The position numbers and the translations under genes were made by a program. Shown one piece after another: positions 1 through 64,000 of a DNA stretch of 64,000 bases (position 1 is its first letter; every line of letters begins with the position of its first letter). The stretch lies in sequence record NC_071039.1. One strand, given 5' to 3'. A model generated the notes under the pieces. The model searched no databases. It was given only the letters and a program-made list of their open reading frames with translations, and was not told the origin of the DNA.

Positions 1-1273
1 TATACAACAGAACTATCCTAGGTCTAAGTTTCAATATCTTGTAAAAATAAACTATAATACTATAGATCCGGTAAAATCGTTTGTTGATACTTATTTAAAT
101 AGAGATGAACAAGATATGATAGTTCCTCTAATAAAACGTATCGATATGCCATCTATGCAAATAGATACAGAAAAATTAAATCAATATAATAAATGGCGTA
201 TTTCTCAAACAAAGATAAAATTCCAGCCTATTACAATGGTGTTACACGATGTAGTAGATGGAAAAACATTACGTTTTTGGGAAATGTATTATGAATATTA
301 TTTTAATGATGGTGTTTACGCCAAGAAAACATCAGATTCTATAAGTAATTTTGATCCCATTAGAAATACATTAAGAAGGGGCGAGTTAAACGTATCTGAG
401 TTTTATAATGATATTATCTCTAAAGAAGGTGTTTTTAAACGAGATTTTGGATTTAGGTTAGATACTCAAGTGTTTAATACAACTTCGTTTATAGGAAAAT
501 ATAGTAGATATTTGTTTGACTCGATTGATATATATCAGGTTCACGGACAATCATATTCTAGAGCAAGATTAGTAAATCCCAGAATAACAGATTTTAGACA
601 CGATGCATTAGCATATGACAATTCTAGTGATTTAATGGAATTAACATTTACATTTGAATACGAAGATGTAGTGTATGATAACTTTGTTAGGCCATTGGCT
701 GAAACTGAACTTGAATTTTATGATAATGCTAATAATTTAGAATTAGATTATCAACCTGCCCGTCCGCCAGTTAGTGTTAGGGTAAGAAACGACAGTACTG
801 AGGGTGGTTTCGGCAGATCTTCGTCTGGATTAGGTAATGTATTGGGTGATATTACGGGGGATATATTCGGCGGAATTCGGTCTGGTGTATCTACAGTTTT
901 AGATGCAACTGGTGTAAATGGTGTGTTAGATAATATAGGAGTAGGCGCAGTATTAGGAAGCGCTGCTAATAGCGTATTAGGAAATATTGAGCGAAATGTA
1001 ACAGACTATGTTACTACTTTTCCTGAAAATGCAGCCAGGGCAGTAGGTGAAAGTATATTTACAGGAGAAGTAGAATTCCCGGTAGATCCGAAAGGTTCTA
1101 TGAGAAAAATATTAGATCAAGCAAAATCAGAAACTACTGGAACTATACGAAGAACATTTGAAACTGGTGTAAATACTGCTATAACTGGTGTTTTAAATGG
1201 CGCAGGAAAAATTATAGATAATCCTAGGGGATCTAGAAATACAAACGTATCTAACAGGAGTGTTGGATTATAA
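1..1273 (+). CDS. Tail-tube-like / baseplate tube-initiator protein, 5' partial
   Basis: Frame is open from position 2 (IQQNYPRSKFQYLVK...), so the gene starts left of the window. It has gp19/gp54-like 'LVNPRITDFRHDALAYDNSSDLMELTFTFEYE' plus a Gly-rich C-terminus. Confidence 0.6.
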   Translation, partial: IQQNYPRSKFQYLVKINYNTIDPVKSFVDTYLNRDEQDMIVPLIKRIDMPSMQIDTEKLNQYNKWRISQTKIKFQPITMVLHDVVDGKTLRFWEMYYEYYFNDGVYAKKTSDSISNFDPIRNTLRRGELNVSEFYNDIISKEGVFKRDFGFRLDTQVFNTTSFIGKYSRYLFDSIDIYQVHGQSYSRARLVNPRITDFRHDALAYDNSSDLMELTFTFEYEDVVYDNFVRPLAETELEFYDNANNLELDYQPARPPVSVRVRNDSTEGGFGRSSSGLGNVLGDITGDIFGGIRSGVSTVLDATGVNGVLDNIGVGAVLGSAANSVLGNIERNVTDYVTTFPENAARAVGESIFTGEVEFPVDPKGSMRKILDQAKSETTGTIRRTFETGVNTAITGVLNGAGKIIDNPRGSRNTNVSNRSVGL

Positions 1274-1728
1274 TGGCACTTGATAGATTTAGTATAGACA
1301 TGTTGAAGCGTAGAGGAGCTTCTAAGAAAGTAATACAAACGGGTTCGTCTTTAGTTAACACATTTGAAAATGGATCTGGTTTTGATAATGCTTTGGATGC
1401 TACTAGTCTTATTCTAGACAATTACGGAAATTCTTCAGTCGGCGCCGTTAATTCGAATATGTTTTTTGCTCTACGATCATTCTTTGTAAGTAAACATACT
1501 TCTTTACCTAACGCAGAAACCCTAGCATTGATGATGTTAGATGCAGCCAAGTTACTAAATAAACCACCGATGACATTAGCAGAAGAAGTGGCAAGTACGG
1601 GACAATTAATGTTAGGAAATGACACATATACTGTATTAAATTTTTTAAGACCTGCCGGCGAAAAGCAAAATCTATTAATAATAAACGATAATTCTGGGAA
1701 ATTCAGAGGAAGGAACGTCAAATTATAA
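1273..1728 (+). CDS. Hypothetical protein (virion cluster)
   Basis: 151-aa ORF translationally coupled to both neighbours. Confidence 0.6.
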   Translation: MALDRFSIDMLKRRGASKKVIQTGSSLVNTFENGSGFDNALDATSLILDNYGNSSVGAVNSNMFFALRSFFVSKHTSLPNAETLALMMLDAAKLLNKPPMTLAEEVASTGQLMLGNDTYTVLNFLRPAGEKQNLLIINDNSGKFRGRNVKL

Positions 1729-2156
1729 TGGGTAGTTACAAGCAAGGAACGTATATTCCGAAGAATCCTGGAAAATATATAGGAAAAAAATTACCATACT
1801 ATAGATCTGCATGGGAATATAAATTTATGCAGACAGTTGACGAAAATATGGCTGTAATTGAATGGGCCAGCGAACCCATTTCTATTCCTTATTTTAATCC
1901 AGTTACAAACAAACAATCGTTATATGTGCCAGATTTTTTAATGGTATACGTTGATAGTAAGGGCAACAAACACACCGAAATAGTCGAAATAAAACCGAGA
2001 AAAGAAACATTTTTAGAACATGCTAAAACTAAACAAGATAAATATCGGTTAGCAATGAATGCAGCAAAATGGCAAGCGGCCGCCAAGTTTTGCTCTGCAC
2101 GGGGTATAAGATTTAGAGTAATTAACGAAGACCATATTTATAGGAATCCTAAATAA
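1728..2156 (+). CDS. Head completion protein (T4 gp4-like, TnsA-type nuclease fold)
   Basis: G.Y.PKNP.KY.G, YRS.WE, WASEP..IPY, Y.PDF, EIKP motifs. Confidence 0.85.
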   Translation: MGSYKQGTYIPKNPGKYIGKKLPYYRSAWEYKFMQTVDENMAVIEWASEPISIPYFNPVTNKQSLYVPDFLMVYVDSKGNKHTEIVEIKPRKETFLEHAKTKQDKYRLAMNAAKWQAAAKFCSARGIRFRVINEDHIYRNPK

Positions 2157-2157
2157 C

Positions 2158-2664
2158 ATGACTAAAAGATTAGAAGAAGTATTTGATTTTGCTTCGTTTG
2201 ACGAAGAAGCGCCAGCAGAAATTATAGAAACTGCTAACGAAGAGGATGTTTCTGGCCAAATAGTAGACATAAATTCTCAATCGGATAAAATTGATGCAGC
2301 ATTAGTTGGTGTAACTCAATTGGATAGTCATGACAGAGATATGGATGAAATTGCAAAAACTGCAATGGATGCATACCGCGATTTGTGGGATATAAGTCAA
2401 AACATACATGATGCCCAGGTAGGTAAAGTGTTAGAAGTGGCACATAATATGCTTAAAACTGCCCAGGACGCCAAGGAAGCAAAAAATTATAGAAAATTAA
2501 AAATGGTAGAGTTACAAATTAAAAAAGCAAGATTGGATTGGGAAATGACTCATAAAAAAACGTCCACTGATGCCCCTGCCGGATCTAATGGTGTATATTT
2601 TGATAGAAATGAGCTAATCGGTCTTCTTTTAAATAAAGATAATGATAACTCTGCAGATAAATAA
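2158..2664 (+). CDS. Possible terminase small subunit
   Basis: Helical 168-aa protein with a gp16-like pattern (KVLEVAHNMLKTAQDAKEAK), near terL; weak similarity. Confidence 0.4.
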   Translation: MTKRLEEVFDFASFDEEAPAEIIETANEEDVSGQIVDINSQSDKIDAALVGVTQLDSHDRDMDEIAKTAMDAYRDLWDISQNIHDAQVGKVLEVAHNMLKTAQDAKEAKNYRKLKMVELQIKKARLDWEMTHKKTSTDAPAGSNGVYFDRNELIGLLLNKDNDNSADK

Positions 2665-2688
2665 AATAAACTATAAAGGAAGATATAA

Positions 2689-3291
2689 ATGAAATCTTTC
2701 AGAGATTATTACGATGCGTCAAAACGCAAATATTCGTTTGTAATTAAAATAGCTACAGACGAAATAAATTCTGAACAAAAATCTGTATTAGAATCTAGTT
2801 TAGTAAAATATGATATACTTTCATTTTCTAATTTTAAAGAAACTCCTTATCAATTAAATCCGTTAGATTTTCCTAATATACCTTGTTCTAAAGTATTCAT
2901 AGCAGAAATAGAGATGGTATATCCGGCTACACCGGATTTATTAAGAAATTATATATCTAAAGCACTCTGTATAAAAGAAAGCAATGTTCTGGTATTTACT
3001 TCTGAAGATCCTAGATTAGAAGACGCAAAAGAATTCGTGTACAGACAAAGTAAAGAATATAAAGATAATTATAAACCAGTATTAGGTTCGGAAGAAATAT
3101 GGAAAACTGAAGCACCATATGGCGACGAATCAGTTAAAGAAGCACTAGCGGCAGCTCCTGCAAAAGAAGATAGTTATGTAACTAACAATCTAATTCCGGC
3201 GCAAAAACTAGATAAAATAAACAATAAAGAAGTTGTAGTTCCTAATAACAATGCTGTTATAGGTACTAATGATTATAGAAATAAAAGATAA
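2689..3291 (+). CDS. Conserved late protein, unknown function
   Basis: 200 aa; ATAAATA at 2657-2663; N-terminus MKSFRDYYDA. Confidence 0.6.
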   Translation: MKSFRDYYDASKRKYSFVIKIATDEINSEQKSVLESSLVKYDILSFSNFKETPYQLNPLDFPNIPCSKVFIAEIEMVYPATPDLLRNYISKALCIKESNVLVFTSEDPRLEDAKEFVYRQSKEYKDNYKPVLGSEEIWKTEAPYGDESVKEALAAAPAKEDSYVTNNLIPAQKLDKINNKEVVVPNNNAVIGTNDYRNKR

Positions 3292-3320
3292 AGGGCCCAG
3301 GGTCCTAGATAGGAGAAATC

Positions 3321-4817
3321 ATGTTTAATATTAATGACATTCTGCGTCTAGCAGGAGTTCAGGCAGTTAAAGAATCAGAAATATGCGATGATAAAGACTG
3401 CACTGATGCCGAATGCCCTGTGCATGGCAAAGACAAAGTAGAAGAAACTGCATCTGCAGGCGCATCATCGGCAGGAGGAATAGCTTCTGTTGCAAAACCA
3501 TTTACTGAAGATGACGACGATAATTATGATTGGTTGGCAGCCCAACAACGTCGTTCTCGTCAATATCGCCCAGGCGAATTTGAATTTGATGAGGTCAGTA
3601 AATTAGATGAAGAAAAGGATGAAGATGGAAATAGAATTTTCCACACATTTAAATCTTGGGTCCGCGCATGTAAAGCATTAAAACCCGGTGTTAGATTTGA
3701 GGGTGACGAAGACATATGCCAGGCGTTCGGCTGCGGGGAATGGGACGGAGAAACCGGATATATTTCTAAAGATGCACCGTATCCTACTAAATGGGATAAT
3801 TCAGTTAATGAAGATTCAGCGTTTGATGAATTAGCAGGAACTGCAGATGATTATTCTGATGATATTTCGTTTGACATAGATGATGTTACACATTACAGAA
3901 ATAACTTTGAAGTAACTGATGTCGATGATATGATACAAGATATACTTGCATATAGTGATATATATAAGGATCAGGCAAAACTAGAAACTTTACCATATGC
4001 AGTTATAAAGCGAATTCACGATAAAGTTATGGGTGAAACATTTGAATCTACTTTAGATGAAATATCTAAATTGGCTGGAATATCTAATGTAGAAGAAAGT
4101 GTGCATGATATGGATATTCCTAAGACTGGATATGCATTTAATGATCCTAAAAAAGACCCCACATTAGATGATGATTACAAAGCTGTTTCTTTAGAAGAAT
4201 TAGAGAATGCATATAGAATTCTTAAAAACGCAGGTCTTAATGTATCTGCAGAAGAAATAAAAACAGTAATAGATAGAAGAAAAAATGTGTCAGAAGCATC
4301 GCCCAATTTAGATAAAGCAGCTAGTGATTATACTTTAAAAAATTTCGGTGACTTCGATAACGATGACGAAGACGATGAAGACGACGAAGACCTAAATGAT
4401 TTAGAAAATTCGGAAGATTTTGAAGATATACCTGTAGATTTCGATATAGATCTTGGACCCGGAACAGTCGGAAGCGAAGTTGCTAATTCGGTAGATGATA
4501 TTGCAGAAATTATAGCAGATATATTGATGACTAGTAACAAATATAATAGCGAGCAAGAATTAGTCAATATGCCAGTTCAGAGACTCCGTGCTATACATAA
4601 ATCATTAATGGACGAAGGCGCAGTCACTTCAATAAATACTAATACAGTAGATGCTAACGACTATTTCCCTAACGGATATGATGGAAATGTAGTAGGCGCT
4701 GCAGGACCGTCTAGTGCAAAATCTGGCGATAATGCTTTACAAAAAGCATTTGCATCTGAGAGTATAGATGATATAAGAGCGTCGTTGCATGAAGCCCTTA
4801 ATAAATTTAAAGGTTAA
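3321..4817 (+). CDS. Highly acidic internal-head/scaffold-like protein
   Basis: 498 aa, D/E-rich, SD GGAG, two LAG motifs, internal repeat, followed by a terminator. Confidence 0.55.
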   Translation: MFNINDILRLAGVQAVKESEICDDKDCTDAECPVHGKDKVEETASAGASSAGGIASVAKPFTEDDDDNYDWLAAQQRRSRQYRPGEFEFDEVSKLDEEKDEDGNRIFHTFKSWVRACKALKPGVRFEGDEDICQAFGCGEWDGETGYISKDAPYPTKWDNSVNEDSAFDELAGTADDYSDDISFDIDDVTHYRNNFEVTDVDDMIQDILAYSDIYKDQAKLETLPYAVIKRIHDKVMGETFESTLDEISKLAGISNVEESVHDMDIPKTGYAFNDPKKDPTLDDDYKAVSLEELENAYRILKNAGLNVSAEEIKTVIDRRKNVSEASPNLDKAASDYTLKNFGDFDNDDEDDEDDEDLNDLENSEDFEDIPVDFDIDLGPGTVGSEVANSVDDIAEIIADILMTSNKYNSEQELVNMPVQRLRAIHKSLMDEGAVTSINTNTVDANDYFPNGYDGNVVGAAGPSSAKSGDNALQKAFASESIDDIRASLHEALNKFKG

Positions 4818-4830
4818 TATTATGTTAAGG

Positions 4831-4864
4831 AAATAAAAGGGTGTTATGCACCCTTTTATTTTTT
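4831..4864 (+). terminator. Intrinsic terminator just upstream of terL
   Basis: AAATAAAAGGGTG-ttatg-CACCCTTTTATTT plus T run. Confidence 0.75.
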
Positions 4865-4872
4865 ATTTAGAT

Positions 4873-6441
4873 ATGGCAGCAGAAGATTATTTAATTAAAA
4901 AGGCTTTTAAAAAGGTCTTATACACAGACAAACAGATAGAAGAATTAAAAAAATGCATGGATCCTATAAATGGTCCTATGTATTTTATGACAAATTTTGT
5001 CTACATTCAGCATCCTACAAAAGGTCGTCTGTTATTTAAACCGTTTCCATACCAAGTAGGTTTATTAGAAGCATTTCACAATTATAGATATTCTATAGCT
5101 ATGCTAGGAAGGCAGCTAGGTAAATCTACTGTAGCTGGATCTTATTTACTATGGTACGCAATGTTCGTACCTGATAGTTTTATTTTAGTTGCATCGAAAA
5201 CAGGCGGCGACGCCAAAGAGATTATGGGTCGAATTCGGTTTGCATATGAAAGTTTGCCAGATCATATTAGGGCAGGTGCAATTACTTATAATAAACATAG
5301 TATAGAATTTGATAACGGATCTAAGATTAAATCAACTACTACTACTGAAAATACAGGTAGGGGAATGTCCATTTCGTTGGTATATTTAGATGAAATGGCA
5401 TTCGTGCCGTACAATGTGGCTATAGAAATGTGGACTTCTCTATCACCTACATTATCCACTGGCGGTAAATGTATAATAACTTCTACGCCTAATACTGATG
5501 AGGATTTGTTTGCCGATATATGGCATAATGCAAACAAATTAACTGACGAATACGGAAATGAACGAAAAATAGGTGCTAATGGATTTAAGCCGTTTAAAGC
5601 TACTTGGAAAGATCATCCTGACAGAGATGAAAATTGGGCAACAATAGAGCGTGAAAAGATAGGGGAAGAAAGATTTCGTAGAGAACACGAAGTGGAGTTT
5701 ATTTCTTTTGAAGAAACTCTTATAAATTCTATAAAATTAAATCAATTAGAATCTAAAACTCCTATAAGAAAAACAGGCCAAGTCCGTTGGTATGAAGAAA
5801 TAAAGCCGACAAATACATATGTTGTTGGATTAGATCCATCTATGGGAGCTGGCGGCGACAATGCTGCAATACAAGTGTTAGAATTACCTACAATGAAACA
5901 AGTAGCTGAGTGGCAGCACAACAGAACACCAGTCGAGGGTCAAGTTAGGTTGTTAAATGAAATACTTACAGAAATACAAAACGCAGGTGTAGTAGAATTA
6001 TATTGGTCGTTGGAATCTAATAATTTAGGAGAAGCTGCATTAGTGGTAATACGTGATACAGGAGAAGAATATTTTCCTGGAACATTTTTGCATGATCCTG
6101 TAAAGCAAGCAGGGGCGAATAGTCGTAAAAGACAAGGTTTTCTTACTACTAATCGGACAAAAATAGAAGCATGTTCTAGATTGAAATCCTTAATAGAAAA
6201 TAATAAAATAAAAATATCATCTTCTGCATTGATTAGTGAATTAAAGAACTATGTACACAGAGGAGCCACGTTTGAAGCTCGACCAGGAACTACAGACGAT
6301 TTGGTGTCTGCACTTATATTAACACTAAGGATGACTCAGTTTATTGCATTATGGGATGATAATACAAATGGTGCAATCAGTGCAAGTATAGAAGTCGTCG
6401 ATGAGGATGACGATAGTATGCCCATGCCTTTCTTATTTTAA
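4873..6441 (+). CDS. terL: Terminase large subunit (T4 gp17-like)
   Basis: Walker A GRQLGKST, Walker B VYLDEMAF, TSTP, nuclease GLDPS..GGD and DDLV; the ORF-track ATG 4846 lies in the terminator loop, so 4873 is preferred. Confidence 0.95.
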   Translation: MAAEDYLIKKAFKKVLYTDKQIEELKKCMDPINGPMYFMTNFVYIQHPTKGRLLFKPFPYQVGLLEAFHNYRYSIAMLGRQLGKSTVAGSYLLWYAMFVPDSFILVASKTGGDAKEIMGRIRFAYESLPDHIRAGAITYNKHSIEFDNGSKIKSTTTTENTGRGMSISLVYLDEMAFVPYNVAIEMWTSLSPTLSTGGKCIITSTPNTDEDLFADIWHNANKLTDEYGNERKIGANGFKPFKATWKDHPDRDENWATIEREKIGEERFRREHEVEFISFEETLINSIKLNQLESKTPIRKTGQVRWYEEIKPTNTYVVGLDPSMGAGGDNAAIQVLELPTMKQVAEWQHNRTPVEGQVRLLNEILTEIQNAGVVELYWSLESNNLGEAALVVIRDTGEEYFPGTFLHDPVKQAGANSRKRQGFLTTNRTKIEACSRLKSLIENNKIKISSSALISELKNYVHRGATFEARPGTTDDLVSALILTLRMTQFIALWDDNTNGAISASIEVVDEDDDSMPMPFLF

Positions 6442-6472
6442 ACTAAATATAGTTAAATTGGATTTAGATTTA

Positions 6473-7921
6473 ATGAAACTATTTGAAGTGTTTACTTTAT
6501 ATGAAGATAAAGCAGAACTGATTGTGAAAAATCAAGGACCCAACCTCCTTGCCGCTGCTAAAAATTATGGATCGAATATTCGTACGGCTGAAGAAATAAT
6601 GAATGTTCTTAAGAGTGCAGATCCCACATCTAATCAGAAATATTTGCAATGGATTACTAATAGATTTATTGCAGGTGAATTTAGATTAGAAGATGTTTAC
6701 AGAATTAAAAGTGAACTTACTAAGTTCGACCGAAATAAACGTTCTTTAGAAAAGAAAGACATAAACCAGTATAAGACTCTCGGTTCGTTATATGACGTAT
6801 TAGATTCGATAGGAAATGATACAACAGAACCAGTGTCTAATAAGCAAGCAAAGAAGCACGAATATAAAGCACAGCGGGACGAATTAATTTCGTCTGGGCA
6901 AGCAGATGTACTTTACAAAGGCCCAGAAGGTATGTTAGTTAATCCTAAGACTGAAGATGCCGCTAAATTCTTTGGAAAAGGAACACGCTGGTGCACCGCT
7001 GCAGACAACGATAATATGTTTGACTACTATAACGGCATGGGTCCGCTATACACTTGGTTAGGATCTGATGGAGTAAAATCCCAATTCCATCTAGAAACAG
7101 ACCAATGGATGGACGAAAGAGATGAACCACTCGATGACGAGGGCATGAAACGATTAATAAGTATCCCTGTTATTAAGAAGATGTACGACGATGGTATTAT
7201 TAAGTCTGAAAATAATATAACCTCCGGTGATTTTGACAGATCATATGACGATAGACTAACAGATGCTGGTTACGATAATTGGAGAGACAAGGAACAAAAA
7301 ATCTCCGATCATATTAGAAAGTATGGAATGTCTGAAAATCTTATCGATAAACTGGTTAGTAAGAATCCTCTCCTTCCATTATTCGTTTTGCCAACATGGA
7401 ACAAATACCCGGCAACGTCTGCCATGGACAACTATTTCCTTAAACTCTCTAAAGGCAAGCAACCGAAAGACTTCGGAGAAGGACAAGGACCGGGATTCTA
7501 TGAGGGAGACGTGCTCAATAGGCTGTGCGAATACATGGAGAGTACAAATTCTTGGAACAATACTATAGATGAAGCCTCATTTAATCTTGTTAGGAGATTA
7601 CTCGATGTCGATCCAAATTCCTATGTCCTTGGTAAGTTTATGGGCGAATCACCCGAAGATGCGAAGATAAAACAATATCTATTGTCTAACCTTCCCTATG
7701 CAGCAAAAACAATCGATGCAGGCGATTGGCCTGATCTGTTAGTGGCAGTGGGCAAGCAAGTACACAATGCTAAAACCCCCGAAGAGAAAAAACAATCTAT
7801 GGAATTAGCAAGAGAGGTTCTAACACATACCGGTAGTTCAGTTGCACACTGGTTTATTAAACTAATGAAAGAAACTGAAGCTGGCAGAGAATTTGAAGCA
7901 TCTCTGAATAAATACAAGTAA
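6473..7921 (+). CDS. Late protein with ADPT..KY..W and G.GT.WCT (PcfJ-like) region
   Basis: Start MKLFEVFTLYED after CTAAATA; motifs ADPTSNQKYLQW and FGKGTRWCTAA. Confidence 0.5.
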   Translation: MKLFEVFTLYEDKAELIVKNQGPNLLAAAKNYGSNIRTAEEIMNVLKSADPTSNQKYLQWITNRFIAGEFRLEDVYRIKSELTKFDRNKRSLEKKDINQYKTLGSLYDVLDSIGNDTTEPVSNKQAKKHEYKAQRDELISSGQADVLYKGPEGMLVNPKTEDAAKFFGKGTRWCTAADNDNMFDYYNGMGPLYTWLGSDGVKSQFHLETDQWMDERDEPLDDEGMKRLISIPVIKKMYDDGIIKSENNITSGDFDRSYDDRLTDAGYDNWRDKEQKISDHIRKYGMSENLIDKLVSKNPLLPLFVLPTWNKYPATSAMDNYFLKLSKGKQPKDFGEGQGPGFYEGDVLNRLCEYMESTNSWNNTIDEASFNLVRRLLDVDPNSYVLGKFMGESPEDAKIKQYLLSNLPYAAKTIDAGDWPDLLVAVGKQVHNAKTPEEKKQSMELAREVLTHTGSSVAHWFIKLMKETEAGREFEASLNKYK

Positions 7922-7939
7922 AATAGCAAGGTAAGAATT

Positions 7940-9430
7940 TTGATTAATTATAACAGAACTGCTAAAAAAATATTTTCTGTATTAAAAGGGCACAGCTATC
8001 GGGTTAAAATGTATGACCTAACAGGCAATGAAGTGATAGACCCAGAAAAAGCTCGTCGATTTTATGTTCAATATCCGAACATGATGATAACACTAGATGA
8101 AGACACTGGTGAAATTCGTATGAGCAAAAACAATAATATTTCTTTAACTGAATACGAAAGTACATTAGTTCAGTTAAAGAACATAGCAGTTCATTACATG
8201 CTAAATTTTACCTTGAAAGACTTCGGGAGAGAAATAACACCGAGAGATTTTGCATACCAAGCAAAAGTTAAAAAGGAAAAAGAAATGTCTAACGGATCTG
8301 TATCTGAATCTATATCTCCTCTAGTTGGTTCTAGAAAAACAAGTTATCAAACAATAGAAAATGTTAAAATACATGTAAAGCATAAGACACATGTCGACGA
8401 AGAGATTAGGGGAGCTCGTTCTAGAAATATTTCTGCAATTTTTATAGAACACTCGGGAGAAAGGTTTCGTTTTCCTCACAATAACTTAGTTGGTGCCCGC
8501 GCCATGGCAAGACATATACAGCAAGGCGGTAATCAATACGATTCGATCGGTTCTTATATAATAGAAAGCTGTGCTAACTATACTAAGTTAAGAGAATTTA
8601 TGAGATATATTCGTTCTAACAATCTTATAACAGAAGATAGCAACGATGTTATTGCTAATATTAAGGAAAGCATAGATAGTATAGCTACAGATTTAAAACG
8701 TCTATCTGGTGTAAATACCTACGGTATAGTAAAATCTAGGATCGAAGAAACGGAAGAAGCAGAATGCGATGTATCTGATGTAGATAAGTTTAAGGATATG
8801 TTTACTATTCGTAAGTTTGATGATAAGTTTACTGATGTTCTTCCTATAGTGAGTAAACTCGTTAAGGAAAAACAATCATATTTAAAGAAAATAGAAGAAG
8901 CAGTTTCTAAACAAATTTATATAGAGTCTATGCCTATTTTAGAAACTAATGCTATAATATATGAAAATCCTAATATTAAGTTAGGACATAGCTTACAAGA
9001 ACTTAGTTCTAGAATATTAGAAAATACATTATTAGCTAATTATATTTCGTCGATGGGATCTAAGCTAATAAAAGAAAATACTTTAAATAAATTCGAATGT
9101 TCTATAATTAAATCATTTTTTGAAAACGTTAGTGTTAAAAAAGCAAATACTAATCAAACTAATGGGTTATTTGCAGAATCGATTAACGAATTTGGGATAA
9201 ATATTCCTGACTTCCCGGATAATAATCCCTTTAGTAAAAATAAAGACAACAAATACAGTAATTCAGATTTAGATAAACACGCATCTGATCAAAAAGTAGA
9301 TGCAAATGACACTGTCTCTAAAATTGATTTTATTATAAGCAATAGTCGCGGAAGGTATAATGACAGAGAAAAATTACTAAAATTACCAGATGATGTTATT
9401 AACAGAATATATTCTAAAATTGCTAAATAA
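7940..9430 (+). CDS. Conserved virion-type protein, unknown function
   Basis: 496-aa ORF, TTG start. Confidence 0.55.
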   Translation: MINYNRTAKKIFSVLKGHSYRVKMYDLTGNEVIDPEKARRFYVQYPNMMITLDEDTGEIRMSKNNNISLTEYESTLVQLKNIAVHYMLNFTLKDFGREITPRDFAYQAKVKKEKEMSNGSVSESISPLVGSRKTSYQTIENVKIHVKHKTHVDEEIRGARSRNISAIFIEHSGERFRFPHNNLVGARAMARHIQQGGNQYDSIGSYIIESCANYTKLREFMRYIRSNNLITEDSNDVIANIKESIDSIATDLKRLSGVNTYGIVKSRIEETEEAECDVSDVDKFKDMFTIRKFDDKFTDVLPIVSKLVKEKQSYLKKIEEAVSKQIYIESMPILETNAIIYENPNIKLGHSLQELSSRILENTLLANYISSMGSKLIKENTLNKFECSIIKSFFENVSVKKANTNQTNGLFAESINEFGINIPDFPDNNPFSKNKDNKYSNSDLDKHASDQKVDANDTVSKIDFIISNSRGRYNDREKLLKLPDDVINRIYSKIAK

Positions 9431-9510
9431 AATTATTATAAAGATCATTGAAATGGATTCGAAATAAAATTAATTCTGTATACTTTGCATATTACACTAA
9501 AAATAAATGG

Positions 9511-9539
9511 TTGACAAATAGATAACTGCATTATATAAT
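9511..9539 (+). promoter_or_regulatory. Consensus sigma70 promoter for SSB gene
   Basis: TTGACA(9511-9516)-17 bp-TATAAT(9534-9539) with an A-rich UP region. Confidence 0.9.
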
Positions 9540-9552
9540 TACACCATAACTT

Positions 9553-9596
9553 AGTTTTGCAGCTAACCCGAGCAAAACTGTATTAAAAGGGTTTAG
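9553..9596 (+). promoter_or_regulatory. Candidate H-type pseudoknot in SSB mRNA leader
   Basis: Stem 1 AGTTTTGC 9553-9560 / GCAAAACT 9572-9579; loop AACCC 9565-9569 pairs with GGGTT 9589-9593. Confidence 0.65.
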
Positions 9597-9628
9597 GATA
9601 AAATAAAAAATATTAAGGATAATTCATT

Positions 9629-10615
9629 ATGGCTTCTCTTGCTGAACTACGTCAAAAATTAAAAGATCAAGAAACAAAACGTGGCACAAAATCATCTGGC
9701 AGTGCAGATAAAAGTAATTTCCCATTCTGGGACATGAATGAAAACGACAGTGCTACTGTAAGATTTCTTCCTGATGCAAACACTGATAATACCTTTTTCT
9801 GGGTAGAAAAACAACAAATTAAAATTCCATTTAGTGGCATTGTAGGTATGAATAGTAAACCTACAGTTGTTACTGTACCGTGTGTAGAAATGTGGGGGGA
9901 ATCTTGCCCTATTCATCAAGAAATCCGTCCGTGGTTTAAAGATCCTTCGTTAGAGAAATTAGCGCGTACTTATTGGAAGAAACGTTCTTATATTTTCCAA
10001 GGACTTGTTCGTAAGTCGCCTCTGGTAGAACAAGAACTACCAGAGAATCCTATTCGCAAATTTACATTCGGAAGTCAGATTTTTAATCTAGTTAAATCGT
10101 CTCTATTAGACCCCGAAATGGAAAACATTCCCACTGATTATTTAAATGGCACTGATTTCCAGATAACTAAATTAATGAAGGGCCAATATGCTGATTACGC
10201 TACATCTAAATGGGCAAGGAAAGAATCTTCGTTAACTGAAGAAGAATTCCAGGCAATCCAAACATATGGTCTGTATGATTTAAGTAAATTTTTACCTGCT
10301 AAACCTGATGCAGAAGCATTAGCTGCTATATTCGAGATGTTCGAAGAATCGGTAGAAGGTAAAGAATATGATCCGCAGCGTTGGGGGAAATACTATCGCC
10401 CTTACGGGGTTGAAGTTCCTACTAATACTTCCGTAAGTGTACCTGTATCTAAACCAGAACCTAAGACTACAGTATCTAGTTCTTCAGTTATAGAAGATGA
10501 TAACGATGATCTTCCTTGGGAAGATACTACTAAACCTGTAGAGCCTGTCAAATCTGCTTCTAATGCGCAAGATATAATTGCGCTCATCCGCGCCCGCCAA
10601 AACAGCGGCAACTAA
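9629..10615 (+). CDS. Single-stranded DNA-binding protein (T4 gp32-like)
   Basis: VRFLPD..., VPC.EMWGE.CP, YWKKRSY, YADY..SKW motifs; acidic C-terminal tail. Confidence 0.92.
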   Translation: MASLAELRQKLKDQETKRGTKSSGSADKSNFPFWDMNENDSATVRFLPDANTDNTFFWVEKQQIKIPFSGIVGMNSKPTVVTVPCVEMWGESCPIHQEIRPWFKDPSLEKLARTYWKKRSYIFQGLVRKSPLVEQELPENPIRKFTFGSQIFNLVKSSLLDPEMENIPTDYLNGTDFQITKLMKGQYADYATSKWARKESSLTEEEFQAIQTYGLYDLSKFLPAKPDAEALAAIFEMFEESVEGKEYDPQRWGKYYRPYGVEVPTNTSVSVPVSKPEPKTTVSSSSVIEDDNDDLPWEDTTKPVEPVKSASNAQDIIALIRARQNSGN

Positions 10616-10618
10616 ATA

Positions 10619-10648
10619 GGGAGAGGGGATCGCTGATCCCCTCTCTTT
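10619..10648 (+). terminator. Intrinsic terminator
   Basis: GAGAGGGGATC-gct-GATCCCCTCTC-TTT. Confidence 0.8.
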
Positions 10649-10721
10649 AATATAACCTAAAATAGCCAAAAAGTACAACTACAATGTTGGAAGGACGGCA
10701 GTATTATAAAAAGGACATTTT

Positions 10722-10967
10722 ATGACAAAACCATTCGATATTTCTAAATTTAGAAAAGATATTACTAAAAGTATTACAGGCATTAGTACAGGATTTAATG
10801 ACCCAACTATTTGGATTAGTACCGGCAACTATACTCTTAATTATCTCATTAGTAGCGACTTTAATAAAGGCGTACCTATGGGTAAAGTAACTATGTTTGC
10901 CGGCGAGTCGGGTTGTTTGCCTGAAACTGCTAAAGTGAAAATTAGACTATCTAAGAAGCAATCTTAA
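10722..10967 (+). CDS. uvsX: UvsX/RecA N-extein (64 aa) fused to a 17-aa split-intein N fragment
   Basis: RecA-like ISTGN..LN..IS...GVP.GKVT.FAGESG, then intein block A CLPETAKVKIRL from 10914; TAA stop. Confidence 0.9.
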   Translation: MTKPFDISKFRKDITKSITGISTGFNDPTIWISTGNYTLNYLISSDFNKGVPMGKVTMFAGESGCLPETAKVKIRLSKKQS

Positions 10968-10976
10968 CTGTCCAGT

Positions 10977-11016
10977 GTCTCCGTCGAGGATAAATACTTT
11001 TATCTAAAACGGAGAC
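10977..11016 (+). promoter_or_regulatory. SD-sequestering hairpin with internal late promoter
   Basis: GTCTCCGT 10977-10984 / ACGGAGAC 11009-11016 covers GGAG; inner GATAAA/TTTATC stem; ATAAATA at 10990-10996. Confidence 0.8.
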
Positions 11017-11019
11017 TTT

Positions 11020-12453
11020 ATGGGAAATTACAATGTTCTTTCTACAAAAAACTTTAAGAAGCTATGTAATGAGTTAAACATAGTAACGATATCAGAAAAG
11101 TACATTTCTGATATACGTAAGATAGAAGATTCTGCTAAGAGCAAAGTGGATTCTGCATCTCAGCGTATGATATTAACTATGATAACTGTGAAAGTTCCCG
11201 ACTTATATGATGCATATAACAGATACTATCAGCTCAGAACAGATGGTATTAGTACAAAAACTCAAGACAGTATTTCTTATATTTTTGGAAAAGACTTCCT
11301 CGAATCTGTTAATTTACTAATCAGTAATAGATATAAAACTGCATTCCGTAAAGGAATGACAGTGGAAGAGGCATTTATAACACGTAATAAAGACTTTTCC
11401 AATAATGGTGTGTATTATAACCAGATGACTGATAAGCAAAAGAAACGTTTATCATTATTGCTTAGTGTGTATACACCAGAAAGGTTGGAGTTTTATAAAA
11501 AGACAATTTCGTTTTTTATTAAGTTAGATTTGACTAATTATGCAGGAAGAATGAAAAGACTGATGAAACTGGGATCTAGTACGTCTTTATATGCTAGCGT
11601 ATTACGGTATGGTAAATCTGTCGGAAAAAGCACACATTCATCTGTATCTGCGGTAAAGAGAAACTATTTGCCTACTTCGATACAATATTGGATGGCAAAG
11701 GGGTTTGATGAAGATACTGCATTAGTGAAGATAAACGAACATCAACAGAAAGCAAGTGCCATGTCTTCCAAAAAACTAAAAGGCACTAGCGAATACTCTG
11801 TTCGATCAGTTGCATATTGGATTAAAAACGGGTATAGCGAAGAAGAGGCAAAAGGGAAAGTATCTAATATACAGAATACTTGGAAAAATGTATCTCAAGA
11901 AGAGCGTGATCGAAGAATAGAATCGTGGATGACTACAATGAGTCTTAAAACAGACGAGGAGAAATCTTTGATAAACCTTAAAAAAACTCACAGCCCGGAA
12001 GGGATAATGGCAAGGACAAATTGCGATTATGATATTGCATTTAAGCAAAGCGTTGATTTTTTTAAGAAACGAAATAATTCTTCTAAAGTATCTCAAGAAC
12101 TATTTTGGGGAATTGCCGAGGATATCGATACCGATGGAGTTTACTTTTCTGAACTAAACTACGAATACCCTGTTATGGGGAAAATAGTAGATTTCTATGA
12201 TTCTAAAAGCAAAACAGTAATCGAATTTTATGGAAACTTTTGGCATGCAGATAGTACATATACTGATGACACACTGATATATGGAAAAACTGCTAAAGAA
12301 ATAAGAGAATCGGACATTTACAGAGAAACGTTAATTAGATCATCTGATTTGGTTAGTGATTTTATAGTAGTTTGGGAAAAGGACTTTAGGAAGAATCCGA
12401 AAGAAACAATTAAAAATTTAGTTAATATTTTAAATAATAAAAGGAAATTTTAA
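11020..12453 (+). mobile_element. Free-standing homing endonuclease (Vsr-like/EDxHD-type) between split-intein halves
   Basis: C-terminal VDFYD...VIEFYGNFWHAD...IVVWEKDF; repeated YW..KG..E..A modules; position inside recA. Confidence 0.8.
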
Positions 12454-12456
12454 TAA

Positions 12457-13728
12457 ATGGAATACATCGAAAAGGAAGTAACAGTTAGTGAACTGAAGTC
12501 TCTCTACAGTAGTAATGAATACGAAATTGAGTTAGACACACCAGATGGCTGGCAAAAACTGGGATCTTGGTTCGATAAAGGCCCTCTTAGTATGGTGACG
12601 GTAGAAACGCAGGATGGGTTAGTTACTAGATGTGCAGTAAACCATATGATCGAAGTGGTAGACGGATCGGAAACTTTTTGGACACTTGCAAAAGACTTGT
12701 ACGAAGGCCAACAAGTGCTTACTGTAAACGGTGTCTCAACAATTAGTTCTGTAACTGAAAGTGGCATCGAAGAATGTTTCGATTTCGAAATACTCCACGA
12801 AAATCATCGTTACTATGGTGATGGATTCTCTTCTCACAATAGTGGCAAATCGTATATAGTATCAGGAAACATTGTAAAAGATGCACAAGAAAAGGGAATT
12901 TTTGTTGTATTACTTGATTCAGAAAATGCACTCGACGAATCTTGGTTACATGCACTAGGTGTGGACACCGGACCGGAAAAAATGTTACGCATCTCTGTAT
13001 CGATGATAGATGATGTAGCAAAAATTATTAGTGATTTTGTTAAAGATTACAAGACTAATTATGCCGAACTACCTAACAATGATCGACCAAAGGTGCTTTT
13101 TGTTATTGACTCGCTCGGAATGTTATTGACACCAACGGAAACTGCACAATTTCAAAATGGTGATATGAAAGGAGATATGGGCAGGAAAGCAAAACAATTA
13201 AAAGCATTGATTTCTAACTGTACAAATATGTTCGGCAACTTAGACATAGGCCTTGTTTGTACTAACCATACATATGCATCTCAAGATTTATTTCAGCCTG
13301 ACGCTGTAATTTCGGGTGGCAGCGGCGCAGTCTATGCCGCGTCAATTGTAGTGGCAATGCAAAAGTTAAAGTTAAAAGAAGACGAAGCAGGTAATAAAAT
13401 TTCTGAAGTAGCTGGTATTCGTGCAGTATGCAAAGTTGTAAAATCTCGATATGCAAAGCCGTTTGAGACAGTAAAAGTAAATATTCCATATGATACAGGT
13501 ATGAGTCCAATATCAGGTCTATTTGACTTGTTTGAAAAAACAGGTAAACTTGTAAAACAAGGCAATAGATATAAGTACATAACCAAAGATGGTACCGAAA
13601 TGCTGTATTATAGGAAAGAATGGAATGATTACGATAAACTAAAAGTAATTATGAATGAATTTACAGACGAAGACCTAGGCAATGTCGTAGAAGTGGAAGA
13701 GGGTCATTTAGAAGAGTTCGATGAATAA
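12457..13728 (+). CDS. uvsX: 128-aa split-intein C fragment fused to UvsX/RecA C-extein (295 aa)
   Basis: Block B-like CAVNH, block F CFDFEI, terminal HN|S (Asn 12838-12840), then SGKS, DSENA, VIDSLG, NHTY, SGG RecA motifs. Confidence 0.92.
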   Translation: MEYIEKEVTVSELKSLYSSNEYEIELDTPDGWQKLGSWFDKGPLSMVTVETQDGLVTRCAVNHMIEVVDGSETFWTLAKDLYEGQQVLTVNGVSTISSVTESGIEECFDFEILHENHRYYGDGFSSHNSGKSYIVSGNIVKDAQEKGIFVVLLDSENALDESWLHALGVDTGPEKMLRISVSMIDDVAKIISDFVKDYKTNYAELPNNDRPKVLFVIDSLGMLLTPTETAQFQNGDMKGDMGRKAKQLKALISNCTNMFGNLDIGLVCTNHTYASQDLFQPDAVISGGSGAVYAASIVVAMQKLKLKEDEAGNKISEVAGIRAVCKVVKSRYAKPFETVKVNIPYDTGMSPISGLFDLFEKTGKLVKQGNRYKYITKDGTEMLYYRKEWNDYDKLKVIMNEFTDEDLGNVVEVEEGHLEEFDE

Positions 13729-15556
13729 ATTATGCGAAACAGATCGTATTAATATTATCAAATTACACTTCGATGATTTAAAATCTGTATCTGAATTAAA
13801 GCAAATATACGGAGTCTCTTATGATGTCATTAAAACCATCATAAGAGATGAAACGAATCGTCTACCGTTACAAGAAACTGATATAAAAATTTTGAAATTT
13901 AAAAAACTTGTTTCAAAGGAGTTGTTATTTGAATTACATGTAATTAAAAAACAATCATTTAATGAAATAAGAAAGACTTATAAGATTAATGAACTTCATT
14001 TAAAACAAGTGTTTAATGATTACGGAATACCAATTGAAAAGTGTTTATATACTGCTACTAACAAGAAGCGTAAAACAAAAAAGCCTGAAGATTTTACTAA
14101 AGACTTTTTCGAACACTTAGTATATAACGAAAGACGAACAATTAGTTGGATAAAAAATAATTATAACTTTAATTATGAAGAACTAAAACATCATTTAACA
14201 CATTTAAAAATCGATTATACTAATTCGTTGCCACCTGCTGTAAAACATCAACAAGATAAAATATCTAGAGAAACCCTAGCAGAAGAATTAAAAATTAAAT
14301 CTATTGTTGATATAATAAATGAATACGGAATTTCGAGAACTTATGTAGAAAGCGTTATAAAAGAATACAATATACAGTATTTTACAAAACCGAAACATTC
14401 TATATTAAGTGGTAAAGAATCAGAAATTTATCGGATGTATTATGATGAATGTATGACTACATACCAAATAGCAGAAAAATTGGGAGTATGTCAATACACC
14501 ATATGGAAAATAATGGCAGATAACGGATGGAAAACACGAGAACCGATTAAAAAAATTGATTTGATTTGGAATGATATAAAAGAAGAAGTTGTTAAATTAA
14601 TAGACAACGGTTATACATTAGCTGCTTTATGTGAAAAATACGAAATAACATCTATTACTGAAAAGTTAATAGAAGAAGGTATAAAATATACAAAGGGAAA
14701 TATTTCTTCTGGTCATGCAGAAATATCTGAATATGTGCGTTCATTGGGATTTAATGTAATCGACAATGATCGTACTATTATATTTCCGCGAGAAATTGAT
14801 ATTTTTATTCCCGAACTTAACATAGGAATAGAATACAACGGATTATATTTTCATAGCACACGAACAGAAGGAAATGTAACAAAGCATAGAGAAAAATATA
14901 GCATATGTAAACAAAAAGGTATTCGTTTAATACAAATTTTTGAAGATGAATTTATTCATAAGAAAGAACTAGTAAAGAGAAAATTAGCACACATTTTAGG
15001 AAAATCTAATAATAAATGCTATGCAAGAAATTGTATAGTTAAAGAAATAACGGTAGCAGATAAACGAAATTTCTTTAAAAAATATCACATACAAGAAGAT
15101 TCTGCATCCTCATATGCATATGGACTATATTATGATAACGAATTAGTTTGTGCTATGTCTTTTCTTAAAAAGAAGAAATGTACAGAATTAGTTAGATATG
15201 CATCTTCTATGCACGTGATAGGCGGATTTTCTAAGTTGTTGAAATATTGTATTAATAATAACAAAATAGATGTTATAAACACATATGCTGATCTCAGATG
15301 GTCGAATCCGACAAATAATGTATATGTAAACAATGGGTTTGATATACTGTATGAGACTGATTTTAATTACACTTATGTGAGTAAAGAGGATTTTTCAAAA
15401 AGGCTTAATAGGCAAAAATTTATGAAACACAAGTTGAAAAACATTTTATCAGATTTCGATAAATCATTAACAGAAGAAGAGAATATGAAAAATAATGGAT
15501 TTTATCGAGTATACGATGCTGGCCATTTAAAATTGCAATATAAGGTTAATAAATGA
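13721..15556 (+). mobile_element. Free-standing Hef-like homing endonuclease with multiple HTH modules
   Basis: HTH-like repeats (MTTYQIAEKLGVCQYTI); EIDIFIPELNIGIEYNGLYFHS nuclease; C-terminal ELVRYAS...GGFSKLL...YADLRWS...YDAG. Confidence 0.7.
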
Positions 15557-15753
15557 TTACAGATGTTGAAGCAATAAATGAAATTTGGGCTGCCGTGCGA
15601 CCATATATTAAGTCATCTGAGCGCATTCATGCAGCGGATGCGTTTATAGAAGTTTTAGATGAATACGGAATGCTTGATGTAGATATTCAAATGTTTGAAA
15701 AAGAACTTAAAATAGCAGCAAAAACACATTTAGGTGAAGCAGATGACGACTAA
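15553..15753 (+). CDS. Small hypothetical protein
   Basis: 66 aa, coupled to neighbours. Confidence 0.55.
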   Translation: MITDVEAINEIWAAVRPYIKSSERIHAADAFIEVLDEYGMLDVDIQMFEKELKIAAKTHLGEADDD

Positions 15754-16069
15754 TTTAGAATTTAGTGACGAATTTCTATCAACTGTATCGTCGTTGAAAG
15801 CCAATATAACATCCAAAAATAAAGATGCTGTTATAGAACAATTAGACAAATTGTTAGATATGGTAACAAAAGATATGAATGCGGTTATATGGGTAATACA
15901 ACCCGAAAATATTAATAACCTACATATACTATGTTCTGATTCATTTAATATTCCTATTAGTCAGTTTAGACTAAAACGAAGAATACCGTCAAAATCTCAA
16001 CGAGCTCATTTATTTTTAAAAGTAATTAGGATTGCACTTGCTGGGAAAGAAAATGAACAATTGGTATAA
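15743..16069 (+). CDS. Hypothetical protein
   Basis: ~108 aa ORF; start uncertain (15734 GTG or 15743 ATG). Confidence 0.5.
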   Translation: MTTNLEFSDEFLSTVSSLKANITSKNKDAVIEQLDKLLDMVTKDMNAVIWVIQPENINNLHILCSDSFNIPISQFRLKRRIPSKSQRAHLFLKVIRIALAGKENEQLV

Positions 16070-16517
16070 CATTGTCTATGCAGATTTATCTAAGATACCT
16101 GATTTCATTTCTTTTTTTGAAAAAGAAATAGATATTTCTAAGTCTACAGAAATGTCTTTAAAGGGTAAAACTTTAGAGAAACATTGCGCAGAGTTGCCGG
16201 GCATAGTGGAGAATAGATTTGCACAGCTTCAAGAAATTGAAGCTGTACTAGAATTACTTAACATTCAGTATAAACAAGAAAAAAGCGACAGATTTAAATT
16301 TTATCTACAGCAATTTCCTAAAGCACTCTCTTCTAGGGATGCAGAGAAATATGCAGAAGGAGATCCACTTGTAGTAAACAGGGCAATATTAGTTAATGAA
16401 GTTGCATTGCTAAGAAACAAATATCTTTCGCTAATGAAGGGTTTAGATTCTAAGAATTGGATGGTAGGCCACATAGTTAAACTTCGTTGTGCAGGACTAG
16501 ACGACGCACAAATTTAA
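16053..16517 (+). CDS. uvsY: Recombination mediator UvsY
   Basis: RF.QLQEIEAVL, LSSRDAEKY..GD, KGLDSK.W motifs; lies between uvsX and uvsW. Confidence 0.8.
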   Translation: MNNWYNIVYADLSKIPDFISFFEKEIDISKSTEMSLKGKTLEKHCAELPGIVENRFAQLQEIEAVLELLNIQYKQEKSDRFKFYLQQFPKALSSRDAEKYAEGDPLVVNRAILVNEVALLRNKYLSLMKGLDSKNWMVGHIVKLRCAGLDDAQI

Positions 16518-16529
16518 ATAGGATTCGTA

Positions 16530-17981
16530 ATGGCAAAGGATTGCAAATTAGTAATAAAAGATGAAGTAAATATTGCATTTACTGGACTTGATATAAACAC
16601 TCGTAGAAAACTATCTGATTCGTTAAAATTCTTTTTACCTCATGCAAGACACCAACCTGCATACAAGTTAGGTAGATGGGATGGATGTATTAGGTATTGT
16701 GATATAGCCGGACGTTCGTATCTTAATTTTTTAGATATACTTATTCCTATTGTAGAAAATAGTGGTTATTATATAACTATAGAAGATAATAGACAACCGT
16801 TTTCGTGTAATTTTGAACCAATAGATGCTAACTCATATTCTCATCTTACTTGGCCTGTAGGACATCAATATGAAGGGCAGAATATTGTTCTACGGGATTA
16901 TCAAGTAGAGGCAGTGAATAATTACTTAGCTAATACACAGAGTATAGCAACATTGCCTACTGGTTTTGGAAAAACATTAGTTACTGCTGCATTAGCACAT
17001 AAAGTAGAAAAGTATGGAAGAACAATAACAATTGTTCCGTCTAAAGACTTAGTTACCCAAACGGAACGGGATTTTAAAAACTTCGGATTAGATACTGGCG
17101 TTTATTTCGGAGATAGAAAAGAATTAGGCAAAACTCACACTATAGTTACCTGGCAAAGTATTGAAGCTATTTATAAACAAAGTAAAGCAGACGAAAATGC
17201 ATTGACATTAGAAGAATTCATTGAAGGGGTAGTAGCAGTAGTAGTCGATGAAGCACATACCATTAAGGGTCAATCATTAAAAGAACATTTAACTTCTACA
17301 TTTGCTAATGTTCCCATTCGATGGGCTATGACAGGAACCATACCGGAAGAGGAACACGCCGCGGCTGCCCTTATTGCATGCATAGGTCCTGTTACAAAAA
17401 CTGTGAAAGCAAAAGAATTGCAAGAAGCAGGAATACTTAGTGAATTGCACATAGAAGTCCTACAATTAAACGATTATCATACTTCACATCCGAACTATGC
17501 AGCCGAATTAAAATTTCTTACTACAGACCCTACTCGTTTAAAATGGCTAGCCGAACATATAAAATCTCAAGAAGGCAATACGTTAGTGTTAGTTGATAGG
17601 CTGTCGAGCGGAGAAGAACTTCTTAAGCATATACCTAATGCTGCATTTGTTAAAGGTGATTTAAAAAGTAAGGACAGAAGAACTGAATATAAATCAGTTA
17701 CATCAGATACAGATAAAATTATTATAGCAACCTTTGGGGTTGCATCTACTGGTATTGATATACCATACATACATAATGTATATTTATTAGAACCGGGGAA
17801 GTCTTTTATTAGGGTAATTCAGTCTATCGGTCGCGGTCTACGCAAGGCACCTGGAAAAGACTATGTATCTGTATTTGATATTACTTCTGTTGCAAAATAT
17901 TCTGCAAGGCATTTAACTAAAAGGAAAAAATTCTATAAAGAAGCAGAATATCCATTTTCTGTGAAAAAAATAGATTATTAA
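16530..17981 (+). CDS. uvsW: SF2 helicase UvsW
   Basis: LRDYQ, TGFGKT, VDEAH, TGT, QSIGRGLR. Confidence 0.9.
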   Translation: MAKDCKLVIKDEVNIAFTGLDINTRRKLSDSLKFFLPHARHQPAYKLGRWDGCIRYCDIAGRSYLNFLDILIPIVENSGYYITIEDNRQPFSCNFEPIDANSYSHLTWPVGHQYEGQNIVLRDYQVEAVNNYLANTQSIATLPTGFGKTLVTAALAHKVEKYGRTITIVPSKDLVTQTERDFKNFGLDTGVYFGDRKELGKTHTIVTWQSIEAIYKQSKADENALTLEEFIEGVVAVVVDEAHTIKGQSLKEHLTSTFANVPIRWAMTGTIPEEEHAAAALIACIGPVTKTVKAKELQEAGILSELHIEVLQLNDYHTSHPNYAAELKFLTTDPTRLKWLAEHIKSQEGNTLVLVDRLSSGEELLKHIPNAAFVKGDLKSKDRRTEYKSVTSDTDKIIIATFGVASTGIDIPYIHNVYLLEPGKSFIRVIQSIGRGLRKAPGKDYVSVFDITSVAKYSARHLTKRKKFYKEAEYPFSVKKIDY

Positions 17982-17982
17982 T

Positions 17983-18234
17983 ATGAATTTTTATCAAGAC
18001 GGAATTTATATAAAATTAGATGCAGATTTAAATGAACAATCGAACTTATTTAAATTAAAATCAGAATTATATGTACATTCGTATCCTACCCCTGATTTTT
18101 ATAGATATACCAAAAATGGTAAAACCATGTTAGGAGTAGTATATATCGGTTCATTAGAAACTGTATTTCTTAATATTATTAGCGGAGACTTTGACAAAGA
18201 AAAATTTTGTGCTATAATAGAAAAATACAAATAA
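17983..18234 (+). CDS. Hypothetical protein
   Basis: 83-aa ORF in operon. Confidence 0.5.
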   Translation: MNFYQDGIYIKLDADLNEQSNLFKLKSELYVHSYPTPDFYRYTKNGKTMLGVVYIGSLETVFLNIISGDFDKEKFCAIIEKYK

Positions 18235-18244
18235 AGGTGTAATT

Positions 18245-18748
18245 TTGAAAATTTTATTAACCGAAAATGAATCATACGAATTAGATAGAGTCCCAGACGA
18301 CATAGAGGATATACGGTATTGTATATTAGATTGTAATGATAAATCTAATGTAGATTTTTACTTTTTGCCTCTTATATTTTTAGAAAGTTTTTATTCTCCC
18401 GCAGTTGTCCTTAAGATAGGAAAGTACAGTATACAAATGCCGTTAGATTGGTCTATACTAGTATGCGACGAAGAATATTCTGATCTAGAAGTAGTACCAC
18501 TTACTAGTCTAAATGATAGGGGGTTTCATACAATAGTATTTAATCCACTAAAACACATGGTGCCTGTTCCTTCTGAAATAACAATAACTAGTGTATTTAC
18601 TGAAGTAAAATGGTATTTCCCTAAATTAAAAAGTGGTGCTGTCCTAGTTATTCCTTTAGAAGACGGACCTAATCCGAATTGTGCATTGTTTGTAAAAGAA
18701 GGGAATAAAATTCCTGATCCTATAGATATAGCAGAGTTATTTAAATAA
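18245..18748 (+). CDS. Conserved beta-rich hypothetical protein
   Basis: 167 aa, TTG start after AAGG, in replication operon. Confidence 0.6.
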   Translation: MKILLTENESYELDRVPDDIEDIRYCILDCNDKSNVDFYFLPLIFLESFYSPAVVLKIGKYSIQMPLDWSILVCDEEYSDLEVVPLTSLNDRGFHTIVFNPLKHMVPVPSEITITSVFTEVKWYFPKLKSGAVLVIPLEDGPNPNCALFVKEGNKIPDPIDIAELFK

Positions 18749-19215
18749 TGGCAGAAGAAAGCATTTTACCGCTTTGGATGGAATTACAAGCATTAGATTA
18801 TAATGATAGAGATTTTTATGACAAGTTAACTGATGAACAGAAGAAAGTATTTTCATCGTGGATTATAATGAGATATTCTAGTAATATAATCGGTGATAAT
18901 GCAGATTGGGGTCTTATAATGACCAATGATATTGTAAATGTGGATTTTTCATTAATGTACAAGCATCCTAAACTGCAATGGATGCTATTGTCGTTGTGTG
19001 GAACTGGAAGAAAAGAACAACGTAAATGGATTGCCCCAAATAAAAAGAAAAAAAAGAATCCGAGGAAAGAATTTATTTTTAAAATTCATCCAAACGCAAA
19101 AGATGATGAAATTGATATGCTTGCAGATTTGTACACTGATGCAGAATTAAAAGATATTATGTTATCCTACGGATATGAAGATAAAGAAATAAAAGATATT
19201 TTAAAGAAGAAATAA
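18748..19215 (+). CDS. Clamp loader small subunit (T4 gp62-like)
   Basis: F..WIIMRY.S, N..VN, KHPKLQW.LL, KW pattern. Confidence 0.6.
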   Translation: MAEESILPLWMELQALDYNDRDFYDKLTDEQKKVFSSWIIMRYSSNIIGDNADWGLIMTNDIVNVDFSLMYKHPKLQWMLLSLCGTGRKEQRKWIAPNKKKKKNPRKEFIFKIHPNAKDDEIDMLADLYTDAELKDIMLSYGYEDKEIKDILKKK

Positions 19216-19228
19216 TTCTAGTAAGTAT

Positions 19229-19936
19229 ATGCAAGCATCTAAGAAAAATAAAAAGGCAACATCGATGGCAAAGTGCGAGTTTTGTAGTAAAGAATTTAAG
19301 TCAGAACGAACAATAGCTGCTCATTTGTGTGTTAAAAAGAAGAGGTTTGCAGAAAAAGACACAGTCGGGTCTAGACTGGGATTTAGGGTATTTCAGCGAT
19401 TCTACGAACTAACTACTTCTTCTAAAACACCTAAATCTTTTAGAGAATTTATTGATAGTAAATTTTATATAGATTTTGTTAAATTTGGAAGACACCTAAT
19501 AGATATTAATCCTATTAACACAGATGAATACATAGATTTCATAATAAAGAACGCTATACCGCTATCTGATTGGAAAAAAGACTATGTATATGTAAGATAT
19601 CTTAAAGAATATACTCAGAAAGAACCTGCACAAAAAGCACTAGAACGAACTATAATCGAGATGGGCACTTGGTGTACTGAAAATAATGTAGATATTGTAG
19701 ATTTTTTTGAAAAAGTTAATACAGTAGAGGCAGTATATCTTATTAAATCAGGAAAGCTTAGTCCGTGGGTATTATATCTGGCATCTTCTTCTGATAAATT
19801 GTGGGTTAGAATAAATGAAGAACAAGAAAAATTTATTCAAACTGCTGTAGATTTTGATTGGTGGCAAAAGAAATTTATTGCAAATAAGGATGATGTTGAC
19901 TTTATAGTGTCTGTATTGACAGAGGCTAAGTTGTAA
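19229..19936 (+). CDS. Zn-finger-containing conserved protein
   Basis: CEFCSKEFKSERTIAAHLC near N-terminus. Confidence 0.6.
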   Translation: MQASKKNKKATSMAKCEFCSKEFKSERTIAAHLCVKKKRFAEKDTVGSRLGFRVFQRFYELTTSSKTPKSFREFIDSKFYIDFVKFGRHLIDINPINTDEYIDFIIKNAIPLSDWKKDYVYVRYLKEYTQKEPAQKALERTIIEMGTWCTENNVDIVDFFEKVNTVEAVYLIKSGKLSPWVLYLASSSDKLWVRINEEQEKFIQTAVDFDWWQKKFIANKDDVDFIVSVLTEAKL

Positions 19937-19937
19937 T

Positions 19938-20540
19938 ATGGCAAAAGTGGTTACTGATGTTGATATTGACGTAGCAGATAGGTTAACAGTTTTGTCTGGA
20001 CTACAACACATATCTGCTAAATTAGACGGAGTGGGAAAGAAACATTTATCTGGTGTATATTTTCAACCTATTCCGTTTGATCCGGAACAAAATATGAGCA
20101 ACATAGATTATAAAGTTGCAGAAGAATTAGGTTACATGAAGATTGATCTTCTTAACGTGAGTATATACGAACAAGTTAGATCGGAGGAACATCTAAAGAA
20201 ATTAATAGATAAAGAACCTAACTGGTCTTATTTTGAACATAAACAGATAGTTCAAAATTTATTTCATTTAGGAAATTATGCTGATTTGGCAGTAGGAATG
20301 AAACCGAAAAGTGTAGAACAGTTAGCAATGTTGCTGGCTGTTATACGTCCGAGTAAGTATCATTTACAATATAAACCTTGGGATATTATTGCCAAAACTG
20401 TGTGGGATAAGCCCAGCGACGGGTCATATCATTTTAAAAAAGCACATGCCATTAGTTATGCACTTGCAATTGTTGTTCAGTTGAATTTATTAGAAGAAGA
20501 AGCAGAACAAGAACCCGATCCATTTAAGTTATTTTCCTGA
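19938..20540 (+). CDS. DNA polymerase III alpha (DnaE)-like catalytic fragment (C-proximal piece)
   Basis: TDVDID (PDxDxD), KHLSGV, GYMKIDLL (third Asp), IRP, YHFKKAHAISYA. Confidence 0.8.
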   Translation: MAKVVTDVDIDVADRLTVLSGLQHISAKLDGVGKKHLSGVYFQPIPFDPEQNMSNIDYKVAEELGYMKIDLLNVSIYEQVRSEEHLKKLIDKEPNWSYFEHKQIVQNLFHLGNYADLAVGMKPKSVEQLAMLLAVIRPSKYHLQYKPWDIIAKTVWDKPSDGSYHFKKAHAISYALAIVVQLNLLEEEAEQEPDPFKLFS

Positions 20541-20922
20541 TTAAAGATACTTGTCGTCTTTTTATTCTCTTTTTGAGCATATTGTTAAGAGAAGTACATG
20601 GTCCGAAAACTATTTTTATATCTTTGTTTACTAGGGTTTTTAGGCAATATCTAAATTCTGCCATTTCGTTTGGCATGAATATATTTATTGGTAATATCCT
20701 AGAAGATTCCCACCACCAACAGTCACCACATTGAAGAAATATATCTTTGTGTTGACTGTTTTTTAATGATTTAAAATCATAAAAACTTATATATTTGTCA
20801 TCCGAGTTTTGAATAATTCCTATATAAAAATTTTCTAAGTGTTGTATGCCACTTAAAAATGGAAATTTTTCAGATAATTCTGCTAACTCTTGATCTATTG
20901 TATTATTATTTGTGTTGTCCAT
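20524..20922 (-). CDS. Late hypothetical protein
   Basis: 132 aa; ATAAATA on minus strand at 20942-20948. Confidence 0.6.
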   Translation of the reverse strand: MDNTNNNTIDQELAELSEKFPFLSGIQHLENFYIGIIQNSDDKYISFYDFKSLKNSQHKDIFLQCGDCWWWESSRILPINIFMPNEMAEFRYCLKTLVNKDIKIVFGPCTSLNNMLKKRIKRRQVSLIRKIT

Positions 20923-20941
20923 GATTTTCTTCTCTCTGTAT

Positions 20942-20979
20942 TATTTATTCCTTTAACACTAACCGTTTTAATATAAATA
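20942..20979. promoter_or_regulatory. Divergent pair of late promoters
   Basis: Minus-strand ATAAATA 20942-20948; plus-strand TATAAATA 20972-20979 (T4 late consensus). Confidence 0.7.
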
Positions 20980-20984
20980 CGTGT

Positions 20985-21854
20985 ATGACATTCCATACAT
21001 TATATAAATATGATAATTTTGTAGAACTGTTATATGATAACGGTATACTTTCTTGCAATTGTAAATTATTGGATAATAGACCTATGCATTCACAAACAAT
21101 AAAACTATACAAAGGTGTAGATAATCAAGTAAAATTTAGGGTTTATAATCCTGATAGACGATTAGTAAATATTCATGGACTTTCTGTGTTTGCTAGTTTA
21201 ATTAATACAGAAAATAAAGAACGAGTGCTAGTAAAACAGTGTGATATATATGAGCAGTCTCCTGGCATTTTTATATTGTCTATATTAGAAGGAGATCTAA
21301 TAAATGTGCCTAATGGATATTACACTTTGAGTATAATAGGACAAGAAGAATTTATTCCCGGCATATCTAATATAGACGGACTCCCTGTAATTAGTACGCC
21401 GTTTTATACAAATACATCATCTGATATACAACTGTATGCAGAAGTTAGAGATAGCTTAGAAAAGGCGCCCATAGACACTATAGTTGCTACTGAATGGCGA
21501 AAAGTAATAAACACTGATTATACTTTTAATTATTACAATGCAGGTCCATTTCCATCTAATAGAGTAAAAAATTATAGATCGGGCGTGCATACTATTGCAA
21601 TATATGCAGAAAATTTCACAGGTAAATTTGAAGTATATGGTACATTAGACCAAATTCCTTCGCTAGAAGATGAATTTAGTTCTTGGTTTCCGATTAATTT
21701 AAGATCTATGTTTGATTATATTCAGTTTAATAATTTCACTGGAATAATGCCATATACTTTTCAAGCAAATGTTCTTTGGTTAAAATTCCGTTGGTATCCG
21801 GATTCGACAATCCCAAACAATGGAGAAATTTCTAAAGTAATGTTAAGAAGTTAA
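20985..21854 (+). CDS. Virion protein, BppU-like N-terminal Ig-type region
   Basis: IKLYKGVDNQVKFRV...G.Y.LSI pattern; late promoter. Confidence 0.45.
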   Translation: MTFHTLYKYDNFVELLYDNGILSCNCKLLDNRPMHSQTIKLYKGVDNQVKFRVYNPDRRLVNIHGLSVFASLINTENKERVLVKQCDIYEQSPGIFILSILEGDLINVPNGYYTLSIIGQEEFIPGISNIDGLPVISTPFYTNTSSDIQLYAEVRDSLEKAPIDTIVATEWRKVINTDYTFNYYNAGPFPSNRVKNYRSGVHTIAIYAENFTGKFEVYGTLDQIPSLEDEFSSWFPINLRSMFDYIQFNNFTGIMPYTFQANVLWLKFRWYPDSTIPNNGEISKVMLRS

Positions 21855-21883
21855 TTGACAACGAAAAACGTGCATGCTATAAT
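21855..21883 (+). promoter_or_regulatory. Consensus sigma70 promoter (extended -10) for primase
   Basis: TTGACA 21855-21860, 17 bp, TG-c-TATAAT 21878-21883. Confidence 0.85.
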
Positions 21884-21889
21884 GTGCGC

Positions 21890-22912
21890 GTGATTAGCGA
21901 ACTTTTAAAACAAGAAATAACTTCTAGACTTCCGTATTTAAAGCCAGGAAACAAAGGATGGTTAGTTTGTAATTGTCCTTTGTGTGTCGCTATGGGTACA
22001 ACTGCCGATAAGCGAAAACGGTTCGGTGTTATGTTTGAATCGGATGGAACAATAGGGGTCCATTGCTTTAACTGTACATTTGTAACAAAATGGACTCCGG
22101 GGGCTCTGATAGGAGAGAAAATAGAGTTCCTTCTACGACATATAGGTACATCCGATGATGATATTCGTAAACTCAAATTCCAGGCATTTAGAGAGAAAGA
22201 AGCAGGAGATATATTTAAAACTCCCGAACTAGAATTAAGTATTAAAACTAATTGGACTACTACTAGTCTTCCTAAAAATTCTAAACCTATATTAGAATGG
22301 TTAGAAATATCTCCCAATGATCCCAATCTTCTTAAATGTGCAATGTATGCCTTATCTAGAGGATTTCCGGATATGTCTAATATATACTGGTCCCCCTCTC
22401 AGAAATTTTTATGGAATAAACGAATAATACTTCCGTTCACATATAATGGAAAAGTTGTAGGATATTGCGGAAGATATTTTGAAGAACAACCAAATGAATT
22501 AGAAATAAGAAGATATGAAAATAGATTCCCTGAACATTTTGTGTATGGGTTAGATTCCCAAAGATCCTACAATAGAAAATATGTTATACTAACGGAAGGA
22601 GTAATAGATGCTATAATGGTAGATGGAGTATCTACTATGGGTTCTGTAAGTAAACATCAAGCAAATATAATAAACTCGCTAGGCAAAGAAATAATAGTAT
22701 TGCCTGATTTTGATAGTAACGGCAGTCATTTAGTAGATTCTGCTTTAGAATATAACTGGTATGTATCATTTCCTAATTGGGATAATAATATAAAAGATGC
22801 TAGCGAAGCATCCCAAAAATATGGAAGATTACTTACAGTTCAGAGTATTATATACGGTATCGAACGGAATTCTACTGCCATACGAATTAAAAGAAAAATA
22901 AAAGGAATATAG
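21890..22912 (+). CDS. DNA primase (gp61-like)
   Basis: Zn motif CPLC...HCFNC; TOPRIM TEGVIDA and PDFD. Confidence 0.85.
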   Translation: MISELLKQEITSRLPYLKPGNKGWLVCNCPLCVAMGTTADKRKRFGVMFESDGTIGVHCFNCTFVTKWTPGALIGEKIEFLLRHIGTSDDDIRKLKFQAFREKEAGDIFKTPELELSIKTNWTTTSLPKNSKPILEWLEISPNDPNLLKCAMYALSRGFPDMSNIYWSPSQKFLWNKRIILPFTYNGKVVGYCGRYFEEQPNELEIRRYENRFPEHFVYGLDSQRSYNRKYVILTEGVIDAIMVDGVSTMGSVSKHQANIINSLGKEIIVLPDFDSNGSHLVDSALEYNWYVSFPNWDNNIKDASEASQKYGRLLTVQSIIYGIERNSTAIRIKRKIKGI

Positions 22913-22913
22913 T

Positions 22914-24353
22914 GTGAAACAAAACAAAGACGTAGTAAAGGATTATAATACTGGCGTAGAAGATTTGTTTATAAAATTTTTCTTAACTGACCCAGAATTG
23001 TTTATTAGATGCCGATCTATAATACAACGAGACCACTATTCGGATAAGATTAACCAAAAAGTTATAGATTTTCTAAATGAACATGCAGATAAACATAGTA
23101 CTCTTCCTACTGTAGAACAAGTATCTGCCATAACAGGAAAATCATTTGAGTTATTAGATAACATACATGATAGCCACAAAAATTGGTTTTTGGAAGAATA
23201 CGAAACATTTGCTAGGCATAAACAACTAGAGAATGTAATATTAGAGTCTCCTGATTTATTAGTTACTGGTCGGTACGGAGAAGTTGAACAAAAAGTTAAG
23301 AATGCAGTTTCTATTGCATTAGTTAAAGATTTAGGTACTGATTATTTTGGAGATCCACTGTCTAGACTTAATGCCATTAAAGACAGAAAATCGTTAGTGT
23401 CGACTGGCATGAAAGATTTAGATGCAAAACTGTACGGTGGTTTTGAACGAGGCGCCCTAAATATTTTTGCAGGACAATCGGGCGCCGGCAAATCTATATT
23501 CCTACAAAATATAGGATTAAATTGGGCTATAGCAGGACTTAACGTAGTTTACCTTAGTTTAGAATTAAGCGAAAACTTATGTTCTATGCGCATAGATTCT
23601 ATGAACACAGGTATTGATACAAAAGAAGTTTTACGCAGGGTAGATGACGTAGCTATAAAAGTTATTGAATCTAAAAAGAAAACTAAAGGCTCCCTTCGAA
23701 TTAAGCAATTACCTAACGGTTGTACAGCCAACGATATACGTTCTTATATAAAAGAGTACGAAATTCAAACAGGATTAAAAGTAGATGCAATAATGTTAGA
23801 CTATTTGGATTTGTGTATGCCCATAAGTAAAAAGGTAAGTCCATCGGATCTGTTTGTCAAAGACAAATACGTTTCTGAAGAATTAAGGAACTTAGCAGTC
23901 GAGCTTCAAATTCTATTAGTCACTGCATCGCAGTTAAACAGAAATTCACACGAATCTGTAGATTTTGGACATGAACACATTTCTGGGGGTATTTCTAAGA
24001 TTAATACTGCCGATAATGTAATAGCTATTTTTACAACGCAAGCTATGAGAGAAAATGGAAGATATCAAATTCAATTTCTTAAAACACGTTCGTCGTCGGG
24101 CGTCGGGCAGAAAGTAGATCTTGCGTTTGATCAAAGAACACTAAGATTATCTGATTTAGATCCAGAACAAGCTAGCGCATTATCTGAGAATACAAGGAGT
24201 GTTATTGATAAACTCCGCGCAGATAGGTCATTAGACACACCTAATAATAAAGATACTCATGTACAAAAGACACCTGCTATTGAACAAAAACCGGTAGAAT
24301 CTATGGTAGAAAAAAGTGCCCGGCTTCGTAATCTACTTAGCGGCAACAGATAA
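22914..24353 (+). CDS. Replicative helicase (gp41/DnaB-like)
   Basis: FAGQSGAGKS, LELSE, LDYLDL, TASQLNR, SGGISK. Confidence 0.92.
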   Translation: MKQNKDVVKDYNTGVEDLFIKFFLTDPELFIRCRSIIQRDHYSDKINQKVIDFLNEHADKHSTLPTVEQVSAITGKSFELLDNIHDSHKNWFLEEYETFARHKQLENVILESPDLLVTGRYGEVEQKVKNAVSIALVKDLGTDYFGDPLSRLNAIKDRKSLVSTGMKDLDAKLYGGFERGALNIFAGQSGAGKSIFLQNIGLNWAIAGLNVVYLSLELSENLCSMRIDSMNTGIDTKEVLRRVDDVAIKVIESKKKTKGSLRIKQLPNGCTANDIRSYIKEYEIQTGLKVDAIMLDYLDLCMPISKKVSPSDLFVKDKYVSEELRNLAVELQILLVTASQLNRNSHESVDFGHEHISGGISKINTADNVIAIFTTQAMRENGRYQIQFLKTRSSSGVGQKVDLAFDQRTLRLSDLDPEQASALSENTRSVIDKLRADRSLDTPNNKDTHVQKTPAIEQKPVESMVEKSARLRNLLSGNR

Positions 24354-24393
24354 TAGTAATAGTAGATAAATATAACGAATAGGGGATACTGAT

Positions 24394-24633
24394 GTGAGTA
24401 CTAGACGTAGTATTTTAGAAGAACTTAATAATTATGTTCCTTCTAAGAGCAAAGAAGAATTGATAGAATATAGAGCAGAACATATAATACAATCTGCAAT
24501 TCATCTAATTGAGTATATCGAATCTAATTACTCTGATGCAGACGCAGAGCAATTAGAAAAAAAATTACTTAGTAGTATCAAATACAAGGATGCTAAACGA
24601 TTTAGTAAGTCAGTGAGAAAACTTAAGGAATAA
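24394..24633 (+). CDS. Late hypothetical protein
   Basis: 79 aa; ATAAATA 24366-24372, SD GGGG. Confidence 0.6.
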   Translation: MSTRRSILEELNNYVPSKSKEELIEYRAEHIIQSAIHLIEYIESNYSDADAEQLEKKLLSSIKYKDAKRFSKSVRKLKE

Positions 24634-24635
24634 TA

Positions 24636-25247
24636 ATGAAAAAAGTATTCGAAGCTAGTACATTTGACGATTTCATTGGGTTAAACAGTCCGGTAGCACA
24701 ACAGAGCAGCTATATGCATGAAGCGCCGGATGCATCTGATGCAGAATCTTCTTCTAAAAAGAAGATAGCTTCTAAACAACCTAATAAAAAAGCGCCTACT
24801 AAACGTACTACTAAAGAAGTCGTTAAACAATTTGTTAAAAAAGCAAGTGAAGACAATGCAAAAGTGGGTCCAGAAAAAAAAGAAACTGATCCAGAATATG
24901 TAAAGCAGTTTCTTATAGGTTTAGGATATCCGGAACAGCAGGTGCAAGATATAATTCAAGGTAAATTAAAAGTCCAAACAAAAATACCTGAAATTATTCC
25001 AGATACACAAAAACTAGAAACAAAACCTGAACAACCTAAACAAACACAACGACCTGCGCCCGCTCGCGCTCCTGAGCCAAGACCTGACATAGCAGGCGAA
25101 CTTAACTCCTACACTAAAGCTAATACATTTGAATTGACTCCAGAACAACAGGAAGACATGGAGCGTATTCAAAGATTTGTAACATCAGGTGTGTTAAATA
25201 AAAGACAACTTCTTACGCTAATACGAGAATTAGAAAACGATGACTAA
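24636..25247 (+). CDS. Hypothetical low-complexity protein (internal-head-like)
   Basis: 203 aa, K/E/P/Q-rich. Confidence 0.5.
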   Translation: MKKVFEASTFDDFIGLNSPVAQQSSYMHEAPDASDAESSSKKKIASKQPNKKAPTKRTTKEVVKQFVKKASEDNAKVGPEKKETDPEYVKQFLIGLGYPEQQVQDIIQGKLKVQTKIPEIIPDTQKLETKPEQPKQTQRPAPARAPEPRPDIAGELNSYTKANTFELTPEQQEDMERIQRFVTSGVLNKRQLLTLIRELENDD

Positions 25248-26439
25248 TAAAACTTTTAAAAGATTTTTATCTACAGAAAAATCTAAACAGGAATTAAAAG
25301 ATCTAAACCGTCTCTATGAATCTGTGCGTAACGATATTTCGGAGTTTACTACAATCATAGAGGCATTTATTTCGCCAGGAGAAATAGTAAATATATTCAA
25401 CATTGCTTCTAAGAAAAGAGGATCTGGTAAAGGATTTTTAGGATCCTTTACTTCTGATAACAGAAGTGCATCAAATGCTGCCAATCAAGTTAAACAGCGA
25501 ATAGAGCCTGTAATAGACCAAATATATGATCAGGCAGAACAAACTGAAATATCACATGAAGTTCAGTCAGATGATAAAGAAACTGCCGAAGAAGCTCAGC
25601 GTAAACTTAATAAACAGGCAATAAAAGATAAAGTAGATATAAAGACTGCATTATCTGGCCAAAGACGAGCAGCAGATGTTAATAAAATGGTAGATTATTT
25701 AATGAGACAGCTATCTAATTCTGCCGCCGCTGCATTTATATCATCTACTTTATCTGCCGCCGCAGAATCTGCTAAAAAAGGAACAGTAGCAAATGAAATA
25801 TTTGCTATGTTATCATTTGCATTAGATAAAGTCAATAAAGAATTAGATGATACTTCCTCTACAAATGAATCTATTATAAACGAAGGACCATTGGATTTTT
25901 TATCGAGGGCTTGGTCTAGAGTCACAGACACTATCGGCAATTCAAATGTAGGACAAAATGCATCTAATAAGATAGATGTATTAAAGGGACAATTAGGTCT
26001 AAATGGCGGTCGCGGCGAAGTTGATGCAGATATACTAAAACGAGTATGGAAGAATAAATATCACGGTTCTACTGATAGTGCAGATATAGAGCAAATTCTC
26101 AAAGATTTTAAATTTAGTGATAGAGAAATCAAAAATATATTCAAAGAAGCAGGAATTACAAAAGAAGAAGATTATAATGAAGAATTGGTTAGGGTAGCAT
26201 CTCTTATTAAGAAAGCAGGGTTGCGAGCGCCCGTACTATCGTGGCTAAAAAGAAACCAATCTAGATTGTATAAACTTCTTCCTGAAAGTATCGAATCTCC
26301 TATAATGGAAAAGTCTACTTTATCTGACAAAGATGTTTTAGATATTATTACTCAATTAACTTCTGAGACTGAACATCGAGATACCAATGAACTCGATCCA
26401 GATAATGAATCTAAACAGTTAAATAGAAAACATCGGTAA
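25240..26439 (+). CDS. Hypothetical helical protein (internal-head-like)
   Basis: 399 aa. Confidence 0.5.
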   Translation: MTNKTFKRFLSTEKSKQELKDLNRLYESVRNDISEFTTIIEAFISPGEIVNIFNIASKKRGSGKGFLGSFTSDNRSASNAANQVKQRIEPVIDQIYDQAEQTEISHEVQSDDKETAEEAQRKLNKQAIKDKVDIKTALSGQRRAADVNKMVDYLMRQLSNSAAAAFISSTLSAAAESAKKGTVANEIFAMLSFALDKVNKELDDTSSTNESIINEGPLDFLSRAWSRVTDTIGNSNVGQNASNKIDVLKGQLGLNGGRGEVDADILKRVWKNKYHGSTDSADIEQILKDFKFSDREIKNIFKEAGITKEEDYNEELVRVASLIKKAGLRAPVLSWLKRNQSRLYKLLPESIESPIMEKSTLSDKDVLDIITQLTSETEHRDTNELDPDNESKQLNRKHR

Positions 26440-26454
26440 TATTATTTTCTATAA

Positions 26455-26499
26455 AAATCCCGTTACTGCTTGACGCAATAACGGGATTTTTGCTATTAT
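26455..26499 (+). terminator. Bidirectional terminator overlapping a sigma70 promoter
   Basis: AAAATCCCGTTA...TAACGGGATTTT with TTGACG (26470-26475) in the loop and TG-c-TATTAT at 26494-26499. Confidence 0.7.
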
Positions 26500-26523
26500 A
26501 ACTTCGAATAATAAGGTAATAGT

Positions 26524-27864
26524 ATGAATATTGCAGAAATACAAAAACACAAAGGGATTAAACATTTAGATAACTTAACACTCACAGAATTAGTATCATT
26601 TGTTAATTCCATGCATGAAGCTACTATAACAGAAAAAATAGACGGTTACTATTTATGTATGGGGTTAGATAATATAGGTCTATTTACATCCAGGGAAGGT
26701 AAGGGCGGAACTAGAATTTATAATATTTCTGCATTAGAAAAGACATTTAAGAATGTATACCATATAATGGCCCACACCCTGTTAGAACAAAATAAAGACA
26801 TTTTAATTAAAAGTGGATTAACAGTTGGGGATATATATGAAATCGAAGTATTATACGGGAAGATACCTAACGTAATTGAATATGACGGCATCAATCGAAT
26901 TGTATTTTTAAGAAATTTAAACGGCAATTCGTTTGATTGTGTATCTACAGCAATGGATAACATAAGAGATTGTGTTGAGTTGTCTATACCTGTAGTAAAT
27001 GACAATGGTGTAGGTTTTACTGAAGAGACGAATATAACAGAATGGGAATTTTCTAAATTAGAAAGTATAAAACTATCTAATCTTAATCTTCAATTAGATA
27101 CAATTTTAAAAGATATAGTAGACTTTGCTAGTTCTCCTTCTAAAATAGAAGGGATGACTAATTTAAAGTCAATTGAACTTAAAGTGACCAGTAGGTTAAA
27201 TAGCGAGAAGGTTACCGAAGATAGCAAACAACTCATTAAAGATAATAGAGAGTATATTTTCAACAAAACAAAAGAGTTTTCTTCTAAGTTAAAAGAACGT
27301 ATATTAAATGATATATCTTTAAAATCTAATTTCGGTGCTACCTTTGTAGAAGGATATGTAATACGTACACCTAGTATGCAAGTAAAAATTGTAGATAAGA
27401 CTTTATTTACTGAAGTAAATGAATTTTATCATATGTACAGTAATGCACTTTGTAGATTGGCAACGAATGATATTATCTCCGGACAAACTTCTCTATTTAG
27501 TGAAACTTTTATAAAAGTAGGCAAAGTCCTCGGCAATAAAAATCTAGGCACAGTTAGGCGCAAACAAGTAAACATTGATGATAGAATTCTAAATAATATA
27601 GATAAAAATGTAATATTAGGAATACTATCTGAATCTATAAACGAGCTAGACACTTTTACTAAATCTTATTTAAACAGATATAAAGATATGGAAAAAGTGG
27701 TATATAAATCGTATATGAAATATACATTTAGATATAACGATTCTGTTCATACAAAAACATTAGAAGCAATTTCTAATCTTAGGAATAGATTGTATAATGC
27801 GAAAGAAATAGTTAGTAATTCTAGTTCTGTAAAAGAATTATTTAACAAGTTGGCGTCTATATAG
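26524..27864 (+). CDS. ATP-dependent ligase/capping-superfamily nucleotidyltransferase
   Basis: Motif I TEKIDG, EIEVL, IVFL, motif IV VEGYVIR, motif V VKIVDK. Confidence 0.65.
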   Translation: MNIAEIQKHKGIKHLDNLTLTELVSFVNSMHEATITEKIDGYYLCMGLDNIGLFTSREGKGGTRIYNISALEKTFKNVYHIMAHTLLEQNKDILIKSGLTVGDIYEIEVLYGKIPNVIEYDGINRIVFLRNLNGNSFDCVSTAMDNIRDCVELSIPVVNDNGVGFTEETNITEWEFSKLESIKLSNLNLQLDTILKDIVDFASSPSKIEGMTNLKSIELKVTSRLNSEKVTEDSKQLIKDNREYIFNKTKEFSSKLKERILNDISLKSNFGATFVEGYVIRTPSMQVKIVDKTLFTEVNEFYHMYSNALCRLATNDIISGQTSLFSETFIKVGKVLGNKNLGTVRRKQVNIDDRILNNIDKNVILGILSESINELDTFTKSYLNRYKDMEKVVYKSYMKYTFRYNDSVHTKTLEAISNLRNRLYNAKEIVSNSSSVKELFNKLASI

Positions 27865-28884
27865 ATGGCACATTTAAGTAAAACTCAACTATTAAAAAGA
27901 AATAATTGGGATATATTTCTTAATAAAATAGAAAATAGAGAGTATTTTACACTAGTAAATGGTAGTAAAATAAAATTAGGATATAAGTCTACTGTAGCTA
28001 ATTCTAAATTTGTTAAATTTTTACGTTCTTCAGGTTTAGAGAAGTCGCTAGAATCGTTAAAAGATGGGAATAAAATTGTATTCCCGTCCGGTAGCGATAC
28101 TGTAGCCCTTTCTGAAATATTAAAATCTAGTGAATTTGGCGGAAAACCCGGAAGCAAACAGTTATTAGAAAGGCAAGAGCATTCCTTTGTATCTATAATA
28201 AATAATGAAACAAGTAGTTGCCCTGTCACTATTAATGCTAATTTAAAAATAGAAAATGTTACAAATGCATATAAATATAGTGGGAGAAACAGTTTAGGAA
28301 AAGAACCGTACACCGATGTTGTTCTTAATACAGTTAACGGAGCGTGCTACAATATAAGTATGAAAGGTGTTACGTCGCCGTCTATAGCAGGCGGCGGTCT
28401 AGCAGGCATAAACGTAATAGCACCCGGATTTATGAACGAACCGTTGCAATGTGCTATAGAATACTTTAAAAACAAAGGATATAAACAAGGTCACGAATTT
28501 TCTAAAAATGACCCAGCAGATGTATTTTATAAAATTCCAGTTTCTGTTGCTACTAAGATAGTAAAAGGTACAAAAGAAATGGGAGGACCCATAGATTATC
28601 TATACATAGGTCCTATGGATGTAAAATATACTGTTACAGATGATGTAATTACATTTAATGGTAAATTTTTAACTGTTTCTGATTTAATAAATTCGGAAGA
28701 GTTATATATTAGGATCAGGCGCCGGTCAAATGACCAGACACTAACATATATTGATGTAGATACATTTGGTTATCCTAGCTTATTTACTAGTCGATCCGAG
28801 CCTAACAGACGGATAGAAGTTTATAAGAAATCCCAAATGCCAAGGAACGCAACAATAATTAATAAGGGTTTACAATGCGATTAG
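27865..28884 (+). CDS. Putative PD-(D/E)xK restriction-endonuclease-fold protein
   Basis: KSSEFGG, E, PYTDVVL, YNISMKG arrangement. Confidence 0.5.
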   Translation: MAHLSKTQLLKRNNWDIFLNKIENREYFTLVNGSKIKLGYKSTVANSKFVKFLRSSGLEKSLESLKDGNKIVFPSGSDTVALSEILKSSEFGGKPGSKQLLERQEHSFVSIINNETSSCPVTINANLKIENVTNAYKYSGRNSLGKEPYTDVVLNTVNGACYNISMKGVTSPSIAGGGLAGINVIAPGFMNEPLQCAIEYFKNKGYKQGHEFSKNDPADVFYKIPVSVATKIVKGTKEMGGPIDYLYIGPMDVKYTVTDDVITFNGKFLTVSDLINSEELYIRIRRRSNDQTLTYIDVDTFGYPSLFTSRSEPNRRIEVYKKSQMPRNATIINKGLQCD

Positions 28885-29120
28885 ATGAAATACAAAGTAA
28901 AACTCCTGTATCCGATATTACTAAGGATATAGCTTTCGATAAGAGTTTATATCAAAAGGTCATTAAAATAATCAATAAGAGAATTAAATTAGGCGACCTC
29001 GGCGCCAGCGCCGCGAAACGGTCTGTAATAAAACGCTGGAAAACAGGCGATCGCATTGCGCAAGGTTATAATGCAGATTTGAGTAAAATAAATCTATCAA
29101 TATCGGACGTATTAAAATAA
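28875..29120 (+). CDS. Small hypothetical protein
   Basis: 81 aa, N-terminus MRLDEI. Confidence 0.5.
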   Translation: MRLDEIQSKTPVSDITKDIAFDKSLYQKVIKIINKRIKLGDLGASAAKRSVIKRWKTGDRIAQGYNADLSKINLSISDVLK

Positions 29121-29833
29121 TGAGCGGAAATGCATTTGGTCAATTAGAACCGGTGAGCTTATCGGTATTACCAGATATAGTGTTGTCGTTAGAAAGTATT
29201 CTTAGTTTATCTTTATCGAATAACTATTTAGGATCTACTGGAAAATTTCCAGTAACAGGTGATATAGATTTAGCAATAGATAAAGATTATATAACGTTAT
29301 CTGATTTTAAATCTTTATTATTATCTTCGTTTGGTCAAGAAAATGTAATCCAACATGGCGGACAGCCATCTTTCTCTGTTAAATATCAGCACACTGATAC
29401 TAAATATTATCAGGTAGATTTTATGCACGGGGAAGTTAATTGGCTAAAATTATATTATTTTAGAGATGAAAACTCAGCATATAAAGGATCTCATAGAAAT
29501 TTAGCAATTTCTGGAATTTTCCAAACACAATTCTTGGATCCCACTACTGATTATGTTTCTAGATATATATGGTCGCCTGTTAGGGGTATGGTACGAATAA
29601 ATCGATATTACGATACATCTATACCTGATGTTACTATATCGCAAACTACCCATCCTACTTTAATAAAATATGTACTAGGGGCTAATATAAATTCTTTAGA
29701 GGATTTATATAATTTTATTCCGTATTATGAAGGAGATCCAGAAGCGACGTATTCTGCTATAGCAAATAATTTTAAAAATGCTAATATAGTGGACGGTTTT
29801 GTATTTCCTACAGAAATACAAAAATATATTTAG
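29120..29833 (+). CDS. Pol-beta-superfamily nucleotidyltransferase
   Basis: LGSTGK...GDIDLAID and third Asp QVDFM; YKG.HRN. Confidence 0.7.
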   Translation: MSGNAFGQLEPVSLSVLPDIVLSLESILSLSLSNNYLGSTGKFPVTGDIDLAIDKDYITLSDFKSLLLSSFGQENVIQHGGQPSFSVKYQHTDTKYYQVDFMHGEVNWLKLYYFRDENSAYKGSHRNLAISGIFQTQFLDPTTDYVSRYIWSPVRGMVRINRYYDTSIPDVTISQTTHPTLIKYVLGANINSLEDLYNFIPYYEGDPEATYSAIANNFKNANIVDGFVFPTEIQKYI

Positions 29834-29840
29834 GATTTTT

Positions 29841-30272
29841 ATGTCTAGTTATCAATCACGTTTTGACAAAATTATGTCGTCTATAGACAATACAACTAAT
29901 ATAAAAGTAGACTGGGATGACATAAAAAACAATGGAACTCAAGCAGAATTTCATAGAAAGCACAAAGGCGAAGTTATATTTGGGTACAACTTCGGCGGAA
30001 AATTTTACTATAAACACGGCAATGTAATTAAGTCACTTCCATATCCCGGTCTAGAAGAGAGTGTATCTTTGCAAGAAAGTAGACCTACTAGATTAATAGA
30101 CCTTATTTCTAGTATAGGAAAGAGTGATTTTATAAAAGATATAGTTTCTATAAAATCTACAGCTAATGGCATAGTTGCGTTAGTTAGTACAACGGATGGA
30201 AATGCATATGAAATAACTCTCATTCCGGCAGAATACTCTACAAAATTTCCGGAAAAAACTAATAAACAATAG
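29841..30272 (+). CDS. Hypothetical protein
   Basis: ATG after AGGA; ~143 aa. Confidence 0.5.
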   Translation: MSSYQSRFDKIMSSIDNTTNIKVDWDDIKNNGTQAEFHRKHKGEVIFGYNFGGKFYYKHGNVIKSLPYPGLEESVSLQESRPTRLIDLISSIGKSDFIKDIVSIKSTANGIVALVSTTDGNAYEITLIPAEYSTKFPEKTNKQ

Positions 30273-30338
30273 AAAAAGATAAATAACTATAGCTACAAAG
30301 GAAACTTTGTATAAATTAATTAATGGAGAATATTTAAC

Positions 30339-30641
30339 ATGGTACAAAAAGTACATGGCGGCATCTTAGCAGGTACTAACTTAACTGGTCATCTGCAATA
30401 TCTAAAAATCGAAGTTGCTAGCGTTGACGTAAACCCGCAATTACCTAACAGCGTAGCAGAACAAGTATATCGCACTGTTTCTTTAAAATCGACTCTAGTT
30501 ATTATAGAATTCGATGCTGGTGTAATGCATGTTGCTGTAGAAAATGCTGGCGACGGCTGGACCAAGGCAGACCTAGAAGCTGCATTAACTGCTGCTGGTT
30601 TGACTGGTACTGTTACTGTAGGTAAGTTTACTGTAGTTTAA
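30339..30641 (+). CDS. Small virion protein (paralogue A)
   Basis: ATAAATA 30279-30285, SD GGAG, terminator after; MVQKVHG. Confidence 0.6.
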   Translation: MVQKVHGGILAGTNLTGHLQYLKIEVASVDVNPQLPNSVAEQVYRTVSLKSTLVIIEFDAGVMHVAVENAGDGWTKADLEAALTAAGLTGTVTVGKFTVV

Positions 30642-30664
30642 TATAGTTAACTTAAATAAAACTT

Positions 30665-30690
30665 GAAAGGGCTTATTAAGCCCTTTCTTG
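30665..30690 (+). terminator. Intrinsic terminator
   Basis: GAAAGGGCTT-att-AAGCCCTTTC-TTG. Confidence 0.75.
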
Positions 30691-30759
30691 TTCTTAGTGT
30701 GTAGAAAAAACTTTACATATGCGATAAATACCTATATAATATGTGTATAGGTAATAGCA

Positions 30760-31224
30760 ATGACACAAAAAATTCATGGTACTAGTAGTGCCCAACAAAA
30801 TCTAACTGCCGATGTACCCTATTTTATAGTATATGCGCAATCCGATAAGGCATATACTGATCCCGAAAACGCAGAAGGGATAAACATCTTAGTAACAAAT
30901 AATATACATGATATAAGCCAAAAGAATTTCGAAATACTTCTTCAAAGTATAGGTCTCAGAGCTATGCCAGTTATAATGAATAATCCTGTTCCTGTTGCTA
31001 ATTTAGCTGCATATGGTGCCCCTACATTAATTGGTGAAGGATTTGTATGGAAATTCGCATGCGAAATGCCGGAAGTGTTTACTAATTATAACCCATACGG
31101 TACACCCGGAACAACTGGGTTATTAGTAGACGAACTAGATGGTATTATATTGCCGTCGGGTACCATTATAAGAACATATGGGTCAGGTTTAAACATAGAA
31201 TTTGTGAGATCTTCATTATTATGA
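30760..31224 (+). CDS. Small virion protein (paralogue B)
   Basis: ATAAATA 30724-30730; MTQKIHG. Confidence 0.6.
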   Translation: MTQKIHGTSSAQQNLTADVPYFIVYAQSDKAYTDPENAEGINILVTNNIHDISQKNFEILLQSIGLRAMPVIMNNPVPVANLAAYGAPTLIGEGFVWKFACEMPEVFTNYNPYGTPGTTGLLVDELDGIILPSGTIIRTYGSGLNIEFVRSSLL

Positions 31225-31847
31225 ATAAAATAAAATTAGAACAAATATTAAAAGAACAATTCGGTTTAAACGAACTAGAATTACGTTCATTTATGAAATA
31301 TATTTCATTTAAGGATTTTGTGGCATTAACTGAGAGTCAAGACCACATAGATTCTGACATTATAAAACATATAGTAGAATCGTTAGATAATAGTTATTCT
31401 GCTGTAAGGGATACTTCGATTGCACCAAATCAACAACAAAAAATTACTGCTGCTGATTTAACTAATTTAAAAGATACTCCTAATTTTAAGAAATTAAAAA
31501 CTGGTGATAAACTTACAATTGCTAATCCCGAATCCGGAAATCCTAAAGATGTAACAGTAAAAAATAAAACAATAGCAGGCAATACTATTACTATTAATAC
31601 TTCCGACGGCGGTTCAATTGTTCAATCGGGCGATAGTATAATTCCGGTTACTCCTAATATGTCTGCAGACGATGCAACAAAAGAAATCGATCGTATAAAA
31701 AAATTAGCCGGTATATCTAATGATTCGGCTGTAGATGAATCATCATTTATGTCATCTGCTGCTATAAGTGGTGTAGTAACTCCATTAGGTGAAATAAAAC
31801 GCAGACATAAGAAACCTAAAAAGCCCGGTCCCAAACCAAAAAAGTAA
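31221..31847 (+). CDS. Hypothetical late protein
   Basis: 208 aa, EIDRIKKLAGI motif, basic tail. Confidence 0.55.
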   Translation: MNKIKLEQILKEQFGLNELELRSFMKYISFKDFVALTESQDHIDSDIIKHIVESLDNSYSAVRDTSIAPNQQQKITAADLTNLKDTPNFKKLKTGDKLTIANPESGNPKDVTVKNKTIAGNTITINTSDGGSIVQSGDSIIPVTPNMSADDATKEIDRIKKLAGISNDSAVDESSFMSSAAISGVVTPLGEIKRRHKKPKKPGPKPKK

Positions 31848-31848
31848 T

Positions 31849-32304
31849 ATGCCTAAAAAAATAAACAAAAAGAAAATATTAGAGACATTTGATGAAGTAA
31901 TATCATCTACTATACTATCATTAAATGAAGATGAGTTAGAATTATTAGCAGATAAAAAGAATGAATCTGTATATGGTAGTTATGTAATTAAATATAAAAA
32001 TGATAAGTGGATAATAGTTAATTCCGATACAGCAAGAAAAGAAAACATTTCTTTTAACTTATACAGTACGGCATACTGCTATGCTATGTGTATGGAAAAG
32101 AATTTAATAAACGGAAAAAGAAAAGTTCTAAATTGGGAATCTAGTTACACAAAACATTTAAATGATATAGTTCATTATTCGTATTCTAAACGATTTGCTA
32201 ATTTAGAAGATACTTGTATGTATGATGACAGAATTTCTGTTGCTAAACACAACATAGTTAAGCTAAAGCGCGCAATTAGATCCTTTAGGTTATCTAATAA
32301 ATAA
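31849..32304 (+). CDS. Hypothetical protein
   Basis: 151 aa. Confidence 0.55.
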   Translation: MPKKINKKKILETFDEVISSTILSLNEDELELLADKKNESVYGSYVIKYKNDKWIIVNSDTARKENISFNLYSTAYCYAMCMEKNLINGKRKVLNWESSYTKHLNDIVHYSYSKRFANLEDTCMYDDRISVAKHNIVKLKRAIRSFRLSNK

Positions 32305-32340
32305 TGATAAATATATACAAAATTATAAGGTAATTTAGCT

Positions 32341-33528
32341 ATGTTTTTGAAAGACGTTAAAATTACAGAATCAAAAAAATTTAAGAAAATAAATTCGATG
32401 TTAAAATCGAGTTACGGTGTATCGTTATCTGAGTCGGCGTCTGTCGAAGAACTAGAAAAACTCAAAGAATCTGTTGTAAAATCAATTATTAATAATAGAA
32501 TCAATAATATTTCTGCATCGTCACCCGAGCATGCTAAATGCATTTTAATGAAAGAAGGTATTGACACTTTGTTAGAAATGCATAGATCGGTAGATGGCAG
32601 GGTAGATTCGGCATCGTATAATAATGTATTATCTACTCTATTTAAAGATGCAGTAAATTTATTAAAACAAGGTGATGACATAGACGATGCTATGAGATCC
32701 ACATTAAATTCGTATCGTTCTAGCTCATACAGATTTAAAGACGACGATATAGCATTAGATTTAAGAGCTAGATTGGAACATTATTTAAATTCTAACTCAG
32801 ATGATACTATGTTAACTGATTCGTATGATTGGTCAACTGTATCGCAATCTCAACGAGATGCAGCAAACGAATTATTGAAACAAAAAGGAAGTAAATTGGC
32901 TGATTTAGAATTAGAGCCATATGGCGACCGAGCAGACTTTGAACGCCATGGTCGTGAAATATACAAACATCCCAGCCTAACTAAAGGTATTTCAGTGAAA
33001 GAATCTAGAAAATTAAATGAAAACGAAGTAGAACAAGCAGAAGTAGTTATTGCTGCTAAAGGTTTCGGTCAAGAACTGCAAACTATGGTAGAAAAGTTAG
33101 GCAGACTTATGAACGAAGACTTAGGTGCAGTATCTGATCAAATGCGTCAAACTTACGGCGCCGATACAGCAAATAGATTCCAGTCAGAATTACTTGCTGA
33201 TTTCAATAGTATAGTAGACACCTTACGCAGTACAAAAGACCGCATCGATAATGCAGTAGATATGCTTTCTACTGGAAGTACATATACCGATATGGATGGA
33301 ATAGAAACTGCTGGCACTGATGTCGATATGGATGATCAACTAGAAATAGGCGACGATTTAGGACTGGGAATAGAGGATAATTTCGGTGCAGCCGACACTG
33401 AAGAACCGTTAGGTCGTTCCATGAAAGAATCTAACTTAACAAGAAGTAATAAACTAAAAAAATTATCTGAAAGTTTAGTTTCATTACAGGCATCTATAGA
33501 TAAATTGAAATCTTCTAGGAAACAATAA
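32341..33528 (+). CDS. Conserved late protein, possibly prohead core/scaffold-like
   Basis: Two ATAAATA (32297, 32307); helical/acidic 395 aa. Confidence 0.5.
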   Translation: MFLKDVKITESKKFKKINSMLKSSYGVSLSESASVEELEKLKESVVKSIINNRINNISASSPEHAKCILMKEGIDTLLEMHRSVDGRVDSASYNNVLSTLFKDAVNLLKQGDDIDDAMRSTLNSYRSSSYRFKDDDIALDLRARLEHYLNSNSDDTMLTDSYDWSTVSQSQRDAANELLKQKGSKLADLELEPYGDRADFERHGREIYKHPSLTKGISVKESRKLNENEVEQAEVVIAAKGFGQELQTMVEKLGRLMNEDLGAVSDQMRQTYGADTANRFQSELLADFNSIVDTLRSTKDRIDNAVDMLSTGSTYTDMDGIETAGTDVDMDDQLEIGDDLGLGIEDNFGAADTEEPLGRSMKESNLTRSNKLKKLSESLVSLQASIDKLKSSRKQ

Positions 33529-33843
33529 GTGAAGATTAAAGATATATTAGTCGAATCAGACGAATATGTAGATAGACTAGAAAGTTCTTTGTTTGATATT
33601 ATAACGGCAGCAAAAGCTGCCGGTTTGTCCACTATTAGTACAAAAAGGGTAACAGACAAATTAATTTCTATGGGTTATTCTGTTACACCTGATCAAGTTG
33701 TTTCTCAATTAGAAAATGTACCCGGCATTACTAGTGTAAATGGGCAAGTCATAACAATAGGTAACACAACAGATATTACTGACAAAGAAGATGATAAGTT
33801 TTCTAAAGAAGTATCTAAATTAGCTATGCAGGATCTAAAATAA
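33529..33843 (+). CDS. Hypothetical late protein
   Basis: GTG start, MKIKDILVES. Confidence 0.55.
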   Translation: MKIKDILVESDEYVDRLESSLFDIITAAKAAGLSTISTKRVTDKLISMGYSVTPDQVVSQLENVPGITSVNGQVITIGNTTDITDKEDDKFSKEVSKLAMQDLK

Positions 33844-34178
33844 TGAGTTGTGGATCTGGATTTATACGTGCTGAAGATGCAAGGATAATGAGTAGAGATA
33901 ATAAAACTATCTTTACAGAAATATGCGGAATTCAGCAAGCAATACTAACAGCAATAGACATGAAGCAACTAAGCGTCTATGTTAAATCGGGTACACCTAT
34001 AACTAATGACACACTCGATGAAGATTACTATAAAGTATTTATGAAACAAAAAACAGATAGGGCCATTACTGATCAGTTCGAATTCATAACACAATACTTT
34101 ACTGATTTGGGATATGTAATCAAACTTCAGTTAAATCCTAACACTCAATCTAGCCTTCAGTGGTATATTACTTGGTAA
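33843..34178 (+). CDS. Hypothetical protein
   Basis: 111 aa. Confidence 0.55.
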   Translation: MSCGSGFIRAEDARIMSRDNKTIFTEICGIQQAILTAIDMKQLSVYVKSGTPITNDTLDEDYYKVFMKQKTDRAITDQFEFITQYFTDLGYVIKLQLNPNTQSSLQWYITW

Positions 34179-34205
34179 TATACCACTAATTTTCATTGTC
34201 TGTTC

Positions 34206-34234
34206 TTGACATATTTATAGCCTTATATTATAAT
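34206..34234 (+). promoter_or_regulatory. Consensus sigma70 promoter
   Basis: TTGACA 34206-34211, 17 bp, TATAAT 34229-34234. Confidence 0.85.
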
Positions 34235-34241
34235 ACAGGCT

Positions 34242-34907
34242 ATGTTAATACAAAAATTCAATTATACTTTTTGCGATCGTGTAGATTCTCCGGCAGGTAG
34301 AAAATACAAAACACCAGACGGAAAATTATTGCCTTCTGTTACTACTATATTAGATTTTGTTACTGATAAGTCATTTCTAACTGATTGGCGTGAAAGGGAA
34401 GGTGAAGAAAACGCAGCTAAAATAACAGAGTCGTCTTCATACACCGGAACGCATTTGCACCAAAACTTAGAAAATTTTCTTAACGGTAGTTCCGAAATTA
34501 ACGGAAATCCTATGGCTAAAATGATGTTTGGTTTAATTAAACAGAACGGACTGAAACATCTATCAGAAGCATGGGGTACTGAAGTCCCATTATATTATCC
34601 TGAATTATATGCAGGTACTACAGACTTAGTTGGTGTATATAAGGATAGAGAATCAATAATAGATTTTAAAAATGCAAGAAATGTTAGGAAAAAAGAATGG
34701 ATTGAAAATTATTTTAAGCAATTAGTTGCATATGCAGAAGCTCACAACATCATGTATGGAACTAATATAACTACTGGTGTTATACTTATGGCAACACAAA
34801 CAGGAATGTTTCAGGAATTTATCATAGAAGCAGATGAATATTCTGAATATAAGAATATGTGGTTTGATGATGTTATGAGATATTATACTGAAGTAGTATT
34901 GGCATAA
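34242..34907 (+). CDS. PD-(D/E)xK exonuclease (T4-like phage / Cas4-related family)
   Basis: LPSVTTIL, GT.LH, E..L, AGTTD, IIDFK, QL.AYA. Confidence 0.8.
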   Translation: MLIQKFNYTFCDRVDSPAGRKYKTPDGKLLPSVTTILDFVTDKSFLTDWREREGEENAAKITESSSYTGTHLHQNLENFLNGSSEINGNPMAKMMFGLIKQNGLKHLSEAWGTEVPLYYPELYAGTTDLVGVYKDRESIIDFKNARNVRKKEWIENYFKQLVAYAEAHNIMYGTNITTGVILMATQTGMFQEFIIEADEYSEYKNMWFDDVMRYYTEVVLA

Positions 34908-34938
34908 ATATAATACAAAATAAAATGGAATTTTTAGC

Positions 34939-36138
34939 ATGGCCGATCCGTATTTAACACAAGATATAATAGTAGCACGAATAGAAAACAGAAGAGGTCG
35001 TCGTGTTAACTTGCCGCAACCACTAAGACCGGGAGAACTCGGTTGGTGTATGGATACTAAGCAATTATTTATTGGCGTGTCTGACGAAGATGCAGTAGCA
35101 GCCGTTGAATTGTTTAGGGGAGAACCTCTTGGATCCCAAGATTTAGTTAACCAAACGTTATTACACAATATTTTTACTTTTGTATCGGAGCCAACTACAT
35201 TAACTGATGCTGAAAAGCAAAATCTAGCAGAATTGGCTAAATTCCCGCAGCTATACTATGTTTCTGATACTAACAGAGAAAGCATTAATGAATACGAACG
35301 AAATATAGAGATTATTCGTAGTGTTAAGACGTCTGTACTTCAGTCAACAGGTAGCGCCTCTGATATTAGATATACATTGATGTATTCGTGGACTATTGAT
35401 TCCTCTGATCAGTATACGTTTAAATTTTTTGCAGGATGCCAACCGCCCGATTCGTTTAATCTTACAACTATAGCTAACAATTCGTATATTATAGATAATA
35501 CTGTAAACTCTGCATACAATAACGGTATAGTAATGGACGCAGGGATATTATTTACTGATACTGTATACGAATCTGCTAGTTTAAGTGTATTAATAAATGA
35601 ATATATTACTACAGACAGTGACAAAGCATATGTAACTACAAAACAAAACGTAGAAATACTAACAGAATACTTTAAAACTACTAGTAGTACAGATGTAATA
35701 GTAAATAGTCCTATAACATACGAATTAGAGCCTTCTAATTCGTTTACTTTAGTAAAAACTATAGATATAATAAACGGCGGTAACTACGAAACTAGTCCAA
35801 TGACGTTTGATGGTTCGGTATCTGATACATTTACTATAGATTATTCTATAAGTTTTGATGACATGCAAGGCCCAGTTATGGGCAGCGATGGCAGGTTTGT
35901 TCAAACCGGAACATTAAATATTATTTTATCTAAAGGATCAGAAACTGTAGTTGTTTCAGACACATCTGTTGAGCATAGATCTTCGGTGGGATACGACGCT
36001 GATGTAGATTTTAGTGGAGAATATGTAGCACCTAACACAGTAAATATAACATACAGGCATAATTTTCCGTCGAGGGTACTTCTTAAATTAACTACAAAGC
36101 GTTGGATTTCGTGGGATAACGAATCAGTTCAGAATTAA
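34939..36138 (+). CDS. Virion protein with Mtd_N/hyaluronidase-like N-terminus (tail-fibre associated)
   Basis: RRGRRVNLPQPLRPGELGWCMDTKQLFIG; ATAAATA 34904-34910. Confidence 0.55.
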   Translation: MADPYLTQDIIVARIENRRGRRVNLPQPLRPGELGWCMDTKQLFIGVSDEDAVAAVELFRGEPLGSQDLVNQTLLHNIFTFVSEPTTLTDAEKQNLAELAKFPQLYYVSDTNRESINEYERNIEIIRSVKTSVLQSTGSASDIRYTLMYSWTIDSSDQYTFKFFAGCQPPDSFNLTTIANNSYIIDNTVNSAYNNGIVMDAGILFTDTVYESASLSVLINEYITTDSDKAYVTTKQNVEILTEYFKTTSSTDVIVNSPITYELEPSNSFTLVKTIDIINGGNYETSPMTFDGSVSDTFTIDYSISFDDMQGPVMGSDGRFVQTGTLNIILSKGSETVVVSDTSVEHRSSVGYDADVDFSGEYVAPNTVNITYRHNFPSRVLLKLTTKRWISWDNESVQN

Positions 36139-36154
36139 CAAATAGAAATAATAA

Positions 36155-36589
36155 ATGACAGATTGGAATAATCTCCGGGCAGATAAACGGATTGCTGCCT
36201 GGAGACAGCATAGACTCTCCTTAAAAACTCTACCCATTAATCAAGCATTACTAGAAATTGCAAACTTTTTTGCAGATATGCCATTAGGACCTAGAACCAT
36301 TGATTTTTATAATCCTAATACTTGGCCAGATCCGTGGGACATTCTTGCTGATATTAAATTTTGTGAAAATTCTATATCATTAATGATGTACTACACTGTT
36401 ATTTCTGTATTCCCTGATGCAAATATTAAAATGTATGTTATAGATGATACAGAACAAAGATTTATGGTACCTGTTGTAGATGGTATGGTATTAAATTATT
36501 ATCCGAGAGATGTAATAGAATTAAATAATCTAACAAATATAACTGTAATAGACATTTACAGTAAAGAACACATAAGAGAACTAAACTAA
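36155..36589 (+). CDS. Conserved hypothetical protein
   Basis: 144 aa. Confidence 0.55.
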   Translation: MTDWNNLRADKRIAAWRQHRLSLKTLPINQALLEIANFFADMPLGPRTIDFYNPNTWPDPWDILADIKFCENSISLMMYYTVISVFPDANIKMYVIDDTEQRFMVPVVDGMVLNYYPRDVIELNNLTNITVIDIYSKEHIRELN

Positions 36590-36597
36590 GGAAATAT

Positions 36598-38883
36598 ATG
36601 AAAGGGATTTTTGTTATTAAACGTGACGGTACCAAAGAAGAATTTGATCCAGAAAAAATTCATAAAATTTTATATTGGGCAACCGAGGGTCTAACAGGTG
36701 TATCTGTGTCTCATTTAGAAATGAAGGCACAATTGCAATTATACCCCGGCATCACAACTGATACTATTCATGAAATTTTAATTGCTGCTGCACATGAATT
36801 AATTTCTGAAGAAAGTCCTAATTACCAATGGGTTGCAGCAAGGCTTCGACTGTTTCAAATTAGAAAAGAAGCATTAGGTCAGTATGATACCATTCCTGTT
36901 TATGATTTAGTACAAAGAAATATCAAATTAGGATATTATACAAAAGAGCTGTTAGATTGGTATACAAAGGAAGAATGGGATCATTTCGATAATGTAATAG
37001 ATCATTCGAGGGATTTTAACCATGCCTATGCAGGTATGGAACAATTTCGTGGAAAATATTTAGTTCAAGATAGAGTTACTAAGAAAGTATTTGAAACCCC
37101 TCAATACCTAAATCTTTTAGTTGCAGCAACTATGTTCCATAAATATACAGGAAAAGAACGAGTTGCTATAGTAAAAGAATGTTATGATTTATTAAGTACT
37201 GGTGTAATTTCCTTGCCAACACCTATTATGGCAGGTCTTAGAACCTCTGTAAAACAATTTAGTTCATGTGTATTAATCGAAACTGATGATAGCTTAGATT
37301 CCATAAATGCTACAACTAGTTCTATTGTTAAATATATTAGTCAAAAGGCAGGGATAGGCATACACGGCGGTCATATACGTGCATTAGGGGCAAAGATAAG
37401 AAATGGTGATACAAAACATACTGGCGTAACTCCGTTTTATAGAATGTTCCAGGCTGCTGTTAAATCTTGTTCTCAAGGCGGCGTACGAGGCGGCGCCGCT
37501 ACACTTTCTGCTCCCTACTGGCATCTAGAAATTGAAACAATTCTTAATCTTAAAAATAATAAAGGAACTGAAGAGAATTCGGTCAGACACATGGATTATT
37601 GCATACTGTTTAACAGATTTGCATATTCTAGATTGTTAGAAAATGGTAATATAACATTATTCAGTCCGAACGAAGTGCCTGATTTACAAAAAGCGTTTTA
37701 TGATGATCAAAAAGAATTTGAACGTCTTTATGTAAAATACGAAAATACTAAGGGAATTATTAAGCATACTATTAGTGCTGAAGAACTATTTGATAAGTTT
37801 ATAACAGAACGAAAAGAAACTGGCCGTATATATTTAATGAATATTGATCATGCAAATGATCATGGTGCATTTATTCCCGAATTTGCACCGATTAAAATGA
37901 CAAATTTGTGTACCGAAATTACACTTGCAACTAAACCTCTTAAACATGTATATGATGAAGAAGGTGAAATAGCGTTATGTACACTTGCAGCAATTAATTT
38001 AGGTTTAGTTAAGAAAAAAGAAGATTTGCAACGACCTGCCGAAATATTAGTGAGAGGTTTAAACGAGTTACTAGATTATCAAAATTATCCGATTCCTGCC
38101 GCAAAAAATTCTACACTTAAATATCGTCCGTTGGGAATAGGAGTTATTAATCTTGCATATTGGTTAGCTAAAAATAATTTCAAATATACTGATAACAGCG
38201 GATTAGAAGCATGGGATGAGTTAATGGAAGCATTCCAGTATTATTTAATTAAAGCTAGTTCGGATATAGCAAAAGAAAAAAATGCTACAATACCGGGATG
38301 GGATAATATAAAATATAGCAGGAATATTTTCCCTATAGATACTTATAAAACAAGTGTAGACCAATTAGTTAAAAATGTACAAAGAATGCCATGGGATGAA
38401 CTGAGAGAACAAGTAGCACAATATGGCATGTATAATAGTAATTTATCTAGTTTTATGCCATCGGAGACATCTGCGCAAATAAGTAATGCAACTAATGGCA
38501 TAGAACCGCCCAGAGCATTTATTAGTGTAAAAGGATCGGGCGAAGGTAGACTTAAGCAAGTGGTACCTGGATTCCCTAAACTAAAGAATAGATACGAACT
38601 GTTATGGGATATGAAGAGTTGTACTGGTTATTTAAATCTAGTAGCAGTTGCACAGAAATATCTAGATCAGGCAATTTCTACAAATACATTTTATAATCCA
38701 GAACACTACGAGAATGATGAAATTCCGAAATCAGTAATGATCAAAGATCTGCTATATGCATATAAAATGGGTTTAAAAACACTTTATTACCATAATACAT
38801 ACGATGGTCAAACAGACGACGTAGAGGCTGATATTTCATCTGCTATTGCTGACGAAGAAGATTGCGATTCTTGCAAAATATAA
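36598..38883 (+). CDS. nrdA: Ribonucleotide reductase class Ia alpha subunit
   Basis: ATP cone VIKRDG, PTP, SSC, QGG.RGG, TNLCTE, C-terminal CDSCKI; no intein. Confidence 0.97.
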   Translation: MKGIFVIKRDGTKEEFDPEKIHKILYWATEGLTGVSVSHLEMKAQLQLYPGITTDTIHEILIAAAHELISEESPNYQWVAARLRLFQIRKEALGQYDTIPVYDLVQRNIKLGYYTKELLDWYTKEEWDHFDNVIDHSRDFNHAYAGMEQFRGKYLVQDRVTKKVFETPQYLNLLVAATMFHKYTGKERVAIVKECYDLLSTGVISLPTPIMAGLRTSVKQFSSCVLIETDDSLDSINATTSSIVKYISQKAGIGIHGGHIRALGAKIRNGDTKHTGVTPFYRMFQAAVKSCSQGGVRGGAATLSAPYWHLEIETILNLKNNKGTEENSVRHMDYCILFNRFAYSRLLENGNITLFSPNEVPDLQKAFYDDQKEFERLYVKYENTKGIIKHTISAEELFDKFITERKETGRIYLMNIDHANDHGAFIPEFAPIKMTNLCTEITLATKPLKHVYDEEGEIALCTLAAINLGLVKKKEDLQRPAEILVRGLNELLDYQNYPIPAAKNSTLKYRPLGIGVINLAYWLAKNNFKYTDNSGLEAWDELMEAFQYYLIKASSDIAKEKNATIPGWDNIKYSRNIFPIDTYKTSVDQLVKNVQRMPWDELREQVAQYGMYNSNLSSFMPSETSAQISNATNGIEPPRAFISVKGSGEGRLKQVVPGFPKLKNRYELLWDMKSCTGYLNLVAVAQKYLDQAISTNTFYNPEHYENDEIPKSVMIKDLLYAYKMGLKTLYYHNTYDGQTDDVEADISSAIADEEDCDSCKI

Positions 38884-38936
38884 TATAAAAAGGGAACATT
38901 GTTCCCTTTATTACACACAATATAAGGATAACATAC

Positions 38937-40076
38937 ATGAAATTTAAAACATTTGAACCAGAACAGTTTGATGCTACTAAAGAAGCTATGTTCTTCGGTC
39001 GGCCAATAAACGTATCTAGGTTTGATAGACAAAAATATTCATTTTTCGAAAAGCAAACTAGAAAACAGATAGGTTTCTTCTGGGTACCAGAAGAAATAGC
39101 AATGGATCAAGATAAAGATGATTTTCATCGCAAATTAGACGCAGCCGGCAAACATATTTTTACATCAAATCTCAGTTATCAGATTTTGCTAGATTCTGTT
39201 CAGGGTAGAGCACCTAATATTGCACTTACTCCGTTTGTGTCTATTCCGGAATTAGAAGGATTTATTCTTGCATGGACTTTTATGGAAAGTATACATTCGA
39301 GAAGTTATTCTCACTTAATTAGGAATGTGTATCATGATCCAAAAGATGTGTTAGATAATGTAGTAAAAATAGAACCCATCATCGAACGTGCCAGTGCAGT
39401 TACAAAATACTATGACGAGTTTATAGAATATGGTAATTGGTACAATATGCTAGGATATGGTAATCATATTGTAAACGGTAAAGAAATAGATATAAATCCG
39501 AAAAAATTGATGACATTATTCTATAAAATGATGGTAGCCATAAACATACTAGAAGGTGTCAGATTTTATGTTTCGTTTGCATGTACATGGGCATATAGTG
39601 AATCGTTAAAATTAATGAATAAATCTGCAAAAATAATTAAAATGATTTGCAGAGACGAAAACGTACACTTGGCAGTTACTACTACTATTCTTAAAAAGTT
39701 TGCAGATGGCTCAGAAGGCGAAGCATGGAAACAAATTGCAGAAAATTGCAAAGATGAAGTTTATGCTATGTATGAAGAAGCTGTTCAACAAGAACGCGAA
39801 TGGGCAGATTATTTGTTTAAAGATGGTTCTATTGTAGGTTTATCGTCTGCCATACTAAAACAGTATGTTGAGTTTATTGCAGATAGACGTTTGCATGCAT
39901 TAGGTATGCAAAAAATATACAAACATGCTAGTAATCCACTTCCGTGGACAGAGCATTGGATTGGTTCTAAAACAACCCAAGTAGCGCCGCAAGAAGAGGA
40001 AATTACTTCGTATACTCAGGGCGGAGTAAAAAATGATATTTCTGAAATTTATAATACAGGATTTAGTTTAGACTAA
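38937..40076 (+). CDS. nrdB: Ribonucleotide reductase class Ia beta subunit
   Basis: FFW.PEE, DS.QGR, E.IHSRSY, EG.RFY.SF, DE..H. Confidence 0.95.
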   Translation: MKFKTFEPEQFDATKEAMFFGRPINVSRFDRQKYSFFEKQTRKQIGFFWVPEEIAMDQDKDDFHRKLDAAGKHIFTSNLSYQILLDSVQGRAPNIALTPFVSIPELEGFILAWTFMESIHSRSYSHLIRNVYHDPKDVLDNVVKIEPIIERASAVTKYYDEFIEYGNWYNMLGYGNHIVNGKEIDINPKKLMTLFYKMMVAINILEGVRFYVSFACTWAYSESLKLMNKSAKIIKMICRDENVHLAVTTTILKKFADGSEGEAWKQIAENCKDEVYAMYEEAVQQEREWADYLFKDGSIVGLSSAILKQYVEFIADRRLHALGMQKIYKHASNPLPWTEHWIGSKTTQVAPQEEEITSYTQGGVKNDISEIYNTGFSLD

Positions 40077-40100
40077 ATAAATTAAAATACAGGAGTTCAT

Positions 40101-41123
40101 ATGCCAGAAGCAGTAAGATTAGGGGATATATGTAGCGGTCATCAAATTGGATATCCACCGCGCCCGAATGTTCAGGGTAGTCCTAACGTATTCGTGAATA
40201 ATTTGCCAGAACACCGAGTAACAGATAAGTGGGATGTGCATTGCAGTCCCACCGGGTCCTGTCACAATAGTACGATGGCAGTAGGATCCCCTAACGTCTG
40301 GGTAAATAATCTTCCTGCTGCTAGGCTAGGCGATTTAGTCGGTTGCACTTCGTTGGCAGCTCAGGGTAGTCCCAACGTTTTTATTAATAACGGCAACACT
40401 GATCCTATAATAGTAGATGATGTAATATTACCTAAAGACCAGAATGAATATATCAACGCAGTAGGAATTCTTCCTTGCGGTCCTTTAGATTATCAGGAAG
40501 GCGATCCTATTGCAGACGAATATGAAACAAATTCAGGGGGAGGACATTATCCTCCCCTACCCCAAACAACACCACCGCCGCCCATATCTAAACCTCCTGT
40601 AGATGAAAATAATAATATTCCCCCGGCGCGACCGCCGATACCCACGGAATGTCCGGTCATAACAGGTAGCATAGATTATTCTATTAGATTAAGTCCTAAT
40701 TTTACAATAGGGGATTTATCTATAAAAGCCACATTTCCTCATGCTATAAAAGCACAACGTGGTCTAACTGTAAATGAAATAGTATGTAATCTTAAAAGTT
40801 TAGCAGAGCATTGCTTAGAACCTATTATAGCACAATATCCGGGAGCTAGAATAAATTCCGGTTTCAGGAATGTACAAAACGGTAAGTCTGATCACGAAAA
40901 GGGTTTTGCTGCCGATTTACAATGGCCAGGAAAGTCGTATGATCAATTATGGCAAATGGTTTTGTGGGTAAAAGATAATGTCCCGTACAAACAACTTATA
41001 TGGGAGCATGGCAACATGCCCTGGATACACATTGCATACGCAAGGACCGGCGAAACGTCTGCTACTAGGGTAATGACTATGTATCAGAATCAATATAGTC
41101 CTGGATTAAAGAAAATGCGTTAA
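40101..41123 (+). CDS. PAAR spike-tip protein fused to an M15A Zn peptidase
   Basis: PAAR (RLGD, PAARLGD, His/Cys), Pro-rich linker, SGFR, SDH..G.AAD, WIHI. Confidence 0.8.
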   Translation: MPEAVRLGDICSGHQIGYPPRPNVQGSPNVFVNNLPEHRVTDKWDVHCSPTGSCHNSTMAVGSPNVWVNNLPAARLGDLVGCTSLAAQGSPNVFINNGNTDPIIVDDVILPKDQNEYINAVGILPCGPLDYQEGDPIADEYETNSGGGHYPPLPQTTPPPPISKPPVDENNNIPPARPPIPTECPVITGSIDYSIRLSPNFTIGDLSIKATFPHAIKAQRGLTVNEIVCNLKSLAEHCLEPIIAQYPGARINSGFRNVQNGKSDHEKGFAADLQWPGKSYDQLWQMVLWVKDNVPYKQLIWEHGNMPWIHIAYARTGETSATRVMTMYQNQYSPGLKKMR

Positions 41124-41163
41124 CTAAATACATTAACTAGACACAAACACACAAGGAGAAAAA

Positions 41164-41388
41164 ATGTCTGCTAGTAAAACACCGTACGAAATTAGACTTA
41201 ATATTTTAGAACTTGCTTATAAAATCGTAAGAGATAAAAAACAAGCAGATTATATAAGTAAAAGCATATATTCATCTGGAAGTGTTGTCATAACAGAATG
41301 TATAGATATTTCGGCAGATGAAGTAATAGAAGTAGCAAAAAAGCTTAATTCGTTTATTTCTACGTCTGAAAAGAGACTAAATGGTTAA
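41164..41388 (+). CDS. Small conserved phage protein
   Basis: SKTPYEIRL.IL; CTAAATA 41124-41130, SD AAGGAG. Confidence 0.6.
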   Translation: MSASKTPYEIRLNILELAYKIVRDKKQADYISKSIYSSGSVVITECIDISADEVIEVAKKLNSFISTSEKRLNG

Positions 41389-41596
41389 AATCCAAATACC
41401 TATACTAGATGAAAATAAACGCGACATGATGTTGTGGTGTTCTGAGAACGTTAGTCCTGCAGATTATTATATCATGTCGTCGTATGATAGTGAAAATTAC
41501 AGAATATGTATTACTTTTGCGTTCTTTGAAGAAAGTGATGCACTTATGTTTATGTTATACTTTTCTATACCTGACAGTAATATTTATAGACATTGA
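41381..41596 (+). CDS. Small protein of the WC.EN...F.F....A..F.L family
   Basis: WCSENV...FAFFEESDALMFML. Confidence 0.55.
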   Translation: MVKIQIPILDENKRDMMLWCSENVSPADYYIMSSYDSENYRICITFAFFEESDALMFMLYFSIPDSNIYRH

Positions 41597-41621
41597 CTTG
41601 CTACTACAACAGTTGTATAAT
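41593..41621 (+). promoter_or_regulatory. Sigma70 promoter
   Basis: TTGACT-17 bp-TATAAT. Confidence 0.75.
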
Positions 41622-41653
41622 GTAACTATATTAGTACAACTGGATGAATAAAC

Positions 41654-42415
41654 ATGAACTTAGCACACTGTACTTCAGGCTATTCGAAAATGCTAGTTAT
41701 TAGTGATATTCATTCGGCAGCTGACAAACTAAAACAAGCGTTAGACTATGCAACTAAACATGACATGTTTGTTGTATTTCTCGGCGATTTAGTCGACGGT
41801 GTAGTTAATGCAAAACCTATGGAAACTCTATTAATGGTAAAATCAGTAATAGAGAGTAACTGCGGTGCATTAATTATAGGAAATCATGATGACAAATTCT
41901 ATCGCTGGGCGCAAGGTAACGAAGTTGTGTTGGGTAACCAACAGCAATCTACATTAGAAAGCATAGGCGATTATTTAATTTCTGAATTTTCCGACTGCAT
42001 AACAGACATTATAACCAATTGCAATGCATATTACTATGCATATTTAAACAATTGGTTATTTGCTCACGGTGCAGTAGCAGAATCCATGTGGGATTATCCT
42101 GTAGCAGTGTCAAAGTATGAGAGGTATATGTTACTGTACGGTCAAACCAATGGTCAACGTGATAATACAGGCTTTCCCGTTAGACTTTATAGTTGGACGG
42201 ATCATGTCCCTTCGGGCAAATGGTGTATAGTAGGACACGATAGAGCACCTTTTCACGGAAAGAAAATAACACACCCCGTAATACATGTAAACAATAATAA
42301 AGGTAGGACTATCTTTATGGACACGTCGTGCGGGAAAATACCGGAAGGTAAGCTTAGTTGTGCAATATTGGATATACAATCTGTTATTAGATTAGAGAAA
42401 TTTATAGCAATATGA
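41654..42415 (+). CDS. Calcineurin-like metallophosphoesterase (Pnkp/PrpE type)
   Basis: DIH, GDLVD, GNHD, AHG, LYGQT.G..D..GFPVR, GHD. Confidence 0.8.
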   Translation: MNLAHCTSGYSKMLVISDIHSAADKLKQALDYATKHDMFVVFLGDLVDGVVNAKPMETLLMVKSVIESNCGALIIGNHDDKFYRWAQGNEVVLGNQQQSTLESIGDYLISEFSDCITDIITNCNAYYYAYLNNWLFAHGAVAESMWDYPVAVSKYERYMLLYGQTNGQRDNTGFPVRLYSWTDHVPSGKWCIVGHDRAPFHGKKITHPVIHVNNNKGRTIFMDTSCGKIPEGKLSCAILDIQSVIRLEKFIAI

Positions 42416-42780
42416 AATACTTGGCTGTAGTTGGCAGTAGAGGGTACATAGATTCTGACTTTATATTCTTGGTATTGGATGCACTTTTTACAGAATATAT
42501 GTACGAAGGTATAGTATCGGGCGGATGTAAAAATAGTCCCGATGAAATAGCTGCTATATACGCAAACTTAAATAATATACCATTACTAGAAATAAAACCA
42601 AACTGGAAACAATACGGTAAATCTGCAGGTTTCAAAAGAAATGTAGAAATATGGGATAACGCACATTCTGGTGTTGCATTCTGGGATGGAGTCAGTAAAG
42701 GAACAAAACACAGCTTCTATATAGCTAAAAGTCAAAATAAAGATATAATAATTTTTAAAGGAAAGGAGTTGTATGAATGA
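42412..42780 (+). CDS. SLOG-family (DUF2493/YspA-like) protein
   Basis: AVVGSR, IVSGG, AGFKRN, AFWDG.SKGT. Confidence 0.75.
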   Translation: MKYLAVVGSRGYIDSDFIFLVLDALFTEYMYEGIVSGGCKNSPDEIAAIYANLNNIPLLEIKPNWKQYGKSAGFKRNVEIWDNAHSGVAFWDGVSKGTKHSFYIAKSQNKDIIIFKGKELYE

Positions 42781-43093
42781 TAGTTTTATGTTCTATGGCC
42801 AAATAATTAATTTTGTTGTTTTTGCCATAGTGGTTATTGTATCGTTTATTAAGATGATTTATATTATAGCTGACGATGAAACTGAAGACACTTTATCTGA
42901 AAAAATAAACAAACATCTGTTCGATTGGTTTTGGTTAGCAATAGGACAATTTTTATTCTGTTTTATTCCGTTATTATATACTGCATTCTGGGCAATTATT
43001 GTATTACAACACGCATTGGTTTTTATAACAAAACAAATAATAAATTCGAACTATATTCGAAAATACAGAACATTTAACAAACTTAAAAAATAA
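42773..43093 (+). CDS. Small membrane protein
   Basis: Two to three hydrophobic segments. Confidence 0.5.
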   Translation: MNDSFMFYGQIINFVVFAIVVIVSFIKMIYIIADDETEDTLSEKINKHLFDWFWLAIGQFLFCFIPLLYTAFWAIIVLQHALVFITKQIINSNYIRKYRTFNKLKK

Positions 43094-43989
43094 TGAATAA
43101 TTACGATCCGCAATATTTAAACATAATTAAAACTATTTTAGATACAGGTATAGATAGGGATGATAGGACCGGAATAGGATCCAGGGCTATTTGGGGTGCA
43201 AATATGCACATAAACTTAACAGAAGGATTTCCTATTCAAACTTCACGACGTGCATCGTTAAGAATTGCATTTGAAGAACTTATGTGGATGCTAAGAGGGC
43301 AAGTAGATTCTACAATTTTAAAAAATAAAAACATTAACATTTGGGAAGGAAATACTACTAGAGAATTTTTAGATAGTAGAAAATTAAATTATTTGCCAGT
43401 AGGCCATATCGGCAAAGGATATGGATTCCAGATGAGAAATTTTGGAGGTCATTATTCTACTGTAAACGGAATCACAGATTACAGTAAACTTGACAATACT
43501 GGCATAGATCAGATAAAAAATTTAATAGAATCTTTAACCAAGGATCCACACTCTAGAAGACATATTGTTTTACACTGGAATCCTACCCAATTAGATGATG
43601 CTGCCTTACCTAGCTGTCATTTATATCATCAGTATCAAATTCTTGATGGAAAATTAAATAGTAGTTTTGTTGCAAGAAGTCAAGATATATGCTTCGGTAC
43701 ACCTACTAATATAATGTTTTATTCTCTATTAAATCATTTTATAGCAAATGTACTCGGTATAGAACCAGGAATATTATACTATTCTGGAATGGATGTCCAC
43801 ATTTACAACAACCAAATGGACATGGCAAAAGAATTAATAACCAGGTCCTGGCATGACTTACCTAAACTTATAATTAAAAAGGATTTAAAGACTTTAGATG
43901 ATATACTATCACTTGAATTCGAAGATATAGAACTAGAAAATTACAAATGTAATCCAGATGTTTCTAATAAACCTAGGATGGCTATATAA
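43093..43989 (+). CDS. thyA: Thymidylate synthase
   Basis: DRTG.G, EEL.W, YGFQ.R, SRR, LPSCH, RSQD, Asn determinant, HIY. Confidence 0.93.
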   Translation: MNNYDPQYLNIIKTILDTGIDRDDRTGIGSRAIWGANMHINLTEGFPIQTSRRASLRIAFEELMWMLRGQVDSTILKNKNINIWEGNTTREFLDSRKLNYLPVGHIGKGYGFQMRNFGGHYSTVNGITDYSKLDNTGIDQIKNLIESLTKDPHSRRHIVLHWNPTQLDDAALPSCHLYHQYQILDGKLNSSFVARSQDICFGTPTNIMFYSLLNHFIANVLGIEPGILYYSGMDVHIYNNQMDMAKELITRSWHDLPKLIIKKDLKTLDDILSLEFEDIELENYKCNPDVSNKPRMAI

Positions 43990-44300
43990 TGAAAACTCCG
44001 ATCAATGTAACATACGATATCGTTGATGTAGTGGAAACTTTAAAAAAAGTAGAGCAATTATTATCTACGCCAGATATTATAGACATTTTAGAAAAAGAAA
44101 ATATAATGGATAAATTAAAAGGCGAAGATCATGTATATACATCTGAGTCTTTGCTAAGTATGCTAACCACTATGTGTGCCCGCATAAATGAAATTCAAAC
44201 AGACATATCATTGATAAAAAATACAGTTAATTCTATTAAAGATGCAATTGTATCAATGCCTAAAACAACCCCGTTGCCTCATATTCCGCATTTATTTTAA
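43989..44300 (+). CDS. Hypothetical protein
   Basis: 103 aa. Confidence 0.5.
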   Translation: MKTPINVTYDIVDVVETLKKVEQLLSTPDIIDILEKENIMDKLKGEDHVYTSESLLSMLTTMCARINEIQTDISLIKNTVNSIKDAIVSMPKTTPLPHIPHLF

Positions 44301-44349
44301 CTATGTAGTTAATGATGTTAAAACGTATCTAAATATCTTTGTCATTGGG

Positions 44350-44378
44350 TTGACACGGAAGAAAACGTATAGTATACT
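44350..44378 (+). promoter_or_regulatory. Sigma70 promoter for folE-queD
   Basis: TTGACA-17 bp-TATACT. Confidence 0.8.
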
Positions 44379-44448
44379 ATACAAATAATTAAAGCAAAGT
44401 GCAGGCGGCACTTTGCTTATCAAACTAAAATGATTTCAGGAGGAAATC

Positions 44449-45138
44449 GTGTCGTTAAACAAAACTAAAACTGATGCCGAACTAGGCAAAAAAGTACAGC
44501 AATATTTAATCCAACAAGGAGTAGAAACTCCTATGCAAGAGCAAACTCTAAACGTTAAAGAGCGGATAGATAAAATTGAATCTCATTTTGTTGAAATTAT
44601 GAATGCACTTGCGTTGGATCTTTCCGACGATAGTCTTGCAGAAACGCCTCGTCGAGTAGCAAAAATGTATGTATCTGAGATATTTTATGGCTTGGATTAT
44701 GAGGCATTTCCTAAATGCACCACTATTGAAAATAAATTTAATGCAAATGAAATGGTCTTAGTAAAAGATATAGATTTATATTCTCAGTGCGAACATCATA
44801 TTTTACCAATAATTTCTGGATCATCTTCCGGTCGAGGTGGAATATCGGTTGCTTATATTCCTAAAAATAAAGTAATAGGTCTCTCTAAATTAAATAGAGT
44901 GGCAGAATTTTTCTGCAAGCGACCTCAAGTTCAAGAACGACTCACATTGCAAATATTTCATGCATTACGGTATATTCTGGAAACAGACGATGTTGCTGTT
45001 TTGATTAACGGAAGGCATCTGTGTGTGGAATCTAGGGGCGTAGAAGATACAAGTTCGAGTACGATAACTTCTAAATTAAGTGGTGCATTTAGCAACGATC
45101 CTGCCACCCGTGCAGAATTTATGTCTCTTGTAAAATAA
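44449..45138 (+). CDS. folE: GTP cyclohydrolase I
   Basis: ETPRRVAKMY, CEHH, GLSKLNR, RPQVQERLT, HLCV..RGV. Confidence 0.95.
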   Translation: MSLNKTKTDAELGKKVQQYLIQQGVETPMQEQTLNVKERIDKIESHFVEIMNALALDLSDDSLAETPRRVAKMYVSEIFYGLDYEAFPKCTTIENKFNANEMVLVKDIDLYSQCEHHILPIISGSSSGRGGISVAYIPKNKVIGLSKLNRVAEFFCKRPQVQERLTLQIFHALRYILETDDVAVLINGRHLCVESRGVEDTSSSTITSKLSGAFSNDPATRAEFMSLVK

Positions 45139-45142
45139 CAAA

Positions 45143-45175
45143 AACTACTATGGATAGGTCCTATCCATAGTAGTT
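45143..45175. repeat. 33-bp near-perfect palindrome
   Basis: AACTACTATGGATAGG-t-CCTATCCATAGTAGTT. Confidence 0.9.
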
Positions 45176-45205
45176 ACACATAGCATATTAATAAGGAATA
45201 TAAAA

Positions 45206-45724
45206 TTGTGGCAGATTAATAAAAGTTTCAGTTTTGCATATGCTCACAGAGTCCATAATCAACACTTAGATGCAGATTTAGTTGAAGACACCAAATGCAA
45301 ATGCAGGCATTTACACGGACATACAGGTAAAGTAGTTATTCATTTAACTGGAACTTCTTTAGTAAACGGTATGGTAACTGATTTTAAGCATTTAGGTTTT
45401 CTTAAAAAATTTATAGATGACGTAATCGACCATAAGTTTATTATAGATGCAAACGATCCTAATTTTAGTAAGATAACCAATGCATCTAAATATTCTACTA
45501 TAAGTTTTGAGCACTATGGAATATTCGATACATCTGAAGAGACAGTAGAACACGAAAAGGAACATGCAGATAGTTTTGTAATAGTAGATTTTGTTCCTAC
45601 TGCAGAAAATTTAGCTAAATGGATCTGGGAATATGCTGAAAGCATTTTAGAACAAAAAGGTATAACTGTTTCTAAAGTAGAATGGTGGGAAACTGATAAA
45701 GCTTGTGCAACATATATTGCATAA
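45206..45724 (+). CDS. queD: QueD / 6-pyruvoyl-tetrahydropterin synthase family (copy 1)
   Basis: AHR, CRHLHGH, V.DF, DH, PTAENLA, ET. Confidence 0.85.
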   Translation: MWQINKSFSFAYAHRVHNQHLDADLVEDTKCKCRHLHGHTGKVVIHLTGTSLVNGMVTDFKHLGFLKKFIDDVIDHKFIIDANDPNFSKITNASKYSTISFEHYGIFDTSEETVEHEKEHADSFVIVDFVPTAENLAKWIWEYAESILEQKGITVSKVEWWETDKACATYIA

Positions 45725-45741
45725 TATAAAGGTAGATATAA

Positions 45742-46968
45742 ATGTCGAAAGAAACATGCTCTTATTGCAATAAAGGCAAAGATGATGTGTCTAAGTTGTT
45801 TCGTAGCCCTGCTAAATATGGATCAAATGTATATATATGTGACCAGTGTGTAACTCAGTGCAACAATTTTTTAGAAACTGCCGAAACAAATGATCAGGAA
45901 TCTAATAAATTAGAAATAAAATACACACCTGAAGAATTAAAGGAATTGCTAGATAAAGACATTGTAGGGCAAGATCACGCAAAAGAATTACTAAGTCTAG
46001 CGGTGTATAATCATTATAAACGGGTAAACTATAACACCACTGAACATGATGTAGAGTTATCTAAATCTAATATAATGCTATTGGGACCCTCAGGTAGCGG
46101 TAAGACATTTTTAATATCTAGTATATCTAAATTGTTAAACATACCTTTTGTTTCTGTAGATTCTACTTCGCTAACAGAGGCAGGATATGTCGGCGATCAT
46201 GTAGAGACTATATTTACTAGATTAATTGCAGAAGCAAATGGTGACATAGAACTAGCACAACGTGGAATCGTGTTTATAGATGAAATAGATAAGAAGCGTT
46301 CTAAAAAAGGAACAAATTCTGCAGGATCTGATGTTTCCGGCGAGGGCGTTCAACAGTCTTTACTTCGGGTGTTAGAAGGAACAACGATTAAATTAGAACT
46401 AAATTCTAACAGTATGTTTAGTCCTAGACAGGAAATTATGTTTGACACAACTAACGTTTTGTTTATAGTTGGCGGCGCATTTATAGGACTAGATGCAGTA
46501 ATAAATAAAAGACTTAGTTCTACTAAATCTCAAATGGGATTTGGTTCCGAAGCCGGTAAACCCATAGAAGGTAGTTTATTCTATGTAGAACCGGAAGATT
46601 TGTATACATACGGTTTTATAAGAGAATTTGTAGGAAGATTTCCTGTTCTTATCGCGTTTCATGATGTAACAGAGACTATGCTTCGTCGAATTCTAGTAGA
46701 GCCTAAAAGTTCTATACTTAAACAATATCAAACTATGTTTAAATTAGATAACATTGAATTAGAATTCGATGAAGATTTTATAAAATCTGTTGCTACTACA
46801 GCGTTTAATAGGAAAACAGGCGCTCGTGGTTTAAGAACTATTTTAGAAAAAGAACTATCTAGTATAGCATATAGATTGCCTTCTATAAGACGAGAAGGGT
46901 TTAGCAAGATTATTATACACGAACTAGGAAAACATAATTTCATAAAAGGGCAAAATGAAGACATTTAA
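45742..46968 (+). CDS. clpX: ClpX ATPase
   Basis: C4 Zn finger, GPSGSGKT, GYVG pore loop, DEIDK, DVSGEGVQQ, MGF loop, TGARGLR. Confidence 0.93.
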   Translation: MSKETCSYCNKGKDDVSKLFRSPAKYGSNVYICDQCVTQCNNFLETAETNDQESNKLEIKYTPEELKELLDKDIVGQDHAKELLSLAVYNHYKRVNYNTTEHDVELSKSNIMLLGPSGSGKTFLISSISKLLNIPFVSVDSTSLTEAGYVGDHVETIFTRLIAEANGDIELAQRGIVFIDEIDKKRSKKGTNSAGSDVSGEGVQQSLLRVLEGTTIKLELNSNSMFSPRQEIMFDTTNVLFIVGGAFIGLDAVINKRLSSTKSQMGFGSEAGKPIEGSLFYVEPEDLYTYGFIREFVGRFPVLIAFHDVTETMLRRILVEPKSSILKQYQTMFKLDNIELEFDEDFIKSVATTAFNRKTGARGLRTILEKELSSIAYRLPSIRREGFSKIIIHELGKHNFIKGQNEDI

Positions 46969-47161
46969 TATAATTAGTGGTCTTACTGTAGAAGTAAGAC
47001 ACGATAACTTTAACCAAGCACTTAGAACTTTTACTAAAAAGGTTCAAAATTCAGGAAAATTAAAAGAAGTTAGAGAACGCGAATTCTATGAAAAGCCTTC
47101 TGTAAAAAAGACAAAAGCTAAAAAAGCAGCAATTCAACGCCAGAAAAAGAAAAAAATATAA
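46955..47161 (+). CDS. rpsU: Ribosomal protein bS21 homologue
   Basis: ALR.F.KKV...G.L.E.R.REFYEKPS, basic tail. Confidence 0.88.
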   Translation: MKTFNIISGLTVEVRHDNFNQALRTFTKKVQNSGKLKEVREREFYEKPSVKKTKAKKAAIQRQKKKKI

Positions 47162-47163
47162 TA

Positions 47164-47499
47164 ATGGATCTTTGCAGGATTTTAAATAATGAACTTATGT
47201 TTTGCAGAAATCGTAGGAATAAACTCTATTATAGCCTACGGCAATTGGATAAAGTTGACATCCCTGTAGATCCTGCAGATTCTTTACTTATTTCCAGCAT
47301 AAAAATGGATATAGAACAGCTCCAATCGTATAAAGATGCTATATCCGAATGCAGTAGACTTGAACAACGTATAATCTGTATAGATAAAACTATGCAGTAT
47401 ATCCGTCGGTATTGCAATCATAAGTTTGTGTATCACAATACTAATTATCATACAAATACAGATGCAGAAAAATGCATTTATTGCGGATTAATAATTTAA
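47164..47499 (+). CDS. Hypothetical protein with C-terminal Zn-ribbon-like motif
   Basis: C.HK......C..CG. Confidence 0.5.
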   Translation: MDLCRILNNELMFCRNRRNKLYYSLRQLDKVDIPVDPADSLLISSIKMDIEQLQSYKDAISECSRLEQRIICIDKTMQYIRRYCNHKFVYHNTNYHTNTDAEKCIYCGLII

Positions 47500-47500
47500 T

Positions 47501-47971
47501 ATGGCATATTTTTCAACTAAGAGATTCGGACCTATTTCCACCGGCCATCGTCAATGGAAAGATACGGGTCATTGCAGCAGAATACACGGCTACGGAAGAA
47601 CAGTGAAGATTGTTTTTTCTGCTACTACATTAGATGATAAATTGTGGGTAGTAGATTTCGGCGGATTGAAAGATTTCAGGAAATGGCTGGAAGAACAATG
47701 GGATCATAATGTTTTAGTTGCATCTGACGATCCCAAGTTAAATATCCTTAAACAAATGGAACAAGAAGGTCTAGTTAAATTAAATATAATGGATGTTAAA
47801 AAAGGCCATGGTCCCGGAATAGAAGGTTCATGTAAGCATCTGTTTGACTATTTGAATCCCATTATAGAAAAACAATCTGGCGGAAGATGTTGGGTCCATA
47901 GTATAGAAATATGGGAACACGAAAACAATTCCGCTATATATGAAACATATAAGTCAACATTTAAAAGATAA
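47501..47971 (+). CDS. queD: QueD/PTPS family (copy 2)
   Basis: GHRQ, CSRIHGY, VVDFGGLK, DH, WEHENNSA. Confidence 0.8.
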   Translation: MAYFSTKRFGPISTGHRQWKDTGHCSRIHGYGRTVKIVFSATTLDDKLWVVDFGGLKDFRKWLEEQWDHNVLVASDDPKLNILKQMEQEGLVKLNIMDVKKGHGPGIEGSCKHLFDYLNPIIEKQSGGRCWVHSIEIWEHENNSAIYETYKSTFKR

Positions 47972-47978
47972 ATAACAT

Positions 47979-48057
47979 TAGTATTCCATGAGGAATACTA
48001 TACAATGAGTGCCTTATTGGGCTCACACTATATCTTGCGTAAAGGAGATTAAAAATG
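47979..48057 (+). promoter_or_regulatory. ROSE-like RNA thermometer candidate in hsp20 leader
   Basis: Three hairpins; the last pairs AUCUU(G)C with G-GAGAU across the SD, with a bulged G. Confidence 0.6.
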
Positions 48058-48486
48058 CAAAAACATGTTATAATGTCATCTAACCTAGCTAATTATAGAT
48101 ATGCACTAGGTGCAACTGATTTACTTAATACTATTACTAATGAACTTAGTAGCCAGAAGTTTCCTCCCCATAATTTGATAAAGAATGCAGACGGTAGCTA
48201 TTGTCTTGAATTAGCTCTTGCTGGATATGATAAATCTGAGCTAGACGTTTATGTAGATAGCAGAGAACGACTGTTAGTAATAGAAACAAAACCGGAACGA
48301 ATTTTTAAAACTGAAGTAGAATACGAACACAAAGGTATTTCTAGTAAAGATTTTTCTGTCAAATTCAGGCTTGTAGACGATCTTATAAATATATCTTCGT
48401 GCGGTATGAAAAATGGCATTCTAACAATAAAAATTCAACCGCCGAGTCCTGCAGAATCACAACGAAAAGTAATTGATATAGAATAA
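48055..48486 (+). CDS. Small heat shock protein (Hsp20/IbpA-like)
   Basis: FPPHNL, LELALAG, HKGIS...F, NGIL.I. Confidence 0.92.
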   Translation: MQKHVIMSSNLANYRYALGATDLLNTITNELSSQKFPPHNLIKNADGSYCLELALAGYDKSELDVYVDSRERLLVIETKPERIFKTEVEYEHKGISSKDFSVKFRLVDDLINISSCGMKNGILTIKIQPPSPAESQRKVIDIE

Positions 48487-48494
48487 TGTTTACA

Positions 48495-48527
48495 AATAAA
48501 AAGCTGGTATTCCAGCTTTTTATTTTT
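48495..48527 (+). terminator. Bidirectional terminator
   Basis: AATAAAAAGCTGG-tatt-CCAGCTTTTTATT. Confidence 0.8.
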
Positions 48528-48601
48528 GCTATATAACTTGACGACACTGTTTAAACATATATAATAATGTGTATCAATTACGATCAACTTGGGATTTAAA
48601 A

Positions 48602-48904
48602 ATGACTGTAAAGGTAGCTAATAAAGTTGAAACTTCGTCTACTGTATTTCAACCTAAGAAATATAATGTAGTTTTTCACAACGATAACAAAACCACTATG
48701 GAATTTGTTATGCAATTGTTAGTATATATATATGACTACGATGCATCTAGCGCATACAATACAATGATGGAAGTGCATGAACGCGGCGCAAAGATTGTAG
48801 GCAGCTATACAAAAGAAATTGCAGAATCGAAACAGTCTAAATCTGTTCAACTTGCTATTAACAACGGTTATCCTGATTTTAAAGTAACTGTAGAAGAATC
48901 GTAA
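48602..48904 (+). CDS. clpS: ClpS adaptor
   Basis: P..YNVVFHNDNKTTMEFV, MMEVHERG, EIAESK. Confidence 0.88.
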   Translation: MTVKVANKVETSSTVFQPKKYNVVFHNDNKTTMEFVMQLLVYIYDYDASSAYNTMMEVHERGAKIVGSYTKEIAESKQSKSVQLAINNGYPDFKVTVEES

Positions 48905-48978
48905 TACAGCAAAAACGGGGGTAGACACCTGCCCCCTTCCCTATTATAATAAATAAAGCATATAGGGATATAAGAATT

Positions 48979-49527
48979 ATGAATGATTCCATAAAGAAAT
49001 ACATATCTATTGCAGAAGCTGCATCGTCCGTAAAGAAAATTCCTATCCCGTATTCCGTAAGTAGTCTTAGTCCTACTTTCTCTAAAGATTTAGTAGAACT
49101 ACATTATGGAACATTATATTCTAATTACATATCTTCAGTAAACAAAGACCCCAGTAATAAATTTTCATTTGCAGGTGCATACTTGCATGGGATTTATTTT
49201 AGTCAATTTACTGATTCTCAAAAAAGATATTCTCCTTCCGGGATATTATTAAAAGATATAAAATCTAAATTTACTTCATTTTCTAAATTTAAAAATGAGG
49301 TTATATCTGCATGCATGGATGTTCATGGTTCTGGATGGATTTATGTTTCTAATACCCTTGTAATAAAGGAAATCCCAAATCATGAAGTAAGAGACGATAT
49401 ATTCTTACTTATTGATTGTTGGGAGCATGCATATATGCTCGATTATAAAGCAGACAAGAAGTCATACTACGAGAATATATGGAATATATTTAATTGGGAA
49501 TATCTGGAGGGTATGTATTCTCAATAA
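48979..49527 (+). CDS. sod: Fe/Mn superoxide dismutase-like protein
   Basis: ELHY, LH..YF, GSGW, DCWEHAY..DY; ATAAATA 48949-48955. Confidence 0.85.
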   Translation: MNDSIKKYISIAEAASSVKKIPIPYSVSSLSPTFSKDLVELHYGTLYSNYISSVNKDPSNKFSFAGAYLHGIYFSQFTDSQKRYSPSGILLKDIKSKFTSFSKFKNEVISACMDVHGSGWIYVSNTLVIKEIPNHEVRDDIFLLIDCWEHAYMLDYKADKKSYYENIWNIFNWEYLEGMYSQ

Positions 49528-49546
49528 ATAACTTCGGTGAATACTT

Positions 49547-49831
49547 ATGAGAACTAAAAAGCATTGGGATGAATGCCTCTTTTCTTTATCTTATGAAACT
49601 GCACAACACATGGCATTTGAATTAAAGGAATTTGCCAAGCAAGCAGGATTTAATCCAAACGGTATTAAAGTATTGTCGAAAAAACAAATTCATAAATATG
49701 TAAAAGCTGATGCAGCTATTATGTGGGGCGAAGGTCCAGAGTGTTGGGCTAATTCGTTATTGTTTAAAGATTTATTAGGAGTATACGTATCTACCTATAA
49801 GGGTAACACAATTCTATTTCATGACAGGTAA
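49547..49831 (+). CDS. Hypothetical protein
   Basis: 94 aa. Confidence 0.5.
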   Translation: MRTKKHWDECLFSLSYETAQHMAFELKEFAKQAGFNPNGIKVLSKKQIHKYVKADAAIMWGEGPECWANSLLFKDLLGVYVSTYKGNTILFHDR

Positions 49832-49840
49832 TGCAAATAA

Positions 49841-50134
49841 ATGATAGATATACACACTATTGGAAAAGATTACACAGTAATCAATAAAAGAAATGGTGTA
49901 TCTGTAACAGTTAGTGTGGTATTTTATAAAGATATTTTACGCAATATAAAACCATATTCTATAACTCAACCTATAGACCAATATGTAATTTATGTTTGTG
50001 AACAAATTAAACCAACTAAACCATATCACTGGCATACTAATTATTCGGAAACTATTAACTTAGAACATTTAATAAAAGAAACATTACAAAATAATAAACA
50101 ATTATTAATAATACAAGATTTATATACAGACTGA
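49841..50134 (+). CDS. Hypothetical protein
   Basis: 97 aa. Confidence 0.5.
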   Translation: MIDIHTIGKDYTVINKRNGVSVTVSVVFYKDILRNIKPYSITQPIDQYVIYVCEQIKPTKPYHWHTNYSETINLEHLIKETLQNNKQLLIIQDLYTD

Positions 50135-50201
50135 TATGGATAGCTTTTGCAACAAGAAGCTTGAAGATCGACACAAACGCATGACGTAATAAGGATTATA
50201 A

Positions 50202-50429
50202 ATGAAAACATTTGATTTTACTTTTGGAGTATATAGAGCTAAACAGTGTGAATGGAAAGGAAATTCTAAAACACAATGCGGAGCAAAACCTATAGAAGGA
50301 AAAGCATATTGTTTAGAACACTTTAAAAAGGCATATGTTAATATTTCTGAAGAAATGTTAGATAAACAAACAGAAGCACAGTTAAAGAAATTAGAAAAAG
50401 AAATGCCTGTGGTAATCGAAGAAGAGTAA
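50202..50429 (+). CDS. GcrA C-terminal-domain-like protein
   Basis: CEW......CGA......YCLEH...AY. Confidence 0.55.
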   Translation: MKTFDFTFGVYRAKQCEWKGNSKTQCGAKPIEGKAYCLEHFKKAYVNISEEMLDKQTEAQLKKLEKEMPVVIEEE

Positions 50430-50460
50430 AAACAATCCCCGCAATTGCGGGGATTGTTTT
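50429..50460. terminator. 32-bp perfect palindrome / bidirectional terminator
   Basis: AAAACAATCCCCGCAA|TTGCGGGGATTGTTTT. Confidence 0.8.
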
Positions 50461-50474
50461 ATAAGGAGATAAAA

Positions 50475-51119
50475 TTGGAACTTAAAACAGATGAACAGAA
50501 ATCTATAATAGGAACATTTGCAACTTTAATGTTAACTAGAATATTTGCAGCCGCCGGTGCATATTTAGCATTAACTATGCCAATTCTTAATATGAATTTA
50601 CTTGTGTGTATATTTTCATATTTTGCTATAATGTTTATTATAGATTGTATTAGAACAAATGTGTATGTGTCTATCGTAGGGAGTGTATTTTTATTATTTT
50701 GGCAAGGAATAACATTAGGGAATGGATTAACTGCGTTACTGGGTGAAGTAGCGCCATTATTAGTTTTAGTTATGTTTACTATAAGTTCGTTTTTATATAT
50801 GTTTCTTTGTGCAAACGCAATTATGTCAAAAAACATTTTTAGTTTCGCGTCGTCATTTAATGTTTCTATAGCAATGACTTTGCTTGTGACCATAGTAATG
50901 TCTATACTATTAGATCTATCAGTCAGTTATTGTATAGGCAGTATGATAATAAACGTGATTAATTGCGTGGTAATACTCAAAACATTAGAAGATTGTATAA
51001 ACGAAAAATGTGAAAATATATCTATGCAAAAACTATCTACAACTGTAGTATTATTTTGGTACGATACAATAATGGAGTCTATAGAGAAACTTTTAAAACT
51101 ATTTACATATAAGCGGTAA
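50475..51119 (+). CDS. Multi-pass membrane protein, Bax-inhibitor-1/YccA-like
   Basis: TTG after AAGGAG; ~7 hydrophobic segments; GITLG and LFWYDTI...LL.LF patterns. Confidence 0.55.
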   Translation: MELKTDEQKSIIGTFATLMLTRIFAAAGAYLALTMPILNMNLLVCIFSYFAIMFIIDCIRTNVYVSIVGSVFLLFWQGITLGNGLTALLGEVAPLLVLVMFTISSFLYMFLCANAIMSKNIFSFASSFNVSIAMTLLVTIVMSILLDLSVSYCIGSMIINVINCVVILKTLEDCINEKCENISMQKLSTTVVLFWYDTIMESIEKLLKLFTYKR

Positions 51120-51159
51120 ACAGTTATATTACACACATAACCCCTTATAGGATCAAATA

Positions 51160-52890
51160 ATGCAACATATTGTTAAGTTCATAAAAAATAACAGATTTAT
51201 TATTTTATTTCTTGTAATATGCATAACTGGATTTGCGTTAACGATTAATTACAAGCCGACTAGTGTGTCTATAAACACCTTTTTATCAGACGCATCGAGC
51301 GGTAAAATAATTAGTGTTAAATTAAAAGAAGATGGACAAACACTACAGTATGTTACTAACACATCAGACAGAAGAAAAGTAACATTCCCCGGAGATACTA
51401 GTAAATTAATAGAATCATTTCTTAAAGCAGGTGTTCCTGTAGTAACTGAAGAACCTTCTACCCCTAGTCCATTCCTTACTAGTTTGGTGTCTGGACTTAT
51501 AGTAATGTTAGTATTTTTAATTTTAATGGTATTCGTTTTGAAGCGAATGGGTCCTGGCTCTTCATTAGATGCAAAAAGTAAATCTAAACTTCGCAAGATA
51601 GAACCAAAAGACATTGAAGTAACGTTTAACGATGTAGCTGGTCATACTCACGAAATAAATGAAGTAAAAGAGTTAGTTGATTTTATTGCTCATCGATCTA
51701 AGTATTCTAGCATGGGAATAGATGTGCCTCGTGGAATTCTAATGCACGGCAGCCCTGGCGTCGGGAAAACACTCTTAGCAAAGGCAATGGCAAAAGAGGC
51801 AAATGTTAATTTTTTCTATGTTGCTGGATCTGAGTTTAATGATACATTTGTCGGTGTAGGTGCAAACCGTGTAACAGATATGTTTAAAAAAGCAAAGGAA
51901 GCTGCGCCGTGCATTATTTTCATAGACGAAATTGATGCACTTGCACAACAACGTTCTACTAAAATATCTAATGGGTCAGACCAAACACTCAATCAGTTAT
52001 TAGTAGAAATGGATGGAATGCAAGATAACGATGGTATTACAATTCTTGCAGCTACTAATAGACTAGATATATTAGACCCGGCTGTTATTCGTCCTAAACG
52101 ATTTGACAGAATTGTTCAACTAAGCTTACCTGATGTGGGGATTAGGCAGAAGATTTTAGAAATAAATGCAAATGGAAAAACATTTGAAGACAATGTAGAT
52201 TTTTCAGTAATAGCAAAAGGAACTCCTGGATTCTCTGGTGCTGAGTTAGCTAAACTAGTCAATGAGGCTGCAATCTATGCAGTAAGGTCTGGACAAACTG
52301 TAATTACCCAGGAGCATGTAGAACGAGCAAAAGATAAGGTGTTAATGGGTGAAAATTCGACAAAGAAATATACCCAAGAAGAATTGCTTCGTACTGCATA
52401 CCATGAAGCTGGTCATGCAATATCGGGTGTAATTTACAAATCCAATGATAACTTGCATAAAGTATCTATCATTCCTCGAGGTCTAGCACTAGGTGTAACT
52501 GTATTTCTTCCTAACGAAGAGCCTTCTGTTAGCAAAGAGCAACTCATGAATAAATTAGTTACTTTAATGGCAGGCCGTGCAGCAGAAGAACTCATATACG
52601 GTGAGTCTGCAATATCCACCGGCGCGAGTTCAGATATAAAGAGAGCAACCGAACTTGCAGTATACATGACTACATCGTGTGGTTTCGGTAGTATAGGTCC
52701 GGTTGCGACATCAACCCTGTCTAGTTTGCAATCTAGTGCAGAACAAGACGCAGCAATTCTAGTAAAAGATGCGTACAATAAGGCCATAACATTACTTTCG
52801 GATAAAAAGGCTGAATTAAAACTTGTAGCAGACTTGTTAATGGAAAAAGAAACAATAGATTGTGCAGAAGTAGAACAAGTTCTTGCATAA
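51160..52890 (+). CDS. ftsH: FtsH AAA+ Zn metalloprotease
   Basis: Two TMs, GSPGVGKT, FVGVGA, DEID, SRH ATNR...RPKRFDR, HEAGH. Confidence 0.93.
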   Translation: MQHIVKFIKNNRFIILFLVICITGFALTINYKPTSVSINTFLSDASSGKIISVKLKEDGQTLQYVTNTSDRRKVTFPGDTSKLIESFLKAGVPVVTEEPSTPSPFLTSLVSGLIVMLVFLILMVFVLKRMGPGSSLDAKSKSKLRKIEPKDIEVTFNDVAGHTHEINEVKELVDFIAHRSKYSSMGIDVPRGILMHGSPGVGKTLLAKAMAKEANVNFFYVAGSEFNDTFVGVGANRVTDMFKKAKEAAPCIIFIDEIDALAQQRSTKISNGSDQTLNQLLVEMDGMQDNDGITILAATNRLDILDPAVIRPKRFDRIVQLSLPDVGIRQKILEINANGKTFEDNVDFSVIAKGTPGFSGAELAKLVNEAAIYAVRSGQTVITQEHVERAKDKVLMGENSTKKYTQEELLRTAYHEAGHAISGVIYKSNDNLHKVSIIPRGLALGVTVFLPNEEPSVSKEQLMNKLVTLMAGRAAEELIYGESAISTGASSDIKRATELAVYMTTSCGFGSIGPVATSTLSSLQSSAEQDAAILVKDAYNKAITLLSDKKAELKLVADLLMEKETIDCAEVEQVLA

Positions 52891-52917
52891 TATTAAGTAA
52901 TTAAATAAGGCACTATT

Positions 52918-54288
52918 ATGATTCGTACAATTTTAGACGAAATCGGAAATACTACTAAACGAACTACTAAATTAGCTATTCTAGAAAGAAACAAGGATAA
53001 TGACATATTAAAAAAAGTAATACATTTGGCATTAAATCCATTTATTAACTTTTATATAAAGAAAATACCAGAATTCACGCGAACAGATACTATTCTTACC
53101 TTAGAACAAGCACTAACCGAATTATCTGTTCTATCTGATAGAATAAAAACAGGTAATGCTGCAATATTGCATCTAACATATATTCTTTCTAGTTTAACAG
53201 ATGACGATGCAAATGTAATTATTCGGATTATTAGAAAGGATTTACGCGCAGGGATACAAGATGCTACAGTTAATAAAATATGGAAGGATCTAGTACCTAA
53301 ATATCCGTGCTTGCTAGCAGAACCTGCAACAGAAAATCTTCTTAGTAAATGCAAGTTACCATATTATTCTCAGATAAAATCAGACGGAACTAGAATTAAT
53401 ATTCATGTTAGTAAATCCGGAATTGTTTCATTTTATGGAAGATCGGGTAAATCATACGATTTTAAAGATATTTTAGATGACGCATTTGTTTCGCTAATTA
53501 AATATTTTGACGAAGATATGGTTTTTGATGGCGAATTAATAGTTGTAGATTCTAATAATAATATACTCCCTAGACGGACAGGAAACGGTATCATAAGTAA
53601 AGCACAAAGTGATACCATTACAGATAATGAAATAAAGAATGTAAGAGCAATTCTTTGGGATTGTATTCCTCTTAGATGTTTTAATGAACATAAATGCACT
53701 ACACCCTATTCTAGTAGATTCGAAAGTTTATCGAATGCAATACATAAATTGCAAGTAGATGATGATTATATAGAAAGTAAAATATATAATACTATTTTAG
53801 GAAATATAGGGCAAATTAGGTTAGCAGAAACTCGTCTCCTTTATAGCAAAGAGGAAGTAAAAATCTTCTTCGACGAAGCAATATCTAGAAACGAAGAAGG
53901 CATAATGGTAAAATGTCCTGATAGTATATGGGAAAATAAACGAAGTAAGTTAGTATTAAAATATAAATCAGAAAAAGTATGCGAATTAATTGTAACTGGG
54001 TTTAATTACGGAACAGTAGGTACTAAAACAGAACATAAAGTTGGATCATTAATATGTGAAAGTTCAGACGGTAAGGTAATAGTCAACATATCCGGTTTAA
54101 CTGACAGCGAACGCGATGATGCAACAGCAAATTTTGAAAATAAATGGAAACATAGCATAGTGAGTGTTATGTATAATGAAAGAATTAAAAGCGTAGACCG
54201 AATGGATGTTGATTCGCTTTTTCTTCCTAGATTTTTAGAAATAAGAACAGATAAATTTGAAGCAGATTCTAGCAAAGATATAAAATAA
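52918..54288 (+). CDS. ATP-dependent DNA ligase (T4 gp30-like)
   Basis: IKSDGTR, FDGEL, EGIMVK, KYK, LFLPRF. Confidence 0.9.
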   Translation: MIRTILDEIGNTTKRTTKLAILERNKDNDILKKVIHLALNPFINFYIKKIPEFTRTDTILTLEQALTELSVLSDRIKTGNAAILHLTYILSSLTDDDANVIIRIIRKDLRAGIQDATVNKIWKDLVPKYPCLLAEPATENLLSKCKLPYYSQIKSDGTRINIHVSKSGIVSFYGRSGKSYDFKDILDDAFVSLIKYFDEDMVFDGELIVVDSNNNILPRRTGNGIISKAQSDTITDNEIKNVRAILWDCIPLRCFNEHKCTTPYSSRFESLSNAIHKLQVDDDYIESKIYNTILGNIGQIRLAETRLLYSKEEVKIFFDEAISRNEEGIMVKCPDSIWENKRSKLVLKYKSEKVCELIVTGFNYGTVGTKTEHKVGSLICESSDGKVIVNISGLTDSERDDATANFENKWKHSIVSVMYNERIKSVDRMDVDSLFLPRFLEIRTDKFEADSSKDIK

Positions 54289-54297
54289 GGATATTTT

Positions 54298-54459
54298 ATG
54301 ATAAACGTAGGCGACGATGTTATTATTAAAACCGAATTTGGCGAGACAAGCGGCATTGTTATAAAATTTATATCTAATAAAACTATTGCTATAGTAGAAT
54401 TAGAAGACGGTAACGAAATAGAAATAGGCAAAGGCGACTTAGAGTTGAGTAATAAATAA
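54298..54459 (+). CDS. Small SH3/KOW-like protein (not in ORF track)
   Basis: MINVGDDVIIKTEFGETSGIVIK..., 53 aa, SD AAGGA. Confidence 0.55.
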   Translation: MINVGDDVIIKTEFGETSGIVIKFISNKTIAIVELEDGNEIEIGKGDLELSNK

Positions 54460-54478
54460 TAAAAAAGGATATACTATT

Positions 54479-54988
54479 ATGACATTACCTTCTTCGGGTT
54501 CTCTTTCTACACAGCAAATTAACGTTGAATTAGGAAATCCACAAGATGCTCGGTTAGATGTAAACGCTGCCGAAATGAGGATATTATGTGGTGCAGCAAC
54601 TACAGGGCAAGTAAGTATTGCTGGCGCATATGGTAGAATGCCAACAGGACAATATATATTAACTTCTGCTCAGTTGCAAGCTGCACCGAATGCCCAATAT
54701 GGATATAGAGTGTTTGCAACAGGTTCTAAAATAAACAATATTGTTTTTAAAGGATACAATTTAACTATAGTTGCATGGAATGATTACGATAAAGTGCTAG
54801 GAATAGGTGTCGATCAAACCAATGCACCAACCAACTTAGTAACTAATTTCTGGAGTTCTGTAACCGGTTATTTAGGTGCGCCAACACAATATACTTCAGA
54901 TTTAGGGGGTAATACAGTATACGGATGGACCTGGAATGGCACAAATCCATTCCCTGTATCTTCGGTTCAAATGGTGCAAATTGTGTAA
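54479..54988 (+). CDS. Short tail-fibre/adhesin-like protein
   Basis: MTLPSSG.LS..QIN.ELG...G.VS....YG N-terminus; ATAAATA 54452-54458. Confidence 0.55.
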   Translation: MTLPSSGSLSTQQINVELGNPQDARLDVNAAEMRILCGAATTGQVSIAGAYGRMPTGQYILTSAQLQAAPNAQYGYRVFATGSKINNIVFKGYNLTIVAWNDYDKVLGIGVDQTNAPTNLVTNFWSSVTGYLGAPTQYTSDLGGNTVYGWTWNGTNPFPVSSVQMVQIV

Positions 54989-55017
54989 AATAAAAGGGCG
55001 CTGAGCCCTTTTATTTT
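54987..55017 (+). terminator. Terminator
   Basis: AAAATAAAAGGGC-gctga-GCCCTTTTATTTT. Confidence 0.8.
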
Positions 55018-55084
55018 ATCATAATTGTGTATATAATTTATATATTTGGTGTTATAATGTATACAATAACAAGAGAATAATATA

Positions 55085-55858
55085 ATGACACCACGTTTAA
55101 AGGAATTACTAGAATCACTTATAATTTTAGATACAGAAACTACACATTTAGATACTCGTGTGGCAGAAATAATAGAATTAGGTATAGCGTCTTATACTAA
55201 CAAATGGACTTATAGTAGTGAATTATTTAAACCCAGAGTTAATCATGCGCAAATAACTCCTAAAATAAGTTCTATAACTGGCATAACAGACCGTATGGTA
55301 GAAGGAAAACCTACTTTTGCCGATGTAGTCGACCAATACAAATCTATTACAAACTGCCAACTAATAGTTGCACACAATGCTCCGTATGATAAAAAGGTAC
55401 TAGAGAGATATAACATAGCATCTAGCACTAATTGGTTGTGTACTTTAAAACTTGCACGATATGCATATCAAACTGATCCTACTTTTGAAGAATTTAAATT
55501 ATCTTATCTAAGATATAAATTAATGTTAGATATTCCTGACGATTTCGTAGCGCATAGAGCAGGAGAAGATGCATATATGTGCGGTGTATTATTAGAACGA
55601 ATAGTAACTGATTTAGAGTCTAAGAATAAATTAGATAGTGATATACCGTATGCAGATCAACTTATAGAAATATCTAATAAGCCGTTAATGCTTTCGTCTA
55701 TGCCATTTGGCAAACATAAAGATAAACCCTTAGATGAAGTTCCGATGGACTATTGGATTTGGGCATTAAATAATTTAGATGCATTAGACGAAACAAAACC
55801 CGAATATAATAGAGACTTAGCGTATACATTAGAACAATATTTGAGCGACAAGATATAA
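55085..55858 (+). CDS. DEDDh 3'-5' exonuclease (ExoX/DnaQ-like)
   Basis: LDTETT, AHNAPYD, HRA.ED, C-terminal MPFGKHK. Confidence 0.88.
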   Translation: MTPRLKELLESLIILDTETTHLDTRVAEIIELGIASYTNKWTYSSELFKPRVNHAQITPKISSITGITDRMVEGKPTFADVVDQYKSITNCQLIVAHNAPYDKKVLERYNIASSTNWLCTLKLARYAYQTDPTFEEFKLSYLRYKLMLDIPDDFVAHRAGEDAYMCGVLLERIVTDLESKNKLDSDIPYADQLIEISNKPLMLSSMPFGKHKDKPLDEVPMDYWIWALNNLDALDETKPEYNRDLAYTLEQYLSDKI

Positions 55859-55884
55859 AAATGCCCCGTACGGGGCATTTTTAT
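55855..55884. terminator. Bidirectional terminator between convergent genes
   Basis: ATAAAAATGCCCCGT|ACGGGGCATTTTTAT. Confidence 0.85.
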
Positions 55885-56252
55885 CTATCCATAATATTTC
55901 CGGGACCATATGGAATATCGTTGTATTGTTTATAACTAGGATCTATTTTTTGGTAAGGCTCAAACGGTAATCCTGCACGTTCTTTTGCCATTTGTAAACC
56001 TCTAAAACCAGGAGATTGTGTATCGTCGTTTTTTGGATGATTATTAAATGGTTTGTTGGCAGGATTTTTCGGAATAGTTTTAAATACAGGAGTCGGTCCG
56101 TCACCTGTCATACCCAAAACAGCATATCTCTTAATCTGTTTTTGATTATTAGTATATAATTCTGGATTGTAAAATGCATCAATGTTAGTGTTTGCAGCAC
56201 CGTACAATTCTATATGTGTTTTATTTTCTAGTATTATTTCTTTTATTTTCAT
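55881..56252 (-). CDS. Late hypothetical protein with MKIKEIILE leader
   Basis: Minus-strand ATAAATA at 56258-56264 immediately upstream. Confidence 0.6.
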   Translation of the reverse strand: MKIKEIILENKTHIELYGAANTNIDAFYNPELYTNNQKQIKRYAVLGMTGDGPTPVFKTIPKNPANKPFNNHPKNDDTQSPGFRGLQMAKERAGLPFEPYQKIDPSYKQYNDIPYGPGNIMDR

Positions 56253-56348
56253 AACAATATTTATCATACTAAACTTTAATTATAACTAGACGATGTATAA
56301 TAACATTGCTATTATATACACAACGTAAACAAACACAGGACTTATTAT

Positions 56349-57020
56349 ATGAGCTACAATTATACAGCACAAGGACAATATCCTACCGAAGCTGGGTTGA
56401 TCCCCATGGTTGTCGAAAATAACGGCAACGGCGAACGTAGTTGGGATATTTATTCCCGTCTTCTAAAAGAGCGCATTGTTTTTCTTAATGGTCCAGTTCG
56501 CGACGAAATGGCATCCGTAATTGTTGCCCAGCTTCTTTTCCTCGAATCGGAATCGGCAGAACAGCCCGTTTCGATGTATATTAACTCTCCGGGCGGCAGC
56601 GTTACTGCCGGTTTGTCTATTTATAACACGATGGAATATATTTCGTGTCCCGTTAATACCATCGTGTTAGGCCAAGCATGCAGTATGGGGTCTTTCCTAG
56701 CACAAGCAGGTACTCCGGGGCATCGTTATGTGTCTAGCGAATCCCGCACTATGATTCATCGAGCCAGCGGCGGCTTCGGGGGATTCGGCGGCACAACTCA
56801 ACAAGTTGAGTTAGGAATCGAAGATGCTGTCCGCCATGCAGCAGAACTATCTAAAATTAACAAGCGTCTCACTGAGCTGTATGTCCATCATAACACTGCC
56901 GGCAAGACGTTCGACGAATTTATCGAAATTATGAAATTCGACACATTCCTCTCTGCTCAAGAAGCAGTTGAGTTCGGGTTGGCAGACAAAGTATTCCGCA
57001 CTAAAGCTGACCTGAAGTAA
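56349..57020 (+). CDS. clpP: ClpP protease
   Basis: [27 protein letters not shown] (Ser), MIH (His), DTFLSA.EA..FGL.D (Asp). Confidence 0.95.
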
Positions 57021-57046
57021 CTATTCACTGTAGCTGGTGATAATTT

Positions 57047-57071
57047 AAGGGGACTTCGGTCCCCTTTTTTT
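57047..57071 (+). terminator. UUCG-loop terminator
   Basis: AAGGGGAC-TTCG-GTCCCCTT-TTTTT. Confidence 0.9.
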
Positions 57072-57143
57072 GTGTGAGCATTATTTGTTTAAGGTAATTT
57101 AAATAACACTATATAAATGTCGTGTGTAGTGTTTTAAATGCAT

Positions 57144-57172
57144 TAAAAACCCCGCATAATGCGGGGTTTTTA
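57144..57172. terminator. Bidirectional terminator
   Basis: TAAAAACCCCGCAT-a-ATGCGGGGTTTTTA. Confidence 0.85.
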
Positions 57173-57229
57173 GTAATTGTGTTACAGCGCAAACACATAA
57201 ACATTATACGCTAAATTGTGTTAAAAATG

Positions 57230-57460
57230 CTACTCGTTTATGTAATATTTAATGCGTTGAAATACCAACTCATCATATTCTTTAAATCTTACACGGGTTC
57301 CTAGCCTAACACATTTGTTTATTCCGAGCTCTGCTACTACATCTATAGCATCTTTTATATTTTTAAACTGTAATTGGTTGTTTTCCCAAGAATTCCAGTT
57401 TGTAATATATGTTTTTGCATGCATATAAGATTCGCCGTATGTTTTTTGCTCTTCAGACAT
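57230..57460 (-). CDS. Hypothetical protein
   Basis: 76 aa, SD AGGA, divergent from 57548. Confidence 0.55.
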   Translation of the reverse strand: MSEEQKTYGESYMHAKTYITNWNSWENNQLQFKNIKDAIDVVAELGINKCVRLGTRVRFKEYDELVFQRIKYYINE

Positions 57461-57547
57461 TGTATTTTCCTATATATTAAACGAAAACAACTTGCTTTTG
57501 TATAAAATTATGTTATAATTCTAGCATAATAAAAAGGAGTAAGTCAA

Positions 57548-57805
57548 ATGGATTTTAGTAATCTTCCTAAGAAACAATACACCACTACAGGAAACTATGT
57601 ACAGGCTACTACTATTTTTAAAAATAAAAATACAGAATGGACTTTTGTAGATCTAGAACTAGATTTATCTGATATTGTAAATAAATCTTTGGTAATTTGG
57701 TGTGATGAAAACGTAGAATCTAAATGGACCATGCTCGGCGGATCTAAATTTGGGTTCGAAGATGGCTCGGAAGCGCTAATGTTCAAATTACAGTTTGGAC
57801 TTTAA
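57548..57805 (+). CDS. Small protein, WC.EN family
   Basis: WCDENV..KW...FGFEDGSEALMFKL; SD AAGGAG. Confidence 0.6.
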   Translation: MDFSNLPKKQYTTTGNYVQATTIFKNKNTEWTFVDLELDLSDIVNKSLVIWCDENVESKWTMLGGSKFGFEDGSEALMFKLQFGL

Positions 57806-57820
57806 TAGGAGCTAATAACA

Positions 57821-58021
57821 ATGATGAGCCTAGATGATAAATTGCAAATTATAAATTCTTCTAGTTTAGAAGATTTGTATATTTTCCAAGAAACTTACAG
57901 TAAGCTATTAGAAGATAATAGGTATTGTTATGATAAAGATGTTGAAATACTTTGTTCAACAACTAATGAGCGTATTAGGCAAATCTCACGAGAATTCATC
58001 AACAATACGCATAGATCCTAA
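57821..58021 (+). CDS. Hypothetical protein
   Basis: 66 aa, SD AGGAG. Confidence 0.5.
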   Translation: MMSLDDKLQIINSSSLEDLYIFQETYSKLLEDNRYCYDKDVEILCSTTNERIRQISREFINNTHRS

Positions 58022-58187
58022 TCCCCACACTGCAGAAACATTACACAAACTTATACTCTGGTGTAATGAAAATTGTAGATATAAATGGGAACTAGATGTA
58101 GAACATAATTCAGGTAAAATTACTAGATATATATTTACTTTTAGAAATAAAGAAGAAGCAGTAACATTTGGATTAATACATAAATGA
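57966..58187 (+). CDS. Small protein, WC.EN family
   Basis: WCNENC..KW...FTFRNKEEAVTFGL. Confidence 0.55.
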   Translation: MSVLGKSHENSSTIRIDPNPHTAETLHKLILWCNENCRYKWELDVEHNSGKITRYIFTFRNKEEAVTFGLIHK

Positions 58188-59218
58188 TTAGAATACCGGA
58201 AGAAATTTTTGTAGGAACTAGAATTCCCAATACATCAGGAACACAAAAAACTAACCAAATTCCTGCAGGTGGAATGTGTCCTTACGAAAAAACAAGACAC
58301 CAGAAAATGGAGTCTATAAATAGATATTATAAAAATAGCACTACTGTATACGCAAACCAGCCCTTGCCGGGATTTACTATAATTAAATCATCAACTTGGC
58401 GAGGAAATACTAGTCTGTGGACTGTATGTGATCCTAGAGGATTTACAATAGAGATAAGCTCAAACAACATTACTTCTATTCTAAGTTGTGGCAGCATCTC
58501 AGAAGGATTAATCCAAGACAAATGTGTGTGGGGATATGATTCTGGCGAAAACGTGTTAATACCAGAATCGTCTAGTCTATATAAATCTGCCAGAGAAAAT
58601 ACTAAACTATTAGAGTCGAAAATTAAATTATCCGAAGTTCCTATAGGATCTTGGGTGAAATTAAAATCTAAAGTAGAGTGCGTATATCTAGGATCATTTA
58701 ATTTTATAGAACTTTGCGGACAATATTATTATCAAACTAAGAGTCATTCATATGAATTACTATCTACTGCAAAGAAAAAATTGCTCTTTGCAAAAATAGA
58801 TAATATTAATAATACATTAACATATTTTATAGAATCTACAAATAAGATTGCAACTGTAGGTAATGTATTAGATGAGTTTAGTGACAAAGATGTAAATAGG
58901 GATAATTTTAATAAAATTGCATCAGATCAATACACTAAACTAGACAAATACGATTGCATTGTGCCTTTTAATATCTTTGGTGCATTTAACAAAAAAGTAG
59001 AAATAGAAAATGTAAATGTATCTAGTGATATAGACGAACATGCATATTCTATAAAAATAATGTACCACGTAATGGGACATTTTACACTTGGTAGACGCAA
59101 TTATAATTATTATATATTTGTACCGGATGGCACGCATAAGTTATCTATAGAATGGAATTCTAGAAATTCATTGCCGAGTACAACAGAACACGGATATTTG
59201 AATATTAAATTTAAATAA
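58184..59218 (+). CDS. Conserved phage hypothetical protein
   Basis: DPRGF.IEI..N...IL...CVWG motif; 344 aa. Confidence 0.55.
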   Translation: MIRIPEEIFVGTRIPNTSGTQKTNQIPAGGMCPYEKTRHQKMESINRYYKNSTTVYANQPLPGFTIIKSSTWRGNTSLWTVCDPRGFTIEISSNNITSILSCGSISEGLIQDKCVWGYDSGENVLIPESSSLYKSARENTKLLESKIKLSEVPIGSWVKLKSKVECVYLGSFNFIELCGQYYYQTKSHSYELLSTAKKKLLFAKIDNINNTLTYFIESTNKIATVGNVLDEFSDKDVNRDNFNKIASDQYTKLDKYDCIVPFNIFGAFNKKVEIENVNVSSDIDEHAYSIKIMYHVMGHFTLGRRNYNYYIFVPDGTHKLSIEWNSRNSLPSTTEHGYLNIKFK

Positions 59219-59694
59219 TGAACATATTAGATAAAAAATGGAAAATTAGGCTATTAGAATTAACTAAATTAATAGCGTCTTGGTCTAAAGATCCATCTAC
59301 TAAAACGGGTGCATTAATTGTAACTAAAACCGGAGAACCTGTTAGTTTTGGGTTTAATGGGTTTCCGAAGGGAGTAGATGACGACGAATCTCTTTATAAT
59401 AATAGAGAGTTTAAGTTATTAGCGTGCGAGCACGCAGAACGAAATGCAATATATCAAGCCACTGTATCATTAAAAGGATGTGTTTTATATACAACTCATC
59501 ATCCGTGTGCATCTTGTGCAAGGGCTATTATTCAGTCCGGTATAACACATGTTATAATAGACGAATCTATATTAATACAAGACACTGGATATAATGACCG
59601 ATGGACAGAAGAATTAAAAGTATCTAAATGGCTATTTAATCAAGCAAACGTAACAGTATTAACGTCAGGGGATGACAATGAGCACAAACAATAA
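59218..59694 (+). CDS. dCMP deaminase
   Basis: SKDPST..GA, GFNGFP.G, HAE.NAI, PC..CA. Confidence 0.9.
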   Translation: MNILDKKWKIRLLELTKLIASWSKDPSTKTGALIVTKTGEPVSFGFNGFPKGVDDDESLYNNREFKLLACEHAERNAIYQATVSLKGCVLYTTHHPCASCARAIIQSGITHVIIDESILIQDTGYNDRWTEELKVSKWLFNQANVTVLTSGDDNEHKQ

Positions 59695-60079
59695 TTATAC
59701 TAAATTTGTACAGAAACTACTTAGTGAACCGAGTTCTAATTTCGATGCATATATTGATGCACTAAAAAAGCTCAAAGCAAATGGCTGTAAGATAGAAACA
59801 TTAGATACTGCAAGCCAAGGTATGCTAGCAGAATCGGGTGAATTTGGGGAAATTGTTAAGAAACTTAAATATCAAGGAAAAGAATATACAGATGATGTAG
59901 TATATCATCTAAAACGAGAATTAGGCGACGTAATGTTCTATGTTGTTTCGGCTTGTATTGCACTCGATATTTCCCTAGATGAAATAATTGGCATGAACGT
60001 GGAAAAACTAGAGGCACGGTATCCGGGAGGAAAATTTAATGTCTATGAATCCGAAGTTCGGAAAGAATCCGATATATAA
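59678..60079 (+). CDS. MazG-like NTP pyrophosphohydrolase
   Basis: E.GE..E.VKK, ELGDV.FY, N.EKL..RY. Confidence 0.85.
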   Translation: MSTNNNYTKFVQKLLSEPSSNFDAYIDALKKLKANGCKIETLDTASQGMLAESGEFGEIVKKLKYQGKEYTDDVVYHLKRELGDVMFYVVSACIALDISLDEIIGMNVEKLEARYPGGKFNVYESEVRKESDI

Positions 60080-60476
60080 CAATATTTATAAAGATATAAG
60101 TGGTCAAAGAGACGTATCTAGTGATCCATTTAAATTATATAATAATCCGTTAATGACTCATTTTGATGTAGCAGAACACATATGTTTTGTCAAAACAGTA
60201 TGCGGAAGGATTGTACCGTTATGCAATATATTAGAACTTTCTGAAAAAGTTACGGTCGATTGCGACGTAGGAATTGTGGATATAATCTCAGATAACCAAG
60301 CGCAGCTTTATATAAATTGCAAAACACAGGGAGGAACTGCATGGTATGGGGTTGATGTGTCACCCGATAATTATAGAGAATGTTTAGGTGAGGAATTCTA
60401 TTTTCAAAATTATGCTATAGTGAAACATGCAATTATCTTGGCTTGGACAAAATATATGTTGCAACATGCGCAGTAA
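60039..60476 (+). CDS. Hypothetical protein
   Basis: 145-aa ORF; start uncertain. Confidence 0.45.
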   Translation: MSMNPKFGKNPIYNNIYKDISGQRDVSSDPFKLYNNPLMTHFDVAEHICFVKTVCGRIVPLCNILELSEKVTVDCDVGIVDIISDNQAQLYINCKTQGGTAWYGVDVSPDNYRECLGEEFYFQNYAIVKHAIILAWTKYMLQHAQ

Positions 60477-60523
60477 TAATATATTATAAGTACAAATCAA
60501 CATAACTACCGGGTATCAACGCA

Positions 60524-60793
60524 ATGTCTACGAACAGCAACGCAAAGGATGTTAAGTTCGAAATCGACTTCGACGACGTTGAGCAGTTTAATAAATTTGT
60601 TTCTTTTATGAACAGTCAGTTTGGTCATGGTAGAAAAAATTGGTCGGCAGGATCGCCGCGGTATTCTATTAAACGGATTCTCTCGCAGCGTTCTGCCCGG
60701 TTTGTTAGAACTAAAAAGCCGTTTCCGGTTCGTGTGTACAATACCGACATGGATGCTGAACATATTCTTGTTCTAATAAAACTTTGTTTATAA
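60524..60793 (+). CDS. Hypothetical protein
   Basis: 89 aa. Confidence 0.5.
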   Translation: MSTNSNAKDVKFEIDFDDVEQFNKFVSFMNSQFGHGRKNWSAGSPRYSIKRILSQRSARFVRTKKPFPVRVYNTDMDAEHILVLIKLCL

Positions 60794-60807
60794 TAAAAGG
60801 TAAAGGA

Positions 60808-61068
60808 ATGAAAGTATTAGTCACGGAAGACTCAACAATAATACCACTAAACACAATTGCCGAAGTTAAGTACCAGAAATCCACAGAAGAGTATGTAGTT
60901 TCTTTTATATCTGGAAAAATTAGAATAGAAATTCTAACAAAATATGGGCGTACTCATATAGTAAATTTAAGGGATCAATCAAATATAGATGCATCATTTG
61001 CTACTGCTAGTGATGAAATTATTTATAAAAAATTTCTAGATTCGTGGATTTTGTCACTGAAACCTTAG
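60808..61068 (+). CDS. Hypothetical protein
   Basis: ATG after AAGG. Confidence 0.5.
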   Translation: MKVLVTEDSTIIPLNTIAEVKYQKSTEEYVVSFISGKIRIEILTKYGRTHIVNLRDQSNIDASFATASDEIIYKKFLDSWILSLKP

Positions 61069-61088
61069 GCAACTTTTTGAAAAGAAAG

Positions 61089-61301
61089 ATGCTAAAAATT
61101 ACAATTAAATCTGATTATAATAATACAAGAAAAATTAGAAAATGGTTATTTACTGAATTTAGAAATGATATAGGGTGGCACGACACGTTTAAAGACGGAG
61201 AACGATACGAAGTATTTTATTTTAATTCACCCGAATCTGAAATAATAGCTAGGATAAAATACCCATATATATTTATTAATGGAATATCAGAAAGAACATG
61301 A
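61089..61301 (+). CDS. Small hypothetical protein
   Basis: KWL...GW...FYF; distant WC.EN-family resemblance. Confidence 0.45.
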   Translation: MLKITIKSDYNNTRKIRKWLFTEFRNDIGWHDTFKDGERYEVFYFNSPESEIIARIKYPYIFINGISERT

Positions 61302-61633
61302 AACAATTATATTCCGATTACTTAGTATCTGAAGATAATCCCTTGATGTACATGAGCACTAAACCTGTTTATTATAGTAGATGGTCGCCTGCTTGTAAGG
61401 ATTATTCTAATGACGAAATAGATTCATATAGAAGAAAAATAGATAATATAATAAAAGAAATGCGCCGGACTTCTGAATTTGTTGGAGTAGCTGTAGACGC
61501 CCATGACTTCAAATATATTGCTTTTAAGAATCACGACGATGCTGTGTATTTTACACTAAGTGTTGGGTCTGAATTTACTAGAGTATATGCATGGCGCACT
61601 GGTTTACTTTTTCATATAACGACAAATGACTAA
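61298..61633 (+). CDS. Hypothetical protein
   Basis: IAFKNHDDAVYFTL motif. Confidence 0.5.
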   Translation: MKQLYSDYLVSEDNPLMYMSTKPVYYSRWSPACKDYSNDEIDSYRRKIDNIIKEMRRTSEFVGVAVDAHDFKYIAFKNHDDAVYFTLSVGSEFTRVYAWRTGLLFHITTND

Positions 61634-61928
61634 ACACTGGGACCTATCAAAGTATTCTGTAGATATAGGCGGCGAAGACGGAAATGTATTTTTCCTTGTG
61701 GCAAAAATAAAACGAATAATACAAGAATTATATTCTACAGAAGATTCTATAATTTTTACTAAAATGGCTTGGTTTAAAGATTATGAAGCCATTGGGATCG
61801 ATGCGAAACCGACATACTCAGACATACTAAACAGAATTATAGAACTTACAAATATTACCTACATTAGTACATATAAATTACCACTAGACGACGTACATTA
61901 TACGCTTTATACTACGCATATACTTTAA
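61626..61928 (+). CDS. Hypothetical protein
   Basis: DIGGEDGNVFFL, 100 aa. Confidence 0.5.
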   Translation: MTKHWDLSKYSVDIGGEDGNVFFLVAKIKRIIQELYSTEDSIIFTKMAWFKDYEAIGIDAKPTYSDILNRIIELTNITYISTYKLPLDDVHYTLYTTHIL

Positions 61929-61951
61929 TAACCCGCCGCTGGAGACATGCA

Positions 61952-62452
61952 ATGGCAACTGTGAACCAAAAAAATACTTCTGTAAATGCCCAAAATACCG
62001 ATGCAAATGCAGATCCACTAGCGCACCGCAAGGTAATCGGGGAAAAAGAGAAAAAAGCTATTGCTCGTAAAATGCGAGTATTGCGACTGAAATATTTTTT
62101 CGCCGAATTAAAGGAAAAAATTTGCAGTATTCGTTTTACTAAACATCATCTAATTCATTGGCGAAATACTATGTGGCTCAACGCTGCATTTTTCCTCCGC
62201 GGCTTGATAGGGATTATGACCTTCGGCCTAGTTGAGCTAGAACTAACTGGCAAACCGTCTACTTACCGAGCTGTTTCTGCTGCTGTGCTCCGAGAGAACC
62301 TAGAGCGACAGCTAGCAGAGACAGAAGCATATAAGTCCGGAGAACAAGTCCTAGTAGGTACTAGTAGTTCGGATTCAAAACGGCAAACAGTTGCCGATGC
62401 GAGCGAAGATGAGTTGGACGACTGGCTTAAGCACTTTTCCGGACGCAGCTAA
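61952..62452 (+). CDS. Hypothetical protein, GC-elevated
   Basis: SD GGAG, 166 aa, one hydrophobic segment, terminator after. Confidence 0.55.
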   Translation: MATVNQKNTSVNAQNTDANADPLAHRKVIGEKEKKAIARKMRVLRLKYFFAELKEKICSIRFTKHHLIHWRNTMWLNAAFFLRGLIGIMTFGLVELELTGKPSTYRAVSAAVLRENLERQLAETEAYKSGEQVLVGTSSSDSKRQTVADASEDELDDWLKHFSGRS

Positions 62453-62467
62453 GACCTGCATAGTTGT

Positions 62468-62507
62468 AAAAGGGCACTTGACAAGTGCCCTTTTTTTGCC
62501 ATATAAT
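62468..62507 (+). terminator. Terminator with embedded -35 of next promoter
   Basis: AAAAGGGCACTTG-a-CAAGTGCCCTTTT; TTGACA 62478-62483, 18 bp, TATAAT 62502-62507. Confidence 0.8.
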
Positions 62508-62527
62508 ATAGGAAAAGGAATTTCTAT

Positions 62528-62824
62528 ATGATTAACGGCGATTGGTCTAAATTAACAGATGAAGAATTACAGTCTAGATTGATGAAAGCAAGGGAATATT
62601 TAAATCAAGCACATATGGCTGGCCATCATACCTTAATACACAGTGTAGAAATAACACTGGCACAACTAGAAGAAGAATACGAATACAGGATGACCAAGGC
62701 ACGTAATGAGCAATTAACAAAAGAAAATATGGCAAAAGGTATAGATCCCCTCGCTCCTATTAATTTAGGTAAAGTATCGGGTGACCCAACTGCATTAGAC
62801 CGTATAACAAAAAGGAACAAATAA
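62528..62824 (+). CDS. Conserved hypothetical protein
   Basis: 98 aa, DWSKLTDEELQ.RL. Confidence 0.55.
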   Translation: MINGDWSKLTDEELQSRLMKAREYLNQAHMAGHHTLIHSVEITLAQLEEEYEYRMTKARNEQLTKENMAKGIDPLAPINLGKVSGDPTALDRITKRNK

Positions 62825-63532
62825 ATGTTTGCTGACGTACAAGGGTTTTATTCTTTTAAAAGAAAATTTAAAACACACGTTCTTACTTCTGTATTGAAAG
62901 AAACTGAATGGGAAATTATAATTGGATTCGTTCCTGCAAAGGATGCAAGCAACGGAGAAGATTTAATTGATTTTGAAGTTCAAAAAAATATAATAGATTA
63001 CTGGATTTCTAATTACGTAGAAGGCAGTATTATCGTTGATATGAGCGATACTAGAATTTCTATGTTGTATGATATAGCAGAAAATAACATAATAGGTGTT
63101 CCTAGTTTTCCTAAAGATTTAAAAACGCTAGCAATGGTTTTTCATTCTAAGATTTCATCTATAACAGATGGCAAACTATCTATAGGTGACATTATTATAT
63201 CAGACGATAGTAATTTTAGTTACACATTTGGAAAACATATAGATGAAATATACGATCTTCCTACAATAGACGATATGTTTCCTAATGAAGATGAAAAACC
63301 CATATGGGACGTGCCGTGGTGGGATAGGGTTGATGTAGATACATTTGATTATGTTCCTGATTTAGAAAATCGTACATTAGAAGAAGTACAAATGTCTGTT
63401 TGTACAAGACATGTGTTAAATGATATTAACGATAAATTCGAAGCTGCAATAAAAGAAGAATTGGGAATAAATGTAGAAACTGAAGACAATGTTGTAGACA
63501 TAGTTGATGTTTTAAATGAACGACAAATATAA
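62825..63532 (+). CDS. Conserved hypothetical protein
   Basis: 235 aa, upstream of the DnaE-like N piece. Confidence 0.55.
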   Translation: MFADVQGFYSFKRKFKTHVLTSVLKETEWEIIIGFVPAKDASNGEDLIDFEVQKNIIDYWISNYVEGSIIVDMSDTRISMLYDIAENNIIGVPSFPKDLKTLAMVFHSKISSITDGKLSIGDIIISDDSNFSYTFGKHIDEIYDLPTIDDMFPNEDEKPIWDVPWWDRVDVDTFDYVPDLENRTLEEVQMSVCTRHVLNDINDKFEAAIKEELGINVETEDNVVDIVDVLNERQI

Positions 63533-64000
63533 TAGAAAAGAAATAACTATATCAACAGGCATAAATATCCTTTTGCAAGGGAACCAGCTGGGAGATCCAC
63601 TCTTTGTTGACAACGAAGACATAAACAAGTATAATATGCACGTAGAACAAGTATTAGGGTTGCATAAACTTAATACGACGAAACACTTAACTTGTTCTGT
63701 TGATGAATTTCATGAAAAAATGTCTTCAGAATGGTTTATGCCACCGGAATTTAAAAATATAGATATAGATTCTTTTATATTAAATTTATGTGACACTGAT
63801 GCACAAAAAGAAAGAGTATTAATGGAACTGAAACTCTTTCAAGAACGCGGTTTATACAATATGCTAAGATTTATGATATATTTTGTATCATATATGAGGG
63901 AAAATTGCCTTATCTGGGGTGTGGGTCGCGGGTCTAGTGTTGCATCTTATGTATTATTTTTAATAGGCGTGCATAAAGTAGATTCACTAAAATATAATTT
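63516..64000 (+). CDS. DNA polymerase III alpha (DnaE)-like N-proximal fragment, 3' partial (not in ORF track)
   Basis: Translated by hand: MNDKYNRKEI...RV.MEL.LF...I...MREN..IWGVGRGSSVASYVLFLIGVHKVDSLKYN, matching DnaE GxGRGS...DPL. Confidence 0.8.
   Translation, partial: MNDKYNRKEITISTGINILLQGNQLGDPLFVDNEDINKYNMHVEQVLGLHKLNTTKHLTCSVDEFHEKMSSEWFMPPEFKNIDIDSFILNLCDTDAQKERVLMELKLFQERGLYNMLRFMIYFVSYMRENCLIWGVGRGSSVASYVLFLIGVHKVDSLKYN

Follow-up and report, generated by a model that had tools for sequence, protein, structure and literature searches.

A late promoter and a ROSE-like leader anatomy upstream of the small heat-shock gene of Pseudomonas phage PA5oct

The hsp20 gene, its late promoter and its transcript

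The window analysed here is a stretch of 64,000 nucleotides from sequence record NC_071039.1, and all positions refer to it. Positions 47000 to 49600 were 100% identical to the Pseudomonas jumbo phage vB_PaeM_PA5oct (record coordinate = window + 124000), and nine further Wroclawvirus genomes showed 97.6-99.2% identity to PA5oct over the same positions. This region encodes a small heat-shock protein, Hsp20, that is 100% identical throughout the 10 Wroclawvirus genomes. On the same strand, hsp20 is preceded by the genes for ClpX and ribosomal protein S21 and a PTPS/QueD-like gene, and is followed by those for ClpS, superoxide dismutase, a YccA-like protein and FtsH. The neighbourhood is one of proteostasis genes on one strand. 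The features of the locus are as follows.

47967..47974, + strand: late promoter motif GATAAATA, of the T4 late-promoter type, with 7 of 8 matches to TATAAATA
47980, + strand: predicted transcription start, the sixth nucleotide past the motif, placed by the T4 spacing rule rather than mapped
47979..48000, + strand: hairpin 1, a 9-bp stem free of mismatches, closed by the loop AUGA and lying at the 5' end of the predicted mRNA (-10.0 kcal/mol, z -4.7)
48006..48025, + strand: hairpin 2, seven pairs with a bulged G48011 and loop UUAUU (-6.0 kcal/mol, z -1.7)
48032..48049, + strand: hairpin 3, anti-Shine-Dalgarno AUCUU[G]C (48032-48038) against Shine-Dalgarno GGAGAU (48044-48049), with a bulged G48037 and one U-G pair
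48055..48486, + strand: hsp20 coding sequence, a small heat-shock protein of 143 aa (Pfam HSP20, E 2.9e-10; PHROG 432, E 2.7e-25)
48494..48525, no assigned strand: bidirectional terminator-like hairpin (A-run, GCUGG stem, U-run) at the end of the hsp20 transcript, a 14-nt perfect inverted repeat, with a fall in RNA depth after 48450
48538..48565, + strand: clpS promoter of the sigma-70 type, TTGACG-16-TATAAT (11 of 12 consensus matches), opening the next, earlier-expressed transcription unit

The promoter motif GATAAATA shares nucleotides with the stop codon that ends the PTPS/QueD-like gene before it, and includes ATAAATA at 47968-47974, which a preliminary description of this DNA had taken for a late promoter. 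In the 250.8 kb of PA5oct, 24 of the 32 copies of GATAAATA end 10-95 nt before a same-strand start codon, where 5.7% would be expected (p 9e-24). An unbiased k-mer test over the same 250.8 kb returned GATAAATA as the top 8-mer for position upstream of starts, and ATAAATA and GATAAATA were the words most concentrated 10-95 nt before starts in the window and in the 250.8 kb alike. Gene starts beyond the window came from an ORF heuristic, which within the window recovered 85 of 86 annotated ends, with 71 identical starts. The genes behind GATAAATA sites are mostly virion structural, including those for the tail sheath, tail tube, baseplate and tail fibre and for many proteins detected by mass spectrometry.

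PA5oct also encodes a gp55-like late sigma factor, gp346 (PHROG 12791, E 8e-82; phrog_234, E 1e-17; BLASTP to T4 gp55, E 5e-6), whose gene adjoins gp46/47-like genes. Late transcription in T4 uses TATAAATA promoters and gp55, together with gp33 and the sliding clamp. In the window, the T4 consensus TATAAATA showed no enrichment, with 12 copies where 20.9 would be expected, and we rejected it as the late motif of PA5oct, given this count and a motif of the phage's own that begins with G. From the positional enrichment, the virion genes behind the copies and the gp55-family sigma factor taken together, GATAAATA at 47967-47974 is best read as a T4-type late promoter. A literature search for GATAAATA returned primers only, and the promoters published for PA5oct are sigma-70-like TTGAC/TATAATA motifs only, with dependence on the host RNA polymerase (PMC7318152).

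Expression was followed in four public RNA-seq runs (X1-X4) through summed assembler contig depth. This is a crude word depth that carries no direction, no 5' ends and no nucleotide precision; the time points of the runs are coded, and timing was deduced. Between 47950 and 48050, depth climbed 10-30 fold in runs X3 and X4. In X3, it fell to 14.6k at 47900-47949, reached 266k and then 470k by 48100, and remained at 200-470k across hsp20; X2 and X4 had the same step. Depth dropped again past 48450. The step inside the spacer and the drop after 48450 indicate that hsp20 has its own 5' end and its own terminator.

The depth of clpS was ~30-100 fold above that of hsp20 in X1 and X2, and the order was reversed in X3 and X4 (hsp20/clpS ratios of ~0.01-0.03 and ~2.5-3, respectively). 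This change of more than 100-fold, measured in assembler word depth between runs with coded time points, suggests that the hsp20 transcript appears later than clpS. The late promoter of the preliminary description is thus supported by the enrichment of the motif, by the gp55-like sigma factor and by an RNA depth step with apparently late timing. By the T4 rule, transcription would begin at A47980, where the pairing of hairpin 1 starts, and the resulting leader (47980-48054) would have 75 nt, the longest among 24 late leaders of PA5oct (the others having 14-53 nt).

Three predicted hairpins in the hsp20 leader

Hairpin 1 is beyond chance, with 0 of 200 shuffles folding as well, and the 9-bp stem claimed for 47979-48000 was found as described. 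Counted from the predicted +1, it retains -9.4 kcal/mol and is the strongest 5' hairpin among the 24 late leaders. The second claimed stem, with its bulged G, also lies where it had been placed, although its statistical support is marginal (13 of 200 shuffles as good). The whole 96-nt leader gave a z of -2.1. Four sites of the 83-nt spacer vary across the 10 Wroclawvirus genomes. Three of them fall in loops (two in hairpin 1, one in hairpin 2); the fourth affects the outer pair of hairpin 2, which is U-A in PA5oct alone, the nine relatives having C48006. The stretch from 48015 to 48203 was invariant.

Other identities for this part of the leader were considered and set aside. Hairpins 1 and 2 are not a repeated element, each being unique in 250 kb, with no further copies of either at up to four mismatches. 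Two potential leader peptides, from ATG 47988 (6 codons) and from ATG 48005 (15 codons, ending 2 nt before hsp20), were rejected because these ATGs read ACG in 6 and 9 of 10 relatives, respectively. CIRCE and HAIR-type heat-shock operators have half-sites and spacing of their own, and the palindromes here, judged by eye, match neither.

A further explanation is that the palindromes act otherwise than as leader hairpins: as a DNA operator for a dimeric regulator at +1 to +22, as an RNase processing site, or as a partial terminator that keeps hsp20 insulated from the preceding early operon. Operators, too, can take the form of a perfect 9-bp inverted repeat whose centre varies, and a transcript end processed immediately past hairpin 1 would explain the depth step equally well. 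We nevertheless consider roles of this kind very improbable. The stem of hairpin 1 has no U-tract behind it on the + strand, and in run X1, the early run, transcripts read through it at about half the upstream depth; on these two grounds, we also rejected intrinsic termination of the upstream operon as the main role of hairpin 1. Moreover, the palindrome is unique in the genome, and other phages with unrelated sequences also have a hairpin at +1. That this position is common despite the unrelated sequences argues for a role at the RNA level.

Hairpin 3 had been described as burying the Shine-Dalgarno (SD) sequence in the manner of a ROSE-like RNA thermometer. Its coordinates, its U-G pair and its bulged G were all recovered, with G48037 between U48036-G48045 and C48038-G48044, but the structure is weak and at the level of shuffled sequence. 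Its energy was -2.5 kcal/mol at 37 C and -4.6 kcal/mol at 20 C, with RNAfold retaining the five lower pairs only, and the exact structure first described, including C48038-G48044, came to -1.2 kcal/mol at 37 C. Shuffled sequences were as good in 27 of 200 cases and, in a 35-nt context, in 84 of 200. When the leader was folded from the predicted +1, the SD was unpaired at 34% at 15 C, 63-67% at 37 C and 68% at 42 C. The minimum free energy fold of the whole leader pairs UUGCGU (48035-48040) with AUGCAA (48055-48060) and so masks the AUG instead of the SD. The Wroclawvirus genomes carry no covariation signal for hairpin 3, because the region is invariant in all 10.

We compared hairpin 3 with the ROSE features as defined by Krajewski et al. 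(PMC3669281). The bulged G opposite the SD is as claimed, but the motif reads UUGCG (48035-48039) instead of the exact U(U/C)GCU, a match at four of five positions with the last one in the loop. On its lower side, the SD/anti-SD core has the C48034-G48047 pair; C48038-G48044 is followed upwards by no more than a G-A mismatch and the loop, so that the core lacks the upper G-C clamp that is needed in P. putida (PMC3669281). Searches with the Rfam models ROSE, ROSE_2 and ROSE_3 gave no match at E<=10 in 1301 nt or 121 nt around the leader. In the same search, the positive control, the E. coli ibpA leader, reached 100.4 bits with ROSE_2, so that membership of the curated ROSE families is not borne out. 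Other Rfam matches were noise only, such as freshwater-2 (16.3 bits, E 1.3).

The ribosome-binding site (RBS) of hsp20, taken as -15 to +5, had opening energies of 5.3, 4.1 and 3.7 kcal/mol at 25, 37 and 42 C, respectively, compared with 8.8, 6.6 and 5.6 kcal/mol for E. coli ibpA. Among 86 window genes, its opening energy ranked 47th and its drop from 25 to 42 C ranked 71st, and its predicted accessibility is average to high for PA5oct. The thermodynamic models thus predict neither an unusually masked RBS nor more than a modest, ordinary change with temperature. The motif T[TC]GC occurs at the equivalent position upstream of 28 of 332 PA5oct genes. Alone, the Rfam, accessibility and T[TC]GC results would argue for an ordinary, open RBS. 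Nearest-neighbour models do not represent the non-canonical pairs of ROSE elements. Both the shuffle counts (27-84 of 200) and the frequency of T[TC]GC also speak for an account in which an AT-rich leader complements a strong SD by coincidence: hairpin 3 would be unrelated to the hairpins of other phages, and only the promoter and hairpins 1 and 2 would be real.

A ROSE-type hairpin in phage hsp20 leaders

Since its single-sequence statistics are not beyond chance, all of the support that hairpin 3 gains comes from comparison with other phages. We found U(U/C)GCU directly before the SD in the hsp20 leaders of Atu_ph07, HTVC008M, P-SSM4 and S-SSM5 and of an unrelated metagenomic contig, and the Atu_ph07 leader gave a sub-threshold match to ROSE_3 (28 bits, E 0.016). 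Four single-protein Hsp20 queries yielded 119 IMG/VR loci with 50 distinct leaders; a Vibrio phage Hsp20 query for related loci found nothing. No closer relatives of PA5oct Hsp20 for covariation were found in IMG/VR. Among 5.8 billion proteins, one protein with 36% identity was found, and its contig has a different gene context, yet a ROSE-type hairpin is present.

U(U/C)GCU stood next to the SD in 46 of the 50 distinct phage leaders, versus 7 of 75 SD-bearing neighbouring genes from the same loci, a comparison in which the leader counts overstate independence because the leaders are phylogenetically related. The family comprises at least seven protein-level Hsp20 lineages (<70% identity to one another). 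Its core is CUC[G]CUU, a loop of 3-6 nt and AAGGAG, giving six pairs and a bulged G, and equals the ROSE_2 core of E. coli ibpA, CUC[G]CUG/CAGGAG; flanks, loop and spacer vary freely. The family hairpins have energies of -2.2 to -3.4 kcal/mol at 37 C and -4.4 to -6.3 kcal/mol at 20 C, and individually they fail the shuffle test, as hairpin 3 of PA5oct does.

We built a covariance model of the phage hsp20 anti-SD hairpin, R1, without PA5oct. In 44 of 45 loci (111 kb, both strands), the hsp20 leader was the sole match at E<0.05. Standard pairs made up 94% of the R1 alignment cells, versus 55-69% when the partners were slid, and two of the pairs have changed on both sides; covariation in this hairpin is limited because one arm must stay an SD. 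Applied to E. coli, R1 gave 13.7 bits for the ibpB leader and no match at E<=1 for the ibpA ROSE, the weakest match listed having 11.4 bits, so that a low R1 score leaves a working thermometer possible.

The resemblance extends beyond the SD hairpin. The motif nnTAAATA is present in 40 of 52 phage hsp20 leaders, and in 36 of the 52 a +1 set by the T4 rule coincides exactly with the nucleotide that opens a stable hairpin, often one with a UUCG loop. The leaders thus share a module made up of an nnTAAATA late promoter, a 5'-terminal hairpin, an A/C-rich linker and a ROSE-type SD hairpin. It is found in T4-like cyanophages, pelagiphages, relatives of Atu_ph07 and other phages, and one cyanophage leader has two 5' hairpins, like PA5oct. 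The PA5oct leader has the promoter part of the module, with GATAAATA placing +1 on the first paired nucleotide of a -9.4 kcal/mol hairpin.

R1 aligned to PA5oct at 48023-48054 with 13.3 bits and with the bulged G in the register of the family. The ROSE-like anatomy that had been claimed is thus supported: the bulged G falls in the register of a CUC[G]CUU/AAGGAG hairpin conserved upstream of hsp20 in distant phages. Hairpin 3 has four of the six R1 pairs; the two upper U-A pairs are absent and two extra pairs lie below. Atu_ph07 has the identical arrangement, though with UUGCU. At 37 and 20 C, the energies of hairpin 3 are within the family range; the two lower pairs compensate, giving it the stability of an intact family hairpin. 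With R1, PA5oct scored below the trained members (17-39 bits).

Window-wide, the R1 match has an E of 0.66, and seven better matches lie inside coding sequence, as would suit a chance origin of hairpin 3. Position, however, sets the leader apart. Among ~330 genes in 250 kb, hsp20 is the only one with an R1 match of 11.8 bits or more directly at its start codon, the next positioned match having 10.0 bits, and we estimate the chance of a match before hsp20 specifically at ~4e-4 (from ~26 matches of at least 12 bits in 500 kb searched). The bulged-G register and the combination of promoter and hairpins are common to the family, and failure in the shuffle test does not distinguish PA5oct from family members, which singly fail it too. 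Chance complementarity is therefore an improbable explanation of hairpin 3. We file the PA5oct leader as a putative variant of a ROSE-like phage module and not as a member of the curated ROSE families, since its motif matches at four of five positions and the bulged G and lower G-C pair are present but the upper clamp is absent.

Proposed function and comparison with known systems

The most likely reading of the locus, to which we give slightly less than even confidence, is a late monocistronic hsp20 mRNA with protective first hairpins and a divergent ROSE-type last hairpin that opens with heat. Host RNA polymerase carrying the gp55-like late sigma factor would start at GATAAATA, at ~47980, and the transcript would stop at the terminator at 48494-48525. 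A very stable hairpin would form the beginning of the mRNA, with a second one behind it; the likeliest role of the two is to shield the 5' end and to impose a fixed fold on the remaining leader. AUCUU[G]C/GGAGAU, as a divergent copy of the ROSE-type hairpin of the family, would partly mask the strong SD before the start codon and, by analogy with bacterial ROSE elements, should open on warming, possibly with a useful dynamic range. Late timing would then be a condition for chaperone synthesis, and temperature would scale its level. A thermometer function of the leader is plausible on this analogy.

Constitutive high late expression is rather unlikely, but it is the main competitor. Here, the late promoter would drive hsp20, the 5' hairpins would stabilise or insulate the mRNA, the SD would be mostly open and hairpin 3 would be a decayed, non-regulating remnant of a ROSE-type hairpin. 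This would accord with an hsp20 RNA depth 10-30x that of the upstream gene, with the strongest 5' hairpin of 24 late leaders, with an RBS whose accessibility is average to high for PA5oct and with the loss of both U-A pairs from the upper part of the family hairpin. A decayed remnant fits less well with a hairpin 3 that matches intact family hairpins in stability through its two compensating lower pairs, with the equivalent variant in Atu_ph07 and with the retention of the bulged G, the source of heat lability in ROSE elements.

Returning to the heat-opened hairpin, we regard it as possible, although somewhat doubtful, that a conserved module of T4-like cyanophages, pelagiphages, Atu_ph07-like phages and PA5oct-like jumbo phages makes the translation of phage small heat-shock proteins temperature-dependent and that PA5oct carries it in a shifted form. 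A temperature response of the hairpin would mean that phages gauge heat directly and dose the chaperone accordingly while virions are assembled. The device would then be at work in the abundant cyanophages and pelagiphages of the sea, whose infection outcome is shaped by temperature, and in therapeutic Pseudomonas jumbo phages, which move between environments of ~20 C and hosts at 37-40 C. Such leaders would give viruses their first described ROSE-class RNA thermometers; ROSE, so far described only before bacterial small heat-shock genes, would be extended to viruses and joined to a phage late promoter, not a sigma-32 promoter. Our literature search, whose coverage was incomplete, found nothing linking phage or cyanophage hsp20 to RNA thermometers or ROSE, which agrees with the earlier remark that no phage ROSE had been described, as absence of evidence only. 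Whatever temperature does, the GATAAATA late motif and the gp55-like sigma factor are useful for annotating Wroclawvirus genomes, as is the rule that late hsp20 mRNAs begin with a hairpin.

Several known systems resemble parts of this leader. Like T4 late promoters, the PA5oct promoter consists of an 8-mer near -10, a -35 element being absent, lies before virion genes, and is accompanied by a gp55-like sigma factor encoded beside gp46/47-like genes; it differs in that GATAAATA has G first and TATAAATA itself is unenriched. The E. coli ompA leader is a 5'-terminal stem-loop that stabilises its mRNA. The hsp20 leader of PA5oct is similar in having a stable hairpin at the predicted first nucleotide of an abundant mRNA.

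Phage lambda provides a temperature-responsive mRNA of another kind. As summarised in PMC4166951, the lambda cIII thermosensor has two exclusive folds, with translation favoured at low temperature (Altuvia 1989). As far as that summary goes, the two cases are alike in being phage mRNAs whose translation start region refolds with temperature, in PA5oct by prediction; cIII is neither of the ROSE type nor a heat-shock gene. Synechocystis hsp17 has a single-hairpin thermometer, and cyanobacterial small heat-shock genes have ROSE-like leaders (PMC4166951). These share with the phage leaders short, weak SD hairpins before small heat-shock genes, and they come from the lineage of the hosts of cyanophages.

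ROSE elements (RF00435; RF01832, ROSE_2; RF02523, ROSE_3) offer the most detailed comparison. The PA5oct leader, like them, is the 5' UTR of a small heat-shock gene. ROSE leaders have two to four hairpins, stable at the 5' side and with a labile 3'-proximal one over the SD, and three are predicted in PA5oct; short two-hairpin ibpA thermometers occur in Pseudomonas (PMC3669281). In both, the SD is imperfectly paired to an anti-SD that carries a bulged G, and the start codon lies outside the hairpin. The PA5oct hairpin differs in having one pair rather than three above the bulge, two extra pairs below and no upper G-C clamp, and in reading UUGCG against U(U/C)GCU, with no match to the covariance models. 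Finally, PA5oct hsp20 lies under a phage late promoter, whereas ROSE-controlled genes are under sigma-32.

Late promoters across the genome and predicted masking of gene starts

We examined 8-mers upstream of genes in PA5oct record 36001-286783, which includes the window. The late-promoter sequence GATAAATA was by far the most position-specific of these, and it preceded virion genes on both strands, with one divergent pair at record positions 78730 and 78757. The published description of PA5oct promoters lists sigma-70-like motifs only (PMC7318152).

In two regions of the window a predicted RNA structure lies at or next to a gene start:

10968-11019: 8-nt inverted repeat GTCTCCGT ... ACGGAGAC flanking the GATAAATA late promoter
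4826-4870: terminator-like hairpin (ATAAAAGGGTG ... CACCCTTTTAT) with a T-run after it

The opening energy for the gene at 11020 in read-through transcripts was 18.6 kcal/mol, the maximum in the window, and in such transcripts, according to the folding model, the Shine-Dalgarno (SD) sequence would be locked. RNA begun at the late promoter lacks the 5' arm, leaving the SD open (predicted to be 74% unpaired). T4 lysozyme and soc are known to have this arrangement. For the large terminase gene, the annotated ATG (4846) sits in the loop of the terminator-like hairpin, and a second, in-frame ATG lies at 4873. The annotation may have misplaced the start; alternatively, the ribosome-binding site of ATG 4846 would be strongly masked, with a predicted opening energy of 18.3 kcal/mol.

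Variation and gene content around hsp20

Comparison of PA5oct with nine other Wroclawvirus genomes revealed that a single C-to-T change at 48006 creates a 15-codon upstream open reading frame (window 48005-48052) in PA5oct alone, which terminates 2 nt short of the hsp20 start codon; the corresponding start is ACG in all nine relatives (9/9). With U at 48006, hairpin 2 also gains its outermost U-A pair. Across the ten phages, no site varied at window positions 48015-48203, a stretch that spans the final third of the leader and hsp20 codons 1-50. The following 94 codons carried 10 synonymous differences, and 19% of third positions were variable in the gene upstream of hsp20. Either constraint on the initiation region or a recombination block could explain why 48015-48203 is invariant.

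The phage-encoded proteostasis set of PA5oct is unusually complete (window 45742-52890, together with positions 381-7842 of a further record stretch, L016). A first group encodes ClpX, ClpS, Hsp20, a YccA-like FtsH modulator and FtsH, and a GroES-like chaperonin, DnaJ and ClpA follow ~15-25 kb beyond it. Genes for ribosomal protein S21 and superoxide dismutase lie alongside.

Matches to RNA models and known leaders

R1, a covariance model of the anti-SD hairpin built from hsp20 leaders of other phages, without PA5oct, matched the ibpB leader of E. coli K-12 at 13.7 bits (L014 3900-3930, - strand). It gave no match at E<=1 to the E. coli K-12 ibpA ROSE element, where the Rfam score is 100 bits.

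The Rfam freshwater-2 cis-regulatory motif matched window 47982-48057 weakly and non-significantly (16.3 bits, E 1.3). Both this motif, whose SD is AAAGGAG, and the PA5oct hsp20 leader consist of a hairpin series followed by an SD and AUG. Among the phage leaders scanned, the only Rfam ROSE match was in the hsp20 leader of Agrobacterium phage Atu_ph07, which has a 490-kb genome (L020 265-329; ROSE_3, 28 bits, E 0.016, under the gathering score). The SD hairpin of Atu_ph07 hsp20 is identical to that of PA5oct apart from the loop.
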